The notes beneath the pieces were generated by a model. It worked only from the letters and a program-made list of their open reading frames with translations, made no database searches and had not been told where the DNA came from. DNA of 63,361 bases, filler included, from Rozella allomycis CSF55 (lineage: Eukaryota): NCBI GenBank assembly GCA_000442015.1. It is 6 parts of 6 records of this genome, joined end to end, with 100 filler letters (N's around TTAATTAATTAA, not from the genome) between each part and the next. Parts side by side here need not be neighbours in the genome. Positions count along the whole stretch, not along the records: positions 11,649 to 35,862 come from KE561009.1; 5 more parts are not named here. One strand, given 5' to 3'. The position numbers and the translations under genes were made by a program. Shown piece after piece: positions 1-63,361 of this stretch. How positions within the stretch are numbered: position 1 is the first letter of the stretch; every line of letters begins with the position of its first letter.

Positions 1-342
1 TAATCTTCAGGTCATATGGCTGTTGTTTGTGATGAGAATGGAGCATCGATAGGCATTATAACCCTGGAAGATGTCATTGAAGAAATGATTCAAGAAGAAA
101 TTATTGATGAAACGGATAGATACATAGACATTCAAAAGAAAATAGAGGTTGATAGGTTTAGTGATTATTATGAAACAGATCATTTACTTGCCTGTCATGA
201 TCACATCACTATAAACAATTCGCCGCTTATGTCCGCTTCTCCTAATCTTCCACCTGAAGGTTTTGGAAGAAGAAAAGGGAGAAACACAATTGACACGAAA
301 CCGCTGACTGCAGAGGAGCTAAAGAAGCTAAGATTAAAATAA
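1..342 (+). CDS. 3' end of CNNM/Mam3-like (DUF21 + CBS pair) metal transporter
   Basis: GHMAVV...IGIITLEDVIEEMIQEEIIDETD is the second CBS repeat signature of the CNNM/Mam3 family; 5' part lies outside the window. Confidence 0.85.
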
Positions 343-484
343 ACATTTCTTAATTTTGTGTCGTTCATACTTTGAAGGAAATTATTTAGTTCGCGAAAGA
401 AATCTCTAAAATAAATTGATTGATAAACATTTGATGCTTACATTAAAGTATTTATTAAATTAAACAAAAGTTGACTGCCATGAA

Positions 485-1363
485 TTAGAATGGATGAAAA
501 GACCCCGAATTTTGTATAGAACTTGAAGATTGATTCTTTTGAGGGAAATTGAATGCCCTTATTGACATTCTCCTTCCTTGACTGTTTTGAATTCTAGATG
601 CTGCTTCGGCTAAAAGCTTAGCCTTATTTGCCCCTTGCAAAACAGCTTAAATTTATGTTTAAATTGTTATTTTACTCTGCCTTTCTTGCCTGATTGTTCC
701 ATTCAGCTGAATAAAGAAATCCAATGAGCTTTTAACATCACGAATCAAATCATAGAGTAAATCTGATTGGCTCATTAATGAATGCCAGTATAAGAGTGGT
801 TGAGTTTCAAAATCTGATACGGTGCCGTTGCTAAACTGAAATAGAAGTCGGGAATCCGAAATGGATATTAATCTTTGAACATGAGAATTTCTTCTTTGTA
901 CAATCATGCAGCTCCAATTCTATGAACAATTTTAGATTATGTTACATCGTTAACAAGAATTCCTATTCGCCCATTTTTGTAGCCGACAATTATGACATTA
1001 TCGATGTGACAAAGCGCAGTAATTGGAGAACAATTCCTTGCATTGCTGCATGTGTGAATTTCCATCTGCATCTTTTCATTTATGAAAGATGGGCTCAGCT
1101 TGGAGACAGATCCATCAATATGACCACTAATTTATGAATGAAATCCTCAAAATACGCATAAAGACAATTATCAAAGGCGGAAATTACTGTTATTTCATTC
1201 AATGATTCAGTTATTGATATCCTCTCCTTTAATTCAGATGCCGCCTCTTTGGATATGAACCCAACTTTCGAGTCTTAAATGTAATCGCCCAAAAAATGTT
1301 ACCATACGTTGAAAAGCCAATATAATCAGCATTTATATCTATCAGATACTGAATGTTCTCCAT
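485..1363 (-). CDS. hypothetical protein with WD40/beta-propeller-like segments (multi-exon)
   Basis: Manual splicing of ~30-nt GT-AG introns gives a continuous ORF from ATG 1363 to TAA 485 with LYAGHIDGSVSK and ITALCHIDNVIIVGYKNGRIGI. Confidence 0.5.
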
Positions 1364-1417
1364 GAGTGGCTTGATTTCGTGACTTTCAATAAGGCCCTTT
1401 AATATGAAATTTCAAAA

Positions 1418-2849
1418 ATGTCTTTGCAGAGATTTATTTATGAAAATCTCTGTCTTTTAGACTTTGAAGAATATATCAAGTCAAAAAAGGGAATCAATAT
1501 TGAGGAATTTAATGAGTCTTTTCTGAAAAAGACAAACGCAAAAATTATTGAAACAGTCTTATTCTTTCTATTTGAGTTATATGACAAAAATGAATGCCAT
1601 AAAAAATTTCATAGCTGTTATCCTGTATACGATAGATTACAAGTAAGAGAGTTTAGGAATGTTGCTTTCAAATGGGTAGACGAACTCAAGAAAAATCAAA
1701 ATGCCATTCCATCTTCAATTCCAATTAGGCGTTCGTTCTTTGATGATACAAAAGGTGAAAGGTAATAATTTTCTTATGCATTTGTCTGATTTGAGCAATT
1801 TCTATTCTATTTTTCAAAATTTGTACTGGAATATTGCGCCAATGCTCTGTTCGATATTCGCATAGATGGTATTCGTTTATGTCTCTATGAATTATAGATA
1901 TTGAACTTGAAACAAATGCCCTGAAGCTTGAAATATCTCGACAAGAACGAATTTACAAAGACGAACTAGGCGCGCATCAAGAAATTATGAACAAATATGA
2001 TGAATTTAAGAACTTTCTGATTACAGAATATAAAAATATTGTAACCAAAATGGTATTAAATTTTGTCTATTTAAATTTCAGAAATCCATTTCCCGGGTTG
2101 TGAAACGCTTTGAAAACCAGGTTGAAAAAGAAATAGAGATAACCAATTGTTTAAAAAACATTCAAAGTTTGCAAAACATTTGGAAAAAGATTCATTACAT
2201 CTTGGAAACCGTTATTCCCAATAAAGGTATGAGGGTAAAATAGGCGACAAAAGAATCTATAATAAATATAATGGATAGAAAACCGCTATATTTAACCAAG
2301 ATACCGGGAATCGACTCTAATATAGATTTGAACGATTTTATAAGCCATTATATTGCCTGGGTTGAACGACTTGAAAAAAATGTGGACTTGACTACTACGG
2401 ACACGAATACCAATGTCAATTATCAATACGATGATGATTTGAAGCAATTGATGCTTAAAATGAGGGAACAATGCGATAAATCAGAAAAGTTCATAACAAG
2501 GGCTTTATCAAGGTACAATTCTTTTCGACATTTGAAAAGGGTTAGTTTGAAGAGTAAAAATACAACATTTAACATTCCTCCTTCGCCATTTGTCAATCTT
2601 GATAGTAATGATGGAGTAAACTCGTTAAACCAACAACATGCCCTTCAACTTAGATCATTATTCTTAATGAATGAATCAAGTGAAAACAAAGAAGCTTTGA
2701 ATTCGCATACAAAGGCAGGTAGAAAATCAGATTTCAATTTATACAACAATGAAGTTATGAATTCTCCTTTAAAGCAACACTTCAATGATTTTAACTTGGA
2801 ATTTGAGCCACAACCTGAATTTTGCAACATTGAACTTGAAATGTATTGA
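1418..2849 (+). CDS. HAUS6: HAUS augmin-like complex subunit 6
   Basis: N-terminal LCLLDF...LFFLFELYD...KFHSCYPVYDRLQVREFRNVAFKWVDELKK...IRRSFFDD.KGERFEQFL matches the HAUS6 N-terminal domain; about 4 short introns. Confidence 0.75.
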
Positions 2850-2892
2850 AAATAAATATTGCCAAATTTTTGTTTATTTTTGCTTTCTTTAG

Positions 2893-4855
2893 ATGACTTT
2901 TGTTACTTATTCTATTTCGCCTTCGATTCAAAAAAATAACAGAAAGCAAACAAACTCACAGGACTCTTTAACTGCCAGCAGTTGTACTCAAATGATTAAA
3001 CATATACAGCAAACTAGATTGCTTTGTGAAAGTCTAGTGCAAACAACATCATCATGGATAGATTCTATCAATAACAATTCAATGAATATTAATAAACTTA
3101 AAGAAAAGAATTTGGAGCAAACGAAATTGATTGAGCGTATTATTGAAACTCTTCAAAATAACCCGGAAAAGGTAGAAACAGTGCACGGGTTTGAAAGGTA
3201 TTCAATAACATTTCCAATAAAAAGATCAGAGCCAAAATATGAAGAATATTCATATTTTGACAAAATTCAAATGCCTGTAGGTGTAAAAGCGCTTTATGAC
3301 TCTTGTCATGGTTTACCAATTACCCGCCGTGGAAAAATTTGACCGCTTTCGCGAGGATGGTAAGGTATCAACAGAACTTTATAGCCATCCTCAATTTTTC
3401 TTTGAAAGTTGGAAATCTAGCATGTCGATACAACAGAGAAAAACCAAACGGGAGAGGATAACATCAGATGCAAGTAAAAGTACATCAATGAGGATTTCTG
3501 CAAACATCAAAGATTTAGAAATCAAGAAATACAGCTCGACGGGAGAATCCTATTCATTGAAAATTAAACCCTCTGAACCGAGAGATAGCATACTAATGAA
3601 TAGAGAAAATAGTAGCCCCAGTAAAATACCTGATAGCAGTCAATTATTCACTGCTCAAAATGATAGCCATGAAGAAAATATGACATCAATTAAAGTTAGT
3701 AATCTAAAGACGGAAGTAAATAGTGAGAAATTCGAGGCTACTGACAAGAGAAACATTGGTGATAGTATTTCTGGTTCAAGCATTAATGTTAATTACAAAC
3801 AAAATCATTTTAAGCGAGAGAATGTTCCAGTTAATAGACAGGAAGATCAACAAGAATATCAAAATTCATTAAAAACAGATCAATTTCAAGTACCCAATGC
3901 TAAAGAATCGGAATCCATTGCAGTTGCTCCAAGAAACAAATTGACAAGCCATCAATTTGATTATAATGAAGTAGGTCATGGGCTATTAAACAACGACTTA
4001 CTACCAAATACGAAATATAGTTCTCCTGAGATTGCAAAAGAAAATAACTTGAACATTGATAATAATTTGTATATAAATACTGATGACTATAATTCCATTC
4101 AATCTTTACATAATCAGGCTCTTAATCAGTTTCCCAATGAAACAAATTCAAATGAACCTGCTTACTATGATGAATATTCTTTCATTGACCACAACCCGAA
4201 ATTCGAATCTAGAACTGAACATAATGATCAAGATTTTTATAAAAACGAAGAAGACTTCACATCTACTGTCGAGAATCATGAAAATAACCTTGTCACAGAA
4301 CCCTACGAATATAATCATGAAATAACACTAATAAATGATTACAATCATACACAACAAGTAACCGGCGTTACTTTGGAATATCAAAATGAGACCTTCAGTT
4401 ACAACAACAATGAATCACAATACGAACACGAAAATAACTACAATGATTATGGGATCCGGCAAAATGTTAATGAAACATTTCAACAAAATGCCAGCTACAA
4501 TGCATTCCAAAATCAGCCAGACGCATTTCAAGAAAAGATCAATTACGAACAACCAGAAATCCCGACAATACTTACTAATAGTCACTACTATCAAACGTCT
4601 ATTTCCGAACTTCCAAATCCATTGGTCAACGATATTCAATATTCAGAAAACATAATCGAGGAAGCAAAAAGTATCGACCCTAGAAATAAGCTTTTGGAAT
4701 CAATTCGAGGCAAAAACATTCAATTGAAGAAAGTTGAACAACCTTCTCCAAAAACTAGTGAATCTAGAAAAAATGATGTTGCCGCTATATTAATGCGAAG
4801 AGCTGCGATGGAAGCAAGCGATTCAGAAGACGGATCCGATGAAGATTGGAAATAA
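2893..4855 (+). CDS. WAVE/SCAR-family Arp2/3 nucleation-promoting factor (frameshift at ~3313-3319)
   Basis: SCAR homology domain MPVGVKALYDSC..LP....RFREDGK...LYSHPQFFFESWK; C-terminal WH2 (RNKLLESIRGKNIQLKKV), central NDVAAILMRRAAME and acidic DEDWK. Confidence 0.85.
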
Positions 4856-4938
4856 ACTATTCCTCATTTACATTCGTTAAACATTCTAAACTTAATAATA
4901 TTGAAAAGATTAAATACAAGCGATATTGTAATGATTGT

Positions 4939-6104
4939 TTATTTGAGAAATCCGATTAATGAGAAAACACACTCGATTGAAATAAGAATAATAATGGCCC
5001 ACTCCATGTTATCAGTATGTTTTTGACGCAAATGATTTTGAAGGACCTGGACTATTTCATTTGCATAATCAAGTTTCCTATTGAGCGTCATAGTGCGAGA
5101 TTTTAAATCGAGGACCCTTGAAACCTTATTATAAAGTTCTTCCAAGTTGGGTTCACTCCAATAAACATCAGGAGTTCCCAAAAATTCAGAATGTAAATTA
5201 AGATTCGCGCGGAAGGAAAGCAATTCACCAATTTTAGCAAGCGCCTGATAACGATTAAGAGTAATTCTGTTTTTGGCTTTCAACATTTCGGGAATTTCAC
5301 GGACACTTTCAATATATTTTTCGAGTAAAATTTCAAGGGCTCCTAGCTTCACTGAATTTGATATGCCATGAGACAGCGCCAACTTATTTCTGAAGATTTC
5401 GGCGCTTTCGGCATTCGAACAGAGAACAATTGAATCTCCACTCAAACCAGATGTACTATTTGATTGATTGGATCGTTTTACCCATTATTGGAAGGCTTGT
5501 ATGTCAATTCTTCAGTTTCAATTTCAGGGTACGAATCTATCTCGTGTTCTTTGATTTCTCTGAGCAGGCGCATAGATGTGGCATCATCTACATCCCACAT
5601 GATCATGGATCCCGCCTTAAAGTAAAAAACTTCACCTTGCGTTTCCTCTTTTGTCATTGGATCAAGAAGCTTAATATGATAAATGTCATTGAAGTATTGT
5701 GGAGAAAGAATAAAGTTCCGTTGTAAATAAGGTAAGAGAGTTTCAAAATTGTATTCCAAAGCTGTGCCAAATGCTTTTACCATTTTCAACTAGTTTTTGA
5801 ATTACGTTTTGAATACTTGGTCTGTTGATTCGACAGGGTTTGGGATTCTACGCTTTTTCGGTGTTTTCGTTTTAAATGTAGGAATTGGCAATTGTTGAGA
5901 AGTAATGTCTTGTTCATCTACATCTTCTACATTCACTCCCTTATTCTTTGGCAGAGAATATAATCGAATGGGAAGTAACGTTGACTTGGTACTTAAGGAT
6001 AATATGCTTACTGCTGGTTTATATATCTTTGGAATACTAGTAAGAGAGTAGTGAGTGCGATGAAATACTCTGGGTGAGAATATACTTTGGCAAATCTTAT
6101 TCAT
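4939..6104 (-). CDS. RMND1/Rmd1-like DUF155 protein, probably mitochondrial
   Basis: GEVFYFKAGSMIMW, KLALSHGISNSVKLGALE, GTPDVYWSEPNLEELY...LDLKSR...LNRKLDYA...MEWAIIILISIE; basic/hydroxyl-rich N-terminal presequence-like region; 2 introns. Confidence 0.85.
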
Positions 6105-6260
6105 ATGTGGCTTGTTGTGCCAAAAAATTAGGCAACTGACAAATCTTATTGCATTTTNGCATTTTAATCTGCACGGAAAATCAGAGATTAACATAAAAAG
6201 GGATGCAGAGTCATGCAGTTAAAAGTAGTATGATAAAATAAAAGAAATTGTGAATAATGT

Positions 6261-9200
6261 TTATTTGTGTTTCGCTTTATCTTTTTTGCTACTTTTGCCT
6301 TTTAATTTGACAACAGATGACTGACAACCATCGATTTTGATTTCAAGATCTCCTTCATATTCACACTTGTCTTGATTTGGTGTCATTTTAATAATGAATG
6401 GTTTCAGAGAATTTGGCTCAATCTCGAAAGATTTAGCCTCCAATGAAAAAGTTGTAACATTTAAACTAGAGCCATTTTCATTAGAACTTTGATCCTCTAA
6501 ATTTTCTTTCTTTTCTTTATCCTTCTTTTCCTTTTCATTTTCTTTGCTTTTAATTTGAACATTAATAATAGAAAATGTGCCTTTTAAAAATGCATTACAA
6601 GTATTTCGAATATTAATCTGCTTTTCAACAGTGTCTGAAACTGCGACGTCACCAAAGGAAACCAAATTATTGTCGACTTCAATTTGATAAGAGCCTTGAA
6701 TAGCTGCTCCGGTTAAGTATAATCGAATATTTTCGTCTTGATTGATTTGAAGAAACAATTCATCTAAATCTCTAGTCATTGTAGAAGGGAAATATGAAAT
6801 CTTCAAAGTGAATTTAGAAAGAGGAGGAATTGTTCTATTAGCGTTGACCATTTCGAATGGACCTAAAGGATTTAATGGGACTACTCCAAGGGTTTGAGGG
6901 TCGTTTGACAAATTTTCAATGGTCAAGGATTCAATGATTCTTGTTGAACAAGGGATGACACCAAAATCTAAAACATTATTCTTTATTGGATTCTTTGAAA
7001 ATGATAATTTGAAAGAAGGATTTTGAATTTTGAACGAAACATGTACAGGAAAACAGGAGGTTTGTCTTTCACCCACTTGATCAATAAAGTCTAGATAGCA
7101 AGGGATTGTTAATTTTATATTGGAACTTGAAAGATTTTCTGTATTATTTTCAACTTTGAGATTTTCTAGTTGCTTATCACCTCCATTGTCACTCTCTTTG
7201 CGCAAACTAACTGATTGTCTCCGCTCCATTACAGAAGACCTTCGATGAGACTTTGTGTGCCTTTTTAAGTTTAAATCTGGAATTGCATCTTCATTTTGAA
7301 GTGGCTTTTGAGCCAACTCCATATTAGGCATTTCAATGTCGTGGCCTTCATACAGCTTTAATGGTTGTTCGTTTAGTAGAAGAGACGCAGAAATATAAAC
7401 CGCCTTTGTTTGTCCTTTGAAAAGTTTCCCGTTCGTCGGAAAAATTGTAATTTTTATATTTTGGGAGTCAGGTGAAGCAAATACAAAATCACATTCATCA
7501 GAAAATGTATTTTGCATTAATATAGTGTCTTCTTTTAATACATGATGAGAAATAATCCCGAAATTCAGGTTTTTATTGAATTTGATTGGAGAATCCACTA
7601 TTGTCGCCTTCAACGGTATTTTAACATTTGTTTCAGATTTTAATTTTAATGAAATTTTAGATTGATCTAAATCCGTATCCTTCGTTTCATCTTTGTTTAA
7701 TATCAAATTTAATGAAATGAATCCCGTAAATTTTCCTTCTTTTTTCTCTTTAAAATAAAATGGAATTTCGATTGATGATTTTGAATTTATTTTTGCATTT
7801 TCTTTAATCAAGGGAGACCAAACTTGAGATGGAAAAGATTTTAATGAAATTTCAAAATCAAGGAGCGAAGGATTGTATAATTTTAATAAAGATTTGACAT
7901 TTTCTCTTGAATCTAAAACCCCAAAGTCTATTATTTTGGGCTCATGATTGATTTTAATTTCTGTAGTGCATCCACATAGATTTATAATCATTTCCGCGGG
8001 GTAGCAATTGGGAAACAAAATTTTAGCCATAAAATCAAATTTAGAGTTCAAATTATCCACTTTATGTTTTTCAAATCTTACTTTGTGCTTTACTTTAACT
8101 GCTAATGAACCCTTTGGTTGGATCATCCCATTGAACGGAAAAAACTCAAAATGTGAAATTGCATCATTTTTTAAAGGAAGAATATTAAAGTTTACCATTT
8201 TCAAACTATTATTAATTATAACAAATTCTCTGGTAACATCTTGTTTCGAATGACATATACCAAAGTCTAATTTGGAGTTTTCAATCGTGACATCAAACGG
8301 CACGCAATCGCCACAAATTTCAATTTCGTTTCCTTCAAAGTTATTGACCACGGAACTAATTAATATTTTATCTTTAAACTGGCCCAATTCTTTTGCTGCC
8401 AACGAGAATTGAAAATCGTTCAAGGGAGTAATTAGAGTTTTATTTGTTTCAGGAATAGTAAATTTCAAGCTCTTCATCAATACGTTGATGTCAAATCCTT
8501 CGAGTTTGTCCAAATCAACGTCCTTCAAATCTTTAATACAAAACTCTTTAATTTTATCTAAATAAACTTCCCCGACATTAATTTGCTTTGGAAAATCAAA
8601 ACTGAACATCTTTGGTTTTACTGAAATTAAAAATACATGCTGTTGAAATTCAGTCGCCAAATTTGCTTTATTAGAAAAATATTCTGCCATTAAAATGATT
8701 CTGGTCGAAATTTCTTCTTCTTCTGAATTTAAAAAAGTCAATGAAATTTTTGTGCTAAAGCCAGGATGTAAAGTCATTGGAAAATTGCATTCAATGTTAA
8801 GTAAATCAGAAACCTCTAGCGGAACTCTAATTGCTTTTAAAACTATTGATTCTTTTGATGAATTTGTTATTGAAATCATTTTATTCACTCTTGTTTCCTT
8901 TTCATATTCGTTTATTATCAATTGGCGCGGCATAAATGTTAATGTTTCATTCTCGTTTTTATTCTTATTGTTTTCAATCCTGCAATACATTAATGGGGCC
9001 TATTTATTTTTTGTAACTCTTTTACTGGGCCTAACACTGGAGCGGTTTTGATTTTGGTTAAAACATCTTTATCGTCATATTTCTCTTCTGCATCACCATC
9101 TCCGATTTCTTTTTTAATATTTTTATCTTCTTTAACAATTTTAGCTTCTTTAACATTTTTATCTTCGTTAACAATTTTAGCGTCTTTAACAGTTTTGTCT

Positions 9201-10314
9201 TCATTAAAATGTTTTTCTGTTTCAAACTTTAATTTCACTTTGCTTTCTATTCCGAAAACTCTGGTTGCTATTTCATTCAATTTTTCTTCTCTCTGTTCTT
9301 TTTCTCTTCTCATTTCTCTTTCTTTTTTTCTTCTCGACTTGTTTATATTAATAAAATCGTCCAAATTCAACTTTGAAACTTCTTGTTTATTGAATTCGTC
9401 AATTAACCTTTGTTCAAATTCTTTTTCCTTTTCTAAACTCTCTTTAAGTTTTTTAGACATCTTCGCTTTCGCTTTATTCATAATCAATTCCACTTTTAAT
9501 TTGTTTTCCCTTCTCTTGTCAATCTCTTTGATTCTCTCACGTTTCATTAACTCGAGTTTTTCATGTCTCTTTGATACCAACTAGTATTTAATTACCATTT
9601 TTAAATATTTATTCGCTCTTTCCTCTGCTTCCATTCTCTTCAAATTGTTGTCCTTTTCTTTCTTCTTCTCTACCTCGTTTGGCTCTTCTTCATACCCTTT
9701 TGTCAACTCTCTGGCCTTTTTTCCTCTTCTCACCTTTTGTACACTTCTAGTCTCCTCTTGTTTTGATATATCAAACGTTTTCTTTGTTCTTTTTTCCTTC
9801 CCAATCAAAATATCTATATTTGCTAATTCTTTTCTCTTCACAGATATGGCATTTTCTGTTTTGTGAATAATACTTTCAAGGGCTTTTATCTCCATAATCT
9901 TTGACTCTTTATCCATTTCATTATCCGTACTTAGCGTTGCCTTAATTTCTCTAATATTTTCCTTTATTAATCAACTAATTAATGTACCTGCAAATTTTGA
10001 AGCTCCATTTCACTTATTCGTATCTTTTTACAAACCTCATCTTTTTGGAATTCCAGCCCTGAAAAAGTGTGCATAATTTTATCATATTGTTTCTCTGTCT
10101 TGAAGTCGTTAGGGATTATATCCGGCAGAAATATATCAGAGCCATCAGAGTCGGCGTCACTATCCTCTTGATCAGTGACATTCTTATGTTGGTAAGTTTT
10201 ATTTTCATGTATTCCCTTTAGCGATTTGAAATNGTAAGTTTTAATTTCATGTATTCTCTTTAGCGATTTGAAATGTGATTGATCTGATTGTAAAGCTTGT
10301 TCTAAAGCAATCAT
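6261..10314 (-). CDS. CFAP74: CFAP74-like cilia/flagella protein (N-terminal coiled coil plus repeated ASH/Ig-like domains)
   Basis: Charged coiled-coil exons followed by 909 aa with repeated (L/I)DFG...ITN/IEN Ig-like units and PLNPLGPFEMVNA; ORFs joined by short introns such as gtaaaagagttacaaaaaataaatag near 9000-9025; start uncertain. Confidence 0.65.
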
Positions 10315-10390
10315 TGCAATGCTATGGTAACGACTACATGAATAGTGTAATGTAAATGGATGTTTAATTTAAATTTATTTTATTTGTTGA

Positions 10391-11548
10391 TTAGGTCATA
10401 TTTTCCAGGAATTCATCTAAATCTTTATTAAAAGACGCTTCATTGACATTCTGTAACAAGTGGCTTACAAATAATGACAGTTCTAGAGTGCAATCAATAT
10501 CTAATTTAGTGGATGTCATATTTATTAAATGATCGACAGACGAGACTTTTCTCACAAAGGCCAATATTTTAGGAATGCAAGTCGCTACAAAGTTATTCAT
10601 CACTACCATGTACAATTCTTTTTCTCCAAAGCAAACTCCATTGGCAATATTCTGTAATACTTTTGCGAGTACCGTTAAGTTACGAAAACAATATCTATTT
10701 AACGAGGCTTCTTTAAAACAAATTAATATTTTACTTATCCTTAGACTATGCAATTGAGGATTTAAAATAGCTGGACAAAAGAAACGAAGGAAAAGAAAAC
10801 AAGTTACTGAAATATGAGAATACTGGCTTGTACAATAATGAGACTCTATTTTAGTTCTAATCAAATAAAATAGCTTCTTTAATGAATCTGGCATTGAATT
10901 TGCACATTTGTATATTTTTGTGATCAATTCCATCCCGAAAACCTCCAATTGTTTCTTATTTTCATCTAGATTAGACTGGGAACAAAGTTGAGGGTTTATT
11001 TCAAAGCTTACCGCCGTTTTACAAACTTTGTCTATGAATGGTTGGATCATCTCTTTCAAATAATCTGAACCTGCAGTTGAAAGGTAATAGTCTATGACTT
11101 TTGTAGTAACGGAATTTCCCCTGAAAAGAACTTTGGGATCATCTGAGTAAGAAATCACAATTAAATTACGATTTTTTTCAAGTTCACAGTCCAATAAGTC
11201 ATCGATAATAGGAATGATTTTATTTTCATTTGTAAAGTATCTAACAAGAGGTAGAACAAGTGCCCTTTTGAAATTGTTGGCTTCATACAATGAAATCCAA
11301 AAATCACGTTCTTCGATAATAGATTTTATTTTATTTTTTTGGCGATCGTTAAGCATTTTTACAACAGTTTTCTGGATATTCAATTTGGCCCTCGCATTGG
11401 ACGGTAAAATCATTGTTCTCGCAATAATGTCAGACTGAAATTGATAGCATACATCCCATCCATTAAAAATGGAAGATATATCAAATACAGACTTTCCCAG
11501 CTTCAAATCGCCCCACTGACATTCAACAAAAAGTTCTTGGACTTTCAA
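10391..11548 (-). CDS. Ras GTPase-activating protein (RasGAP domain), 5' end lost in gap
   Basis: LFRGNS arginine finger, FLFLRFFCPAILNP signature, RNLTVLAKVLQNIAN, KELYM. Confidence 0.92.
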   Translation of the reverse strand: MKVQELFVECQWGDLKLGKSVFDISSIFNGWDVCYQFQSDIIARTMILPSNARAKLNIQKTVVKMLNDRQKNKIKSIIEERDFWISLYEANNFKRALVLPLVRYFTNENKIIPIIDDLLDCELEKNRNLIVISYSDDPKVLFRGNSVTTKVIDYYLSTAGSDYLKEMIQPFIDKVCKTAVSFEINPQLCSQSNLDENKKQLEVFGMELITKIYKCANSMPDSLKKLFYLIRTKIESHYCTSQYSHISVTCFLFLRFFCPAILNPQLHSLRISKILICFKEASLNRYCFRNLTVLAKVLQNIANGVCFGEKELYMVVMNNFVATCIPKILAFVRKVSSVDHLINMTSTKLDIDCTLELSLFVSHLLQNVNEASFNKDLDEFLENMT

Positions 11549-11648
11549 NNNNNNNNNNNNNNNNNNNNNNNNNNNNNNNNNNNNNNNNNNNNTTAATTAA
11601 TTAANNNNNNNNNNNNNNNNNNNNNNNNNNNNNNNNNNNNNNNNNNNN
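11549..11648. other. scaffold gap with TTAATTAATTAA stop linker (same at 35863-35962, 50262-50361, 56082-56181, 62211-62310)
   Basis: Identical N44-TTAATTAATTAA-N44 spacer five times; artificial. Confidence 0.97.
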
Positions 11649-11803
11649 AAAACGATCATTAAACAAATTTTAATATTTTAAACTATTGTTAAGTTATTGA
11701 AACTGATTTATAAACTACAATTATTATGAATTAACAATTATAGTCAAATGTAGACAAAAAGTGACATTTTATTAAATTATTCTGTTTTAGGTATTTAGTT
11801 CCA

Positions 11804-12838
11804 TTAATTAATTCTCAAAAACCGTATGGTCAGATTGTTTAGGCAAATCTTTATGGGACTTGTACCCATGCCAATATCCTTTATACCTGTATGTGACTTT
11901 ACAATAATATATTTACAAATCAGAGGTAGGATCATGTTCCTTATTCGCACATTTTTTCAATTTCTCGCTAATTTCCATAATACGCTCTTTCGGAGGCATG
12001 TAGCTTGATTGTATTTCATTTCTAATCTCTGCCATTATTCCCTCTAGTCTATTAAAATCACCCATATCCATTAAATATTCAGAATACCTTTTAGTGAATA
12101 TCTATAATTTTACTTTTTCATATCGACTTTATATTCATCAGCCGCTTGATACCAACAAGCAATAGCAATTTGTGCTGGGGAAAAGAGAAACTCTACATCT
12201 GTGGTCAAAGATCTGTTGGCTATTTTGCAAGCTTTGGAATACACTTGTTTTAAAATATCAGTTTTAACATTCATAAACTTTTGAACTTCAAGGTAAATGC
12301 CGTAAATTGGTTGGTAAGGGTGATGAACCAATAGATGAAAGTTCAGTTCATTAAATACAAAAAATTCCAACTCTAGAACCTAATGAATCGCTTAAATAAA
12401 TCTTACAATGTCAGATGAAATATTTTTGATCAGCTTAGTAAATTCATCAATATGACCAAAATGGACGTTACAAGATTTTGCAGCAATAAATAGACAGGCA
12501 GTCGTAATGTATTTTGGTTGATAATCCATGATTGAATGTTTTAGATAAAATCTTTTGAAAAATGTAGTAGTTGTTGCCTGTGGTTAGGTAAACTGCCACT
12601 TAATTACCATCGTTTTCAGATTGTATTTCATTTTCAAACAAATTTCTGGGATAAATTTGTGCACATAAAATGAAAGAAGGTCTCGCTCTTCATCAACAGT
12701 AAGAAAATCCTCTTGGTTGTCTTTGTAAAGGTGGGTCAATATATTCTTCACATTATCATGAACATTTTCTCGTTGTCGTAAAATGTGATCTTTCGAAGGA
12801 AAATGCCAATCCTTAAACTGTGTGGAGGACTCGAACAT
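11804..12838 (-). CDS. CCNH: cyclin H / Ccl1 (CAK/TFIIK cyclin)
   Basis: MFESSTQFKDWHF start, ATTTTFFKRFYLKHSIMDYQPKYITTACLFIAAK cyclin box, LNFHLLVHHPYQP, FLFSPAQIAIAC. Confidence 0.92.
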
Positions 12839-12852
12839 TGAAATTTTCTGAA

Positions 12853-13451
12853 ATGTTAGAACCGTCCAATGTAAAATTAGCTAAAGCCCTTTTAAGCGAA
12901 GGGTTTAACTACCGACAGTCTATGGAAATATCAAAGGCTTTTCACCGACTGCTCACTTCAAAACTGGAGAACATTGAAAGTAACTACGCTACGCGAGCAA
13001 AGTATGAAAAAGTAGGCATGAAATTTTAAATTTGATAGAGAATATATGAAAATCTGTCAGAAATAGACAATTTGGACTCAATGATGAAAAAATCGATACA
13101 GGATACTAAAGATGAATGGCAGAAGCATACAGAAAAGCTCAGAGATGAATTTAGTGTCGCTCAGCAGGTGCGACAACAGAGAATCGCTCAATTAACTGTT
13201 GATTCTAGATTTACGCTAGCACTTGAAAAGGTCAACTTGAAAGAAAGATACGTCAATCAATTGTCTGCGGTTCAAGACTTGTATACCAGAATTGACACTA
13301 TGGCATCTAATTCGACGTGCGAAGTAGATAGAGTTCGTTCAGGCATGCTTTTAACTATCCCAAGTAATTTGTCAATTTGATTATGTAACTAGCTGCTCTT
13401 GGTGTTTGTGCTGGTTTTATGGTGACAATTTTGAGAATAGCTGATCTTTAA
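12853..13451 (+). CDS. DUF1640 / CCDC90 / Fmp32-like coiled-coil protein with C-terminal TM
   Basis: LLSEGFNYRQSMEI head motif, coiled coil, LYTRIDT, C-terminal hydrophobic segment ending ILRIADL; 2 introns. Confidence 0.65.
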
Positions 13452-13891
13452 TAAAATGGGATCATTCAATTAAATATGAATTTTATTAACTGTTTTCAAT
13501 CTCACATGAAACTAATTTTGCAATGAATCAGTTTCANAATCAACTCAAGTAAATATGAATTCTAGTAACTGTTTTCAATCTCACATGAAACTAATTTTGC
13601 AATGAATCAGTTTCATATTGAACTTTATGTTTCTCAAATGCCATAGTACTGAAATAGAAGTGATATTCTTTCTTTTATGACTTTAATCATAGAATTATGA
13701 AGAAATGATTCATTAACTCGCCATAACCCACCGCAACTAAGTTTCAATATTGACTGCCCAAGGCCCCAACAGCTGCATTCCAGTCAGCCATGGCTAATTA
13801 CAATCAATGTATGTCCCAATCGTCACAAGAAAAGAGAATGAGTGTGTAAATCGTTTCAATAAATTTCGTAGCCTTTTCGTAAATATCGTGA

Positions 13892-14215
13892 ATGACGGAT
13901 GCGTTGAAAGAATGGCCTGGATATAAAAACCCAGACCTTGTTAATTTATGTTCCTGTAATGGATATAAGCATGAGTTTATAACAAATTGTACGACTTGTG
14001 GAAAAATATATTGTTCAATGGATCAAGAAGCAATCATTTCATTTTCTCAACAAGCGGCCTCGGAATGTGTTTTTCGGTGTCCCTCTTGCAGTTCAAACCT
14101 TTTTATTAAAGAAGATATCAGGTTGCAATATGATCAACTGAAAAAGTTTGCAAAGAAAATGCGAAAAGCCATCCGTAAAGAAGAGTTTAACAAGGCCGGT
14201 AGCAATGATGAATAA
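13892..14215 (+). CDS. small zf-C2HC5 zinc-finger protein (ASC-1/TRIP4/Rqt4-type finger)
   Basis: CSCNGYKH....NCTTCGKIYC.....CPSC spacing. Confidence 0.7.
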   Translation: MTDALKEWPGYKNPDLVNLCSCNGYKHEFITNCTTCGKIYCSMDQEAIISFSQQAASECVFRCPSCSSNLFIKEDIRLQYDQLKKFAKKMRKAIRKEEFNKAGSNDE

Positions 14216-14282
14216 GTAAAAGATATGGAGAAAACATGCATATAATGAAATAAAGGGATTAAGATTAGCATTATAAATCGCT

Positions 14283-15116
14283 TTATTTAGATTCACTCCT
14301 CACCAAGTTAACGAATTCACTTCTTAAAAGTGGTACCAAAGTTGTATCAAAGACGATTTGCCGTTCGGACAGCATCACTTTGGGGAAAATTTCAGTCACT
14401 GTAATTATGCAAAAGGTTTGGTACCTATTCCTGTAGATGTGTCTACAATGAACCAAAAATCCCTATCTTTATTTTTTGGATCAATCATTGTATATCGAAA
14501 TCTCAAAAATCCAGCTAATTAGATTTAAGTTGAAAATTTACAATCAAGGCTTTCAATGTATAGTCCCAACCCCTTTTCAAATAGATCAAGAATGGGAAGA
14601 GCCTTTTGATATTTTTGCATTTTCCTTCGTTCTCTTTGTGTAATAACTATTAATGAGTATCAAATATTTTATACATTCGGTGATTCTTTTAAAGTTTTCC
14701 CTTAATTCTAAAACTTTGCTTTGGTGTCCAGCAACAAGCTCTTCCAAAATTTGTCCCCTCTTAATCAAAGCTTGCAATGAATCTTCTGCTTGTTTAAATT
14801 CTTTTTCTTCTTTTTCCAATTCTAAATTATATTTCATGATCATATATACGTTGATGCATTTCTTCCTTTTTCTTTTCAAAATGAGCGCATTGGCCCTTTA
14901 GTTTTTCCAGGTTTTCTTTCAGAGTATTTATTAGATATTACCTTTGTCGGATCTTAAAGCTGTTTTAAATTTTTCTCTGTCTTGATCGATTCTCTTTTTA
15001 CTGCCCTTTACAAAATTGTCAAAAGATATCAAAAAATTTGCCATTTCTTCCTTGAGTTCATTAATTCCTGGAAAGGGATTGTTATTTAAAAATGGCGTCT
15101 GCGAAACTGAAAGCAT
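14283..15116 (-). CDS. SPC25: kinetochore Ndc80-complex subunit Spc25
   Basis: N-terminal coiled coil, then LGLYIES...FLRFRYTMIDPKNKDRDFWFIVD RWD-type domain; several short introns. Confidence 0.75.
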
Positions 15117-15142
15117 TTCAAAATGGCGCGAGAATTGTGAAC

Positions 15143-15278
15143 CAGGGTCACAACTTTCGTAACAGNGCCCAACCTTTGTTAGGTAACCCATTTTTGAACT
15201 TGGATTTTTCCGAAAAAAAGTGTAGGTAAAATCGGGTTCAAAAATTACCTAGAAAATTTCCCAAATCGGGTGAACCTG
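15143..15278. mobile_element. MITE-like element with imperfect TIRs (CAGGGTCAC / CAGGTTCAC); partial second copy at 56527-56601
   Basis: Terminal and subterminal inverted repeats (taggtaa..tttttgaac / gttcaaaaattaccta); degenerate 8-bp flanks ttgtgaac/gtgttacc; related sequence 41 kb away. Confidence 0.55.
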
Positions 15279-15311
15279 GTGTTACCGTCATTGATTTTAG
15301 AAATTTCGAAA

Positions 15312-16233
15312 ATGCAGGCCCAACAGCCTATCCCAGTTCCTAAAGAAACAGCTCATAAATGGCTGGTTTCTCTATTAAATCCAAATGAAAGAGAAGAATC
15401 TTTAATAGAATTAAGCAAGCAACGTGAAAATATTGAAAATCTAGCAGTTATGTTGTGGCATTCAACAGGTATTCAATCTTTTACTGTAAGAAAGGCATTA
15501 TGGCACTTTTACTTCATGAAATAATATCAGTGTATCCATTTTTGTCACCTCCGAATCTATCTGCAGCAGCATCCAATAGAGTTTGCAATGCATTGGCTCT
15601 TTTACAGTGTGTTGCTTCCCATCCTGAAACCCGAATGGCATTTTTGAATGGTAAAAATATTTTTTTGTATTTTTAATAGCGCACTTGCCAATGTACCTCT
15701 ACCCGTTATTGAATACTACGAACAAATCGAGACCCTTTGAATATTTGAGGCTGACGTCTCTTGGGGTTATCGGAGCATTAGTGAAAAACGACAGTACAGA
15801 AGTCATTAACTTTTTGCTAACGACGGAGATTATACCGCTTTGTTTGAGGATAATGGAAACAGGCAGCGACCTGTCCAAATCAGTGGCCATTTTTATTATT
15901 CAAAAAATACTGTTAGAGGACAATGGCTTGAATTATATTTGCCAAACCTATGAAAGATTTTATGCAGTTGCACAAGTTTTGAGTAATATTACCCAACAAG
16001 TCATTACACAATCATCAAGTAGACTGCTTAAACATGTGGTTCGATGCTACTTGAGACTATCTGATAATAAAAAGTAATTACTTTGAGTTATTTACAAAAG
16101 AGCACGCGAAGCACTTCGGCAATGTGTTCCAGAATCGTTAAAGGATTCGACGTTTGCGAATATGCTAAAGGACGATGCGACCACAAAGAGATTTTTGAAT
16201 CAACTTTTAACAAACTTGGCTGAAACAAATTAA
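15312..16233 (+). CDS. CNOT9: CCR4-NOT subunit Caf40/Rcd1/CNOT9
   Basis: [65 protein letters not shown]; 3 introns. Confidence 0.97.
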
Positions 16234-16277
16234 AAATAAAGTTATTGTTAGTCCGATAATTCTTTTTATTCGCTTTT

Positions 16278-17984
16278 CTAAGGTCTTGCCGGGGCTGGGG
16301 CAACTGCAAGGGTAGTGGAGAGGGCTGAGATTGGATGGGTTGTAATGCCAGGTTCATCTTGAAGGTCTAAATGGCCGTCTGATTTAGTTTTGGTTTTTGA
16401 ATGAACATAACGTGGTGGTCTTTCACCTTTAACAGCTGGGACATCGACAATGATTCTGGAAATGTCGGAATTGGGTGCAGCGTACATTGATTCTTGAAGA
16501 ATATGATCCTTTTAGTATATAAATATTTAATTACGACAATTCCTCTTAAGCCTCGAGCGCCAACCTTTTTCTTTATTGCGAGTCTAGCGATTTCGACTAG
16601 AGCGTCCTTTTCAAAAACTAGCTCAATGCCGTTGTGTTTGAATAGCGCTTTGATTTGCTTAACAACAGAGTTTTTAGGTTCTGTGAGGGCGTGAACGAGG
16701 TCATTTTCGCGTAATTCTTGAAGCACGGCCACTACAGGGATTCTCCCTACGAATTCAGGAATCAAACCGTAATTAATTAAATCGTCTGTTTCTAATTTGC
16801 TCATAATGAAATCATAATGAGTTTGTTCGGATACTTTTTCGTTTACAGTTTCTTTTTTCGCTGCAGCAAATCCAATTGACGTCGATGTGATTCTTTGAGA
16901 GATGACCTTGTCTAATCCAACAAAGGCCCCAGAGAGAACAAAAAGAATATTCGATGTGTCAATTTGATATTCTTCCGCTCTTCCATTTCGTTTAGATTTA
17001 TCTTGAACTGTAACGACGGTGCCTTCCAACATTTTTAATAAAGATTGTTGCACTCCTTCCCCTCCAACATCCCTGCTGTCTCTTATAGCTGATGGCCTTT
17101 TTCTGATCTTGTCAACTTCATCCAAAAATATAATCCCGTGCTCAGCCTTTTCAACATCAAAATCGCAATTCAATTGTCAATTATCAAAAATCTTACTTGC
17201 AAAAGTCTAAAAATTAATGATTCCACATCTTCGCCAACATAGCCAGCTTGTGTCAGCGTTGTGGCATCATTCATGGAAAATGGAACTTGAAGCATTTCGG
17301 CAAGTGTTTTCGCAATCAACGTTTTTCCAGACCCAGAAGGCCCTAAAAGTAAAACATTGCTTTTTTCTAAACACACTTTATCATTTTTAGCTGCATTCTC
17401 TCCTCTATTCTTGTTCATTTGCATTCGGCAGTAATGATTAAACACTGCAGTGGACAACACCTTTTTCCCATATTCTTGACCAATGACATGCTGGTCCAAA
17501 TATTCTTTAATCTAAAAATCCTATTTTGCCAATTATACCTGCTTTGGATTCTGAAAATGAGGTTCAGAGCCATTGATGCCATGGGAACCTCCACTTCCAT
17601 CATCAATAGTATAAACTTTTTCACACTTCTTGCATGCAAATGTAGCATTAGTTTGTGCTAAATAGTTTTTAATAAATTGAAGTACATGTAGTCAAGCTAA
17701 TAAGTGGCGAATCGCAAGAACGGCACCTAGGCCCCATTAAGAATCCTCTTCTCCCTCTTCTTTCTTTAACAAACATATAAAAATATCTTACTCTTGTCTA
17801 GAGTTAGAGGCGTAGTTAATTCGGTTAAGCGGAAATAGGAAAGTGGGACGATAGAGTTTTTGTTCTTATCGTCATCAGTTGGAGGTTTTCCAGACTTGTA
17901 GAAATGTTTTGAACTATGGAATGCAGAAATATTTACAAGTGTGGGTGTATGTTTGCATACAGGTCTGATTGCGCGAAGGAGCAT
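16278..17984 (-). CDS. CLPX: mitochondrial ClpX AAA+ ATPase
   Basis: [16 protein letters not shown] Walker [42 protein letters not shown]; presequence-like N-terminus and a CRSC...CKKC zinc-binding region. Confidence 0.95.
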
Positions 17985-18112
17985 GGGGCTGGGTTACGTG
18001 GTTGGTAGGGAGATCAATAAACAAAAATGCTAAAAATCTTTAGATCATGTGACCGTCAAATCAAAATAAATTTGTTTACTAAATAAAAATATTGCATAAT
18101 TAATTGTTTATT

Positions 18113-19274
18113 TCATTGTCTGTGTTTCATTGTGAAACGTCCATGGTTTAAATGACTTACATACAATCGTTTCTTTGTGCTATCAGGCTTCTTAATCCAA
18201 ATCTAATTTATTCAATAAAGAAAATATACTTCTGATGGACTGATGTGGATTATTTCTCCCATTGTCCTTTCATTCTTTCTGTTGATTACAACTACAACAT
18301 CCCCGCGTTTAAACCAAATGCCTTGATATTTTAACTCGCCTGATTGAACATAAACGTTTGGATCTTTTTCAAACACTAGAGTATTTTCTTCCCCATTATC
18401 GTGATCTTCAAAATCTTCGATATCTATTTAAAGATCAACAAACGTCTTACTCTTTTCAATTTTATACAAGGGTTCGTTTTGCTTTAACAATTCTAAATCT
18501 TCAATTAAATCTGTTTCAGAGATGGGATCAAAAGAAGCACCACTCACCCAACCAAAGGGACGCAAATTCCAAAGATTCAAAAGAGATTTCATCTTGAGTG
18601 GCTCAAAGTCTCCAAAATCATTTAATGTTTGCTCTTTGGTTTTCATCAAGGCCTCTGAAGGAATAATTGAATCTAAAAAGTATTAAAAGTAAACACTCTG
18701 TACATTTAGTTTCATCTATTTCTTTCTCCAAAATCATCTTCTTCCTTAGCCTTGTAATCCACTGAAGCTTCCAGAGTGTTTTTTTAGCATCCTTTATTTA
18801 CTATTCAATTAAATTACTTGAAATTCAAACTCGATAGTTGATCTTCCAGCAGCATGACTTTTTTTAACCATTTCCACTGATAATTTATAAAGAGCTTGAG
18901 ATTGTTTGATCATTTCAGTCCTTTTATTTTCAATTTTTCTTAAGTTTTCGTTTAGTTCTGGATGATTGTTGTTTTTTAAAGCTTCAAGTTCTAACTCTAT
19001 CATTTGCATCTTTTCCATGTACAATTTATCCCGAATAGTCTTAAATGTGTCTAAAATATTCTTCATTTGGAGCTTAGCGTCTCTTTTCGTTTCAGAATCA
19101 TCGTCACTTTCTTTGTCTTCAGACGACGATAACATTACCTGCTTCAAATTCACGCTTTCTTTTTCTTTCGGTGTCTATCTCAATCTGGTCTTCAAATTGC
19201 GCTGTATCATCCCACTCTAAATTAAAACGAGAATTTTTGAGGGCATAATTATCATCTGGAATTTCTACAGTCAT
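18113..19274 (-). CDS. SDS3: Sin3-HDAC subunit Sds3/SUDS3
   Basis: FKTIRDKLYMEK...NHPEL coiled coil; ISETDLIEDLE; C-terminal IWIKKPDSTKKRLYVSHLNHGRF resembles SUDS3. Confidence 0.75.
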
Positions 19275-19340
19275 TTTTGAAAATTCCGTAAAAGAAGAAT
19301 GTCAAATCACATTAAAAATCAAAATAGTTTATTTATGCAT

Positions 19341-21299
19341 TTATACCATGAAATGGCTTGCGGATTTCCTTTTTGTTAAAACAACGGCACTAGTGGCAGC
19401 AGCTCCTGCACCAAGAGCTCCAACTGATATTAGAGCAACATTAAGCGGAGTAAAAAATGGAATATCATCATCGTTAATGTTTTCTTTCTTGATATCTATT
19501 TGTTCTTTTGTGGCAAGGCTTTGTTGAACCTTGTTTTCGTCAATATTTCCGTTCTGTACTTCAATTTGTTTCTGTTCTTCAATAATTTTCTCTTGTTCCA
19601 CTAAAATTTCCTTTTCTGGTGCCATCTCCACCTGTTCTTGTGTTGCTTGTATTTGAGCAACATTTTCAGCTAATTGAACAGGTGGCATATCTTTTAGATT
19701 TTCAATTCCAAGGAGAATCTCTCTGTTTTCTTTATTTTTATTTTCCCTGGCGCTATCGTCAATAATGAATCTATTTTCGAATGCATCAGGACCTATTGAG
19801 TTTGAACTTTTAGTTTCTTTCTCAATTACTTCAATACGATTATTTCTTTTTGGAACTCTAGATTCCACAATTGGTGCATCTTCTAAGAAACCATTAATCT
19901 TATCTTCTATCATATCCGGAACAGCATCCGCAAAAGACTCCAATTTTTCCATCGCCATTTGAATAACACGATTGCCCGCCTTTTTCGCCAAACTCTCTAA
20001 AGAAGCGTAAATTTGACTCTTTGGGCTATCGTAATCATCGCCATAGTCATTGTCCATGTCGTTTCCTGCATTTTCAATAATCCATCGCGCCAAAGTCTCA
20101 ACATCTTCATTGTCTCTGTCCTCGTCTTCATCCTCATCTTCATCATTTACATTCTCTTTCACTGTCTCTTCTTCATCCCTATCTCCAAATATGAAAAAAA
20201 TTACTCAGTGTCCTCTGGACTAGGAAATGGTGGGATAACATTCCATATCCTGGATAGAATACCTTGAGGGGCGCTTTTATCTTCATCATCGTCATCATCA
20301 TCTATTATTAAACAAGAAAGATCATTTTGTACCCTCGTCATTGTCATGCGAATCGCCATTAGCCAGAAGAGACACTTTCAAGTCGTCCTTGAGCTGAAGC
20401 CCTTCAACAGTGTTAAATTCAGAAATGATTAAAGAGACAACTTTTTCATCCAACTTTTTTACAAGTAATCTCAGAGCCTTTTCCATTTTTGTTGTAAATA
20501 GATCAGAATCTGATTTCGCATATTCTACAGCATTTTCGGCGGCGACTTTGTACATATCAAAGGCCTTTCTACATTCAAAATAGATATTTGTCTTCTTGTC
20601 CTTGAATAACATTGACTTGTTTGAATTGCAATAATGCAAAACTTTCCTGGCAGCTGTTAGAATAATTTTAGCATCTGGAGATTGTTCAAAGATGTACCTG
20701 GGTGACAGATGTCGCGCGCCAAAAGTGATATCTTGCACATTGTACTCTGCGATCAAGATTTTCACACCATGGCTTGTATTGTCTACAACTTCTTTCACAT
20801 TCTTTTTTAATTCCCGTGCTCTTCTTTTCTCAAACTTTAACAAGGCAAGATCTTTTGTAACGGCTATTAGATTATTTGTTAGATCATTCAAGATCGGCAA
20901 CATTGAGCGAATATAGTTTTCAGTCGACCACATCTTCATTTCAAGAGAGGCGCTTCTATTGATGTATTCTTTAAAAACCTTTTTGCAATTACGGAAAGCT
21001 GCTTGATCAGCTTCTTTGACACTGTTTCGGATGTCATTGCAGAATGAGACAACATTATTAGCCACATTAATTACATTTGACACACTTTTCAGGTTTTCAA
21101 AACGATGTCTGTAACTTCCTACATCAGCTTTAAAGACAATGGCATTTTTCTTTGTATTTTTCTGACTGTCTAAATTCAATGCTGGAACATCCATGGCAGC
21201 AGGAACAAATCCAGAACCACCTACAATATCAAATTTTGTAGAATCAACAAAAATCACGTTCTGCGACAAGATCAAAACACAGATCAGAAATCGTAACAT
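19341..21299 (-). CDS. orphan type I membrane protein (signal peptide, acidic stalk, C-terminal TM)
   Basis: MLRFLICVLILSQ signal; poly-D/E region; FFTPLNVALISVGALGAGAAA TM followed by KRK; ORFs linked by short introns near 20165-20330. Confidence 0.65.
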
Positions 21300-21632
21300 T
21301 ATGTGGCTTGACGATTTATTAAGTTTTATAGATTCAATATGTCCAAAAATAGATTATTTCTAATTTTAAACTGAGAGTGTTCAAAGTAATAGTAATTAGT
21401 TTGGACCATTAAACAAATGTAAAGCCAGAGGAATATTTCTAAGTTGGTTCAATGGATTTAATCATGCATATATCATATTACATTATTACATTAAAGACAA
21501 TTTTTTATTTAAATCATGTAATGATTCCTTCTTTTCCTTCTTGAGTTTACAGCNGACCGTTAAACTAGAATGGATTTAATGATTTTAATCATGCATATAT
21601 CATAGTACATAATTACATTAAAAACAATTTAT

Positions 21633-23661
21633 TTAAATCATGTAATGATTCCTTCTTTTCCTTCTTGAGTTTACAGCAAAAGTTCCAACACCAGCTGCAG
21701 CTCCAACGGTACCTAAAGAGATTAAAGCGATGTTAAGAGGAGTAAAAAATGAAGGATCTTCTTTATGTTCAGGCTCTTCTTTATCGTTATTTATTTTTTC
21801 AATGACTTTAGAATTTTTGTTTAATTTGCTTTTCAATTCCAGGATTTGTTTTTCGAGAACTGATTTCCCTTGACTTTTTGAAATTTCCAGTTCAGGGTTT
21901 GAGCTTACCGGATCAGGTTTTGAGCTTAAATGTTTCACAGACCTGGATTTGCGGCATTTGGTTTTTCTTCTTGTAGTTTTAGATTTCTTTTTTGTTTTGC
22001 ATTTCGATGATGGTACAGTAGACTTCTTTTCGGTTCTTTCAATTCTGGCATTTAGATCGAATGGACTTGGTAATTCTTCGGGTTCTTTGTTGCTATTGAC
22101 TGGAGTTGTAGTAGGTTCAACTTTCTTAATTGTTTTTTGTACGTCTTTGGCAACTACAATAGGGGCAGTTAGGGGGTTTAAAACTGTCTGTGATGATATC
22201 TCGGCTTTCTTAGACTCTTGATTTGAAGTTTTTTCCGCTGTTTTGGAACATGGTGTAACATTCACTTTTTTAATTTCTTTTGTCTGTTTCGATGGATTAC
22301 TAGTCGATGGCTTGGTCAATCTTGTGGCTTGGACATTTTTGATGACTCTCTTTGGTTTTGGTTCTTCCTTTTTAAAGATACTTGGTACAGCGGATAAAAT
22401 ACTTTTTCCTATTTGTTCTTTTGCATTCGCAGCCACATCGGACACATAAGATGAAGCAGCAGCCACTGAATTTTGCACAAAGTCACCTGCAGCTTTTTGT
22501 CCAGAATTATTAGATGATTGGGAAGATGGCACAGTGACTACAATGGAAGGAACAGCTGGACCGCTACTCTGCACTTTCCCAACACTAATTAAACCTCGCG
22601 CTCTACTCCACAAACTTGGCTTAGCGTCGTCTATTATCAATAAACCAAAAATCTTACCAGAATTTACGCATGGAGTAACTGTAGAATCATCCTCACTATC
22701 CGTATCATCACNGGAGTAACTGTAGGCTCGTCATCATCCACACTATCTGCATCATCACAATCTTCATCATCTTCATCTTCGTCATCATCATCATCATTCG
22801 TTGGTTCACTTGTCAACTTCATAGCGCTAGTTGTTTCCACTACTTTAAGCGCAGAGTCCACTCGTTGACTAAACGATTTTTTTATTCTTGCAATCCAGCC
22901 TTCTATAATCCATAATCATTTGTTTTACCATTTTGTTGATTAGGTTTTCCACTCGTCTTATGATCTTGTTCAACATGTGCATGTGTGGTCTGGGCGGATG
23001 CAGTGGCAAAATTTCCATCCTCTGGCGCACTTTCTTGACCATCTCCATTATCCACTTGTTGATGTGGCTCTCCCTGATCATTACTTGGATCAATTGGTGC
23101 ACTTTGACCGATTCTTAATAAATCTTGACTAGTACTTGGCAATGACCATGGGCTCGCAGTTGTAGCTTTTGAATCAGCCATTTCAGGCGTAGGTGTCACA
23201 GATCTTGACCCACCAATTGATGACACCGGCCCAGCTACTGTTTCGAAGTCAAGAAAATTATTCAAATTTGCAAATTTAGCCTTGACAGCATCGAGGGATT
23301 TTCCTTTCTCAGCAACCACAAAATATATCGGCTGAATCATTGAAGTATGAAAACTAAATTTAAAGTTTTCCTCGACATCTTCGCCAGTCACTTTAGCAAG
23401 CAAGGTTCCTATTTCAGTTTTGACATCAGAAGTAACAAATTTTATCCAGTCAGTTTTCAGGAAATATAAATCTACATTATTATCGATAAGCTCGAAAGAA
23501 GTTCTTTCTTTACAGATGTAATGGATTAAACGAAGCCCATCACGCAAGTCTTCAGACTCTATCGTCATCATTTTTCGAATAGTGCTTATCTTAAATATCT
23601 CTCGGCAGTAAATAAACGACCCTGAAATTAAAAAGAAGAGTGATAAGACAAAAATTTTCAT
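21633..23661 (-). CDS. orphan type I membrane protein sharing its C-terminal anchor with the neighbour
   Basis: MKIFVLSLFFLISGS signal; poly-D tract; S/T/K/P-rich stalk; FFTPLNIALISLGTVGAAAGV TM followed by RRKRR; exon structure near 22640-22930 uncertain. Confidence 0.65.
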
Positions 23662-24239
23662 ACCCTTGTAATAACAACCGTTTTGGAAAGTATAATGTAG
23701 AGGATTCTAAAACAGAAAAATAATTTAATGCGGCGCTTTATTTTAAGATAAAAATAAAATTATTTAACCGACTTCGCGTGGTTTTAACTGGTTGTTATTG
23801 GAATTGGTCTAGGACTTAAGATAAAGCATGAATGAAACTTGTAGACCTCTTTTTTCTAAATTCTATTTTAATTATCGGACGGGGAGTTTCTGAGAATTGA
23901 GGTTGAGTTTGATGCAGCGGGATGCATATCTTTTCTCTCTTGTTTAGTGCGAAATTCAAGCAACGTAAAAATCAGTCTCAGCAAAACCAAATAAGAACTG
24001 TAGCCGGGGGTTTATTTGAACAATTTCCCATTAATTGGCATGTGGCATAGCCATAATCAAGAAATGACCACTGTAGTATAACCCTTGTAAGTTGTAAACT
24101 GCTCTTGCATATTAATCAATATGAACGCAACTTGAGTTGCACATTATTTCATCATGTCGCAAGTAATTCCGAAGTGGCTTAGCCACTGAGGCCTTACCAA
24201 GCCATCGGTTTGGGNACATAAAATTTAATTTGAATAAGA

Positions 24240-24590
24240 TAGCGAGCGTTTTATCAATCTGCGAGTGTTTGATTCGATTCTTAGAAACTGTGCTAGACCC
24301 TGTTGTTCCACATCAATGGGAAATTCTATGCCTTAAATCTTCTCAGAATTAAACGGCATGCAGATTAGTAAATTTATAGATTTTAACGCACAGATTGTTC
24401 AAAAATTTCCCGTGGAGCATTATAGCACTTTTGTTTATCTAACTTCATTAGCAAGAGAAATTTTGTATCAAGAGAATCAATCCATTAGTGTTAAAGAAAT
24501 CGCAACCATTTTCGCGTCGGTATTGATAAAACCCCTCTCAGAAGTTTAATTTATGGAAAAGAAAAAGATTCAATTTATTTTACATTTCCT
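24240..24590 (+). pseudogene. fragment of OCRL/INPP5B-type RhoGAP-like C-terminal domain with in-frame stops
   Basis: SICECLIRFLETVLDPVVP...KFPVEHYSTFVYLTSLAREIL...KEIATIFASVLIKP...KKIQFILHF parallels the OCRL C-terminus; TAA at ~24350 and 24547; no upstream phosphatase domain. Confidence 0.6.
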
Positions 24591-24616
24591 NCTATAAATT
24601 TCTTATAATAATTTTA

Positions 24617-24863
24617 ATATTTTTACTTAAATAAAAAAATAAAAAATATCTCCCAGTACTTATTTTATCCTATCCTACCTAGTGTCCTCTTACCAAGCCT
24701 CAAATCTATCTATATCAAAATGAAACATACACTCACATTTGTCACAATATTTTTACTTAAATAAATAAAAAATATCTCCAGTACATATTTTATCCTAGTG
24801 TCCTCTCACCAAGCCTCATAATCTTTATATATCGAAATGAAAAATACACTCACATTTGTCACA
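24617..24863. repeat. diverged tandem duplication of ~120 bp
   Basis: aatatttttacttaaataaa...agtgtcctct...accaagcctca...atacactcacatttgtcaca occurs twice. Confidence 0.85.
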
Positions 24864-26119
24864 AAAATTAATATTTATTTTTATTACTAAGAAATAGCTG
24901 TAAAATAATCGCATACTCGTGAACAACTTATTAGCCACTTCGGGTAAGAGCGGCTAAAAGCCGGTTACAAGTTAAATATTACTTCGAATATTGTTCTGAA
25001 GTCCGGGTCGTAAACTCCCCGTCCGATAATAACCAACTATTGATTAATTTATTTCCCTTTCCTATAATAACCAACTATTGATTAATTTATCTGAGTGGAT
25101 CACGGCAATGACAATTATTCTTATTCTTATTACTCTGAGCGATTTACTGGACGTTCAATCAAAATTGTATCAGATGGCACATATGTGGCAATGGTACTTC
25201 GTATTATTGGATCGGCTAAAAATTACCTATGACACCATGATTCATTATTGTCTTCCTAGACATATCTTGGACTGAATACTCTATTGACTGGTTGTTTCAT
25301 CTCGTTTTAAATCTGTGTCAATTGTAGGATAGTCTGCGTTAAAAGGACCCAAAACAATTTGAGAGCAGGTGGAAGACCAATGATACTCTGACAAGTTTCA
25401 TTTTGAAGGCTTCATGAATGTAGTACAAAATTCGTTTTCCACGTTCCATGAAATCTTCCGCGTCAAAGAGAAACAAGAAAAAAGGCTTGGTTATGATGAC
25501 AGGAAAAATTAGACCAAATTCTCTTTGAAAAAGATTCGCAAGTTAAAAAAATTCAAAGCATCAATAGCAAGTTTCAAATTTGATATTTTCATCGATATGA
25601 GTCTGAGATAAAGACTCTAAAGATTGTTGATGGATCTTATCGAAGCTTATTTAACAATTAGATAAATAGATGCGATTGACTGCTGGTTGTTGTGCAGAAA
25701 TATATAAGTTTTATAGTCATACTACAATGAACAAGGTATTAGCCATGGCAGAAAATTTGATGCACAATATTTACAAGTTAAACCCAAAAGTTATTCGAGA
25801 GCTTAGTATTAAAATGAGAATGCTTCAATTGGGGTCACAAGTTTTTTAAGTCCAGCCTAGGTAGGATTAAAGAAAAAAAGACGAAAGACAAGGCTGACCA
25901 TGAGGCTTCAGGAAAAAACCTCACATATCGCAGAATCCATAATAATNTTCCACTCCCCTGAATCGACATATGTGATCGAAAATCGTAAACACTTGAAATT
26001 TCACCACTAAATTTCCTCACGACTTAGAAAAACCATAAAAGAGCAATGTGCCCGGTATGATTTTCAAGTTTAATTTTAGGGTATTTTGGAGAATACTCTT
26101 AACTTCAATGTCCTGTTAA

Positions 26120-28576
26120 GTGCCACATATGCCTTCTCGTGCCATCTGCGCCACCATGATTTTTTTGCACCTTGCAGTATCAGCGTTATATCTGTCATAT
26201 ACGACAGGTCTTCTTTCACCGAATATGCTTAACTTTGATGAGGAAAGGGTGCCTTTCTTAATTGAAAGTTGTGCATTGATTCATTCTGGTTTTCTTGAAT
26301 CAGCTGTTAAGAGTCCTCACCATCTGTACCACAAGCTCGCCAAGAAGCTGTATATTGTTCCCAACCAGCTTACACTTCACGGATCTTACCATCCAGTTTC
26401 TTCTAAACAGTGGATCGAAATCGTAAAACCTTTCCAGGTTCAAGGGCGCTCTGTTGAATCCATTAAAGCATTAGCCATGAAGAATTTGGATATGCTTGCT
26501 TTAGAAACTGGATATTTAAATATGAAAAAGTTCATTTCGTTCAGTGCTAGTTTTCTTGCGCAAGCAGAAAATGATACGAGAATTTCACGATCCTTGGTAT
26601 ATGCCATAATTCTTTCCGCCGCTTGCTATAAAGCTGAGTATCCTGAGGATGTAATGGAAGGTGTAGATCAAATTGAATTTTTTGACCCTACCAAGTACTC
26701 TGACCTTTGTGGACATCAATCTCCTCGACTACACAAAGGATTGTTTTCTTTCTGTATTTTCCAAGAGCCCGAAGTTCACTTCCCAATGCCTTTGAGATAC
26801 TTTCAATTAAGATTTGACAACAACATTGTATTCTCAAATTGTGGTGAAGTTACCTTGCTTAACACTTTATTGATGTTAACATATGACTTTGAAAGAAAAA
26901 GATTTGACTCTTCAAGATTGCTCCGTGGATCGCTTTCTGGATTAGAAGCCAAGCTAAATAGGAAAATGGTTGATTTCTTCATCAAATATCCTGACCCCAA
27001 TTCAATCCGAAATATGAAAGCTTATAAGGAATTTGCAATGTTGATTTCAAGTTTAGATGATGTTTCGTATAAAATTGATGGCAAGTATGAGATCACTGGT
27101 GGTTTTCCATCCTTTCTAAGGGTTATACAATTGTTTTTTGGAGTGAGAACTCTTGATGAATTTGCTGTTTTTATGAGTTACCAAACAAATTCTATGATTT
27201 CATTTTATGAGATTATTGACGAGAAAGGGTACGGCTCATTGTTTATGTCCATTAATGATGTCGAATTTAAGATTAAGTTTGAAATTGGCCATTTTTCCTT
27301 TTACTTTTTAGAGAAAAAGAAAGACAAAAGTCACGAAAAGGATATATTTAGAAATTTTATTCATGATCAAGCAAACAGACTAGTATTTCGCAATGTCGAA
27401 TTTTGGATTCCTTTGTTCTTGAACCAGTTTGACTATTTCGATCTAAGCAGCAAAAATACGGAACTATTTTCACGTTACATTAACATTCCAGTCCCCGAAA
27501 ATGTCTCTGATGCCTGGAACTTGCTGTTTCTTTCTACTTGCTCTGTTTCTACGAGTTCCCAAAGTCAGCTTGTGCTCTTAATATCCTTTGAAAATAGAAA
27601 TCCTGGATTTTTAGATGAAAATGGTTGGAATTATGTACAAAAATTTCTGGAAGATGGACTTGAGACTTGGACCGATGATGACATAGAACAAGTGATTCAT
27701 CATTGTGAAATGTACCCAGCCAGAATGCTAGAGATCCTATCTCTATTAAAAGCTGATGTTTTTTTCGCTATTATGATATTATTCTCTGATAATAAAAGTG
27801 AAAAATCTCAACAATTGCAAAACTACATTCTAAATCAATTCGATAAAATTCCGTCCACGATAGAACTGATGCAGTACCTGTCACATTTTCCTTCAAAGTT
27901 TGGCCTTCAAATAATGCTGAAGATTGATAACGAGGAGGCATTAAAGTACTTCGTGATAGGGCTACAGAATTGCGAATGCAAAGATACTCTCTATGCTGTA
28001 TCCAACACTCTGGTTGACTTAATATTCACTGAAGATGGTTCCAAAGTTTCCAAGATTTTATCTTATGAACTCCCTCAATATGTGGAAGAGATAGTAGCTG
28101 ATAGGCTTATTAAAGAAGTGCGTGATGCTATGGCAAACGCACATCATCCCATCGAATTAAAAGATGCCATGATAGAAATTCCCAATCGTTTTATCCTTCT
28201 GAAAATTGCCGAGTCTGGAGTTGTCGATTTTACCTCAATCGCAGCTAGCGATTACGTGAAGTTTGTGAATACTATCGGCTATTCTCAAATCGTGAGTAAG
28301 GAGCTCAAGCGAGTTCTTAAAATCCGTTCTGATACAGAGAGATTGGAATTTTTTCAAGCATTGATTGAGGAAGACATGAAACTGGACTACAATTTCATTA
28401 AACACAACGGCCTTTACATGTCACCTTTTAAGAAGATCATAAAACCTGGTGAAATATCTCGCTCTCAATGTGAAAAGTATTTTTCCTTGCTTAAAAAACA
28501 CACAGAAGAGTCTGGTCAAACTCTACTTGCAATAGAAGAAATAATCAAGAGATGCAAGTCATTCGATTTTCTTTAA
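26120..28576 (+). CDS. intronless ~815 aa secreted or membrane-anchored orphan with Cys/His protease-like motif
   Basis: Uninterrupted ORF; hydrophobic N-terminus; FSNCGEVTLLN...YDFERKRFD and downstream EIGHFSF; likely ATG at 26129. Confidence 0.75.
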   Translation: MPHMPSRAICATMIFLHLAVSALYLSYTTGLLSPNMLNFDEERVPFLIESCALIHSGFLESAVKSPHHLYHKLAKKLYIVPNQLTLHGSYHPVSSKQWIEIVKPFQVQGRSVESIKALAMKNLDMLALETGYLNMKKFISFSASFLAQAENDTRISRSLVYAIILSAACYKAEYPEDVMEGVDQIEFFDPTKYSDLCGHQSPRLHKGLFSFCIFQEPEVHFPMPLRYFQLRFDNNIVFSNCGEVTLLNTLLMLTYDFERKRFDSSRLLRGSLSGLEAKLNRKMVDFFIKYPDPNSIRNMKAYKEFAMLISSLDDVSYKIDGKYEITGGFPSFLRVIQLFFGVRTLDEFAVFMSYQTNSMISFYEIIDEKGYGSLFMSINDVEFKIKFEIGHFSFYFLEKKKDKSHEKDIFRNFIHDQANRLVFRNVEFWIPLFLNQFDYFDLSSKNTELFSRYINIPVPENVSDAWNLLFLSTCSVSTSSQSQLVLLISFENRNPGFLDENGWNYVQKFLEDGLETWTDDDIEQVIHHCEMYPARMLEILSLLKADVFFAIMILFSDNKSEKSQQLQNYILNQFDKIPSTIELMQYLSHFPSKFGLQIMLKIDNEEALKYFVIGLQNCECKDTLYAVSNTLVDLIFTEDGSKVSKILSYELPQYVEEIVADRLIKEVRDAMANAHHPIELKDAMIEIPNRFILLKIAESGVVDFTSIAASDYVKFVNTIGYSQIVSKELKRVLKIRSDTERLEFFQALIEEDMKLDYNFIKHNGLYMSPFKKIIKPGEISRSQCEKYFSLLKKHTEESGQTLLAIEEIIKRCKSFDFL

Positions 28577-28624
28577 AATACGGGAGAAGAGTTTGCTTAA
28601 ACAATAAATAGAAAATATTTAATT

Positions 28625-29602
28625 TTATTTTTCTTTATTTGCAACTAATTCGGAACCAATTTTATAAGTTAGGATCTTTTCCCTATTTTAAATGCAATTG
28701 TAAAGAGTTACCAATCAATTTTGTTTCTAGTTACAGGCAAAGCTCTCCTTAATGATTTAAAAGTAGTTTCACATATTTCTTCATATGATTCACTGATTGA
28801 AAGTTGAAATTTTTCTTCCAGTGATTTAATTTTCTTTACCACCGTCTTGGCATCCTTAGTGAAGGTTGAAATTTGTTGTTACCATCGAATCGAGTTTTAT
28901 TTGGAACTCCTTTTGGCATTTCATTTGAACGTTTCCATCCTCAAAGTAATGAGCGTCTGCTTTTATCGTTCCAATTGCCAAAAATTTATCTTCATCGATT
29001 TTCCATATTGAGCTCCACTTGGCATTCCTATTACAAAAAAAGTCATTGTCTACCAATAGTTTGATGGATTATACTTGACGGCAGTACAAATTAAGACCAA
29101 TTCTTTCCCTTCCTTTAGTACCAAAGAATGCGGATTAGAATAATAATCATTTAAATAACTTTCATATTCAGTCCTAAATAGGATTCTATTTTAACAATGG
29201 ATCGATTTTACGTAACCTCATCCTCGTTGCGTTCCATCTGACCGACACTTTTTCCTTCAAGCGACAAATGGTCAATTGAGAAAATTGTGCCAGACTTTGG
29301 ATTATAATACAAATCTTTCTCTGTATCAGCCTTGTTGTAGCTACACACTATATTCTGTGTCTACTATTACGAAAATGTACCTTTTCGTCATCTATCCTTG
29401 TAATGGCATAATTATTTTCGTTATATTTTTTGCAAGATTCTTTGAGCAAGGAATCAATGTCTGCACCTTGCAAGATAACCCTCAAATCTAATGAGACTAC
29501 ATTTGAGGTCTTACCATTCACTATATCACCCAATGCACCGGGTGGTGCACTCTCGATAAATTTCATTACAATTTGTCGCTTTTCGTCCTCTGTAACCTCC
29601 AT
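28625..29602 (-). CDS. CAP1: F-actin capping protein alpha subunit
   Basis: EKRQIVMKFIESAPPG, DLRVI, NAKWSSIW, ADAHYFEDGNVQM, FKSLRRALPVTRNKIDW. Confidence 0.95.
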
Positions 29603-29681
29603 CTCTAGTTTAACCTCTTGTGGCGCAGGTGAAGATTTGGGTGTAATAACAAGCATCAAGATAAATATTCGTTTATTTAAT

Positions 29682-30569
29682 TCACATTATATTGACATGC
29701 TTAGGAGCTGGATGATGAAGCTTCGTTGTTGGTGTAGAAGAAACATTCCTTGAAGTCATACTGGTCTTTACAAGTCCCATTTTTCGCAGCCCCCGTCTAA
29801 TGAACTTGAATAACTCTCGGTCGTATAAAGTTAATGATACTAAGAGAAACCCTTGGAATACGAAAAGGAAAATTAAGCCTGGGAAAAGAGGATCAAAGAA
29901 TAACATTAGAATCAATGCTAGGTTATATCCGCAAACAATAATGGATCTAATCAAATTTCCGCTTCTAAATGCTGATGCATTTTCATTTTCTGAATATTGC
30001 ATCACCGCGTTGATGTTTAAACTGCTAACAATCAAGTCAACTACGATAGATAGTATAGCACAGACAGTTCCAGAAATAGGATCAGCATACATTGTACAAT
30101 ACCCATTATCATCTAACATTCCATAACTAGCTATAGAGTCGTAAATAGCGAATCCAGTTCGGATCAATATGATGGCACCTGATGTATAAACTATTTTACG
30201 TGGCTTCTTAAGAAAGACGTATACCTGATGCAACCATATCCCTTCACATGTAATCATTCCTGTGTAGTATGTCAAATTGGCGAGTAGTATAGAAGAGAAA
30301 CAAGGTCCCTGACCCTCTACAATCATATCCACAATTGAAAGTATGCCATATGCAGAGTATGACAAACTTGCCACTGTTTTCATGTACCCAAGATATTTCC
30401 ATGTCACTTGAGAGTCCAATTTATATCTTTGATATATAGAAACAAATGACACTATTATAGTGCAGACTGCCGTTGTAACTTGTAATTCAAAAAATACCAT
30501 TGATTCAGGCAAATTTCCCGCGAATGAGATATTCTCCGTGCTACATTTAGAGTTAAAAACTACCTCCAT
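29682..30569 (-). CDS. intronless 7-TM GPCR-like membrane protein, copy 1
   Basis: Seven hydrophobic segments, Cys at top of TM3 and in ECL2 (GPCF / NGYC), basic C-tail. Confidence 0.7.
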   Translation of the reverse strand: MEVVFNSKCSTENISFAGNLPESMVFFELQVTTAVCTIIVSFVSIYQRYKLDSQVTWKYLGYMKTVASLSYSAYGILSIVDMIVEGQGPCFSSILLANLTYYTGMITCEGIWLHQVYVFLKKPRKIVYTSGAIILIRTGFAIYDSIASYGMLDDNGYCTMYADPISGTVCAILSIVVDLIVSSLNINAVMQYSENENASAFRSGNLIRSIIVCGYNLALILMLFFDPLFPGLIFLFVFQGFLLVSLTLYDRELFKFIRRGLRKMGLVKTSMTSRNVSSTPTTKLHHPAPKHVNIM

Positions 30570-30858
30570 AAAGAAACAAAAAACAAAGTATTTTTCAATA
30601 GTTTATTAAATGCCTATTTTATAAGTCGACTATAAACAAAAGATGACACCATTTATGTAAAATTATCAGGTAAAAGCCGAATATCAAAATATTTTTTGGT
30701 GGGCATTTAAAGTNTGAACGGCCATAGGCAAATCATATAATAACATTGGCTAAAAGCTCAAAATTCAATTTATAGAAGTAATACGAAATTCAGTGATACT
30801 ATGCAGTAAACATGATCTTTACGCAATTATGGCAATAACCGTTAAACGTTTTTATTAT

Positions 30859-31683
30859 TTATATGAGGGCAGATTTTTTGATATTCTCCGGAACTTCTTC
30901 AGGCGCCTGTTTTGATGCGATGACGTTATTATGTCTTGATGTTAACGTCAAGTTTACTATTCCCAAAAATCTTAATCCACTCCGTATCATTTTAAAAATT
31001 TCTCTGTCATACATTGTCAATGTCACCAAGAGGAATGCCTGGAAAACGTAAAGAAAGATCAGCCCTTCATAGAATGGATCCAAATAGAGAATGAATATAT
31101 ATGCCAAATTATATCCACATATCAAAATAGATCTCAATAAATTGCCGCTTTTAAAGGCTGATGCATTTTCATTATCCGAATATTGCATAACGGCCTTGAT
31201 GTTTAAGATGCTAATTAGCAAGTCAATCACGATCGAAGCAAGCGCACTACATGTACCGGAAATTGGATCTGAGTATATTATACAATTTCCATTATCATCT
31301 AGCTCTCCAAAGCTAGCGACAGAATCGTATATGCTAACGCATGCGTGTAGGAAAATTATCAAAATAGATAGATATATTATTTTCCTCGGCTTTTTGAGAA
31401 AGACATAGACTTGATGCAACCAAACGACTTCGCAAGTAATTAATCCAAGGTAATAAGCTAAACAACCTAACAATATTGAAGTAAAACATGAACTTAAACT
31501 CTTCATTTCTGGCTGAACAATAGAATTGACGGCAAAAGTGGAATATGATAAACTGGACAATACTTTAATGTAAGGAAGATATTTCCATGTAGTTTGGTTA
31601 TTGTATTTATGTCTATGATATATCGACGATGACACCAGTATTGTACAGACTGAAGTTGCCAGCTGCAATTCAAAATATACCAT
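30859..31683 (-). CDS. intronless 7-TM GPCR-like membrane protein, copy 2 (tandem paralog)
   Basis: Shares WLHQVYVFLKKPRKI, DPISGT and NENASAF with 29682-30569. Confidence 0.7.
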   Translation of the reverse strand: MVYFELQLATSVCTILVSSSIYHRHKYNNQTTWKYLPYIKVLSSLSYSTFAVNSIVQPEMKSLSSCFTSILLGCLAYYLGLITCEVVWLHQVYVFLKKPRKIIYLSILIIFLHACVSIYDSVASFGELDDNGNCIIYSDPISGTCSALASIVIDLLISILNIKAVMQYSDNENASAFKSGNLLRSILICGYNLAYIFILYLDPFYEGLIFLYVFQAFLLVTLTMYDREIFKMIRSGLRFLGIVNLTLTSRHNNVIASKQAPEEVPENIKKSALI

Positions 31684-31758
31684 TTTTGAATAATAAAGTC
31701 TTTGGATAATTCTCCGTATGGCACATTTGGATTGAATGTATACCTAGGGTGTTTGGAA

Positions 31759-32933
31759 ATGTCTAAATTTACAGAAGCAATTTGCTACAAAAGTTTTGGC
31801 AGCGTTTTAAATTCACGTAAGTTGATACCAATTATATTCTAGTGTACCTTGAACCAAATTGCAGTGTCTATCACCATTCTTATAAAAATGGCAAAGATTG
31901 GGTTAGAATTGGATTCCGAGCCACACCCATAAACCCTTCAGATATTAATCAGATAGAAGGGGTTTATCCAGTCAAGCCCAACACATTTCCTGCGGTTGGT
32001 GGTAATGAAGGAGTAGCCCAAGTGCTGGAGATCGGACAACAAGTGAAAGATATCAAGGTTGGTGATTTTGTTATACCGAGACTGTCAGGCTTTGGTAAAT
32101 ACATTGATGTATAATGTTCAAGGGACATGGAGAAGGGAGACTATCTGTGATCCCGCTTGTTTGTTTAGGGTCCACAAATCGATTGGTTTGATTAATGCCG
32201 CCACGGTATCAGTGAATTTGTGCTCTGCATATCGAATGCTTCATGACTACATTTCATTAAGCCAAGGTAGTTTTTATTTTACGGTTAGACAAGACGATGT
32301 AGTGATTCAAAATGCAGCGAATAGTGGTGTAGGAAAAGCTATAATACAAATCTGCAAACACAAGAAGATTAAAAATATCAACGTTATAAGGAAAAGGTAA
32401 GTTTGCTTTTTTGATGTGACAGGGAAACCACAGAGGAAAGCAACGCTTTAATGAATCATTTGAAACAACTTGGGAGTTCCATGACTGTTTTTGAAGATGA
32501 TTTGATTAATAATGTCAATAAAGTTCAAGAACAAATCATGGAACATTTTAAAGTCTTGCCAATTCTCGGTTTGAATGCTGTGGGTGGTGAAAATTCTACA
32601 AACATTTTCAGACTTTTGAATAAGAATGGCGCTATGGTTACTTATGGCGCCATGTCCAAAAAACCAATAAAACTGCCTACTGGTCCATTCATTTTCGACA
32701 ATAAGAAGTGTTTTGGCTTTTGGATGAGTCAATGGTACTCTGACTCTCAAAACAATTCCAAAAGAAGTGAAATGATGAATGATATTTGTTCAATGATTGA
32801 AAAGAGGGCGCTTTCTACCCTCGATTACAAGCTTTATTCATACAAGGATTATCAAAGGGCGTTAGCAGAGAAATCGAAAGCAATTTTGATTTGGAATGAA
32901 NGAGAAATCCAAGGCTATATTGATTTGGAATGA
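31759..32933 (+). CDS. MECR: mitochondrial enoyl-ACP reductase (Etr1/MECR)
   Basis: PINPSDINQIEGVYP, AVGGNEGV, GTWR, VIQNAANSGVG, LNAVGG, MVTYGAMSK; 4 introns. Confidence 0.95.
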
Positions 32934-32968
32934 AGAAGATTTGGAAAAAATGAATAAATAATTTATTT

Positions 32969-34672
32969 TTAGTCTAAATTGAATATTTCTTCGTCTATAA
33001 ACATGTAATTATTCGATAGAGCGGGTAAATTTAGCGCCTGCACGCTTGTCTTCTTTGACGGTCCATTCTTTGTTAGTCCATTTATCCAATGTTTGTGTAT
33101 TGGTCTATGGCCATAGTAGCATCTAGCCAACTGCAAAATGGTTTTATACAAACTTGACGCATAAGGTTTACTGGAATTGACGAGGGCAACGAGGATATCA
33201 ATGAATGCAACTGCGCATTTGTCTGATGGATACAACTTGCAAGCTCTCTCCATGCTTAGCATTTCATTAAAATAAAACAGCGCGTTATCTAGATCATTAG
33301 ACAGCAGATACGCTCTACACAATTTCACGTAAATCCTGCAGTCCTTGCCAGTCTTGAAATGTTCCATCATATCAAAAGTTTGCTTGGCCATTTCAGCATT
33401 AAAAGTGTCTCTATTAGAAAAGTGCGACATTATGGGCTGGAAGAACGACTCTGTGATTTGCATTCCATTTTCAAAATGCAATTTATGTAGAAACTCAAAC
33501 ATTTCGCCATAATTCTTTGCTTTTAGTAATGAAGAGACAAACTGTGCCGAAATTATTGGATCGTGGCTGTCGAATTCTTCAAAATAGGATTTATAGATCT
33601 GTCTAGCGATTTCTAAATTCTGTGTTCCAATGTTGGCAACTTGCATCAGATTTCTATAAGTTTGTTCTGAAGGATAAATTTCGTTTGACTTGTCTTCTTT
33701 GAGCATTGAAAAATATCGGACTGCCTTGCTGAAATCTTTACTTTCAATGCAAGACTCTATTAGCGCATCGTAAATGTATATATTTCTTGGAATGTTCTTT
33801 TTAACCATTTCATTAAAGTATTTATTAAGAATGTGTTTTTTGGATGGAATTTTAGAAAGCAATCTAATCAGCCCTTCAAACGTCGTTGTTGATTCTAGTT
33901 CTCTCTGTACAATTTCATTCCATAAATTCTCCCATTGTCGGTCAAACGGTCTTAGTGTTATCCGCTTATCTTCTGGATCGTGTATAGGCCTACAACACAG
34001 GAGCAGCGCCTTGTACATTAGCGGCGACGGTGTGCCGTACTTGTTCTCGAACTGAGCCTTGTATCCCACCGCCAGCGCGACCCTATCCGGCATAATGGCT
34101 GATGACAGCCCCACAATAGCCCTCTCATATACCGCCCTGCCAACAACAACACCGTGTCCTTGCATCAGCTCGATCAAATCCTTTATATCATGCAGCGAGA
34201 AATCATCTTCGAAAATCGAATTGGAAATAGAAATCAGAGATACGACTTCTTTTAGGATAGCCCCACTGTAAAACGACTTGTTGCCTTTCATCTTGCGGAT
34301 CAGCGACGGCCATTGCCTGATCAAATACACTGGTGATCCTTCTTTTGGCATTCCCTTTTTCCTGATTGTTTTGGACAATGACCTGAGAAACTTTACATAT
34401 GATCCCAGAATTTCGACGTATAGGGATTCTGAAGTGTTTGGATCGGCAGCGTCTACGAGTCTAGGAAACATTGGAATTAGTTTCATGTATTCTATATTCA
34501 GAGTATCGTCTTGTCGTATTTTCTGCATGGTGGCAATGACGTCTTTTAGAATTAGTGATTTTTTGGATGATAGGGGCAATTGGCGTGCTAATCGGACTAT
34601 TTTCTCGACATTGGAGTGTTCTGTGAGAGCTAGAGATGACGAAAATCTTTGGAGTGTGTTGAATGTAAACAT
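32969..34672 (-). CDS. pentatricopeptide-repeat (PPR) protein, probably mitochondrial
   Basis: PRNIYIYDALIESCIESKDFSKAVRYFSMLKE, PSEQTYRNLM and IYVKLCRAYL..NDLDNALFYFNEM PPR-like motifs; presequence-like start. Confidence 0.8.
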   Translation of the reverse strand: MFTFNTLQRFSSSLALTEHSNVEKIVRLARQLPLSSKKSLILKDVIATMQKIRQDDTLNIEYMKLIPMFPRLVDAADPNTSESLYVEILGSYVKFLRSLSKTIRKKGMPKEGSPVYLIRQWPSLIRKMKGNKSFYSGAILKEVVSLISISNSIFEDDFSLHDIKDLIELMQGHGVVVGRAVYERAIVGLSSAIMPDRVALAVGYKAQFENKYGTPSPLMYKALLLCCRPIHDPEDKRITLRPFDRQWENLWNEIVQRELESTTTFEGLIRLLSKIPSKKHILNKYFNEMVKKNIPRNIYIYDALIESCIESKDFSKAVRYFSMLKEDKSNEIYPSEQTYRNLMQVANIGTQNLEIARQIYKSYFEEFDSHDPIISAQFVSSLLKAKNYGEMFEFLHKLHFENGMQITESFFQPIMSHFSNRDTFNAEMAKQTFDMMEHFKTGKDCRIYVKLCRAYLLSNDLDNALFYFNEMLSMERACKLYPSDKCAVAFIDILVALVNSSKPYASSLYKTILQLARCYYGHRPIHKHWINGLTKNGPSKKTSVQALNLPALSNNYMFIDEEIFNLD

Positions 34673-34806
34673 TTAATGATTTCCAACGCCACTTGCCGTT
34701 TTGGGTATGCAACAGAAACAAGAAAAATATCTAAGTATTCTTTATTATTTAGGGCATTTTAATTAAAGAATGAATTGATGAATTGCATATTTGGAATGCA
34801 TCAAAT

Positions 34807-35862
34807 TTATTTACTTTTTGTACAATGGGTGTGCCTGATTTTATTGGCTTCAACGATGCAATCTACAGAGTCTATTGTTTTTAAGCAAATATGGCAAAAA
34901 GTGTTTTGATTAATGTTTACATATGAAGCATGATACCTTTTGGAGTAATATTGTAATGAGAGTTGATTTAAACGTGAAGAATAAAGGTTTGATAGCATTT
35001 GTTGTTGACGTTGCTTTGACTGTTGAACTTGAACAATGTTTAGAATGAAAGATTTCAGTTGCAGAAGATTAGAATTTTCAGATAAATTTTGGATGATGAG
35101 AATTGGATCGATGTAGAGGATGTATTTTGAGAGGAATGATAAAAGATTATCTTGTGAACAAATTCTATAAAATTTGAGTATTTTGATTACTGTTGAATAT
35201 TGTTGAAAAAGTGATTTAGCAAATTGGGAACGTTTGAATTATTTGTGTTGATTAAATGATCTATTAAGAATTGAAACGTTTCTAAGTCTTTGTAAATGTT
35301 TAAAATTGTTGATAGACTTTGTTTGAGGTTGCCTTTCAAATTATCAAAAATATTTGACTTGTTACTTGAAACTGAAGGATTGAATTTTCAAAGTCAAATT
35401 CAATTGAATCAACAAAGTCTATTGAATAATCAAAGCAAACAGAAACAAGTTTGTACCTTTAAGTTTTAAAGAAAGGAAAGTTCATTACCTTTAATTTAAA
35501 GAGAAGTGAATTATATTACCTTTAACATGAAATAACTAAGCCCATTACCTTTAATGTAAAGAGAAGTGAAATATATTACCTTTAACATGAAATAACTAAG
35601 ATCATTACCTTGAATTACAATTATTTTCATGGGACTTTAAATAATCTAAAAAAGAAGGTTTGGGATTGTCCATTTCGATATATTCTTGTTCTTGAATTAT
35701 TCTAATCAAAATCAATTTACCAGGGTCAATCATACAATCTAATTTAGAAAATTCCAATAAAATGAAAAATAATTTCTTGAGAATAAAAAGATCTTTTTCA
35801 TTTAATTTCTTAAATTTTTTTGAATCAGATTTTGAATCTAGAAAGAATTCTAAAACTTTTAA
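34807..35862 (-). CDS. 3' part of Vps39/Vam6/TGFBRAP1-family protein
   Basis: C-terminal YVNINQNTFCHICLKTI......HTHC zinc region preceded by helical repeats (VIRIIQEQEY, RYKLV); 5' end in gap. Confidence 0.6.
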
Positions 35863-35962
35863 NNNNNNNNNNNNNNNNNNNNNNNNNNNNNNNNNNNNNN
35901 NNNNNNTTAATTAATTAANNNNNNNNNNNNNNNNNNNNNNNNNNNNNNNNNNNNNNNNNNNN

Positions 35963-37639
35963 TTATTTTTGAAATTTCAATACTTTTTTTAGATTCAATA
36001 ATTTTTTCAATTTCATTTTCAAATTCTTTTAATTCTTTTTCAAAATCAAAATTCATGAAATTTAAAACTGATTTTTCTAAACTTTTTTTATATTCATTTA
36101 AAGATTCATTTTTAGCTAAATTTGAACTTGAAAGAAATCCTTCAGATTTTAAATTTGTTGTAAATTTCAAATTAAATAAATTCAAATATTTTTTAATTAA
36201 ATGTTTCTGCTGAATCAAAAATAAACTTGAAATATTCTCGTTAATCTTTTCTTCCAACTCTAACAACTTCTTTCTATAAATCTCTTCCTTATAGCGATGT
36301 GCACTCGATTTGAATTCTTCTATACATTTATTCTTATCAATTTCAAACTCTTCTTTAAAGTCTTCAATTATTTCTTCTTCTAAAATATTTCTCTTTGCAT
36401 GACACACCCTGGTAAATATTGACAATGAATTCTATTTTTAGATTCAGAAAATTACAAAATACATTCATGATTTCATCACATCGATATTGCGCTAACAATT
36501 CTTGCTGCGTTGGCAAATCCAAATCTTTATTACTCACAATTTTTTCCTTTTATTATTCACATCATTCATTACCCAAATCGCATCTGCATACTTTGAAAAC
36601 CCATCACTTGGGATATCATTCTTATATTCTTTATTCATCAAATACTTTGCATCTTGCTTGTTAAAAAACCTTTATAATTCCCACTCAACATTCAATACCA
36701 TTGTTTCAAGTTTAATACATCCTCATTAAATTTGTTCGCTTGCAGTCTCTTGTGAGCCAATCCAACAAACTTTAAATCAAACAAATCTGTAATCTCAGCT
36801 TCTCTAAACATTTCAGGCTAATTAATTCAACCCTGAAATCTTACTTTACTCAACCCTCTCCAAATTCTATCTAAATCACTCCTCAACGTATTCTCCAAAT
36901 TAATCAACGGAGTACTCCCTTCAAAATCACGTATCACAAAAAGTAACAATTTCTTTGCCATTCTTTCCCTCTCAAACACAAATCTTACCCAGGCTGCTGG
37001 AACAATTGCAAATGCACTTCAAAAACAGTCTTCAATAGTCCCATGCTAGCTCCATTATACAGTCCCACCGAATGCTCCCATAGATTAACAATCAAAATTT
37101 GAGAAACCGAAAGCGAAAACAATGCACTCTTTCGTTCAAAATCCTTTTAAATTTTAACAATTATATTCACTTGGTTTTCTCCTCGCTCACGACCGTCTGT
37201 CCCCTCCACATCCATAATCAACACCGATCTATCTTCATCCGCAGGCGACATCCAGATCCCTATCTCACTCCACAACTCTCAATACCTATCCCAACCAAAA
37301 ATTCACTCGTACCTTTAGTCGTCTGCTGGCGCCTCGTATCATCCATCTCCTGAAACGCAGTCCCAAACAATCGATTCAACAATGTACCTGCTCACCCACA
37401 CACCCAAAATTTACCTATTAAAACCACCCCCAATACGTACCTATATATTTTATAAACACTTTAATCACTTTTTCCAGTACTCTGCGCCCCAAATACCGCA
37501 ACAACAGTATAGTCAAACCCAATATCACTTATCTGCCACTTTTCCCTCACATAGCTCTCAAGATTTTGGCTATTTTTATGAAAATCGCTGGTTACTTGAA
37601 TTTTTGCTCATCGTCAATCAACTGAATTTGATTTGTCAT
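35963..37639 (-). CDS. SEY1: Sey1/RHD3 ER-fusion GTPase (3' end in gap)
   Basis: After splicing: [73 protein letters not shown]. Confidence 0.95.
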
Positions 37640-37737
37640 GAAAATGCAAGGGTTTCTACACAATTATTTCCGCGAGTTATATATAGTAAATGTCAAGTGA
37701 AATATAAAGCAGAATTAAATGGAATTATGGAAATAAT

Positions 37738-39366
37738 TTATTTTTTAACGTCTTCCTCTTCATTTTCTCTGTTCTCATCTTGCCTTTCCAGAACTAATAC
37801 GCCACATCTGGATGTCAAAATGTTGAAATCACTGTCCTTGACTGCAATGCCCACCAAAGGCTCCTTCAATAATCTGCAAAACTTTTGTTTAACAACTATA
37901 AACACTTACATAAACAGGCTCAACAATCGGAATCAGATCTAACTGCATTGGCTGGATGATATCCTCTATCTGTCCAAAGCCCCGCTCAGAAGCCTCTTCA
38001 TTCACCAATGATCTCCGTTTCTCTCTCTTGCCTAGCATACTTACAGTGGAATGCTACTAGATCGTAGACGAAACAGTTACCGATCGAGGGCGTCGCAAAT
38101 TCTCTCTTGAAAACTCCCAAAAACATGCAAACCCGTCGTGTCCAACACTGACAAATCTGTAAAGGTTCTGTCCACAGGTTGCGGGATCAAAGGCAACTTG
38201 AGAGACAAATGATTTGTGGCCTTGGCAGCGCGCTACAAATGTGCGCTCTTGGATATCAAGAATCGTAATACAATCGTCTTCACCGGCAAGCTATCATTAC
38301 ATCGTGCTTGAATTACTAGAATATATTTGCCATCAAAACTCCATGTTGCTGACAAGTATCCGCCAAAGAAGCTCTTCATACTGAAACAGAGTTTATGTGT
38401 GGAATGCTCAATGATTCTAACTATGCCGCTCTTTGAAACGATTGCTAAATGCTCGTAATCTGGCGAGAAAAATAATTCTAATGTTCAAATAAATAGATCT
38501 TTACTTTGCGACTCACTGGAACTGAATTGATAGATTGTTTCTACAAAACCACCAACAGGTAGTTGTCTCACTTGGAACCTGGAAATGTTTTCTCAAAATG
38601 TTACATTGATTTCGGAACTCGTGTTTCTGATATCGCCACCAGATTTTGCAATGATCTACAATTTAAGAACGCGACTATTCCGTCATTGAAGGCAGCTGCA
38701 AAACGTTCTTCAGAAGCTGGTAGCCATCTCACAGAAGACACGGGTGATTTAGATAAATGATGCTTTAAAACTTATAAAAAATGTTTTTACCGATTTATTG
38801 TGACGTACAAAATAGTTACTCAATGGACAATAAACTAATATTTCGCCATTAGACAAACCAATTAAAATATCCAAAGATGAAGCATTTTTTGTGGTCAAAT
38901 TTAAATCATGGCATGTCGGCGAGCATTTCGCGAAATTGATCATGACCAAGGGATCAGAGCTAGGGAGGCAAATATCTACCATCAAAAACGATTTGCTAGC
39001 ATGAATAAGAAATCCGCTGCCTTTGTAGCTCCCAGATTTTAAATCATCTTTAAACTGAGAGTTCATGGTAAACTTGTCAATTAGAGATGATGGACGAAAC
39101 AATCCTTCAACGCCGTAAAGAGTTGTGTATGCCTGTTTCTTTTGAAACGAGAATATGGAGTTAGAGTTTTCATCCTGTATCACGAATTCGAGTAATGTAG
39201 CATAATCCTTTTCGTCGTTTATTGTACTCACCTGCTTTGGGGTTGATACACTATACTCGGATATTGCTGAGAGCATGTATGAATGCAGTGGATAGTTAAA
39301 CTGGATTTGGGTATTGTATTCCACTGTCTGGTTATTCCAATCTACCGCAAAAAGTGTACTGGCCAT
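37738..39366 (-). CDS. WDR20/DMWD/CreC-type WD40 protein (DUB cofactor)
   Basis: PTCHDLN...LDILIGLSNGEI, VSSVRWLP, SFFGGYLSATWSFDGKYI, GEDD, RCQGHKSFVSQVAFDP, RFVSVGHDG. Confidence 0.85.
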
Positions 39367-39589
39367 ATGCGAAATTTCAGATTAGGGAAACATGACATTG
39401 ATGTGCTGCATATTTTTATCTTCTTATTAATCTGCATATTCCATAGAAGTATTTAGAAGGTATTGATCTCAAAAGAGTTAAGCTACTTCTTGTGAATATA
39501 AAGGATAAGCCTATTGCGGATAGTTTTGATTGCGCAGGTCATATTATAAATATAATTTGGGCATTTATTGATTTTCCAAAGTGCTCGAG

Positions 39590-40903
39590 TCAAGAATAAT
39601 TGTTTTCCGTGNTCGAGTCAAGTATAATTGTTTTCCGTGGATGTATATCCCACAAGAAGCCGTAAAAAGTATCTAGTGAATGTAATACTCTATGTTCACC
39701 TTTTGTGCCATGCTGAAACTCATCAAAGTGGGCTTCTGCTAAATTAAGTCGCGGGTGAAAATTTTCATCATGCAAAAACAACTGATGAGTTATTTCATGT
39801 TTTGGAAGCGCGAAATACTTTTGCGCTTCACTAATACTCAGTGAATATGAATACACTATGTAATTTTTATCAAATGTGTTAATGAACGCGTACGATAAAA
39901 CACAGGCACTGCGAGTACATTTCGTTTCCCAATCAACTGCACTGTCATAAATAAAACCCCCAAGAAATGTGTAACCAAACGAGAATATGTAACTGTGAGG
40001 GATGTTGTTCTTTAGAACCAAGGGGAAGTCCAAAAAATATAGGGACATACTAATCGGTTGGCTCGCCCTGTACAGTAATACTCGCCCTTGTGCCATCGCT
40101 CCTAATTCATCCATTAGTATTTTATGAAAGATGCTTTTCTCTTTAAACATTGTATGTGATCTTTTGGTCTCTTCAACATGCAAGTATGGATCAATCCCAA
40201 ATAGTGATATCGATCTGGGCCAACAATTAATCCAGGCTTCGGTATTCGAGTCGGCCAAACATATTTCATACTGGTCAATAAAAACTTCGAGATCCTTGAC
40301 TGCAAATAATGATTCATGTATTAATTTTGACCGCTCATCTAAATAATGACCATGGTTATCAAAAGATTTCGCAAATGAAAATATTCTTTCAATCATCAGT
40401 CTCGCTTTCTTACTCAAAGTATATTCAAGGTTTTCTATTAGTTGCTTTAATGAATAATTTTCAAAAGATGTTGCCAAGCGAAATAGGACATCTTCCTGAA
40501 TCATCTTATCCCAATTTTCGTTGTCCATACAATCACATCCTACATGATCGCATGAACTTCTCAACTTGTATGCATCAAGTAATTGCTGGCGTACAATATT
40601 TTCTCTCGCCATTGAATACAAAAACATGCTGGATTCACAATCCGCGATGGTGGGTCGTACGTAAGAAACTATGGTGAACAACTCATAGTAAATGGATGGT
40701 AGCTTCAGTGGATAGATCTTGTAATGTCTGTTGTAGATGCCGGGTAATTCTATCGAAGCGAATTCTTGAAATATTCGTTGTTGGTCATCTTGGTAGAAAG
40801 TGTCATTCCTGACCCAGAGAGGGTCTATGACGATAGCATGGGTACTAACTCCCTGACATATATCTTGAGGTACTATCAGTAGTACTGAATACAAGGATAA
40901 CAT
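39590..40903 (-). CDS. intronless secreted orphan protein, possible ADP-ribosyltransferase-like C-terminal domain
   Basis: 437-aa ORF, hydrophobic N-terminus, VLLYRA ... FSFG..FLGG...D...AC...Y ... ENFHPR. Confidence 0.65.
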   Translation of the reverse strand: MLSLYSVLLIVPQDICQGVSTHAIVIDPLWVRNDTFYQDDQQRIFQEFASIELPGIYNRHYKIYPLKLPSIYYELFTIVSYVRPTIADCESSMFLYSMARENIVRQQLLDAYKLRSSCDHVGCDCMDNENWDKMIQEDVLFRLATSFENYSLKQLIENLEYTLSKKARLMIERIFSFAKSFDNHGHYLDERSKLIHESLFAVKDLEVFIDQYEICLADSNTEAWINCWPRSISLFGIDPYLHVEETKRSHTMFKEKSIFHKILMDELGAMAQGRVLLYRASQPISMSLYFLDFPLVLKNNIPHSYIFSFGYTFLGGFIYDSAVDWETKCTRSACVLSYAFINTFDKNYIVYSYSLSISEAQKYFALPKHEITHQLFLHDENFHPRLNLAEAHFDEFQHGTKGEHRVLHSLDTFYGFLWDIHPRKTIILDSXTENNYS

Positions 40904-40929
40904 CCATCCATTGAGGATCTGAATCTTAA

Positions 40930-41195
40930 GTTACGCTAGACAATGCCCTGCCAAGGTCATTGACGATAGCATAGAGTTCACAACCTTAATAGAGCTATTA
41001 AGGTTTCTCTATTGATAACTAACATAGATTTCATACTCATTCATGAAGACCCAATATGGATAAGTTATGCTAGACAATGCCCTGCCAAGGTCATTGACGA
41101 TGGCATAGAGATCACAACCTTAATAAAGCTATTAAGGTTCTTCTAGTGATAACTAACATATATTCAATACTCATTGATGAGGACTCAATATGGAT
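40930..41195. repeat. diverged tandem duplication of ~135 bp
   Basis: gctagacaatgccctgccaaggtcattgacgat...caatatggat occurs twice with scattered substitutions. Confidence 0.9.
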
Positions 41196-42959
41196 CTCTT
41201 AATATGATAGATCTATAAATAGGATACTATTTATAGAAAGAATCAACCATATAAAACTCCAAGGAGATATCAATAAATAGAACGGAGATAATCCATTCTC
41301 AATCGATATCTGTTTTTTACTTTTTATCTTACGATTTACTATCCGATTTACGAGGATTAAGGTTCTATGAGCGCATGGAGCGACAGAAAGGCCAGGAAAA
41401 TTTCCTTAAGATTTCTCGGACTTTCGTATGTAGCTGGACATGTCCACTGTTACCAGAATGTTCCATTTTAGATCTTCTATTGATGCTGCACCAGTACATT
41501 GATAGAGTTCGGCCGTACAATAACTCTGCGTGGAGATCGATGCCTGCTAAGATTCCTGAAAATCTACTGACTATAATGGGCACATACACATGCGACCCCA
41601 TCGTTGAATAATTCCAGAATAAAAAGACCAAGATCAGGTGGAAAACGTGCATGGTGGCGTGTAAAAATGTGATTGACCTTTTATGATCGAACTTTGTTAC
41701 TTTAAACTTCCGCAAAATCTACATTCATTTGAGTAAATTCCGGCTTATTATTTAGTCAGGTAGTCAAGAGATCCAGCAAAAATATCGATGCTACGGGTAT
41801 AACACAGCCGGCGCCGCAAGATGACTATATGAGAAACCAAGGCATAAATGCGACCCTTGGAGTAGATAGAAAAGATTTTATCACTGCTCTAAAGAAGTCT
41901 ATTTATTGATTATTTATCAATTTACTTTAGATGGCGATGAATATTTTTGTGCTACTATGATTTACACAGCGACAACATTACGAGCAACGTAATAAGACCA
42001 TAATTGTGGATGTTAAGATTAAGGTATGGAAATGACAAAATTTTTCGATAAATCTATTGGCAATGGTTTTCGTGATATCCCAATTGGATTTTGTTGCAAG
42101 CTTTCGTGCATTTTTTTATAGTTAGAGCTTTTCAAATGTATNTTTTTTTTATATTAGAGCTTTTCAAATGTATATTTGTTTCTATCTCTGAAGATGTTGT
42201 AAGGCTAAGACGCACGGCAAGATTTCCCGGTAGCCATATTGATGATAAAAAAGTAGCTGAAATAATTTTAGAATTGCAACGCGGACATTATTCTATTTGA
42301 TGCAACTTTGGCATTTTCTTCAGTGTACAAAACTGATATCATATTAATCAAAGCATTTTGAGCCCGCCAAACTCATTGAATGATGAATCTACTTACAAAA
42401 ATAATCATTTGCCAAAATTGGATGATTACCATATAGAATTAGTCATTTTTTGTTTTCAAAGAAAAGAAATAACAATTCTTATTATTTAAGGTTCCATATG
42501 AAGTTTAACTCAAATGACTACACTTTTAGATGAATGGATTTTTTCTGGTGATGAAGAGATATTTGATTTGGGTATGGACCCCTCAGTCACATTGGTAATT
42601 ATTTGGGAATTGATTTTCCTAGATTTAAATTGAGCGCATTGATTCCAGTTCACCATACATCTTTAATCGTAGAAAAATTTATGAATAAATTATATTTGAT
42701 ATTGTGCCGTTAGTCATGGTTTAAAATCGTCCATTATTTTACGGAATGTCATGGAATGATCAAAATTTCATTAATTGTTTAGGCTATTCCAAAACATCTC
42801 GATATAACTAAAAAATCATTAAACGTGATGAAATTGGACGGTCAAGTTTTAATACAATATGTAAAATGTGAGAGAAAGATACATTTTAGGCAATTCTTGA
42901 TTACGAATTTTTGTAAAATTATTTTTAACAACGTGCCATTTCGACTACGCCACTTTTTA

Positions 42960-44147
42960 ATGATGAAAAACTTTGCATTTTTCTTCTTTACTGTCGTGAT
43001 AGGCTTTGTAGTTGCCGGAAATAGTTTTCAAGATGATTTAAAGAGTGCTATTAGTGCGAACAGTGTCGAGCCTGTGAGAAAATGGCTGCAAATGGATTGG
43101 GTGGAAGTTAATGCTGCTGGTTTGGAGGCGGTTGCCGCTGCTTTAAAAAGCAATAATGTGAACCTTGCAAATGAAATCTATAGTTTAAATCCTTGGGCGA
43201 TGGTTTTACCTAGCCCAGACGGTGGTTTGATAGCCCAGCTGGAAATTAAAAGATTTAAAGATTTCTTTGAAAAAGTTATGAAGTACATTCCTGATGATGA
43301 ACTTGGCACTACTTTAATGTCCGTGAATATTGACTATGTATTGCACGAATACGAATATGAACTTTCCGAATCTGAAGATTCGGAAGGTCTTGAAAATCTG
43401 TTTAAGGACAAAGTAGACACCCTTTATAGACGAATTTTCGCTTCGTTACTGAATAGTGACTTTGTTAAAGTGGTGAACTTACGTGAGAAGGTGGAATATC
43501 TTATTAGCAAGTTTAGTTTTAAAGTTGACAAGCACGACGTCATCAATGCATGGATTGACCGTAGAGTAGAAATGAAAACGTTTCTAGAGAGCAAATTGAC
43601 TCAGAAACTTACAGAGAAGGACACAATTACTTATCAAAAACTTTTTCTAATGAAGGGCCCCACCTTTTCATTTTCGCAGTTTTATTACGAGATTGGCAAA
43701 GAAGCATTTGAAACCCATCTTCTTGAAAGGTTTGCACGCGATGCACGTTTGCGAATTTTTGCCAGCTTTGTTCATGAATCCGACAACTTCAAGCCCGTAA
43801 ACTTTATTAAGTGTTCTTCTGACAACAAAGCAGTGCATGAATTTCCTCATTTGGATGCCTACTATCCAGAAAACAGCCCATTCTTATTTTTAACTATCAG
43901 GGGAAGCAAGACTGAATATTTGAAGGTGACAGACGAAAACAAAAAAATCGAACTTAAGAAGACAGATTTGCTGAACGACGCGGTATTCGCTGATAGAGAA
44001 GCAAAATTGGACTTGGGAATTGCACCATCTATATTTATTGTGAACAAATATGACAGCCAACAAAGAATCATTGAAGCTACGTTTGATGGAAATGACTCGT
44101 ATGAATTCCATATCGTTCACGATGGTGGACTTGCACCTAGCGCATAG
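42960..44147 (+). CDS. intronless secreted orphan protein (ankyrin-like N-terminal helices)
   Basis: MMKNFAFFFFTVVIGFVVA signal peptide; LKSAISANSVEPVRKWLQ / AVAAALKSNNVNLANEI. Confidence 0.7.
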   Translation: MMKNFAFFFFTVVIGFVVAGNSFQDDLKSAISANSVEPVRKWLQMDWVEVNAAGLEAVAAALKSNNVNLANEIYSLNPWAMVLPSPDGGLIAQLEIKRFKDFFEKVMKYIPDDELGTTLMSVNIDYVLHEYEYELSESEDSEGLENLFKDKVDTLYRRIFASLLNSDFVKVVNLREKVEYLISKFSFKVDKHDVINAWIDRRVEMKTFLESKLTQKLTEKDTITYQKLFLMKGPTFSFSQFYYEIGKEAFETHLLERFARDARLRIFASFVHESDNFKPVNFIKCSSDNKAVHEFPHLDAYYPENSPFLFLTIRGSKTEYLKVTDENKKIELKKTDLLNDAVFADREAKLDLGIAPSIFIVNKYDSQQRIIEATFDGNDSYEFHIVHDGGLAPSA

Positions 44148-44191
44148 TTAATAAAATAGTTTAATTTAAATGGAATTTCGTTTAATGTAGT

Positions 44192-46225
44192 TTATTTATC
44201 TTTTTTCTCCTCTTTCTCATTTGTCTTTGTTTTTTCCAAGAAGTGTTCGATGATAATGTCTTCTTGCTTTCTAGCTGCCATGTAAGTAATGTCATTTTTA
44301 AGAAAAGTTTTTATTCTTCTAACAGTTGTCATCAACTGTGCTTGTGCCAATGTTGACCTTACAGCCTTTCCGTTCAAGCCAAGTAAAGTAGAATGACCGA
44401 GTACTTTACGCATTTCTATTGAGACCAAGTCTGTAAAAGCAATACCCATAACTGAAATATCCTGCTTCTCGATTTTAACTTGATTTGAAGAACTTGATGA
44501 CGATTCTTTGCAATCAAAGCTTCTATAAAGCATGCAATTACCACATCTTTCAACAGGTGTAATGTATCGTCGATTATGATCACCATAATAACGATAGGAA
44601 CTAACCATCAACGATTTAGATTTAACACTTGACGTTGTGTCACCATTAGTAACAGCCAAAGAACAGCTTTGATCTTCCGCACAGTTTCCTAAAGGATGTT
44701 TAACACCTTTTTTTTGTTGCACTTCGTGCCCAAAGTTTTGCTGAACTATTTTTGGCAACAAAGTATCTTTCTGCAAAAATTTGCTTTCGCTGACAAAAAA
44801 GGTTTCGTCTGAGTTACATTCTAAAATCAATGCATGCATGTCTGTGTTTGTAAAAAGGCTGTCGCGGGCTTTAAAACTCATTCCCATATATAATCTATCG
44901 TCATTTATATCATCATTGAAAGAGACTGAAAGAACATATTGGTCTAAAGGTTTTTTTACTTGTTTCAACCATTTGTTGACACATTGTGCAAAACGAGGAA
45001 GTTTTTCATCAATATATCGGAAAAAGTTTATAAAATCTTCACTTCTTTCGCGAAAAAGAATATTTTCCTTGGAAAAGATGTTAGAATAGAAACTGTCAAT
45101 TACTTTTTCGCTAGAGAATTGTAAATTTCCTTGATTCAAAATAGTGTTCTGGGTTCCGTAGCTTCTCAAAAGGTCACAAAAGCTATTTTCATTTAGCACA
45201 GATGAACTGAATAAAATATCATTGAACAACTTATCAGCTACCAAGGGAGTAATAGAAAACGGTGATAATGTAAATGAATAACTTGTCGTGTGGGCCCAAA
45301 TTTGGGGATTTCCGCCGTTCAGTTCTTTAACCAATNCCCAAATTTTGGGATTTCCGCCATTCAGTTCTTTAACCAATTCTAAATACTCATTTAATTCAAC
45401 AAAAGGATTATTATGGTCATAATGAATATCAACCACGTACACTTTACCATCATTCTTACCTTTTATCAATGGAACTTGAATCACCGGAATTCTGAATGCT
45501 GTGCCATCTTTTCTTGGTGCTGAAACGGTAAGTTTCTTAGGATCAGAGAAAGGAAGATATTCGTTAAATTCTTCACTTTCACTAGGGCCGATAACTAAAA
45601 TCGGCGGTGCTATTTCACTAGATCCTTCAAGCTGATCAACAAGGGAATGATAAACTATTTCAATACTAGACATTCTATTTTTAACGGACTTGCAATGAAC
45701 CATATCTTTGATTAGCTCGGAATTAATAGTAAATCCATTCCTCAATACGCACTCCCCGCGGATATTCTGAACTATGGTGTTTTTGTTATTCACATCATCT
45801 ACAATTTTTTTTGCCAACTTTTTGAACTCCTCAAAAGTTCCTTTTTCCATCTTTTTACCACTTTTGTTCTTTATGTTTTGAAAAGTTTCTCCATATGACA
45901 TATAATTATTCTCAATTACCCAGTTCATGCATCTTTCGTTCGCCGCCTTTCGTTTCTCATTATCTATACCCGAACACGGGTTTATAAAAGATCCCATTTT
46001 GTCCTTTAAAATGTCTGCGACTTCAGAAATGTTATCCTGCTCAAATGCGACTTCCTTTAAGAGAAATTTGGGTTCAGTATTAAAAACAGGAAGATCAAGA
46101 TTTCGAATGGTTCGCAAGCTCTCTTCACTGACAGACGAAAGTTTGAACGGTTGCGTTGATCTAATTTCAACTGGCAAGGAGGATACAGTCAAGATGCCAC
46201 TGAGAACATAAAACACGTGCTTCAT
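44192..46225 (-). CDS. secreted protein with C-terminal zinc-dependent deaminase-like motif (CAE...CxxC)
   Basis: Signal peptide MKHVFYVLSGILTVSS; HPLGNCAED at ~44672-44698 and RCGNC at ~44534-44548. Confidence 0.65.
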   Translation of the reverse strand: MKHVFYVLSGILTVSSLPVEIRSTQPFKLSSVSEESLRTIRNLDLPVFNTEPKFLLKEVAFEQDNISEVADILKDKMGSFINPCSGIDNEKRKAANERCMNWVIENNYMSYGETFQNIKNKSGKKMEKGTFEEFKKLAKKIVDDVNNKNTIVQNIRGECVLRNGFTINSELIKDMVHCKSVKNRMSSIEIVYHSLVDQLEGSSEIAPPILVIGPSESEEFNEYLPFSDPKKLTVSAPRKDGTAFRIPVIQVPLIKGKNDGKVYVVDIHYDHNNPFVELNEYLELVKELNGGNPKIWXLVKELNGGNPQIWAHTTSYSFTLSPFSITPLVADKLFNDILFSSSVLNENSFCDLLRSYGTQNTILNQGNLQFSSEKVIDSFYSNIFSKENILFRERSEDFINFFRYIDEKLPRFAQCVNKWLKQVKKPLDQYVLSVSFNDDINDDRLYMGMSFKARDSLFTNTDMHALILECNSDETFFVSESKFLQKDTLLPKIVQQNFGHEVQQKKGVKHPLGNCAEDQSCSLAVTNGDTTSSVKSKSLMVSSYRYYGDHNRRYITPVERCGNCMLYRSFDCKESSSSSSNQVKIEKQDISVMGIAFTDLVSIEMRKVLGHSTLLGLNGKAVRSTLAQAQLMTTVRRIKTFLKNDITYMAARKQEDIIIEHFLEKTKTNEKEEKKDK

Positions 46226-46296
46226 AATTGTGGCGGAGCTACGAAAAAAAAATTAATTCCAAATAGACCATCAGCCACCACAAAAATAACTATAAA

Positions 46297-47015
46297 TTAA
46301 TAAGGTAATTTATAACCATCACGGTGGTAAAAGCCACCACTTATGTCCTCGCTTAGATCATCAATCACATGGATCATCTTTTCTACTGCTTCCCTTGGAT
46401 CCATGTCTCCCTGTCCTCCAGTCATGTCGGTCCTTATGTATCCAGGATGAAGAGCCAAAACTTTTATTTTATACTTCATCAGATCAATGGCAAGAGACTT
46501 GGTCACCATGTTTAATGACGCCTTTGACATTCTATATCCGTAATATCCTCCGGATGTGTTGTCTTCAATGGAGCCCATCCTGGAAGTAATATTGATAACT
46601 TTACATCCTTCATTCATAAAAGGCAAAAGAGATTGTGTCACTAACAACGGACCCATTGCATTAACCTTAAATTGTTCCATGCACGCTTCAGCCATGTCCT
46701 TTTCTTTGGTTGTAAAATCGCTCTTTAAAAAAATTCCGGAATTATTGATTAATAAATCAATTTTGATGTCCTTTTTAGAAAAATTAGAAGCCAATTCTGC
46801 TATGGAGTCCGCGTTGGACACATCCAAAACGAGATGACAGTCTTTTGAAATGATTTCCGATAACTAAATATGAATTTCATTCGGTATTATACCTCTTTGA
46901 CATTTGAATATGGCGCTCGTGATGTCCCGAATACCTTATATCCTTGGTGCAAATATTGCCTAGCGAATTCTAGGCCTATTCCGCGATTCGCGCCTGTGAC
47001 AAAGACTACTGGCAT
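46297..47015 (-). CDS. short-chain dehydrogenase/reductase, CsgA/C-factor-like
   Basis: VFVTGANRGIGLEF, LLINNSG, ITSRMGSIEDNTSGGYYGYRMSKASLNM, LHPGYIRTDM. Confidence 0.93.
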
Positions 47016-47051
47016 TTGGTAACTGAATATGAAATTTCGAAAAGATTGGCA

Positions 47052-47555
47052 TCAAGATTTATTTCGATTATAAATTTTAAAGACAAAAGTTAAAGAAAAA
47101 ATTACTACAAAAAGTAAGCAAGATGACCATTTTGCCCAATTCATTATCATTACCATCTCGGTAACAAATGAGAACGCCTGCTTTGCCTTAAGAATTATCG
47201 TGACCATTAATGTTTCTAGTAGATCCGAGATTAGGTATAACCATGATATCCTTTTCAAGACATTTGAATTTAAAAGGCCCGCAAGATTTACTGCCGCAAA
47301 ATAATTGAGCAGAATAAATGCATAATCATAGTAATTAATTGTCTTGTAAACGTCAACTGCCTTATTAGAATTCAATATTTTAATAAATATCTCTTGAACT
47401 TTTAATAAGTTTGGAAAGAGCAATTCTTCTGGAGTCATGAAATCTTCGCCAAAGATTGGTGCGAACTTGCCCTTCATTTTAAAAAGTAAAATGGATGTTG
47501 TAAGAATTATTGCTGTAATTAGTTTCACTAGAGAACCCAATTTTCCTCTGTTCAT
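47052..47555 (-). CDS. hypothetical 4-TM membrane protein
   Basis: 167-aa ORF with four hydrophobic segments (YDYAFI, SDLLET, WAKW). Confidence 0.65.
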   Translation of the reverse strand: MNRGKLGSLVKLITAIILTTSILLFKMKGKFAPIFGEDFMTPEELLFPNLLKVQEIFIKILNSNKAVDVYKTINYYDYAFILLNYFAAVNLAGLLNSNVLKRISWLYLISDLLETLMVTIILKAKQAFSFVTEMVMIMNWAKWSSCLLFVVIFSLTFVFKIYNRNKS

Positions 47556-47710
47556 GTTGATGGAATCAAGGTAAGAAGTAGCGGGAAATTTCCTTGGAAG
47601 ATGAATTTACTTTGAAATGATTTTGATGCCTAACCAATAAGTCTAGCGTATAGACTTGCTAGGAATTTCTTTTCAACAAGACGATTTTTATGTTTACATA
47701 ATTTTTTGTA

Positions 47711-50125
47711 ATGATATTTGTTATATTTCTCGTCTTCTTTGCAAGCCTTTCATTTGCAAAATACAAAAATATCTATGCGATGAATGAAAATGACGTGTCG
47801 GTTTGGGTGGCAGGAGGAATTTTTGTAGCTCCAATTGATGTAAAGTCTCTTACTGTTCCTGGTATTTTTCCACTGACAAAAGGCGGTAGGCCATTTGAGC
47901 AGGGAATATTACAAGCGGAATCATTTAGATGCGCAATAAAGTATGCAACAAGTCAACTTAAGCCCTTTAAGAACATGTCAATATACTACAATATCCATGA
48001 TAATTCAGATGAATTTTCAAGAACATTAGAAGTAGCCGCTGATTTTTCTTCATTTGCGTTTGCAGGAAAAGGGTTTGCGATAGGTAATACAAAAGGCATG
48101 ATAAAATAGGTGGACAGTCTTCAGAGTCTGTGCGTGATCTTTCTAGCATTCTTGGATTTGATTTCAATACTTTAATATCGCCAGGGGCTCCTTCATTAAC
48201 ACTTTCTTCGTCAAATGATTACCCATTTCTGCTTCGCACAGGATTGACTGATCAGTTGTATGTCGCTGCCATTACTCAAATCTGCAAAAGAATGAAATGG
48301 GATTTTATTTCAACAATATATTATGGAGATATTATTTTATCGAACACCATAGATTACTTGAAAAAGGAGCTATCAAAGGAGCGAATTGTCTGTGTATGTG
48401 GTTCATGCGACAATTTCGCACACAATACACTGACAAATGCAAAAGAATTTGTGAAATGCATAAAAGATCATAATATCAGAGTGATCGGATTGCTAGCCTT
48501 GTCTGAACTTCAAATTGAGAGATATCTCACCCTATTTGAAACCTTGGGATTAAGTGGTGTTGTGTATATATTTTTGGAAAGACCAATGTCTGTTTTAGAA
48601 AATCCTAGTCTGAAAAAAGTTGTTGGAGGTAGTATAAGTTTAGGTCCTAAGCCTGTGAGAGAACGCGTTGAATACCTGAATAAGTGTTTGGGCGAAGTGC
48701 CCATTAACTCTGAGGAATTTCCAAATGTTGTCCGAGAATTCTTTTCCACTAAATTTCGATGTTTTATGAATGGTACCTACCCCTTATGTCCTTCTGAGAT
48801 TGAAAAGAGATCAACCAAAGTTGATTGTTTGTGTACTGGGAAAGAATATATAACTGATTATAAGTATTATAGCTCGTTGTACACTTTTGATTCCACATTG
48901 ATTGCATTATATGGATGGTCACAACTTTTGCCTGACTGTGAGAAAGTCGACTGTAGAAATGAAGCGGGGAAGCCAATGGGGCGGGAGATTGCTTATCCGT
49001 TATTCATAGAGTTTATGAGGGAATCTGAAGTTGTGGGAACTACGGGGATCTTGTCCTTTAAGAATACCAGTCGTTCAAGTAAGAGGGATATTTTGAAACA
49101 ATAGATTTGATGATCTCTATTGAACAATTTGATGAGAATGGAAATTATAAAGAAATTGGGATATTTGACAAGGCAAAGAAACAAATATATATTGACAAGA
49201 CGAGACTTGTTTGGACGAAGATGTCTTCTTCTGGACAAATTTTATCACTAAATATTCCAATATCGCGTAAAATATTGTCTTCTACTTGAATTAAGATGTG
49301 GAACCTGTAAATGGGATTAACCAAATATCAGGGCAAATTTTCATCACAGCGGCATGTTTGGGAATCATTGCTTGTATCTATATTCTTACTAAAATTATAT
49401 TAAATAGAACAGAGAGGCCAATTAGGAAAAGCAATCTTTTTTATAATGTGATACTACTGTTAGGGATTACTTTTTTGTATGTGACCATTCTTTTATGGAG
49501 TGTACCAGAGTCGACTGAAGTCTGCATTGCCAGACGTACCATATTGACATTATCGTGTGCTACAGTAATAACATGTATGTTTTGCAGAGTGTATCAAGTG
49601 TTTTTGGTCTACAGCTCGTATGAAATTGAAAAAATCAGTCCATTTGTAACCGCCAAAGGAATACTAAAAGTACTGTTGCCAATAATAGTTATAGACACTG
49701 GAATCTTATGTGGGATGTTTCAAAACCTGGAAGGCATAAAATTAATAATGCCCGACGATGATTTGACTTTTCGGTACTATTCATGCTCATACAAGTCTTC
49801 GCAAACTGACAAGTACTATTCTTTAGCGCTGGTATATACAAATTTGGGGCTATTAATTGCTTCATGTATCTACGGGTTTATATCCAGAAGGGTTGTAATC
49901 TCCTATCACGAAACAAAATATATAACAATATCCTTGTACAATCTTCTGGTTTGTGCGACAATTTTCATGCCCATGTATGTCACCGCAAAGGAAACACGAG
50001 ACGGATGGACCCAAAAATATCTTGTGCGTTCAATTCTATTATTCTTTGCAGCATCTTTCACTTTGCTATACAATTTTGTGCCTAGATTGAGGAATTTACA
50101 AAAAAGCAGTAAAAAGAATGCGTAA
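47711..50125 (+). CDS. class C GPCR (Venus-flytrap ectodomain plus 7tm_3; GABA-B/mGluR-like)
   Basis: Signal peptide; GIFPL, LISPGAPSLTLSSSNDYPFLLRT, MKWDFISTIY, GTTGILSF; TM region IRKSNLFYN.ILLLG, CIARR, YHETKYITISLYN, FVPR; about 3 introns. Confidence 0.9.
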
Positions 50126-50568
50126 GTAAATAAAATTGAGATTTCGCATTTTAATTTTGGTTCAGATATATTTTTAGTTCGCAGTTATTGTGATGTATAT
50201 TATTCTCGAATCTCTCACTTTCTGAATTCTTGGTATAGAGATAAAAGACTCAAAGTTTGCANNNNNNNNNNNNNNNNNNNNNNNNNNNNNNNNNNNNNNN
50301 NNNNNTTAATTAATTAANNNNNNNNNNNNNNNNNNNNNNNNNNNNNNNNNNNNNNNNNNNNACTTACTTGTTCTATTACAGTTTTAACTCGAAAATAAAT
50401 TCCATTTTAAGTGGTAAAAAAAAAAGTTAATAACCCGCAGGCCGCACAAAGCAGACATTAAGTACAAACTCAGTTGATACTTCGTAATCTTTATTGTATT
50501 ACTAATTGTTCGTCTATCTATTATATTCCATGACTATTTAGAATGTGACTTGATCAAATAATTTATAG

Positions 50569-52581
50569 GTTGTTATAGAAACTGGACTTGATGAATAACG
50601 AACAATCCATTAACTTCAACGTACCAGCAAAGTTCTTAAAGGCATCTCAGGCCAGAATGCAAAAGATGAAACAGAATAGTTTAGAGAGAGATAAGTCTAT
50701 GGTTCCTCCCAAATTGGAACCATTACCAAAGGCTCAAGAAGGACCAAAAGGCCCCAATATGTCCATACCCTCTACTTCAAATATATCANTGTCCATACCC
50801 TCTACTTTAAATATATCAGATAAGGTCTTTGAAAGTAATCCAAAAAGTAAGCCTGTGACCGCCCCATCAAAAACTGCCTTGGAAATTGATCGCATAAGAA
50901 AGAAACGTGAGTTGAGACGCCAGCAACAACAAGAGATTAAGGACATGAACAAACTGATAGATCCGGAAACAAAGGATATTAAAAAATACAAGTCAATCAT
51001 CGCTGCTTTTGTCGCCGGCATACCAGCTGGTGTATCCAATTCAAAGAAATCGTTATCAGAAATCAGCCAAGAAGCAGCAATCAGAGTGTGCGTACGAAAG
51101 AGGCCTATTAATGAAAAAGGTATCTTTTTTTAATGAATTACAAAGAAAGCAGTTTGTCCAATTTTGACGTTGTTACGTGCAGATCTAATGCAAGCCGCAA
51201 CGCGCTGATGTATGTGCACGAACCCAAAGTCAAGTTTGACATGTCAAAAGACATGGAACATCATCAATTTTGCTTTGATAATGTCTTTGATGAAACCAGC
51301 ACAAATGAGGCAGTCTATTCTTCCACTTTAAAGACAATTCTGCCACAGCTACTTAACCAAGGCAGAATAAGCTTTTTCGCGTATGGTCAAACTAGTTCAG
51401 GTACACTGACAAGCCTATTCATATGTAGGAAAAACTCACACAGTCTTCGGTAATCAATCGAATCCCGGTGTTTATCACTATGCATGCAAAGACATTTTCA
51501 AATTGATTAAGAATGACAAATCATTATTTGTGACAGTATGTTTTTATGAGATCTACGGCGGAAGAATTTATGATCTATTTCAAAACAAGGCCCGGTTGCA
51601 GTTGTTAGAAGATGGAAAGGGTGATATAAAGATAATGGGTTTGCAAGAAATACAAGTTGGTAGTTATGAAGACATGATAAGACTTATTGACTATGGTTTT
51701 TCAACTCGTACTACAGCATCTACCTCTGCAAATGATGAATCATCACGAAGTCACGCAATATTGCAGATTAGTATTCGTCAGGGCGATGGGTCCATAGTTA
51801 AAGGAAAGTTCTCTTTGATTGACCTTGCCGGATCTGAAAGAGCTTCAGATGTCAATCACACTGACCGGCAACGCAGAATCGAGGGCGCCGAGATCAATAA
51901 AAGTTTGCTCGCGTTGAAGGAATGTATAAGAGCCTTAAACAAGAGACAGAGTGGTGCCCATATTCCTTTTAGGGCCAGTAAGCTAACTCAGGTTTTACGC
52001 GACTGCTTTATTGGAAACAATTCACTTACAGTAATTCAATGTCAAATCCTATATAGGTCATGATAGCAGCGGTAAGTCCAGCCTCCGATTCCTGTGATCA
52101 CACTCTGAATACACTTCGTTACGCTGATAGGGTAAAAGAATTGAAGCCGGAGAAGAATTCCAAACTAAAAGTAAATACAAAGAGGTCGATATCATGCTCC
52201 AATGTAAAAGAAACTAATATAAGTTAATAGATGCTTCCAAGTCCGCTTATTTCACCCGAAGATGAAGATATTGAAAAACTCCATGAAAGCTTGAATACTC
52301 CCTTTGAACTTTTAAATCTTCATAAAACTGCAAATGCCATAGTTTATGAGCACGAAAATTTGACGCGAAAGCACGATGAGGCACTCAAAGAACAGACTTT
52401 AATATCACAAACAGAAAAAGAGCTATTGGATGAAGTTGACATTGACATATACGTTGATGGATTAGAGAAATGCATTAATGATAAAATGGAGATTCTTGGT
52501 GATTTACTAAGAAATGTACATCAATTGAGACAAGATTTATCACACGTTGATACAAATCCAGATATTAATTTGGAAGATTAG
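50569..52581 (+). CDS. kinesin-13 family motor (KIF2/KIF24-like), 5' end uncertain
   Basis: [87 protein letters not shown]. Confidence 0.95.
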
Positions 52582-52654
52582 AAATGAATAAATTTGATTA
52601 TATACCATTAATGATTTTATTGATTCTCAATCTCGACTAGATTATAATCGGGTG

Positions 52655-53206
52655 TTAACACTTGTTGATCTTTATTTCAACATTGGTGATTCCAAGCGGC
52701 ACCTTTGCGTCTTCATCATAACCATACCATTCGCCTTCAGTCAAATCAATGTCATCGAAAGTATTTCCAGCTTCGGATATCGCTTCAAACCCATCCTAAA
52801 CTAAATTAGGCTTTGAAACGTTACCCTCAAACTTAATTCAGAAGGCTTGCATCCTCTACATTCAAGTTTTGCAAATTGCTGAGGCTTATTATCATCAGTT
52901 ACATCAAACGTCGACACTAGATCTTCCTCAACGACACGAGTATATATTACCGACAGAGCATTCTTTTTTGCAAGATTTGCATTTAAAAACCAAGTTTGCA
53001 GTACCTCTGCTGCCACTGATGCTAGTTTGTTCCTATAAATTTTTATGATAGCGAATTAGTACGTTTCTGTTCAGTGCCATGAAGCTATCTGAAATCTCAC
53101 GGCAACCCTGACACTCGCAAGACAAAAATAGGGAAGTATCTTTATGTAATCTAAGAGTTGTTATGTTTTCATAATCAGCTTTCAAAAAAATATCAAAAAA
53201 TGGCAT
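52655..53206 (-). CDS. DUF866 / CZIB (C1orf123)-like zinc-binding protein
   Basis: CQGCRE, GSRGTANLVFKCKSCKK, ECRGC, DIDLTEGEWYGYDE. Confidence 0.88.
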
Positions 53207-53329
53207 GGTAAATTTTCAAAAAACTGTGGTCCAAGTAAGAATTTCAGATCGACTAATAACTTTAATGCTTTATTGAAAAATACTTTGAATTATTTAGAAA
53301 AGTTATTTTATTTAATAAATTATAAGTTT

Positions 53330-55417
53330 TTATTGGGATTGAGCTTGAATTTTGCGATCAACGGCCATTAAAGTACCGACAAATGTAAGAATCATTTTTG
53401 GTTTGACTTCCATGATATCTTCTGGAAGAACGAAAATAGTTGCACCCAATTTACGAGCAATACTAATGGCATATTTAGCATTCAATTTGGCTTCATCTGG
53501 GGTAGAGGCGGGAGTTACTAATTCGTAATTGACAATACCTTTCTTAATTCCAGCCATTAAATCTAAAAAGAAGTGACCAGTGGAAAGAGATGGATCTTTG
53601 AAGCTAGACATGGAAGTAGTTTTTGCAGCTCTTTTAACAGTTGCGTTTGCCCATTCGATTATTTCATTTTCTTTTATTTCATTTCCATTTTTATTTAAGA
53701 CCTTAAGAGTTTCAATAACATGATCCCTCATCATTTGCCAAACAAGAGCCAATGTCAAATTCTTTACTCCATCAGTTAAATCAGCGCCTTGAATTCCAAC
53801 AAGAGAATACTGACTGCTCTTTCCAAGCAAAACAGCGTAATTTGTATTTTCAACCCTCTTAAATCTTGATGTGACCGGGGTTTTGGTATTAACTTTACTC
53901 CAAACAACGGAGCCTTATTAAATTAGAAATATTGAGATACCTGGATGAATTTTGTCAAAGACTTGTAATAAAACAAGACCATCTTTTAAATCTTCAAAGA
54001 TGTTGGTAACAAATGGTTCAACGCCCAATGAATTCATCCAAAGAGCAAAAGCTATTGTTAATTTGCTATAACAGCACATTACCTCTTGATTCACGATCAC
54101 CTTGAGAGGCAAATAAACCTTCATCAAGGGCAGCCATTTCTGCTTCAGATAAAGGCTCCAATCCAGGGTGAATATTAAACAAATTTGCAACAAAGGCCAA
54201 ATTAAGTTTAGGGTTTCCAGAGACAACCGCTTTGGCTGTAATGTATTTTCTGCAGTCCAACTTTTCAGTATTCTTCAACATTAATTCTGCTCTCTTGAGT
54301 AAATCTTCTTCTTTCAATGCATCCCTTGAACAAACTTCTGGCGCCAATTGGTTCAACAATACAATGTACGCCTCGCTATCCTAAAATAGTCTCGCTAAAT
54401 TTAAATTACTTTGATATCATTAGAGAAATTATTGATTCTCTTTGAATGCTCAGCTTTCTTCAAATGATAATTAACCCAACGGAGCAAAATGGCGTCCGCT
54501 GGCAATTTAAGAAAATCTTCCAATGTTTCATCTTTATCCAAAAGACGAAATAATTCTGGATGAAGTTGCAAATTAATTTTAGCCAAAAGACCAATCTTAA
54601 TGATTTGCCAAATCAATCCAAGAATAAGATGGGGACGTCCTTCAATCAGATCCTGAGATCCAATATTAACAACAGAGCAGCCAATAGCTTTAGCTGAATT
54701 AATTACAACCTATATTTGTACGAATAACCTATTGTTACATTGTTGTTTTCAGTCATTTGGAAGGGATTCAATTTAGGACTAATGTTCAACACTCTTTCAT
54801 CGATGGTATCTGGAACAGAATCATTGATCAATTTAGATAGCACCAAACCATCCTTGCAAGCCTCATAGATAGCCATCGAATGTGTGTCAATTGGTAGCTT
54901 CCCACCCACATCCTTGTCATTCTTTAACACTTGGTTAATATGACTGGCGAATTGCTCTTGTTCATCTTCATTAATAGAATGTTGAGTTGATGAACTAATT
55001 TATCGCCATTTTGGTTAATTACGTGGCACCTCCAAATGTGGTAATTTTTCCCACTTGACTAACTGCCTTGGCAACACCCTTTTCATCACTCACACCCAAC
55101 TTCATTTTCTCAATCAACTATAAATAAATCATTCAATCACCTTTTACCTGCAAAAATTCATCAAATTCAATTGTCCCACTCTTATCAGTATCAACCTCTT
55201 GTATTTGGCGTCTAACCTCATCAAAAGATACATTCTCGCCCAACTGTTTGTACACTTTTATCAATTCACGGGCGTCAATGGACCCGTTAGAGTCCTTGTC
55301 ACTATACCTAACTAGGGACAAAACTACTTACAATTCTCTAAACACTTTAACAAAGTCGTCAATTTCTTCCTTGCTAAACTTTGCGTACTTTGAAGCAGTT
55401 TTGTAGTAGTCCGTCAT
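53330..55417 (-). CDS. SAC6: fimbrin/plastin (EF-hands plus 4 CH domains)
   Basis: EF-hands DKDSNGSID/DTDKSGTIE, DGLVLSKLINDSVPDTIDERVLN, ILLRWVNYHL, GNPKLNLAFVANLFN, NAKYAISIARKLGA; many introns. Confidence 0.97.
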
Positions 55418-55744
55418 CTCAAGAGTGGCGTGGTTCCTAAAGTGACAAGTGGCTAAATTTAATCAAGCATAAATAATATCATAATACGTATTTTACTAAA
55501 ATAACAAAGATTGAAAAAAATAAATTTTGATATGATTTATTGCGAATATTCTTAAAAATACCTAAAATAATAATATTGATTTTGAATTTGTGCTTATTTA
55601 TTTATTTTGACTTTGTCTTTTTTATTTAGTGAATGATGGTGCTGTTCTGAGTTTCTCATTATCAGTATCCACTCATTAGTCATTTAGTCATCATGATGAA
55701 TTCTCAAGTAAAGATAAAACCGTGTTTCAAATTCATTACTCCAA

Positions 55745-55823
55745 TTGGTTGTGACCACACCCCATTGGTAAGAAGAAATATGATTGGTGGAATGGAATGG
55801 CAAGTAATGCGCCTCACTGGCTC
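55745..55823. repeat. partial copy of the small insertion element seen at 59469-59573
   Basis: gtgaccacaccc...ggtaagaagaaatatgattggtggaatggaatggcaagtaatgcgcctcactggctc shared. Confidence 0.85.
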
Positions 55824-56654
55824 GAGTTTAATCCACTGTGGCTGATATATAAATTTAAAAATAGAAAGATTTAAAGAAAATAAAATATTTAATCGCCTTT
55901 ATTATTAAGTATATCTATTCATTTGGTGTCAAAAGAAAGTAAGCAAGTACATGGCCGGTGATTGGCAGTTGAAGATTGCTTGAAAATGCAGGGCCATTGT
56001 CGGGTGTGTATAGATTTAGCCTAATTAATTGCGATGAAATGGATATTTTTGCGGAATCAATATTTAAAACAGTCTTTGATGNNNNNNNNNNNNNNNNNNN
56101 NNNNNNNNNNNNNNNNNNNNNNNNNTTAATTAATTAANNNNNNNNNNNNNNNNNNNNNNNNNNNNNNNNNNNNNNNNNNNNGTCGCAGCTGTTGCTGATT
56201 CGTTTAAAGTAAAGTAAAACATGCTTTACTTCTTATGATTGTTTTTAGTAAGCCTGGCTTGACTGATACTGATAATAGATATCCAACGCAATAACTAGTT
56301 GTTAGGCCTCTTCCTCGCATTCATCACTCTCAGAGTCATTATCATATAATTATAAATCTTCAGCAAGCTCATAATCAAAATTATTACTGTCGCGTAAAGA
56401 ATCTGTTCATTCGGTGGTTCTGTTTTGGTTCTGTTAGTGTAGTTTTCGAAATACCTGTTGCCATTCGGGAAGCATGGAATTGGATGAGTACTTAGAATTT
56501 TTTTGGCTCTAGTTTTCAGTTTTTTTGCCCAAGCATTGATAGGTAACCCGTAAAAACGATTTCAAAATTACCTAGAAAATTTACGAAATGGGGTGAACCT
56601 GATGTTCAATACAAACGAATTAGATAATTTAGTGGACAGTCGAAGTCCTCTTTA

Positions 56655-57844
56655 TAGGTCTCCGCAACAAACATACACAAATACATTACTAGGGTTGACA
56701 TATGCATATGTTTAGAGCCAATACCTTTGGTATTTGTTTGTTTTGTGAGTTCGTCAAATAGTTTGACAAAAAGTTTGCAAAAACTTTCGATTTTTATTGT
56801 CGATTTGGCGGTATTTTTCTTCTTCGCGTATTATGATTTGTTCGCATCACGTACTCCTATGCATATAGAATAAATGGTCGGCGTTAAGGGGAAACTCCAC
56901 GTGAAGACATGGACCTACCGGCTAACAACATCTCCGCCCCTCTGGCGCCCCGATCACCATTGATTGCGACTTTGGGCATGATATCATTGAAGTATCAAGT
57001 AATTGACTCTATCTGCAATGTCGCATCTACTTCTGCACCTGCCGATGGTCAACAAGCATCAGACGTCTGGAAGATATTCACGCTGGAAAAGAATGGTACA
57101 ATGCCAAAGGCAAGATCTGCTTTAAGATGCTTAAGCGTAATCCAAAGACGACGTCGAATCTCCTACGTAACGTACACAAGCGGACACAATATCAATTGCG
57201 AAAGAGTGCAAGCTGGAAAGATGACGCTGTGTCTGACATTCGCGAAAAATGCACAGAATGAGTTCTGAACTTCTGTGTTCACGCAAGAGTCTTTTGCTGA
57301 GCAGATTGTCGAATTTGTGGTCAGTCGTTTGCCATGATTGTACCCAAAGAGTTCAGAGAGATAGTCCGTCCACTGACTTTTGTTGCTCGTTATGCCCAGA
57401 GAGTTATGGCATGCATGTGTTTAAAATCGTAGCTTTAAAATTGAAANTTTCGTACGCAAGGGGATACAATATCCATTGCGAAAGAGTGCAAGCTGGAAAG
57501 ACGACGCTGTGTCTGACATTCGCGAAAAATACACAGAATGAGTTCTGAACTTCTGTGTTCAGGTAAGAGTCTTTTGCTGAGCAGATTGTCGAATTTGTGG
57601 TCAATCGTTTGCCATGATTTTATCCAAAGAGTTCAGAGAGATAGTCCATTCACTGACTGTTGTTGCTCGTTATGCTCAGAGAGTTATGGCATGCATGTGT
57701 TTAAAATCGTAGCTTTAAAATTGAAAATAAAAAAACAAGGTATTTGCAAAAAGTTTGCAATTATTTTGGGCAACTATTTGTTTGTTTTGTGTTCTATGTT
57801 TAAAGGAACAAAACACAAATAGTTTGTTTGTGTGCGGAGCCCTA
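56655..57844 (+). mobile_element. internally deleted, decayed hAT-like DNA transposon
   Basis: TIRs TAGGTCTCCGCA / TAGGGCTCCGCA; frameshifted BED finger (SDVWKIF...KICFKMLK...TTSNLLR) fused to hAT dimerisation-like remnant (NCERV..AG...RMSSELL); no TSD found. Confidence 0.7.
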
Positions 57845-57904
57845 ATCCCCGTCTGATAAATAGTTTAAACCTTTTAAAAAACTTATTAAAAAAGAGTAAA
57901 AAAT

Positions 57905-59248
57905 TTATTGTTCAACCGCGTCTGTTTTTTTATGATGATCTTCGTGTATACAATATTCATAGTCAAAATAGAAATCCATCCAAATTTCATGCAACAAATA
58001 TATAATCCCAAGAAACTTTTGATGAACATAATTACTTTTTTCTTCATCACTGGAGATGCCAGAACTTAATCGAAAGTGCTCAACAATTTTACGGGAAAGG
58101 TATTGAATGTTTTGATTTGTAATTTCCAGGACTTTCTTTAATGACTCTTCTTTTAACTCATAAGCTGTCTCATTGTTGTATTCAAGAATTGACAGAAGAG
58201 ACTTAGCAGAGTTTTGTATGATGTCATTAAAATTATTTAAAATAGATTTCATTTCTTCTCCTTGCTGAGAATGCAACTCTTCTTTGAATTCAAGAACGGT
58301 CACGTGAGGCTTTAAATCGGAACCACACGTACAAAAGTGGTAGGAATGTATTAAGAGAACCAAAATTATACAAGTAGGTGGAACAAACTTACGTGGAAAA
58401 AGCATCTGTTGGTGGCTTAACTCTTACCTGGATCGCTAATACAAGGGGGTCAGTAGATAAAACATTTAAAATAAATCTATGCTGTTCTTATTTTCTACTT
58501 TAATTAAAAGTACGACTCATAGTTTAGGTAAGTTAAGAAAAAGGTGGCTTAGAAATGATTGTTCTAATTTTTCTTTTCGCTTATCTATCAAATGTACTGG
58601 CCTTNTACTCTTAAAATCGGAAACCAGAATTTTTCTTATAAAAAAGATCCAGGACGTCTGTTTTTTTATGATGATCTTCGTGTATACAATTTTCATAGTC
58701 AAAATAGAAATCCATCCAAATTTCATGCAACAAATATATAATCCCAAGAAACTTTTGATGAACATAATTACTTTTTTCTTCATCACTGGAGATGCCAGAA
58801 CTTAATCGAAAGTGCTCAACAATTTTACGGGAAAGGTATTGAATGTTTTGATTTGTAATTTCCAGGACTTTCTTTAATGACTCTTCTTTTAACTCATAAG
58901 CTGCCTCATTGTTGTGTTCAAGAATTGACAGAAGAGATTTAGCAGAGTTTTGTATAATTTCATTAAAATTATTTAAAATAGATTTCATTTCTTCTCCTTG
59001 CTGAGAATGNTCTCATTGTTGTATTCAAGAATTGACAGAAGAGACTTAGCAGAGTTTTGTATGATGTCATTAAAATTATTTAAAATAGATTTCATTTCTT
59101 CTCCTTGCTGAGAATGCAACTCTTCTTTGAATTCAAGAACGGTCATGTGAGGCTTTAAATCGGAACCACACGTGCAAAAGTGGTAGGAATGTATTAAGAG
59201 AACCAAAATTATACAAGTAGGTGGAACAAACTTACGTGGAAAAAGCAT
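57905..59248 (-). CDS. small secreted orphan protein (~166 aa), present as repeated, probably allelic copies (57905-58405; 58611-59248)
   Basis: MLFPRKFVPPTCIILVLLIHSY hydrophobic leader; near-identical copies separated by single Ns. Confidence 0.6.
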
Positions 59249-59468
59249 CTGTTGGTGGCTTAACTCTTACCTGGATCGCTAATACAAGGGGGTCAGTAGA
59301 TAAAATATTTAAAATAAATCTATGCTGTTCTGATTTTCTACTTTAATTTATAGTACGACTCATAGTTTAGGAAAGTTTAGAAATAGGTGGCTTAGACATG
59401 ATTGTTCTAATTTTTCTTTTCGCTTATCTATCAAATGTACTGGCCTTNATACCTGGATCGCTAATACA

Positions 59469-59573
59469 GGCTAAAGGAAATTACACCCCGGGTGTGACCA
59501 CACCCTGTCACCCCATAGGTAAGAAGAAATATGATTGGTGGAATGGAATGGCAAGTAATGCGCCTCACTGGCT
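59469..59573. mobile_element. 105-bp insertion with 7-8 bp target-site duplication (c)taataca
   Basis: Filled site ctaataca[insert]ctaataca versus empty sites ggatcgctaatacaaggggg at ~58430 and ~59273. Confidence 0.8.
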
Positions 59574-59692
59574 CTAATACAAGGGGGTCAGTAGATAAAA
59601 TATTTAAAATAAATCTATGCTGTTCTGATTTTCTACTTTAATTTATAGTACGACTCATAGTTTAGGAAAGTTTAGAAATAGGTGGCTTAGAC

Positions 59693-61775
59693 ATGATTGT
59701 TCTAATTTTTCTTTTCGCTTATCTATCAAATGTACTGGCCTTTGATTTATTTGGTGATAATGTTAAGAAGATTCTGGGTAAGAAGTTTTTAAAGCCAGAT
59801 GCTGACTATTACATACAACACCATGATGAAACTGCTTTTTATCTCTCTAGTCTTTGGCAACAGGTTTTAAACAAATCAGATGAGTGTAGTAATGAAGCCG
59901 AAAGATATTTAGAGTACCTAAGATCACCTTGTATTTCAACTTTGCTTTTTGTGACTTCATTATATCGTAGAACTGAAAAAGGGATGGAAGATGCTGTTCG
60001 TGACTATGCTAAAGATATTTGAAACTTTAAAAATGAATTTATAGCCGAATATATTCCAGAAAACTCCCAATGTTTCTCAAGAACATTTGATTATGGTCTG
60101 GAAGTAAGTTTAGAGTCCATCGATAAAAAATTTCATATCCATCGACTTGAATACATTGATCGATTAATTGGAATTCAAAATATTTTACTCGAGGATTTAA
60201 ATCTGACTAAAGACGGATCCATTCTTTTAAAAAAGGCGAGCGATTTAATTAGAAGACTCCTGCAAGTTTTGATTATGAAAAACATTGCATTTAGCTTCTC
60301 TCGGAAAATTCATCCATGCACATTAAACGAATTCGATCGCTTTGATCTTCCAGGAGTTTCACTTAACCCTAATGTGGAATGTATTGAGTTTTTAAGTAAG
60401 CGTACGTCGAAAGAAAAAGTATTAATTGATTTCACCGACGAGCATTCCTTGAATCGATTAAATTCTCTAATTAAGGACATNACTTCTCTCGGAAAATTCT
60501 TCCATGTACATTAAATGAATTCGATCGCTTTGATCTTCCAGGAGTTTCACAGAGAGTGATTAATCCTGATGTGGGATGTATTGAGTTTTTAAGTAAGCGT
60601 ACATCGAAAGAAAAAATATTAATTGACTTCACCGACGAGCATTCCTTGAATCGATTAAATTCTCTAATTAAGGACATTTCTGTTAAAAATTCAATTGTTC
60701 GATGCAATTTTGTTCCAAATGATATTCATTTTAGATGCGATTTTATAAATCTATCAAATTATTATGAGAGATTTACCCCGCAACTACAAAATTATTTTGA
60801 ACATTATGGCCGTCAAGTTTCTCATTTTATCGTTAATGGTTTTGATGGTGTTGATAAAGTTCTCATGTCGCTAATGAATTTAAAATATTTGAAGATTAAA
60901 AATTCTATCGTTGCAAATCAGAATCAACTTTGCAAGAGTTTAAAGTCCATGAAGCGGTTAGAATATGTGAAATTTAAAAGCCTAAATGAAAAAATTGATA
61001 TTGGGTGTTTAAATTATGAAACATTAAGAAAGTTGTCAATCGATTGGTGTGCTTCAAATCGAATCACAAACTTTCGCCTAAATTATCTTGCCATGGCTTG
61101 TCCTTACACTTTCCCAAATAATAATTATGAAATTCCAACAAAATCTATCACTGCCAAGTCCTTGAAAAACACATATCTTTCTTTGACTCAAGTTCCAAAC
61201 AGCTTTAAGATCTCCGTGGACTATTTTGATGCCATGAAATTTACTGATCAATTAGTTAAATTTCAAAACTTTCAAATCCCATCCGTTTCAAAATATTCAT
61301 TCGACAACTGTACTTTTGAGCATCCCGATTCGCTCTCAGGCCACGTCAAACAGCTCACTTTAAAGAATCAAAAAATTGATCAAGTTCTTCAACTATTGAA
61401 AACATTATTCTCGTCACTTTTTGCACTAAATTTGGACCGATTAGTGATGGAGAATGTGGCTCAACTCAACAAATNATATTAAAAACATTATCCTCGTCAC
61501 TTTTTGTACTAAATTTGGACCGATTAGTGATGGAGAATGTGGCTCAACTCAACAAATTGAAAGAATTAGAATTGCCAAAATTAGCAAAACTCAAAATATC
61601 AAATAGCAACTTGAATTTAGCCGCCTGTGAAATTCTCTCTGCATTCATGGTAAATATGCCATCATTAAAAGTTCTGGATTTGTCAGGAAACAGTATCGCT
61701 GCCACTGATTGCAAACTCCTAATTGACCTAGCTTTAGTTGATCAAAAGAGAACTCTCGCTTTAATAATAAATTAA
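59693..61775 (+). CDS. secreted leucine-rich-repeat protein (in-frame TGA at 60020-60022; allelic duplications at N joins)
   Basis: Signal MIVLIFLFAYLSNVLA; LRR motifs LKYLKIKN, LRKLSID, LAKLKISNSNL, LKVLDLSGNSI. Confidence 0.65.
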
Positions 61776-61819
61776 TATTCATATTGCTTTAATTAAAGTT
61801 CGTTTTGATTTTTGGGAGC

Positions 61820-62180
61820 AAAAACTGAGTGTGCTCACTTGAGGTGTCTTTATTAAGAACTAAATTTATTTCAACTTATAGACAAGTCTCGCTGCCGCAT
61901 TGCTCGTTAATTGGATGATGAGGTGTTCTAACAAGTCTTGCAGTGTGTCGCTCCATGCGCTTATAGTATCTTTATCCTCATAAATTGGATAGTAANGAAA
62001 AAACTGAGTGATCTCACTTGAGGTGTCTTTATTAAGAACTAAATTTATTTTAACTTATAGACAAGTCTCGCAGTGCGTTAACTGGACAAGGTGTTCTAAC
62101 AAGTCTCGCAGTGCTCGTTAATTGGACGATGAGGTGTTCTAACAAGTCTTGCAGTGCTCGTTAAATCGGTCGGGGAGTTT
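61820..62180. repeat. ~43-bp minisatellite within a duplicated non-coding block
   Basis: acaagtctcgcagtgctcgttaattggacgatgaggtgttcta-like units repeated with variants. Confidence 0.8.
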
Positions 62181-62310
62181 ATATTCACAATAAATTTCTT
62201 CACACAAAACNNNNNNNNNNNNNNNNNNNNNNNNNNNNNNNNNNNNNNNNNNNNTTAATTAATTAANNNNNNNNNNNNNNNNNNNNNNNNNNNNNNNNNN
62301 NNNNNNNNNN

Positions 62311-63361
62311 TTCATTTGAATATTCATTCACTAATTTTTCTCCATTATTACCTTCTTTATACTTCTCGTTATACTCCTCATTGTATTGTTCTTTAACCTC
62401 TTCACTGTGTTGTTGGTAATGTGGATCAGTATAGTTTACTTGCTCACTCATCTGTTGCTCATTAAATACCTGTTGTTCATTGAATACTTGATTTGTCAAT
62501 TGTTGCTCATTAAATACTTGATCACTCAAATGTTGGTCATTAAATACCTCTTCATTGTTTATAGCTTGCTGTTGATGGTTGTAGTCTTCATATTGGTTAT
62601 TCCATGTCGTGTCATTAAAATCTTCTTCATCTACATTGTTACTCGGTTGCTCAGCAATTTGATTTCCATTTTGATTAAACTGCTCATCGTATTGATTAAT
62701 ATGATTATCAAATGCAACATTATTAAACTCGATTGGATTTGATTGTTCATATTGGCTTTGAATATTATATTGTAGATCACTCACATCCTCACCCTTTACA
62801 TCATTTGAAACAACTTTTTCTTTTCTTTCAACGATATTTTCATTGGTATATTCATCAACATTCTCTTTCAATTCAACTTCAACAACATCAGTCTCGTTAN
62901 ACTTGCTCACTCAACTGTTGTTCATTGAATACTTGATCACTCAAATGTTGTTCATTGAATACCTCTTTTATAGCTTGTTGTTGATGGTTGTAGTCTACAT
63001 ATTGTTTATTCCATGCAGTGTCATTAAAGTGTTCTTCATCTACATTGTTGCTAGGCTGCTCAACAAGTTGATTTCCACTATGATTGAATTGTTCATCATA
63101 TTGATTAATATTTTTATCAAATGCAACATAACTAAACTCGATTGGATTCGATTGTTCATATTGGCTTTGAATATTAAATTGTAGATCACTCACATCCTCA
63201 CCCTTTAAATCATTGGAAACAACTTCTTCTTTTCTTTCAATAATACTTTCATTAGTAAATTCATCAACATTCTCTTTCAAGTCAACTTCAACAACATCAG
63301 TCTCTTTACTTTCAATTGCTATCTCAACAACTTTTAAATCTTCTTTATATCTCATTAAATT
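62311..63361 (-). CDS. fragment of N/Q/E-rich low-complexity repeat protein, two diverged copies joined at N 62900
   Basis: QVFNEQ(Q/H)LS repeats; ETDVVEV.LKENVDE block occurs twice; both ends open. Confidence 0.55.

Follow-up and report, generated by a model that had tools for sequence, protein, structure and literature searches.

Five mini-introns in direct succession: a probable intron array within a VPS39-like gene

How can a reading frame that is otherwise interrupted by very short introns carry a gap of 152 nt, and how might such a gap be removed? The question is raised by a VPS39-like gene on the minus strand of the window, the whole 63,361-nt stretch of DNA analysed here (63 kb), in which the initial annotation had read the gap as five introns placed back to back. 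The window joins six contigs by 100-nt linkers (11549-11648, 35863-35962, 50262-50361, 56082-56181 and 62211-62310), each made of 44 N, a 12-base spacer with stops in all frames and a further 44 N. A gene that reaches such a join is truncated, and contigs on the two sides of a linker need not be neighbours in the genome. The VPS39-like gene and a Sey1/RHD3-like gene considered below lie on successive contigs. The genetic code is of the ciliate type, with TAA and TAG as sense codons and TGA as the sole stop, because seven long open reading frames (5,294 codons) contain 28 TAA and 13 TAG codons and never TGA. The window also holds a gene for a CFAP74-like ciliary protein with Ig-like and ASH domains (5482-8999, minus strand).

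The gap spans 35608-35457 on the minus strand and divides into five abutting units, listed here with their scores on the intron model described below. A slash marks a splice junction throughout, and X1, X2, X6 and X7 are sequencing runs whose DNA contigs were compared with the window.

35580-35608, minus strand: unit 1, type A, 29 nt, GTAAT..TTAAAG, with an in-frame TGA on read-through; score 12.0 bits
35549-35579, minus strand: unit 2, type B, 31 nt, reduced by 2 nt in run X7; score 12.2 bits
35520-35548, minus strand: unit 3, copy of type A, 29 nt, identical to unit 1 at 27 of 29 bases; score 10.8 bits
35489-35519, minus strand: unit 4, copy of type B, 31 nt, identical to unit 2 at 29 of 31 bases; score 13.5 bits
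35457-35488, minus strand: unit 5, type C, 32 nt, shortened to 28 nt in X1 and X7; score 11.7 bits

The coordinates, boundaries and lengths first given for these units match the sequence exactly, and the proposed tandem duplication of an intron pair is borne out by the identities of units 1 and 3 and of units 2 and 4 together with the repeat structure reported by TRF (period 60 nt, 2.2 copies, 91% matches). Every unit starts with GTAAT and ends with TTAAAG. Unit 5 represents a third type that is closer to type B; the interiors of types A and B agree in only about half of their columns, and 11 end bases are identical across A, B and C. Acceptor and donor abut at four inner AG/GT junctions, all of them TTAAAG/GTAAT, and complete GT..AG units meet directly at each, in agreement with the claim that no exon lies between them. 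AGGTA stands at both ends of the array because the upstream exon ends in AG and the downstream exon begins with GTAC. A candidate sixth unit (35456-35419, 38 nt) was rejected, as the frame then runs into TGA at once. We read the 152 nt as a non-coding tandem array of five complete mini-introns at a single intron position of the VPS39-like gene.

The gene model around the array comprises the following features.

35609-35862, minus strand: upstream exon of the VPS39-like gene, truncated by the contig end at 35862; ends in AG in codon phase 2; coding score +0.177 per codon
35359-35456, minus strand: downstream exon, beginning with GTAC; coding score +0.125 per codon, against -0.104 in the alternative frame
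35333-35358, minus strand: following intron of 26 nt, whose GTC donor is unusual; in the other frame its place would be taken by a 33-nt GTAAC intron at 35365-35333
35165-35190, minus strand: ordinary intron of the VPS39-like gene, 26 nt; the alignment to the relative P0003 crosses its junction
34804-35164, minus strand: last exon, VPS39 C-terminal region with a CxxC..HxC zinc finger and a TGA stop

The array is located about 250 nt from the end of its contig (11649-35862), which cuts the gene, and the N-terminal part of the gene lies beyond that end. With the last exon as query, four relatives were found in a library of 1.84 billion proteins (among them P0001, E 6.8e-07, and P0003, E 8.6e-05). 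The zf-Vps39_C domain is carried by P0001, P0002 and P0003, and Vps39_1 also by P0001 and P0003; the zinc-finger cysteines and histidine of the last exon align with those of the relatives. Searched against Pfam at E <= 0.1, the exons of the window itself gave no Vps39 match; in the PDB the last exon returned only weak, unrelated sequence matches, and none of the 183 candidates from a homologous-protein search with the last exon and longer proteins scored. The VPS39-like identity assigned at the outset is supported through the relatives of the last exon and finds no counterpart in Pfam matches to the exons themselves. The join NSR/YKL across the array is the best-scoring prediction by reading frame and coding score, and a screen of coding flanks chose the phase 2 that produces it, but the alignments of the VPS39 relatives end before the array and the join falls outside the aligned region.

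Read-through into the array meets TGA at the third codon of unit 1, a further point in favour of the NSR/YKL join, and 24 of the 31 combinations of retained units meet TGA within the stretch read. Five combinations are in frame and free of stops, and 2,213 stop-free splice paths cross the region, all with negative path scores; the reading frame alone therefore does not force full removal. Elsewhere in the gene, run X7 has a 1-nt insertion at 34987 in the last exon, which shifts the frame unless compensated, and A-run insertions at 35168-35176, inside the 26-nt intron 35165-35190. Directly downstream of the gene lies an open reading frame of 665 codons with weak PPR-type repeats (32855-34849, minus strand); a search for loci related to it produced 64 pattern matches from metagenome contigs and a further 27 from genome contigs, and no locus among them was confirmed.

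The introns of the window provide the standard against which the units can be measured. The census relied on our own rough dynamic-programming gene finder applied to the 63-kb window, which missed low-scoring exons, including most of those of the VPS39-like and Sey1-like genes, and which fused neighbouring genes when long introns were permitted; coding potential was scored with a 3-periodic Markov model, a codon-usage score used earlier having been too weak. The single introns called with confidence number 33; all are GTA..AG, their lengths run from 26 to 31 nt, and 15 of them measure 26 nt. Units of 29-32 nt are therefore in the upper part of the local range, and the description of them as introns of ordinary size holds. 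Among the donor pentamers of the reference introns GTAAT is the most frequent (9 of 33), and AAAG ranks second among their acceptor ends (8 of 33). The AG before and GT after the array form an unusual context, since only one of the 33 single introns has it. The census confirmed no single intron longer than 31 nt, which is weak evidence that long simple introns are lacking, because a rough census of 63 kb missed low-scoring exons. Three introns longer than 45 nt were established in the window and all three parse into units, two of them verified by homology and the focal one by frame and coding score.

Both the quality of the units and their arrangement depart from chance. We built an intron model of position and composition from the 33 reference introns and compared it with 2,095 decoys: the array units reach 10.8-13.5 bits, against a leave-one-out median of 10.6 for true introns and a 95th percentile of 9.9 for decoys, and rank at the 58th-91st percentile among true introns. 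The window was also simulated 100 times with an order-2 Markov model, and the simulations were searched for chains of GTA..AG units of 24-34 nt; chains of at least three units occurred with a mean of 0.03 (maximum 1) and chains of at least four not at all, and one chain, of five units, is observed; for chains of at least two units the simulated mean was 4.27 and nine are observed. Composition-matched shuffles of the interior of the 152 nt parse into such units once in 200,000, and with the duplicate pair removed (units 1, 2 and 5, 92 nt) in 8 of 200,000.

Several other candidates in the window were rejected. The chain at 51092-51145 is partly kinesin coding sequence and the chain at 3172-3231 has an open coding frame, and both were put down to chance; candidates of 43-44 nt at 21371-21608 lie within a duplicated 3' end or an intergenic stretch. 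No further ungapped match with up to 7 mismatches to any of eight units was detected in the 63-kb window. An introner-type mobile element was likewise rejected, with no similar copies at unrelated intron positions within the window, and Rfam gave no matches within it.

The other two long introns are both in the Sey1/RHD3-like gene.

37388-37468, minus strand: second composite intron, 81 nt (28+26+27); the flanking exons align to Sey1 (5ca8_A) residues 48-71 and 73-96
37260-37312, minus strand: third composite intron, 53 nt (27+26); its neighbouring exons correspond to positions 10-33 and 35-67 of the RHD3_GTPase profile

Residue 72 of 5ca8_A corresponds to the codon split by the 81-nt intron, and from the homology of the flanking exons to Sey1 and RHD3_GTPase it follows that neither gap carries residues; removal of the two arrays restores the conserved protein frame. 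Their units are G/T-rich and mutually unlike (at most 12-20 identities in 27-33 aligned columns), and all three of their inner AG/GT junctions are intact. Shuffles parse in 0.65% of cases for the 81-nt intron (1,298 of 200,000) and in 8.3% for the 53-nt intron (16,533 of 200,000), so the latter is weak on its own. The other five introns placed in this gene measure 26-27 nt. The region 36000-38000 shows a strong strand asymmetry, with a GC skew of -0.43 on the plus strand, so that the 5' part of the Sey1-like gene and its introns are G-rich on the coding strand; the coding model, trained elsewhere in the window, scored this 5' part poorly.

Comparison with the other runs shows that the array differs between strains by whole units, and that the variation is of a non-coding type. 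One X7 contig aligns in one piece over 32954-35599, covering units 5 to 2 and reaching into unit 1. Both X1 and X7 lack 4 nt of unit 5, and X7 also lacks 2 nt of unit 2, through deletions of which X1 has neither. All four indels fall within unit interiors and leave the affected units at 28-29 nt; X2 spans the indel sites without change. In X6, whose flanks are about 5% diverged, three 29-nt type-A units are followed by unit 5 (29+29+29+32, 119 nt in total), and type B is missing altogether. Within the window the array contains no N, and its two 60-nt copies differ at four positions, all of which avoid the unit ends (p ~0.16 by chance).

We propose that the array originated by in-register tandem duplication of one intron. 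Slippage or unequal exchange would have been favoured by the AGGTA at both ends and later by the 11-nt junction TTAAAG/GTAAT, which is repeated within the array; one duplication step, that of the 60-nt pair, appears to be visible still. For removal, the spliceosome would pair the nearest sites and excise the units singly, each excision recreating an AG/GT junction that would become the next splice site, in iterative splicing across zero-length exons. Any order of excision would work on paper, and adjacent units would not be processable at the same moment. Nearest-site pairing seems the most likely course because each unit has a strong donor and a strong acceptor at canonical spacing, and, judged from the sequence, stepwise removal unit by unit, as the initial annotation had proposed, would be the most natural mechanism, with a probability of roughly 0.6. 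The two Sey1-like introns have the same architecture, which suggests that introns here lengthen in whole-intron steps.

The 152 nt could instead be removed in one step, from the outer donor at 35608 to the outer acceptor at 35457, with the inner AG/GT sites as inert by-products of duplication. Duplication alone accounts for units 3 and 4, and in-register gain and loss of whole units is expected from slippage at the 11-nt junction regardless of whether the inner sites are used, so that copy changes in unit register call for no selection; Paramecium annotations also include some introns longer than 40 nt (720 of 94,711 in one annotation, v2; PMC5485702). However, three diverged types keep all 11 end bases identical although the interiors of A and B are only about half alike, every unit scores as a good intron, and in the Sey1-like arrays the inner junctions are intact despite the dissimilarity of the units. 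Where strong sites are separated by 26-32 nt, moreover, intron definition as described for Paramecium (PMC8997360) would be expected to pair each with its nearest partner. Splicing is poorer for longer introns in P. bursaria, where retention rises with intron length (bioRxiv 10.1101/2024.08.09.607295), and the Paramecium data fit a length penalty. We regard removal in one step as unlikely.

A second alternative keeps the array and changes the gene model around it: the first donor would be the GTAAT at 35618, 10 nt upstream (giving a first unit of 39 nt), followed by the other downstream frame and the 33-nt GTAAC intron at 35365-35333, with units 2-5 unchanged. In favour of this model, its 33-nt candidate reaches 14.4 bits and the 26-nt GTC intron 10.0, the other frame is open as well, and the GTC donor that is needed after the downstream exon under the NSR/YKL model occurs in none of the 33 reference introns. 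Non-GTA donors do occur in the window, as shown by two GTG donors of units or introns in the Sey1-like gene (37468 and 37170). The alternative is, however, disfavoured by the exon score of -0.104 per codon against +0.125 in the NSR/YKL frame and by the screen of coding flanks that picks phase 2, and its 39-nt unit and 33-nt intron both fall outside the range of 26-31 nt. It therefore seems to us a rather improbable model, and the NSR/YKL join is retained as the predicted one.

It is quite improbable that part of the array is coding or alternatively retained, for example that only unit 1, with its TGA, is always removed and that 20-41 residues are contributed in frame by units 2-5 (123 nt) or by unit pairs (60 or 63 nt). 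The five open retention combinations and the 2,213 stop-free paths would permit this, but the units are T-rich with intron-type ends and intron-like scores, and no splice path has a positive score. The strains argue in the same direction: the 4-nt deletion in unit 5 of X1, which lacks the deletions in unit 2 of X7, would break the frame if units 2-5 were coding, and X6 has no type-B units at all.

The array is not an assembly artefact. A false two-copy duplication from unmerged contig overlaps could be suggested by the window's 23 single N's, 12 or more of which lie at the joint of a two-copy tandem repeat (by TRF coordinates and comparison of flanks), and by the 34 nt that the X1 and X2 contigs skip at one such joint (32867-32902). 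For the array this is extremely improbable given a sequence free of N with copies that differ at four positions, an independent X7 contig that crosses units 5 to 2 into unit 1, an X2 contig unchanged at the indel sites and a real A-to-A junction in the different arrangement of X6. Examples of such N's are those at 10233, 13537, 32901, 39612, 42142, 45336, 50789, 57447, 59010, 60481, 61475 and 62900; the two-copy repeats there are 27-280 nt long and look like unmerged contig overlaps, that is, false duplications, and the one near 45336 duplicates residues within an open reading frame. A duplication of about 124 nt at 21370-21680 (minus strand), which contains the 3' end of a gene for a membrane-anchored protein and downstream sequence and has an N at 21554, may be another unmerged overlap.

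If the units of the VPS39-like array are removed singly, as we favour, this would be the most minimal natural form of recursive splicing at zero-length exons, with segments of 26-32 nt, in a setting where intron definition and a narrow length window dominate. Exact duplication of an intron at AGGTA microhomology would be neutral for the protein, and intron length would become quantised and polymorphic. A broader version of this reading, which we hold tentatively and at somewhat less than even odds, is that the spliceosome has a hard ceiling of about 32 nt and that introns can grow only by in-register duplication of whole introns, giving "intron minisatellites" that are removed by repeated minimal splicing across zero-length exons and differ within populations in the number and type of their units (A-B-A-B-C here, A-A-A-C in the relative). 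If that ceiling is true, genome-wide intron lengths should peak near 27, 54, 81 nt and so on, and this would be the first case of recursive splicing as the rule for every long intron, acting on the smallest introns and not on the largest; for tiny-intron spliceosomes the array offers a direct test of a hard length limit. Such sites would be misread by annotation pipelines that set a maximum intron length or assume single introns (the caps given in PMC5485702 are 100 nt for TrUC and 45 nt for an earlier filter).

A literature search covering main texts and abstracts found no report of abutting mini-intron arrays in ciliates. Metagenome contigs were scanned for pairs of TTAAAGGTAAT junctions separated by 18-22 nt. 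The scan returned 45 loci, most of them on inspection minisatellites, coding 33-nt repeats or organelle-type repeats, and gave no analogue of the array and no evidence for or against one; the two inspected further, L020 and L007, had no clear coding context. On the minus strand of L020, at about 2563-2684, a run of three 32-nt GTAAT..TTAAAG units, all identical, precedes a 26-nt GT..AG unit; this could be a minisatellite, or else an array of like kind belonging to a different organism.

The units themselves resemble the tiny introns of Paramecium, which also have GTA..AG ends, an AT- or T-rich interior, very narrow lengths, splicing by intron definition and stops on retention (PMC5485702, PMC8997360, PMC5014332). 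In contrast to the array, those introns are treated as single units in these papers, which regard lengths above 40 nt either as rare or as noise of annotation. No terms for chained introns occur in the main texts, and "tandem" is used in that of PMC8997360 only for gene pairs. With regard to origin, tandem genomic duplication that copies splice signals is known to yield an extra functional intron (the AGGT model; PMC3265369, PMC4974935), and the array likewise contains a direct tandem repeat carrying splice signals, with a 60-nt period. In that model, however, a duplicated exon segment becomes the new intron, whereas here an existing intron appears to have been copied exactly in register; the model does not fit, because there is no exon-derived sequence between or within the copies.

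The stwintrons of fungi resemble the array in that consecutive splicing reactions take place at one position in organisms with short introns (PMC8469720, PMC9024468). There, the inner intron interrupts a splice signal of the outer one, so that the arrangement is nested and the order of removal forced. The units described here abut, each with an intact GTAAT and TTAAAG and none dependent on another; since nothing is nested, the array is not a stwintron.

Recursive splicing, described in long introns of Drosophila and in long human genes, shares with the array the juxtaposed AG/GT within an intron, the zero-length exon and the principle that one removal leaves the next site. In the known cases very long introns are subdivided at a single site or at a few widely spaced ones, whereas here the whole intron is 152 nt and every segment is a minimal-size intron. 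The ratchet-point consensus is reported as (Y)nNCAG/GTAAGT (PMC5126111), and the junction TTAAAG/GTAAT has no YAG and departs from this Drosophila-type consensus. The segments of the array, unlike those of known recursive introns, are tandem copies whose number varies between strains. By analogy, then, the array would work like recursive splicing at zero-length exons, with a stepwise removal that we infer from its structure.

What the first reader, a model, noticed from the sequence alone, without database searches (positions are those of the whole stretch)
37388..37468. Triple stacked intron inside the SEY1 P-loop, made of three unrelated units
The conserved STGK|STLLN motif is restored only by removing 81 nt, and the unspliced frame hits TAA. 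The 81 nt divide into gtgatt...atatag (28), gtacgt...taatag (26) and gtaaat...gagcag (27). Each is a complete GT...AG unit of modal intron length with zero exon between. The units are not copies of each other, so this is not a recent repeat expansion, and it is independent support for stacked or recursive mini-introns.
Basis: partly seen in the sequence, partly recalled or inferred. Interest (0 to 1): 0.87.

Follow-up and report, generated by a model that had tools for sequence, protein, structure and literature searches.

The report
Three abutting mini-introns in SEY1
An 81-base interruption in the GTP-binding loop of a fungal-relative's ER-fusion gene is built from three back-to-back intron-sized pieces, which suggests, but does not prove without RNA data, that this tiny-intron organism removes it in several small steps.

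Summary
On the minus strand, 37468..37388 interrupts the P-loop of a SEY1/RHD3 gene. A tool named the gene's best match as Rozella allomycis CSF55. Removing exactly these 81 nt gives [13 protein letters not shown] and an open frame; every partial removal gives a stop at residue 51-56. The 81 nt split into 28+26+27-nt GT..AG units. About 60 predicted introns in the window are 23-31 nt, mode 26. Only 2.3-2.8% of shuffles split this way, and 0 of 50,000 have internal sites as good as observed. The units are unrelated in sequence. The internal splice sites score like real ones, while the two outer sites are weak. The position is an old fungal intron position. A 53-nt (27+26) and a 152-nt (five-unit, partly duplicated) interruption lie nearby. 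Stepwise splicing remains inferred: no RNA run holds the locus. One equally good-looking 28-nt "unit" next to a real intron is conserved kinesin coding sequence. The public protein model destroys the P-loop here. Verdict: a real, non-random structure. The best reading is miniature recursive splicing, confidence about 0.6.

The parts
35963..37639 (-). 5' part of a SEY1/RHD3-type GTPase gene. The ATG is at 37639, and the gene runs off the contig end at 35963, where an artificial linker follows.
   Evidence: Exon 5 is 100% identical to P0001, 'RHD3/Sey1 domain-containing protein, partial [Rozella allomycis CSF55]', whose contig is 14299 nt, the same length as window 35963-50261. Alignment A1. Parser model.
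37469..37569 (-). Exon 2, which ends ...FGAQSTGK plus the first base of the Ser codon (phase 1).
37441..37468 (-). Unit U1, 28 nt, gtgatt...atatag. Its donor is weak (G at +3) and its acceptor strong.
   Evidence: PWM donor -0.76, acceptor +2.68.
37415..37440 (-). Unit U2, 26 nt, gtacgt...taatag. Both sites score like real introns.
   Evidence: PWM donor +1.20, acceptor +2.17, 53rd percentile of real introns.
37388..37414 (-). Unit U3, 27 nt, gtaaat...gagcag. The donor is strong and the acceptor very weak. A tandem AG at 37391 would give a 24-nt unit and a 78-nt total.
   Evidence: PWM donor +3.16, acceptor -7.11. 78-nt alternative.
37313..37387 (-). Exon 3, (S)[24 protein letters not shown](G). 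It begins with GTAC, and its first downstream AG ends at nt 38.
37260..37312 (-). Second interruption, 53 nt = V1 (37312..37286, 27 nt) + V2 (37285..37260, 26 nt). Removing both gives QTTKGIWMS.
   Evidence: Statistically marginal: 17% of shuffles decompose, and 3% do so with sites as good as observed.
37570..37595 (-). Ordinary single intron, 26 nt.
37144..37170 (-). Ordinary single intron, 27 nt, at the conserved position Q|DFERK.
36963..36988 (-). Ordinary single intron, 26 nt. Further single introns lie at 36818-36844 (27 nt), 36670-36698 (29), 36547-36572 (26) and 36432-36462 (31).
35457..35608 (-). Five abutting units W1-W5 (29, 31, 29, 31, 32 nt) in a different, unidentified gene on the neighbouring contig. 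W1/W3 and W2/W4 are near-identical tandem copies.
   Evidence: TRF period 60, 2.2 copies, 91% matches. Unit similarity. Frame logic. No homologue or Pfam support for the gene.

Best explanation
The 81 nt are a train of three abutting U2-type mini-introns (28, 26 and 27 nt), joined by two zero-length 'exons' (TAG|GTA). They occupy an ancient fungal intron position in the P-loop codon GK|S of SEY1. The organism's introns are almost all 23-31 nt. Its spliceosome most likely pairs each 5' site with the 3' site about 26-28 nt downstream, so the stretch is removed in two or three small steps. The order is free, because excising any unit leaves intact sites for its neighbours and recreates a 5' site at the junction. 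This is recursive splicing at ratchet points, on a miniature scale. Only the final product, with all 81 nt out, encodes the GTP-binding loop. Every intermediate carries a premature stop. Shown: the anatomy, its non-randomness, the conserved intron position, and the requirement to remove the whole stretch. Inferred: that the internal sites are used, and that a one-step 81-nt excision is not the main route. Such trains probably arise in two ways: by tandem duplication of whole intron units (seen fresh in the neighbouring five-unit stack), or by new internal sites appearing in an ancestral longer intron. They are then kept because each unit stays spliceable.
For: (1) Exactly 81 nt must go. Only full removal gives an open frame and the best match to a chytrid SEY1 (score 608). 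All partial products stop at residue 51-56. Six other fungal SEY1 proteins read G[SA]QSxGKSTLLN with no insertion.
(2) The stretch decomposes uniquely into 28+26+27. With fixed ends, 2.3-2.8% of shuffles decompose, and 0 of 50,000 do so with internal sites as good as observed. Only 1 of 275 natural GT..AG 81-mers decomposes, and that one is this stretch.
(3) The four internal half-sites score +1.2 to +3.2, within the range of 38 training introns from other genes. The outer donor (-0.8) and outer acceptor (-7.1) are the weakest. A one-step reaction would therefore have to skip two good donors and two good acceptors.
(4) The units share no similarity beyond the site consensus. So the sites have been kept while the rest diverged, or they were created anew.
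(5) Unit lengths equal the genomic mode: 63 predicted introns are 23-31 nt and 24 of them are 26 nt.
(6) No long single intron could be verified. My parser proposed 11 introns longer than 36 nt and none decomposes. Of these, the ClpX 50-nt case is a 26-nt intron plus 24 nt of conserved coding sequence. The ClpX 134-nt case reads as 28 nt + a 78-nt exon + 28 nt (by reading). The 127- and 74-nt cases span assembly duplications.
(7) The other two interruptions longer than 36 nt that frame or homology demands, 53 nt and 152 nt, also decompose into 26-32-nt units.
(8) Three metagenomic fungal loci have an intron at the same position and phase (33, 72 and 283 nt). Two of them also have an intron at the 53-nt position.
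(9) A parser limited to introns of 36 nt or less, with stacking allowed, recovers the gene from its ATG through both U junctions.
Against: No RNA evidence of any kind is available. No listed holder of the locus is an RNA run, and the single RNA run laid did not contain the organism's sequence.
Site score and length do not prove use. At 51092-51119 a 28-nt GT..AG stretch scoring +2.8 abuts a true 26-nt intron, yet it encodes the conserved kinesin-13 motif (I)[12 protein letters not shown].
Across the window, three abutting bare GT..AG units are not enriched: 3 loci observed against 3.5 expected, and 140 of 200 shuffles reach 3. The significance therefore rests on the coincidence with a required 81-nt removal and on site quality.
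The 53-nt case alone is marginal, and its first unit could be a tolerated 9-residue insertion.
The five-unit stack lies in a gene without any homology support.
Six of the 11 long introns my parser proposed (143, 191, 43, 47, 45 and 188 nt) were not resolved. The 172-nt one I judged to be a join of two genes by reading only. Single introns longer than 36 nt in this genome are therefore not excluded.
No branch-point motif could be defined.
The whole genome was not available.
Confidence: 0.6

Rival explanations
1. It is a single 81-nt (or 78-nt) intron removed in one step with the outer sites. The internal TAG|GTA junctions are unused relics of an old duplication, or chance cryptic sites.
For: The position is an ordinary ancestral intron position, where other fungi have single introns of 33, 72 and 283 nt. 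A good-scoring unit can exist without being spliced, as in the kinesin exon. Bare triple patterns are not enriched window-wide. Single introns longer than 36 nt are not excluded, because six parser candidates were left unresolved.
Against: 0 of 50,000 shuffles reach the observed internal site quality. The outer donor and acceptor are the weakest of the six sites. The units have diverged completely except at the sites. No single intron longer than 33 nt was verified among about 60.
Confidence: 0.25
2. It is a long intron whose ends are brought together by an internal hairpin, so that a short-intron spliceosome sees a short effective distance.
For: The 81 nt fold to -13.8 kcal/mol with z = -3.0, and 0 of 200 shuffles fold as well. 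The stem spans positions 11-80.
Against: The stability is ordinary for this DNA: 32 of 122 local 81-nt windows and 312 of 1423 random 81-nt windows fold at least as well. The 3' arm would bury the acceptor and any branch point. The 53-nt interruption shows no such fold (z = -0.46).
Confidence: 0.04
3. The public gene model is right: a 90-nt intron (37480..37391) is removed, and the protein lacks the canonical P-loop.
For: The 90-nt removal is GT..AG and in frame, and it is the deposited model.
Against: It gives FGAQT---GTLLN, deleting the GKS of the GxxxxGK[ST] motif (motif recalled) that is present in the other six aligned SEY1 proteins. The model also carries a 9-residue insertion that none of them has. 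Its alignment score is 557 against 608.
Confidence: 0.03
4. The extra length exists because the intron hosts a small RNA (for example a snoRNA), or the stretch is an assembly artefact or insertion in a dead gene.
For: 81 nt is about the size of a snoRNA. The assembly has many joins and duplications elsewhere.
Against: There is no Rfam match at E <= 1 in 35000-38500, and none at gathering score in the whole window. The stretch is present without a gap in an independent run's contig. The rest of the gene is intact and highly conserved.
Confidence: 0.03

Closest known systems
Zero-nucleotide recursive splicing at ratchet points (Drosophila Ubx and other long introns; vertebrate recursive sites)
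   Same: Juxtaposed 3' and 5' splice sites (AG|GT) sit inside an intervening sequence. After one step, a 5' site is recreated at the junction and is spliced again. Basis: the abstracts of bioRxiv 10.1101/006163 and PMC8605326, seen in the listing.
   Different: Known cases, as described in those abstracts, subdivide large or long introns. Here each segment is 26-28 nt, the whole is 81 nt, and every segment is a complete intron of the genome's modal size. The order need not be 5' to 3'. Use of the sites is not shown here.
Fungal stwintrons and complex intervening sequences (CIS)
   Same: These are fungal intervening sequences made of several U2 intron units and excised by consecutive reactions. 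New splice sites can appear inside an extant intron or arise by small duplications. Basis: PMC7138796, abstract and searched passages.
   Different: In a stwintron the internal intron interrupts a splice signal of the external one, so the units are nested and the order is obligatory. Here the units abut end to start, each with its own complete sites, and nothing is nested.
Intron gain by tandem duplication of an AGGT-containing segment (recalled from the literature; PMC7138796 lists tandem duplication among proposed intron-gain mechanisms)
   Same: The five-unit stack at 35457-35608 shows a 60-nt tandem duplication (two whole units) whose copies keep AG|GT borders.
   Different: Classical cases duplicate exon sequence to create one new intron. 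Here whole introns are duplicated next to themselves. The 81-nt stack shows no trace of duplication.
Genomes with uniformly tiny introns (Paramecium, mikrocytids, myxozoans; titles and abstracts seen only)
   Same: The intron length distribution is narrow and peaks below 30 nt.
   Different: None of my literature searches returned a paper describing abutting mini-introns in such genomes or in Rozella. The library does not cover subscription journals, and supplements were closed.

Membership tests
U2-type GT-AG spliceosomal intron (each of U1, U2, U3) | GT at the 5' end and AG at the 3' end, with the local extended consensus (GTA.., ..TAG) | tested here: met
   All three units are GT..AG. The internal half-sites score +1.2 to +3.2 on a PWM from 38 introns of other genes. 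U1's donor (GTG) and U3's acceptor (CAG after G-rich sequence) are atypical.
U2-type GT-AG spliceosomal intron (each of U1, U2, U3) | Length within the organism's intron length class | tested here: met
   The units are 28, 26 and 27 nt. The 63 predicted introns are 23-31 nt with mode 26.
U2-type GT-AG spliceosomal intron (each of U1, U2, U3) | Removal restores a conserved reading frame | tested here: met
   This is met only for the sum of the three units. Each unit alone or in pairs leaves a stop.
U2-type GT-AG spliceosomal intron (each of U1, U2, U3) | Excision seen in RNA (junction reads, lariat with branch point) | not testable with these tools
   No RNA run holds the locus. The RNA run X10 gave only 15 short partial pieces, 11 of them under 90% alike.
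Recursive splicing / ratchet point | Juxtaposed acceptor and donor (AG|GT) inside the intervening sequence that recreates a 5' site after the first step | tested here: met
   The junctions are atatag|gtacgt at 37441/37440 and taatag|gtaaat at 37415/37414.
Recursive splicing / ratchet point | Stepwise intermediates or segment lariats observed | not testable with these tools
   No RNA data.
Recursive splicing / ratchet point | Occurs in unusually long introns (large/long per the abstracts in the listing; the kilobase scale is recalled) | tested here: not met
   The whole stretch is 81 nt. So this works like recursive splicing but is not the known long-intron class.
Stwintron (spliceosomal twin intron) | An internal intron interrupts the donor, branch or acceptor element of an external intron, which becomes functional only after the first excision (PMC7138796) | tested here: not met
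   Each unit has its own uninterrupted GT and AG. The units abut and are not nested.
Tandem-duplication-derived intron array | Units are detectably similar copies in head-to-tail order | tested here: not met
   This is not met for U1-U3 or V1/V2 (83rd percentile). It is met for the neighbouring W1/W3 and W2/W4 (scores 19 and 21 against a background maximum of 7; TRF 91% matches).
SEY1/RHD3 dynamin-like GTPase (host gene) | RHD3/Sey1 GTPase domain with P-loop GxxxxGKS (motif recalled), the [12 protein letters not shown] and DFERKSALF blocks, and the middle domain | tested here: met
   Precomputed PF05879 and PF20428 on P0001, with 100% identity to exon 5. Alignment A1. The spliced N-terminus aligns to P0010 over 188 residues with one 1-residue gap. 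The C-terminal transmembrane part is off the contig.
Intron-hosted small RNA | Match to a known RNA family inside the intron | tested here: not met
   0 matches at E <= 1.

The most novel reading that the evidence does not exclude
This organism's spliceosome has a hard upper length limit of roughly 33-36 nt. Any longer intervening sequence, including ancestral introns that did not shrink, therefore survives only as a train of abutting mini-introns with zero-length exons. The trains grow by tandem duplication of whole units, which would be a distinct mode of intron gain. Splice-site pairing would be set largely by distance, which the 26-nt GT..TG intron in ClpX also hints at. Intron lengths genome-wide would then be quantised at about 27, 54 and 81 nt and so on.
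Probability: 0.3. Interest if true: 0.8.

Novelty: new variant of a known kind. Interest (0 to 1): 0.6.

Why it matters
If the units are spliced separately, this would be recursive splicing at the smallest scale I know of. It would give a natural system for asking how a spliceosome measures intron length and pairs sites by distance.

It would also show a simple route of intron multiplication, tandem duplication of whole introns. And it would show how ancestral introns are accommodated in a lineage near the base of the fungi, sister to the intron-poor Microsporidia.

There is a practical point that stands regardless. Gene callers that do not allow abutting introns mis-model such genes. The deposited SEY1 protein lacks its P-loop and carries a 9-residue insertion for this reason. 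Proteomes of tiny-intron organisms may contain systematic errors of this kind.

Tried and rejected
- RNA evidence: the look-up of sequencing runs listed 15 runs. 8 hold part of the stretch, and no RNA holder is listed.
It was re-sent for 35963-50261. The RNA run X10 gave 15 short partial pieces in low-complexity sequence only. The DNA runs confirm the sequence but show no listed unit-sized indel in the SEY1 region. The 28-, 32- and 42-nt 'left out' or 'skips' entries at about 39585-39612, 42110-42143 and 45304-45347 lie at single-N assembly joins with duplicated flanks. They are not intron polymorphisms.
- Close relatives for intron comparison: the metagenome scan with the organism's own protein found nothing. 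The scan with an alignment gave 80 fungal loci at 27-51% identity, none close. They were still useful for intron positions.
- RNA-structure bridging is rejected as unremarkable. A small RNA in the intron has no support.
- My first parser runs with long introns allowed produced 11 introns longer than 36 nt. Several were shown to be composites or assembly artefacts, and six stay unresolved.
- I first read a 28-nt intron at about 36392-36419 by eye. Alignment A1 and the parser show that stretch is coding.
- I first counted six units in the 35420-35608 stack. Frame logic shows the sixth (38 nt, GTAC...) is exon.
- I guessed the gene carrying that stack to be Vps39-like. It has no Pfam hit and no homologue, so I dropped the guess.
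- Two-unit candidates: 51092 is false because it is coding. 28255 lies antisense to a long ORF. 3172-3224 and 11859-11916 are unresolved.
- Literature: 'stacked introns' gave 0 papers. Other phrasings gave nothing on abutting mini-introns. Rozella intron searches gave only intron density (2.5 per kb, PMC8476143, passages) and a range of median intron lengths of 29-197 bp across fungi without per-species values (PMC8042348, passages; Table S7 not seen, supplements closed). PMC5701793 has no occurrence of 'intron'.
Full report
**What is there.** The feature lies on the minus strand. An ATG at 37639 opens a gene whose exons encode a SEY1/RHD3-type dynamin-like GTPase. Exon 5 (37143..36991) is 100% identical to a database protein that a source names 'RHD3/Sey1 domain-containing protein, partial [Rozella allomycis CSF55]'. 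That protein's contig is 14,299 nt long, the same length as window 35963-50261. The window is a chain of contigs joined by N44-TTAATTAATTAA-N44 linkers, and the standard genetic code fits. Exon 2 ends ...FGAQSTGK plus one base. Then come 81 nt (37468..37388), and exon 3 continues (S)TLLNRLFG....

**Check of the observation.** The unspliced frame reads STGKSD* and so hits TAA. I modelled all combinations. Only removal of all 81 nt gives an open frame with the family's GKSTLLN and the best alignment to a chytrid SEY1 (score 608). U1, U2, U3, U1+U2, U2+U3, U1+U3 or nothing removed all give a stop at residue 51-56. Four single GT..AG removals stay in frame, of 78, 81, 90 and 93 nt. The 78-nt one uses an AG three bases upstream of the outer acceptor and gives GKTGTLLN. 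So 'only 81' is slightly too strong. The 81 nt decompose in one way only, 28+26+27. The DNA itself is confirmed: a contig of run X6 spans 36904-37810 with 9 differences and no gap, and no indel or joint is listed in this region for X1, X2 or X6. Those tables are truncated.

**Background: the intron population.** No annotation or genome was available. I therefore wrote a small Viterbi gene parser, with codon log-odds trained on 18 long ORFs, GT/AG sites and iteratively trained site matrices.
- With introns limited to 36 nt or less, it predicts 63 introns of 23-31 nt: 24 of 26 nt, 12 of 27, 9 of 28, 7 of 29.
- With lengths up to 200 nt allowed, 52 of 63 predicted introns are 20-32 nt and 11 are longer.
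- None of the 11 long ones decomposes into units, and those I could check are not real long introns:
  - The ClpX '50-nt intron' is a 26-nt intron followed by 24 nt encoding NCDFDVEK. That stretch aligns without a gap to CDYDVQK of solved ClpX chains.
  - The ClpX '134' reads as 28-nt intron + 78-nt exon + 28-nt intron (by reading).
  - '127' and '74' skip sequence duplicated at single-N assembly joins.
  - '172' joins two genes (by reading).
  - Six (143, 191, 43, 47, 45, 188) remain unresolved.
- So no single intron above about 33 nt is verified in these 63 kb, but such introns are not excluded.

**Is the three-unit structure more than chance?** Conditional on the fixed ends, 454 of 20,000 dinucleotide shuffles decompose with units of 20-40 nt, and 118 of 20,000 with units of 24-32 nt. 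Of 275 natural GT..AG 81-mers in the window, only this one decomposes.

I scored sites with a matrix that uses intron-side positions only, trained on 38 introns from other genes.
- The internal half-sites score +2.68 (U1 acceptor), +1.20 (U2 donor), +2.17 (U2 acceptor) and +3.16 (U3 donor).
- The outer donor scores -0.76 and the outer acceptor -7.11.
- 0 of 50,000 dinucleotide shuffles and 0 of 50,000 mononucleotide shuffles decompose with all internal half-sites at or above +1.20.

The units are no more alike than unrelated introns (percentiles 12, 12 and 94 of 703 pairs).

Results against: across the whole window, three abutting bare GT..AG units occur at 3 loci against 3.5 expected. The pattern alone is therefore not rare. 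What is rare is its coincidence with a stretch that must be removed, together with the site quality.

**Neighbouring cases.**
- *The 53-nt interruption.* 75 nt downstream, 53 nt (37312..37260) split into 27+26. Removing both gives QTTKGIWMS, as in all six aligned fungal SEY1 proteins. Removing only V2 also stays open, with a 9-residue insertion. Statistically this case is marginal: 17% of shuffles decompose, and 3% do so with sites as good as observed.
- *The 152-nt interruption.* It lies on the adjoining contig, so in another gene. 152 nt (35608..35457) split into 29+31+29+31+32. TRF finds a 60-nt period with 91% matches. W1/W3 and W2/W4 are near-identical, and W5 resembles W2/W4. Only removal of these five units joins the upstream 85-codon ORF to the downstream frame. 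That gene has no Pfam hit and no homologue, so its support is frame logic only.
- Both exons that follow a stack begin with GTAC, and the first AG ends at nt 38.

**Evolutionary position.** A scan of metagenome contigs with the organism's own protein found nothing. A scan with an alignment gave 80 fungal SEY1 loci.
- In 75 of them the P-loop is contiguous. Many may be transcripts. 2 lack the region.
- 3 have an intron at exactly this position and phase, aaR a|gt..ag|gN acN: L072 with 33 nt, L077 with 72 nt, and L009 with 283 nt and GC-AG borders.
- L072 and L077 also have introns at TTKG|IW (55 and 88 nt) and at Q|DFERK (39 and 69 nt). These are the positions of this gene's 53-nt and 27-nt interruptions.

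Both stacks therefore occupy old intron positions. They are not insertions at new sites.

**Mechanism.** The best reading is a train of three independent mini-introns removed in separate steps. Each excision leaves the neighbours' sites intact and recreates a 5' site at the junction. This is the logic of zero-nucleotide recursive splicing at ratchet points (abstracts in the listing), at roughly one-thousandth of the usual scale by my recollection of typical recursively spliced intron sizes. The argument is indirect and has five parts:
- (i) The spliceosome here handles about 26-nt introns almost exclusively.
- (ii) The internal sites are better than the outer ones, so skipping them in a one-step reaction is hard to picture.
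- (iii) The site consensus is kept at four internal half-sites while the rest of the units shares nothing.
- (iv) All three interruptions longer than 36 nt that frame or homology demands decompose into units of 26-32 nt.
- (v) The five-unit stack shows that whole units are duplicated with exact AG|GT borders and tolerated.

Against this, a 28-nt GT..AG stretch scoring +2.8 abuts a true 26-nt intron in a kinesin-13 gene, yet it encodes the conserved [12 protein letters not shown]. The only PDB hit to that exon end is KIF2C residues 252-274, at a weak E of 0.71. The next exon aligns to KIF2C from residue 288 of the same chain. So site score and length do not suffice to predict splicing in this organism. 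There is no RNA to settle it. I put 0.6 on stepwise removal and 0.25 on one-step removal.

**Rivals tested.**
- A hairpin that shortens the effective length: the 81 nt fold at -13.8 kcal/mol, z = -3.0. But 32 of 122 local windows and 312 of 1423 random natural 81-nt windows fold as well, and the stem would bury the acceptor.
- A hosted small RNA: no Rfam match.
- The deposited model: its 90-nt intron gives GAQT---GTLLN, and it keeps V1 as coding. That yields a P-loop-less protein with a 9-residue insertion that none of six homologues has.

**Comparison with what is known.**
- It works like recursive splicing but fails that class's usual feature of very long introns.
- It is not a stwintron, because no splice signal is interrupted (PMC7138796, abstract and passages).
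- The 81-nt stack is not a detectable tandem duplication, although the neighbouring stack is.
- My searches found no description of abutting mini-introns, in Rozella or elsewhere. The library lacks most subscription journals, supplements were closed, and the original genome paper was not seen.

**Verdict.** If RNA confirms it, this is a new variant of recursive or complex-intron splicing.

Noticed in passing
window 37260-37480 (minus): The deposited protein for this gene (P0001) uses a 90-nt intron that deletes the P-loop GKS. It also keeps the 27-nt unit V1 as coding, giving the insertion GTSEFLVGI. This looks like a gene-model error caused by abutting introns.
   Followed up: yes
window 17171-17196 (minus): A ClpX gene has a 26-nt interruption, gtaaga...caattg, that must be removed to join ...RLLQ to NCDFDVEK (contiguous in solved ClpX). 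It ends in TG, not AG. Either this is a non-canonical 3' site at the modal distance, or base 17172 is a sequencing error. Raw reads were not checked.
   Followed up: partly
window 35457-35608 (minus): Five abutting GT..AG units (29, 31, 29, 31, 32 nt) sit in an unidentified gene. They include a 60-nt tandem duplication of two whole units. This looks like a young intron train.
   Followed up: partly
window 51092-51119 (plus): A 28-nt GT..AG stretch with a good splice-site score lies directly upstream of a true 26-nt intron, yet it encodes the conserved kinesin-13 motif VRKRPINEK. It is a natural decoy that the spliceosome must ignore.
   Followed up: yes
window 37350-37387 and 35419-35456 (minus): Both exons that follow a stack start with GTAC and contain no AG until nt 37-38. 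That is just beyond the observed intron length range. This may reflect selection against splicing into the exon.
   Followed up: no
window 35963-37640 (minus): The SEY1 coding strand is strongly C-poor (6-10% C against 15-20% in five other ORFs). GC skew is -0.43 for 36001-38000, the strongest in the window. Its introns are correspondingly G/T-rich.
   Followed up: partly
window 40733-42163: Summed contig depth in two DNA runs rises from about 250 to 35,000-83,000, with many variant contigs and joints. This is a very high-copy repeat, and it has no Rfam match.
   Followed up: no
window 11549-11648, 35863-35962, 50262-50361, 56082-56181, 62211-62310, and single Ns (e.g. 39612, 42142, 45336): The window is a pseudomolecule. 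Contigs are joined by N44-TTAATTAATTAA-N44 linkers. Several single-N joins have duplicated flanks (e.g. ELNGGNPKIWxLVKELNGGNPQIW). Independent contigs lack 28, 32 and 42 nt at three such joins.
   Followed up: partly
window 3172-3224 (plus) and 11859-11916 (minus): Two further places where two GT..AG units of 26-30 nt abut with acceptable scores. The first lies upstream of the ORF 3287-4855, whose C-terminus looks like a WH2/acidic tail by eye (no Pfam hit). The reading frames did not let me decide whether these are stacks.
   Followed up: partly
window 15249-15276 and 56572-56599 (minus): Two similar 27-nt GT..AG stretches with similar flanks lie at two loci near contig joins. This is probably a dispersed repeat rather than introns.
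   Followed up: no
L072 2547-2834, L077 1467-1856, L009 43-325: Three environmental fungal SEY1 loci share this gene's intron positions: the P-loop in all three, and TTKG|IW and Q|DFERK in L072 and L077. L009's P-loop intron begins with GC.
   Followed up: yes

What the first reader, a model, noticed from the sequence alone, without database searches (positions are those of the whole stretch)
37260..37312. Double stacked intron in SEY1 (QTTK|GIWM)
The conserved TTKGIWM motif requires removing 53 nt, which split into gtacga...ggatag (27) and gtattg...agatag (26) at an internal AG|GT. This is the third case within ~2 kb, while the other introns I parsed in the window are single ~25-35 nt units. 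That suggests longer introns here are built from modules.
Basis: partly seen in the sequence, partly recalled or inferred. Interest (0 to 1): 0.8.

Follow-up and report, generated by a model that had tools for sequence, protein, structure and literature searches.

The report
Stacked mini-introns in Rozella Sey1 gene
In a fungus-like parasite whose introns are almost all about 26 bases long, a 53-base interruption of a conserved GTPase gene reads as two such mini-introns placed end to end, and the public gene model gets it wrong.

Summary
Window 37260-37312 (minus strand) is 53 nt that must leave the mRNA of an RHD3/Sey1 GTPase gene: the flanking exons match Pfam RHD3_GTPase positions 10-33 and 35-67. 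It splits exactly into GTA..TAG units of 27 and 26 nt at an AG|GT. The contig belongs to Rozella allomycis CSF55.

The 43 other introns called in the window are 20-33 nt, most often 26 nt. Two more stacks exist. One is 81 nt (28+26+27) in the same gene. The other is a 152-nt array of five units (29+31+29+31+32) made by tandem duplication, in the next contig.

For the 53 nt alone, a chance split occurs in 3-18% of shuffles. For 81 nt it is 0.15-2.2%, and for 152 nt 0 of 20000.

The NCBI protein model keeps unit 1 as a 9-residue insert and deletes the P-loop at the 81-nt stack.

No RNA data were available, so unit-by-unit splicing is inferred, not shown. I found no paper describing this. My verdict is a new variant of zero-length-exon (recursive) splicing, of moderate to high interest.

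The parts
35963..37639 (-). RHD3/Sey1 dynamin-like GTPase gene, N-terminal about 450 codons, cut off by the contig end at 35963. It has 9 intron sites.
   Evidence: The spliced frame is open over 1351 nt. Pfam RHD3_GTPase hits exons, with exon 5 at 79.9 bits against a cutoff of 42.4. It is 100% identical to the NCBI 'RHD3/Sey1 domain-containing protein, partial [Rozella allomycis CSF55]'.
37286..37312 (-). Unit 1 of the 53-nt stack: 27 nt, GTA...TAG. It is a multiple of 3 with no in-frame stop.
   Evidence: Direct reading. The NCBI model translates it as a 9-residue insert that is absent from 11 of 11 other Sey1 proteins. Both haplotype differences shown in it would be non-synonymous if it were read as coding (my reading of the codons).
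37260..37285 (-). Unit 2 of the 53-nt stack: 26 nt, GTA...TAG.
   Evidence: Direct reading. The NCBI model also removes it. It holds 4 haplotype differences, none at its ends.
37313..37387 (-). Exon 3 (75 nt), ending in the first base of the split Gly codon.
   Evidence: Pfam RHD3_GTPase profile positions 10-33.
37171..37259 (-). Exon 4 (89 nt), starting with the last two bases of the split Gly codon.
   Evidence: Pfam RHD3_GTPase profile positions 35-67.
37388..37468 (-). 81-nt stack of three units: 28 nt (37468-37441), 26 nt (37440-37415) and 27 nt (37414-37388). It splits the P-loop codons GK-S|T.
   Evidence: Removing it restores the ...STGKSTLLN... stretch found in the other Sey1 proteins. 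The NCBI model instead uses a 90-nt intron (about 37480-37391) that deletes P-loop residues. Chance decomposition is 433 of 20000 (loose) and 30 of 20000 (strict).
35457..35608 (-). 152-nt array of five abutting intron-like units: 29, 31, 29, 31 and 32 nt, each GTAAT...TTAAAG. It lies in a neighbouring contig, inside an unannotated gene.
   Evidence: TRF finds period 60, 2.2 copies, 91% match. Units 1 and 3, and units 2 and 4, are near-identical (0 of 2000 shuffles reached the observed score). Removing 152 nt joins two open frames. This array was not covered by the read-laying run.

Best explanation
The 53 nt are two autonomous ultra-short spliceosomal (GT-AG) introns of 27 and 26 nt. They abut with no exon base between them (a zero-length exon), inside the switch-1 coding region of the Rozella allomycis Sey1 gene.

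Shown here: both units must be absent from the mRNA for the protein to keep the conserved TTK-GIWM stretch. Each unit has the size and end signals of this genome's ordinary introns.

Inferred: the spliceosome of this organism works by intron definition over a narrow length window, about 20-33 nt with a mode of 26. It would therefore pair each GTA with the nearest downstream TAG and remove the units one at a time, in either order. After either first step the junction still offers an intact 5' or 3' site. A one-step removal from the outer sites would give the same mRNA.

Stacks arise when whole intron units are duplicated in tandem, as in the 152-nt array, or when a new unit is gained at the AG|GT boundary of an existing one.
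For: 1. Pfam profile coordinates are contiguous across the 53 nt, and 10 of 11 homologues are uninterrupted at this point.

2. The units are 27 and 26 nt with GTA...TAG ends. Of the 43 single introns called, all are 20-33 nt and 17 are 26 nt.

3. In an end-signal weight matrix trained on 40 single introns, the units score -0.81 and 1.51. That is within the range of the single introns (5 of 40 and 13 of 40 score lower) and at the 85th and 94th percentile of 3026 decoy GT..AG segments.

4. Two further stacks exist, of 81 nt (3 units) and 152 nt (5 units). All 7 inner junctions in the three stacks read AG|GTA, each with T or A just before the AG. Chance decomposition rates are 2.2%/0.15% for the 81 nt and 0 of 20000 for the 152 nt.

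5. The Sey1 units share no similarity beyond composition (p=0.13-0.88 for 10 pairs), yet the inner junctions keep the consensus. This is what is expected if the junctions are used.

6. A second haplotype differs at 6 of the 53 positions, and none of these is at the outer or inner splice dinucleotides. The two differences shown in exon 4 are third-position synonymous, and the two in unit 1 would be non-synonymous if read as coding.

7. Independent DNA contigs of 3 runs show no length difference at this site (table 4).
Against: There is no RNA evidence of any kind. No RNA holder was listed, and the four runs laid were DNA.

For this site alone, a mid-point AG|GT arises by chance in 18% of shuffles (loose criterion) or 2.9% (strict criterion) because the sequence is G/T-rich.

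The haplotype argument is weak. By my own hand calculation, not run in a call, the chance that 6 changes miss the 12 signal positions is about 0.2. Only the best-supported 40 of 320 differences were listed.

The intron end signals are weak, so the weight matrix discriminates poorly, and unit 3 of the 81-nt stack scores below all 40 single introns.

The 20-33 nt ceiling comes partly from a gene finder that allowed only 20-36 nt units. Seven longer candidates from the permissive run were not resolved: 82 nt at 3283, 126 at 19390, 39 at 18229, 105 at 47127, 48 at 46337, 82 at 29696 and 45 at 60000.

Only 63 kb of the genome could be examined.
Confidence: 0.55

Rival explanations
1. This is one ordinary 53-nt intron, excised in a single step from the outer GT (37312) to the outer AG (37260). 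The inner AG|GT would then be a chance feature of a G/T-rich sequence, or an unused relic of how the intron arose.
For: Chance decomposition occurs in 3663 of 20000 shuffles (loose) and 589 of 20000 (strict). Most fungi splice 50-150 nt introns without difficulty (general knowledge). No intermediates were seen because no RNA data exist. One-step removal gives the same mRNA.
Against: I could verify no other intron longer than 33 nt in the window, against 43 single introns of 20-33 nt. Both other long intervening sequences also decompose completely, at 0.15-2.2% and 0 of 20000 by chance. The inner sites match the consensus as well as real sites do, so they would compete with the outer ones. The units have diverged to no detectable similarity while the junctions stayed intact.
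Confidence: 0.28
2. Only unit 2 (26 nt) is an intron. Unit 1 is coding, as in the NCBI model, and gives a Sey1 with a 9-residue insert in switch 1. A variant of this rival is that unit 1 is an often-retained alternative intron.
For: Unit 1 is 27 nt, a multiple of 3, and has no in-frame stop, so retaining it keeps the frame. The deposited model P0001 reads it this way.
Against: The insert is absent from 11 of 11 other Sey1 proteins in alignment A1 and sits inside an invariant stretch. The Pfam profile is contiguous without it. The same model also deletes P-loop residues with a 90-nt intron, so it is not a reliable guide here. Both haplotype differences in unit 1 would change the amino acid. Unit 1 has GTA...TAG ends and the typical intron length.
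Confidence: 0.1
3. This is an assembly artefact: the stack does not exist in the DNA. The possibility arises because this draft assembly contains small false duplications around single N bases.
For: Contigs of other runs skip 28, 32 and 42 nt next to the single Ns at 39612, 42142 and 45336 (tables 4 and 5). This shows that the assembly does contain small false tandem duplications.
Against: There is no N in or near 37260-37468. Contigs of X1, X2 and X5 cover the site with base differences only, and no insertion, deletion or joint. The two units are not copies of each other. The 152-nt array was not covered by the laid stretch, so for that array this rival is not excluded.
Confidence: 0.02

Closest known systems
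Zero-nucleotide-exon recursive splicing at ratchet points (Drosophila Ubx and others; bioRxiv 10.1101/006163 and PMC8605326, abstracts seen in the listings)
   Same: A 3' splice site and a 5' splice site are juxtaposed (AG|GT) inside an intervening sequence with no exon base between them. The intervening sequence can therefore be removed in successive steps.
   Different: In flies the host introns are tens of kilobases long and the steps run 5' to 3' through a regenerated donor. Here each segment is a complete 26-32 nt intron and the whole stack is 53-152 nt. Either order would work, and the presumed reason is an upper length limit rather than great length. Stepwise removal is not shown here.
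Dual-specific splice sites (AGGT used as either a 5' or a 3' site), including the tandem array in human UBC (PMC10809524, abstract read)
   Same: An AGGT motif that can serve as acceptor for the upstream segment and as donor for the downstream one. The paper notes enrichment in tandem repeats, which matches the 152-nt array.
   Different: In UBC the sites delimit coding ubiquitin monomers and give variable isoforms. Here the segments are non-coding mini-introns that must all be removed.
Stwintrons (spliceosomal twin introns) of filamentous fungi and Lipomyces (PMC7138796 abstract read; others seen only in the listing)
   Same: A complex intervening sequence in a fungus, built of more than one U2-type intron unit and removed by consecutive reactions.
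   Different: In a stwintron the internal intron interrupts the donor, acceptor or branch element of the external one, so the order of removal is fixed. Here the units merely abut and neither disrupts the other's signals.
Ultra-short intron regimes: Paramecium and Nyctotherus (~25 nt), Stentor (15-16 nt), myxobolid myxozoans and Dicyema (22-27 nt) (PMC13644364, parts 1-2 of 3 of the text read; PMC5014332 abstract in the listing)
   Same: A narrow intron length distribution centred near 26 nt, a reduced GTA...AG signal, and A-rich 3' ends.
   Different: None of the texts I read mentions abutting or stacked introns. Rozella is not listed among ultra-short-intron lineages there. Only PMC6349667 notes, in passing, two ~30-nt introns in its S23 gene (passages read).
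Tandem duplication of a whole intron leaving a zero-length exon
   Same: Head-to-tail copies of an intron whose ends coincide with the intron ends, as in the 152-nt array here.
   Different: That note concerns a single 89-nt intron in a giant-virus-like genome and I did not check it. The Sey1 units here are not detectably copies of each other.

Membership tests
U2-type GT-AG spliceosomal intron (each unit) | GT at the 5' end and AG at the 3' end | tested here: met
   Both units read GTA...TAG. The same holds for 3 of 3 units of the 81-nt stack (GTG/GTA/GTA at the start, TAG/TAG/CAG at the end) and for 5 of 5 units of the array.
U2-type GT-AG spliceosomal intron (each unit) | Removal restores a conserved, uninterrupted protein | tested here: met
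   Pfam profile positions 10-33 and 35-67 flank the 53 nt. Alignment A1 agrees. This shows that the 53 nt go as a whole, not that each unit goes separately.
U2-type GT-AG spliceosomal intron (each unit) | Length and end signals like the genome's bona fide introns | tested here: met
   The units are 27 and 26 nt, against 20-33 nt for 43 single introns. Their weight-matrix scores fall within the range of the single introns.
U2-type GT-AG spliceosomal intron (each unit) | A branch point and an excised lariat for each unit | not testable with these tools
   No RNA run was listed. Only a weak A-rich 3' region is seen in the 40-intron profile.
Recursive splicing through a zero-nucleotide exon | Juxtaposed acceptor and donor (AG|GT) inside the intervening sequence | tested here: met
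   The inner junction is at 37287-37284. All 7 of 7 inner junctions in the three stacks have it.
Recursive splicing through a zero-nucleotide exon | Observed splicing intermediates or segment lariats | not testable with these tools
   Searches gave DNA contigs only.
Recursive splicing through a zero-nucleotide exon | A very long host intron, as in the fly and human cases | tested here: not met
   The stacks are 53, 81 and 152 nt.
Stwintron | The internal intron interrupts the donor, acceptor or branch element of an external intron | tested here: not met
   The units abut. Removing either one leaves a complete GTA...TAG unit and creates no new splice signal (reading).
Intron pair made by tandem duplication | Sequence similarity between neighbouring units | tested here: not met
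   For the 53-nt pair, p=0.35. For all 10 Sey1 unit pairs, p=0.13-0.88. The feature is met for the 152-nt array: for units 1/3 and 2/4, 0 of 2000 shuffles reached the observed score, and TRF finds period 60 at 91% match.
RHD3/Sey1 GTPase (host gene) | Match to Pfam RHD3_GTPase above the gathering score | tested here: met
   Exon 5 alone scores 79.9 bits against a cutoff of 42.4. Four of the five exon pieces submitted hit the family in collinear order.

The most novel reading that the evidence does not exclude
Rozella allomycis may have a spliceosome with a hard upper length limit near 33 nt. Any longer intervening sequence could then exist only as an array of autonomous mini-introns separated by zero-length exons and removed one by one. 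Such arrays would grow by tandem duplication of whole intron units, which would be a distinct and self-propagating way of adding intronic DNA. Standard gene finders would systematically mis-model the affected genes.
Probability: 0.35. Interest if true: 0.75.

Novelty: new variant of a known kind. Interest (0 to 1): 0.6.

Why it matters
If the units are spliced separately, this is a natural case in which intron length is quantised. It would give a direct handle on how a spliceosome measures the distance between the 5' site and the branch or 3' site. It would also show intron DNA growing by duplication of whole, still-functional introns.

There is a practical consequence whichever splicing route is used. 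The deposited Sey1 model of this reference genome lacks P-loop residues and carries a spurious 9-residue insert in switch 1. A neighbouring gene behind a five-unit array appears in no protein database I could search. Stacked mini-introns therefore defeat current annotation. This affects phylogenomic and comparative work that uses Rozella as the sister lineage of Microsporidia.

The window also shows that Rozella has an ultra-short-intron regime that the recent surveys I read do not list.

Tried and rejected
RNA evidence:
- No RNA holder was listed for window 35963-45962.
- The four runs laid (X1, X2, X5, X6) were DNA contigs. None had a joint at any intron, so they say nothing about splicing.

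Access to more of the genome:
- No whole genome is held for this window, so genome-wide intron statistics were impossible.

Relatives:
- A metagenome scan with P0001 gave 110 pattern matches, none of them a relative.
- A scan with alignment A1 returned 80 Sey1 loci. The best had <=52% identity to the query, so none is a close relative of Rozella.
- All 80 of 80 loci have one uninterrupted tblastn match across both stacked sites. By my count from the table, 34 of them lie on contigs of at least 10 kb. This hints that the Rozella introns at these sites are lineage-specific, but many of the loci may be transcript-derived.

Array-bearing gene:
- Pfam found no family for its four exons, apart from a sub-threshold SAPI hit.
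- There was no database protein containing its last exon at 64-207 aa or 208-2000 aa, and no Atlas hit.
- A resemblance of its C-terminal Cys/His motif to Vps39/Vam6 is recalled only and was not tested.

Chance look-alikes rejected:
- 51092-51145 (+), 28+26 nt, is kinesin motor coding sequence by my reading.
- 55179-55118 (-) reads as coding in an EF-hand-like stretch.
- 5699-5761 (+) and 19649-19712 (+) lie opposite predicted genes.
- 3172-3224 (+), 26+27 nt, lies in an open frame and remains ambiguous.

WD-repeat gene:
- A 54-nt candidate at 38076-38023 does not decompose into units. It may not be an intron at all, because the gene can end at the TAG at 38057 and a small ORF starts at the ATG at 38038.

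Gene finders:
- The permissive finder (introns of 18-130 nt) proposed 16 introns of 39-129 nt, none of which decomposed.
- Those I checked were false joins or are better explained by 26-31 nt introns. They were at 2843, 17196, 17770, 17997, 18164, 18817, 14941, 52171, 36718 and 36537. Seven were left unresolved.

Other checks:
- Rfam gave no match in the window.
- Failed calls: a word rule, a pattern rule, and the 2013 genome paper not being held.

Full report
**What the window is.** The 63361-base window is a chain of contigs joined by N44-TTAATTAATTAA-N44 linkers. The finding lies in the contig at 35963-50261 (14299 nt). A 51-residue exon of the gene retrieves, at 100% identity, the NCBI protein 'RHD3/Sey1 domain-containing protein, partial [Rozella allomycis CSF55]', whose longest contig is also 14299 nt. 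The organism is therefore Rozella allomycis, the sister lineage of Microsporidia. It uses the standard genetic code, and the window's GC content is about 30-38%.

**The observation.** The gene runs on the minus strand from the ATG at 37639 to the contig end at 35963. Removing nine intervening sequences gives one open frame of 1351 nt.
- At the reported site, exon 3 ends at 37313.
- A 27-nt GTA...TAG unit follows (37312-37286), then a 26-nt GTA...TAG unit (37285-37260).
- Exon 4 starts at 37259.
- Exon 3 matches Pfam RHD3_GTPase profile positions 10-33 and exon 4 matches positions 35-67. The Gly codon split by the 53 nt is position 34.
- In an alignment with 11 other Sey1 proteins, TTK-GIW is contiguous in 10. 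One has two extra residues.

**Is it more than chance?** I kept the outer GT and AG and shuffled the interior.

| Stack | Loose split (20-34 nt GT..AG units) | Strict split (also GTR start, non-G at -3) | Dinucleotide shuffles |
|---|---|---|---|
| 53 nt | 3663 of 20000 | 589 of 20000 | 417 of 2482 |
| 81 nt (28+26+27, cutting the P-loop codons between GK(S) and T) | 433 of 20000 | 30 of 20000 | 31 of 1732 |
| 152 nt | 0 of 20000 | 0 of 20000 | 0 of 3755 |

- The 53-nt sequence is G/T-rich, so taken alone the signal is modest.
- The 152-nt run lies at 35608-35457, in the neighbouring contig. It consists of five units of 29, 31, 29, 31 and 32 nt, each GTAAT...TTAAAG.
- A junction-centred scan of the whole window found 7 sites of the form GTA..WAG|GTA..WAG, against a mean of 1.4 (maximum 6) in 200 Markov resamples.
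- Of those 7 sites, four are the array and one is the 53-nt site. One is kinesin coding sequence and so a false positive, and one is ambiguous.
- A relaxed scan added only look-alikes that sit in coding sequence or on the wrong strand.

**The intron regime.** A small gene finder written for this window called 43 introns in genes scoring >=15. All were 20-33 nt: 17 of 26 nt, 7 of 27 nt, 4 of 28 nt, 5 of 29 nt and 4 of 31 nt. That finder allowed only 20-36 nt units.
- A permissive version (18-130 nt) proposed 16 longer introns, none of which decomposes into units.
- The ones I inspected were joins of separate genes or were better explained by 26-31 nt introns. The ClpX gene is an example, with introns of 28, 28, 27, 26 and 26 nt.
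- Seven were not resolved, so a strict ceiling is not proven.
- The NCBI model agrees with my introns at 7 of 9 sites in Sey1 and differs only at the two stacks.

**The public model is wrong at both stacks.**
- P0001 translates unit 1 (27 nt, a multiple of 3, no in-frame stop) as a 9-residue insert.
- At the 81-nt stack it uses a 90-nt intron that removes P-loop residues.
- Both features are unique among the 12 aligned Sey1 proteins.

**Independent DNA and haplotypes.** Contigs of three runs cover the site with no insertion, deletion or joint, so the 53 nt are in the DNA.
- A second haplotype differs at six of the 53 positions, none of them at the outer or inner splice dinucleotides.
- The two differences listed in exon 4 are synonymous third positions.
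- The two in unit 1 would change the amino acid if unit 1 were coding (codons read by me).
- This fits intronic, unconstrained sequence. The numbers are small, and only 40 of 320 differences were listed.

**Origin.**
- The five array units are related. Units 1/3 and 2/4 are near-identical, and unit 5 resembles units 2 and 4. TRF reports a period of 60, 2.2 copies and 91% match. Whole intron units have therefore been duplicated in tandem with their ends intact.
- The Sey1 units show no similarity beyond composition (p=0.13-0.88 for 10 pairs), yet all three inner junctions in Sey1 keep TAG|GTA. If these units began as duplicates, the interiors have decayed while the junctions were kept, which points to use.
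- None of 80 other Sey1 loci from metagenomes has an interruption at either site. The Rozella introns there are therefore probably lineage-specific gains.

**The array-bearing gene.** Exon A (35862-35609) is open from the contig edge. Removing 152 nt joins it in frame to an exon that has no ATG of its own. Two further 26-nt introns lead to a 119-codon last exon that ends at 34807.
- Among 111 stop-free paths with at most 8 introns of 18-45 nt, the five-unit path is the only one of the 31 seven-intron paths in which six introns fit the canonical pattern; the 3 paths with fewer introns have only three such introns.
- Codon scores favour the chosen frames, weakly for the last two exons.
- No Pfam family, no database protein and no Atlas hit support it.
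- This gene model rests on frame logic only, and the array itself was not covered by the read-laying run.

**Mechanism.**
- Shown: both units are non-coding and absent from a functional mRNA. They look like this genome's ordinary introns. Stacks recur, and one stack arose by unit duplication.
- Inferred: splicing here works by intron definition over a narrow length window, so each GTA pairs with the nearest TAG and the units leave one at a time, in either order. Every route, including a one-step removal, ends in the same mRNA, which makes the arrangement fail-safe.
- I put 0.55 on unit-wise removal, 0.28 on single-step removal of a 53-nt intron, 0.10 on unit 1 being retained or coding, and 0.02 on an artefact.

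**Literature.**

| Paper or search | What I saw | Result |
|---|---|---|
| Searches for Rozella with intron terms, and for stwintrons, zero-length exons, and abutting, tandem, juxtaposed or contiguous introns | search listings | No description of stacked ultra-short introns |
| PMC13644364 | parts 1-2 of 3 of the text | Surveys ultra-short introns without naming Rozella or stacks |
| PMC6349667 | passages | Notes two ~30-nt introns in Rozella S23 |
| PMC13685798 | passages | On ciliate introns; no mention of tandem introns |
| PMC5701793 | term search | No occurrence of 'intron' |
| 2013 Rozella genome paper | not held | Not seen |
| bioRxiv supplements | closed | Not seen |
| PMC13644364 supplements | not opened | Not seen |

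The novelty claim is bounded by what I could not see. I did not check it.

**Verdict.** The modular architecture is supported, and stepwise splicing is untested. This is a new variant of a known kind (zero-length-exon or recursive splicing, and tandem intron duplication), now in an ultra-short-intron genome with arrays of up to five units. Interest 0.6.

Noticed in passing
37388-37480 and 37286-37312 (minus strand): The deposited NCBI protein model for this gene (P0001) deletes P-loop residues through a 90-nt intron and translates a 27-nt mini-intron as a 9-residue insert. Both features are unique among 12 aligned Sey1 proteins.
   Followed up: yes
17171-17196 (minus strand), ClpX-like AAA+ gene: A 26-nt intervening sequence is needed to keep the frame and a stretch that, by recall, is conserved in ClpX. 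It starts with GTAAG but ends in TG, not AG. The next AG would give a 50-nt intron that deletes 8 residues. This is either a non-canonical 3' site chosen by distance or a base error in the draft assembly. Pfam AAA_2 coordinates are compatible with the 26-nt reading but do not prove it.
   Followed up: partly
34807-35862 (minus strand): A four-exon open frame with a C-terminal Cys/His motif lies behind the five-unit array. It matches no protein in the searched database at 64-2000 aa, so it seems to be unannotated. By recall only, it may be Vps39/Vam6-like.
   Followed up: partly
35963-37639 (minus strand): The sense strand of the Sey1 gene is strongly C-depleted (6-12% C per 200 nt). Along the gene, G falls from 38% to 10% and A rises from 27% to 50%. 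The introns in the 5' part share this G/T-rich make-up, unlike the AT-rich introns elsewhere in the window.
   Followed up: no
39585-39623, 42110-42143, 45294-45360, near 50789: Single N bases in the assembly are flanked by short direct duplications of 28, 32 and 42 nt that contigs of other runs skip. These are probably haplotype-merge artefacts. One of them puts a false 14-residue repeat into a 686-codon ORF.
   Followed up: partly
40733-41686: This segment has word depth up to about 82000, against about 250 for its surroundings, in two runs. A 590-nt piece (40795-41384) is skipped by contigs of three runs. It may be a very high-copy repeat or mobile element with presence/absence variation, or a mis-join. 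There is no Rfam match.
   Followed up: no
38023-38076 (minus strand), WD-repeat gene tail: This is a 54-nt GT..AG candidate that does not split into units. The other haplotype changes the third base of an internal GTAAGT. The gene may simply stop at the TAG at 38057, with a separate small ORF starting at 38038.
   Followed up: partly
58076-58129 and 58812-58865 (plus strand): Two identical 54-nt stretches lie 736 nt apart, which points to a local duplication of a larger segment.
   Followed up: no
whole window: Rozella allomycis has an ultra-short intron regime (mode 26 nt, GTA...WAG). The recent surveys of ultra-short introns that I read do not list it.
   Followed up: partly
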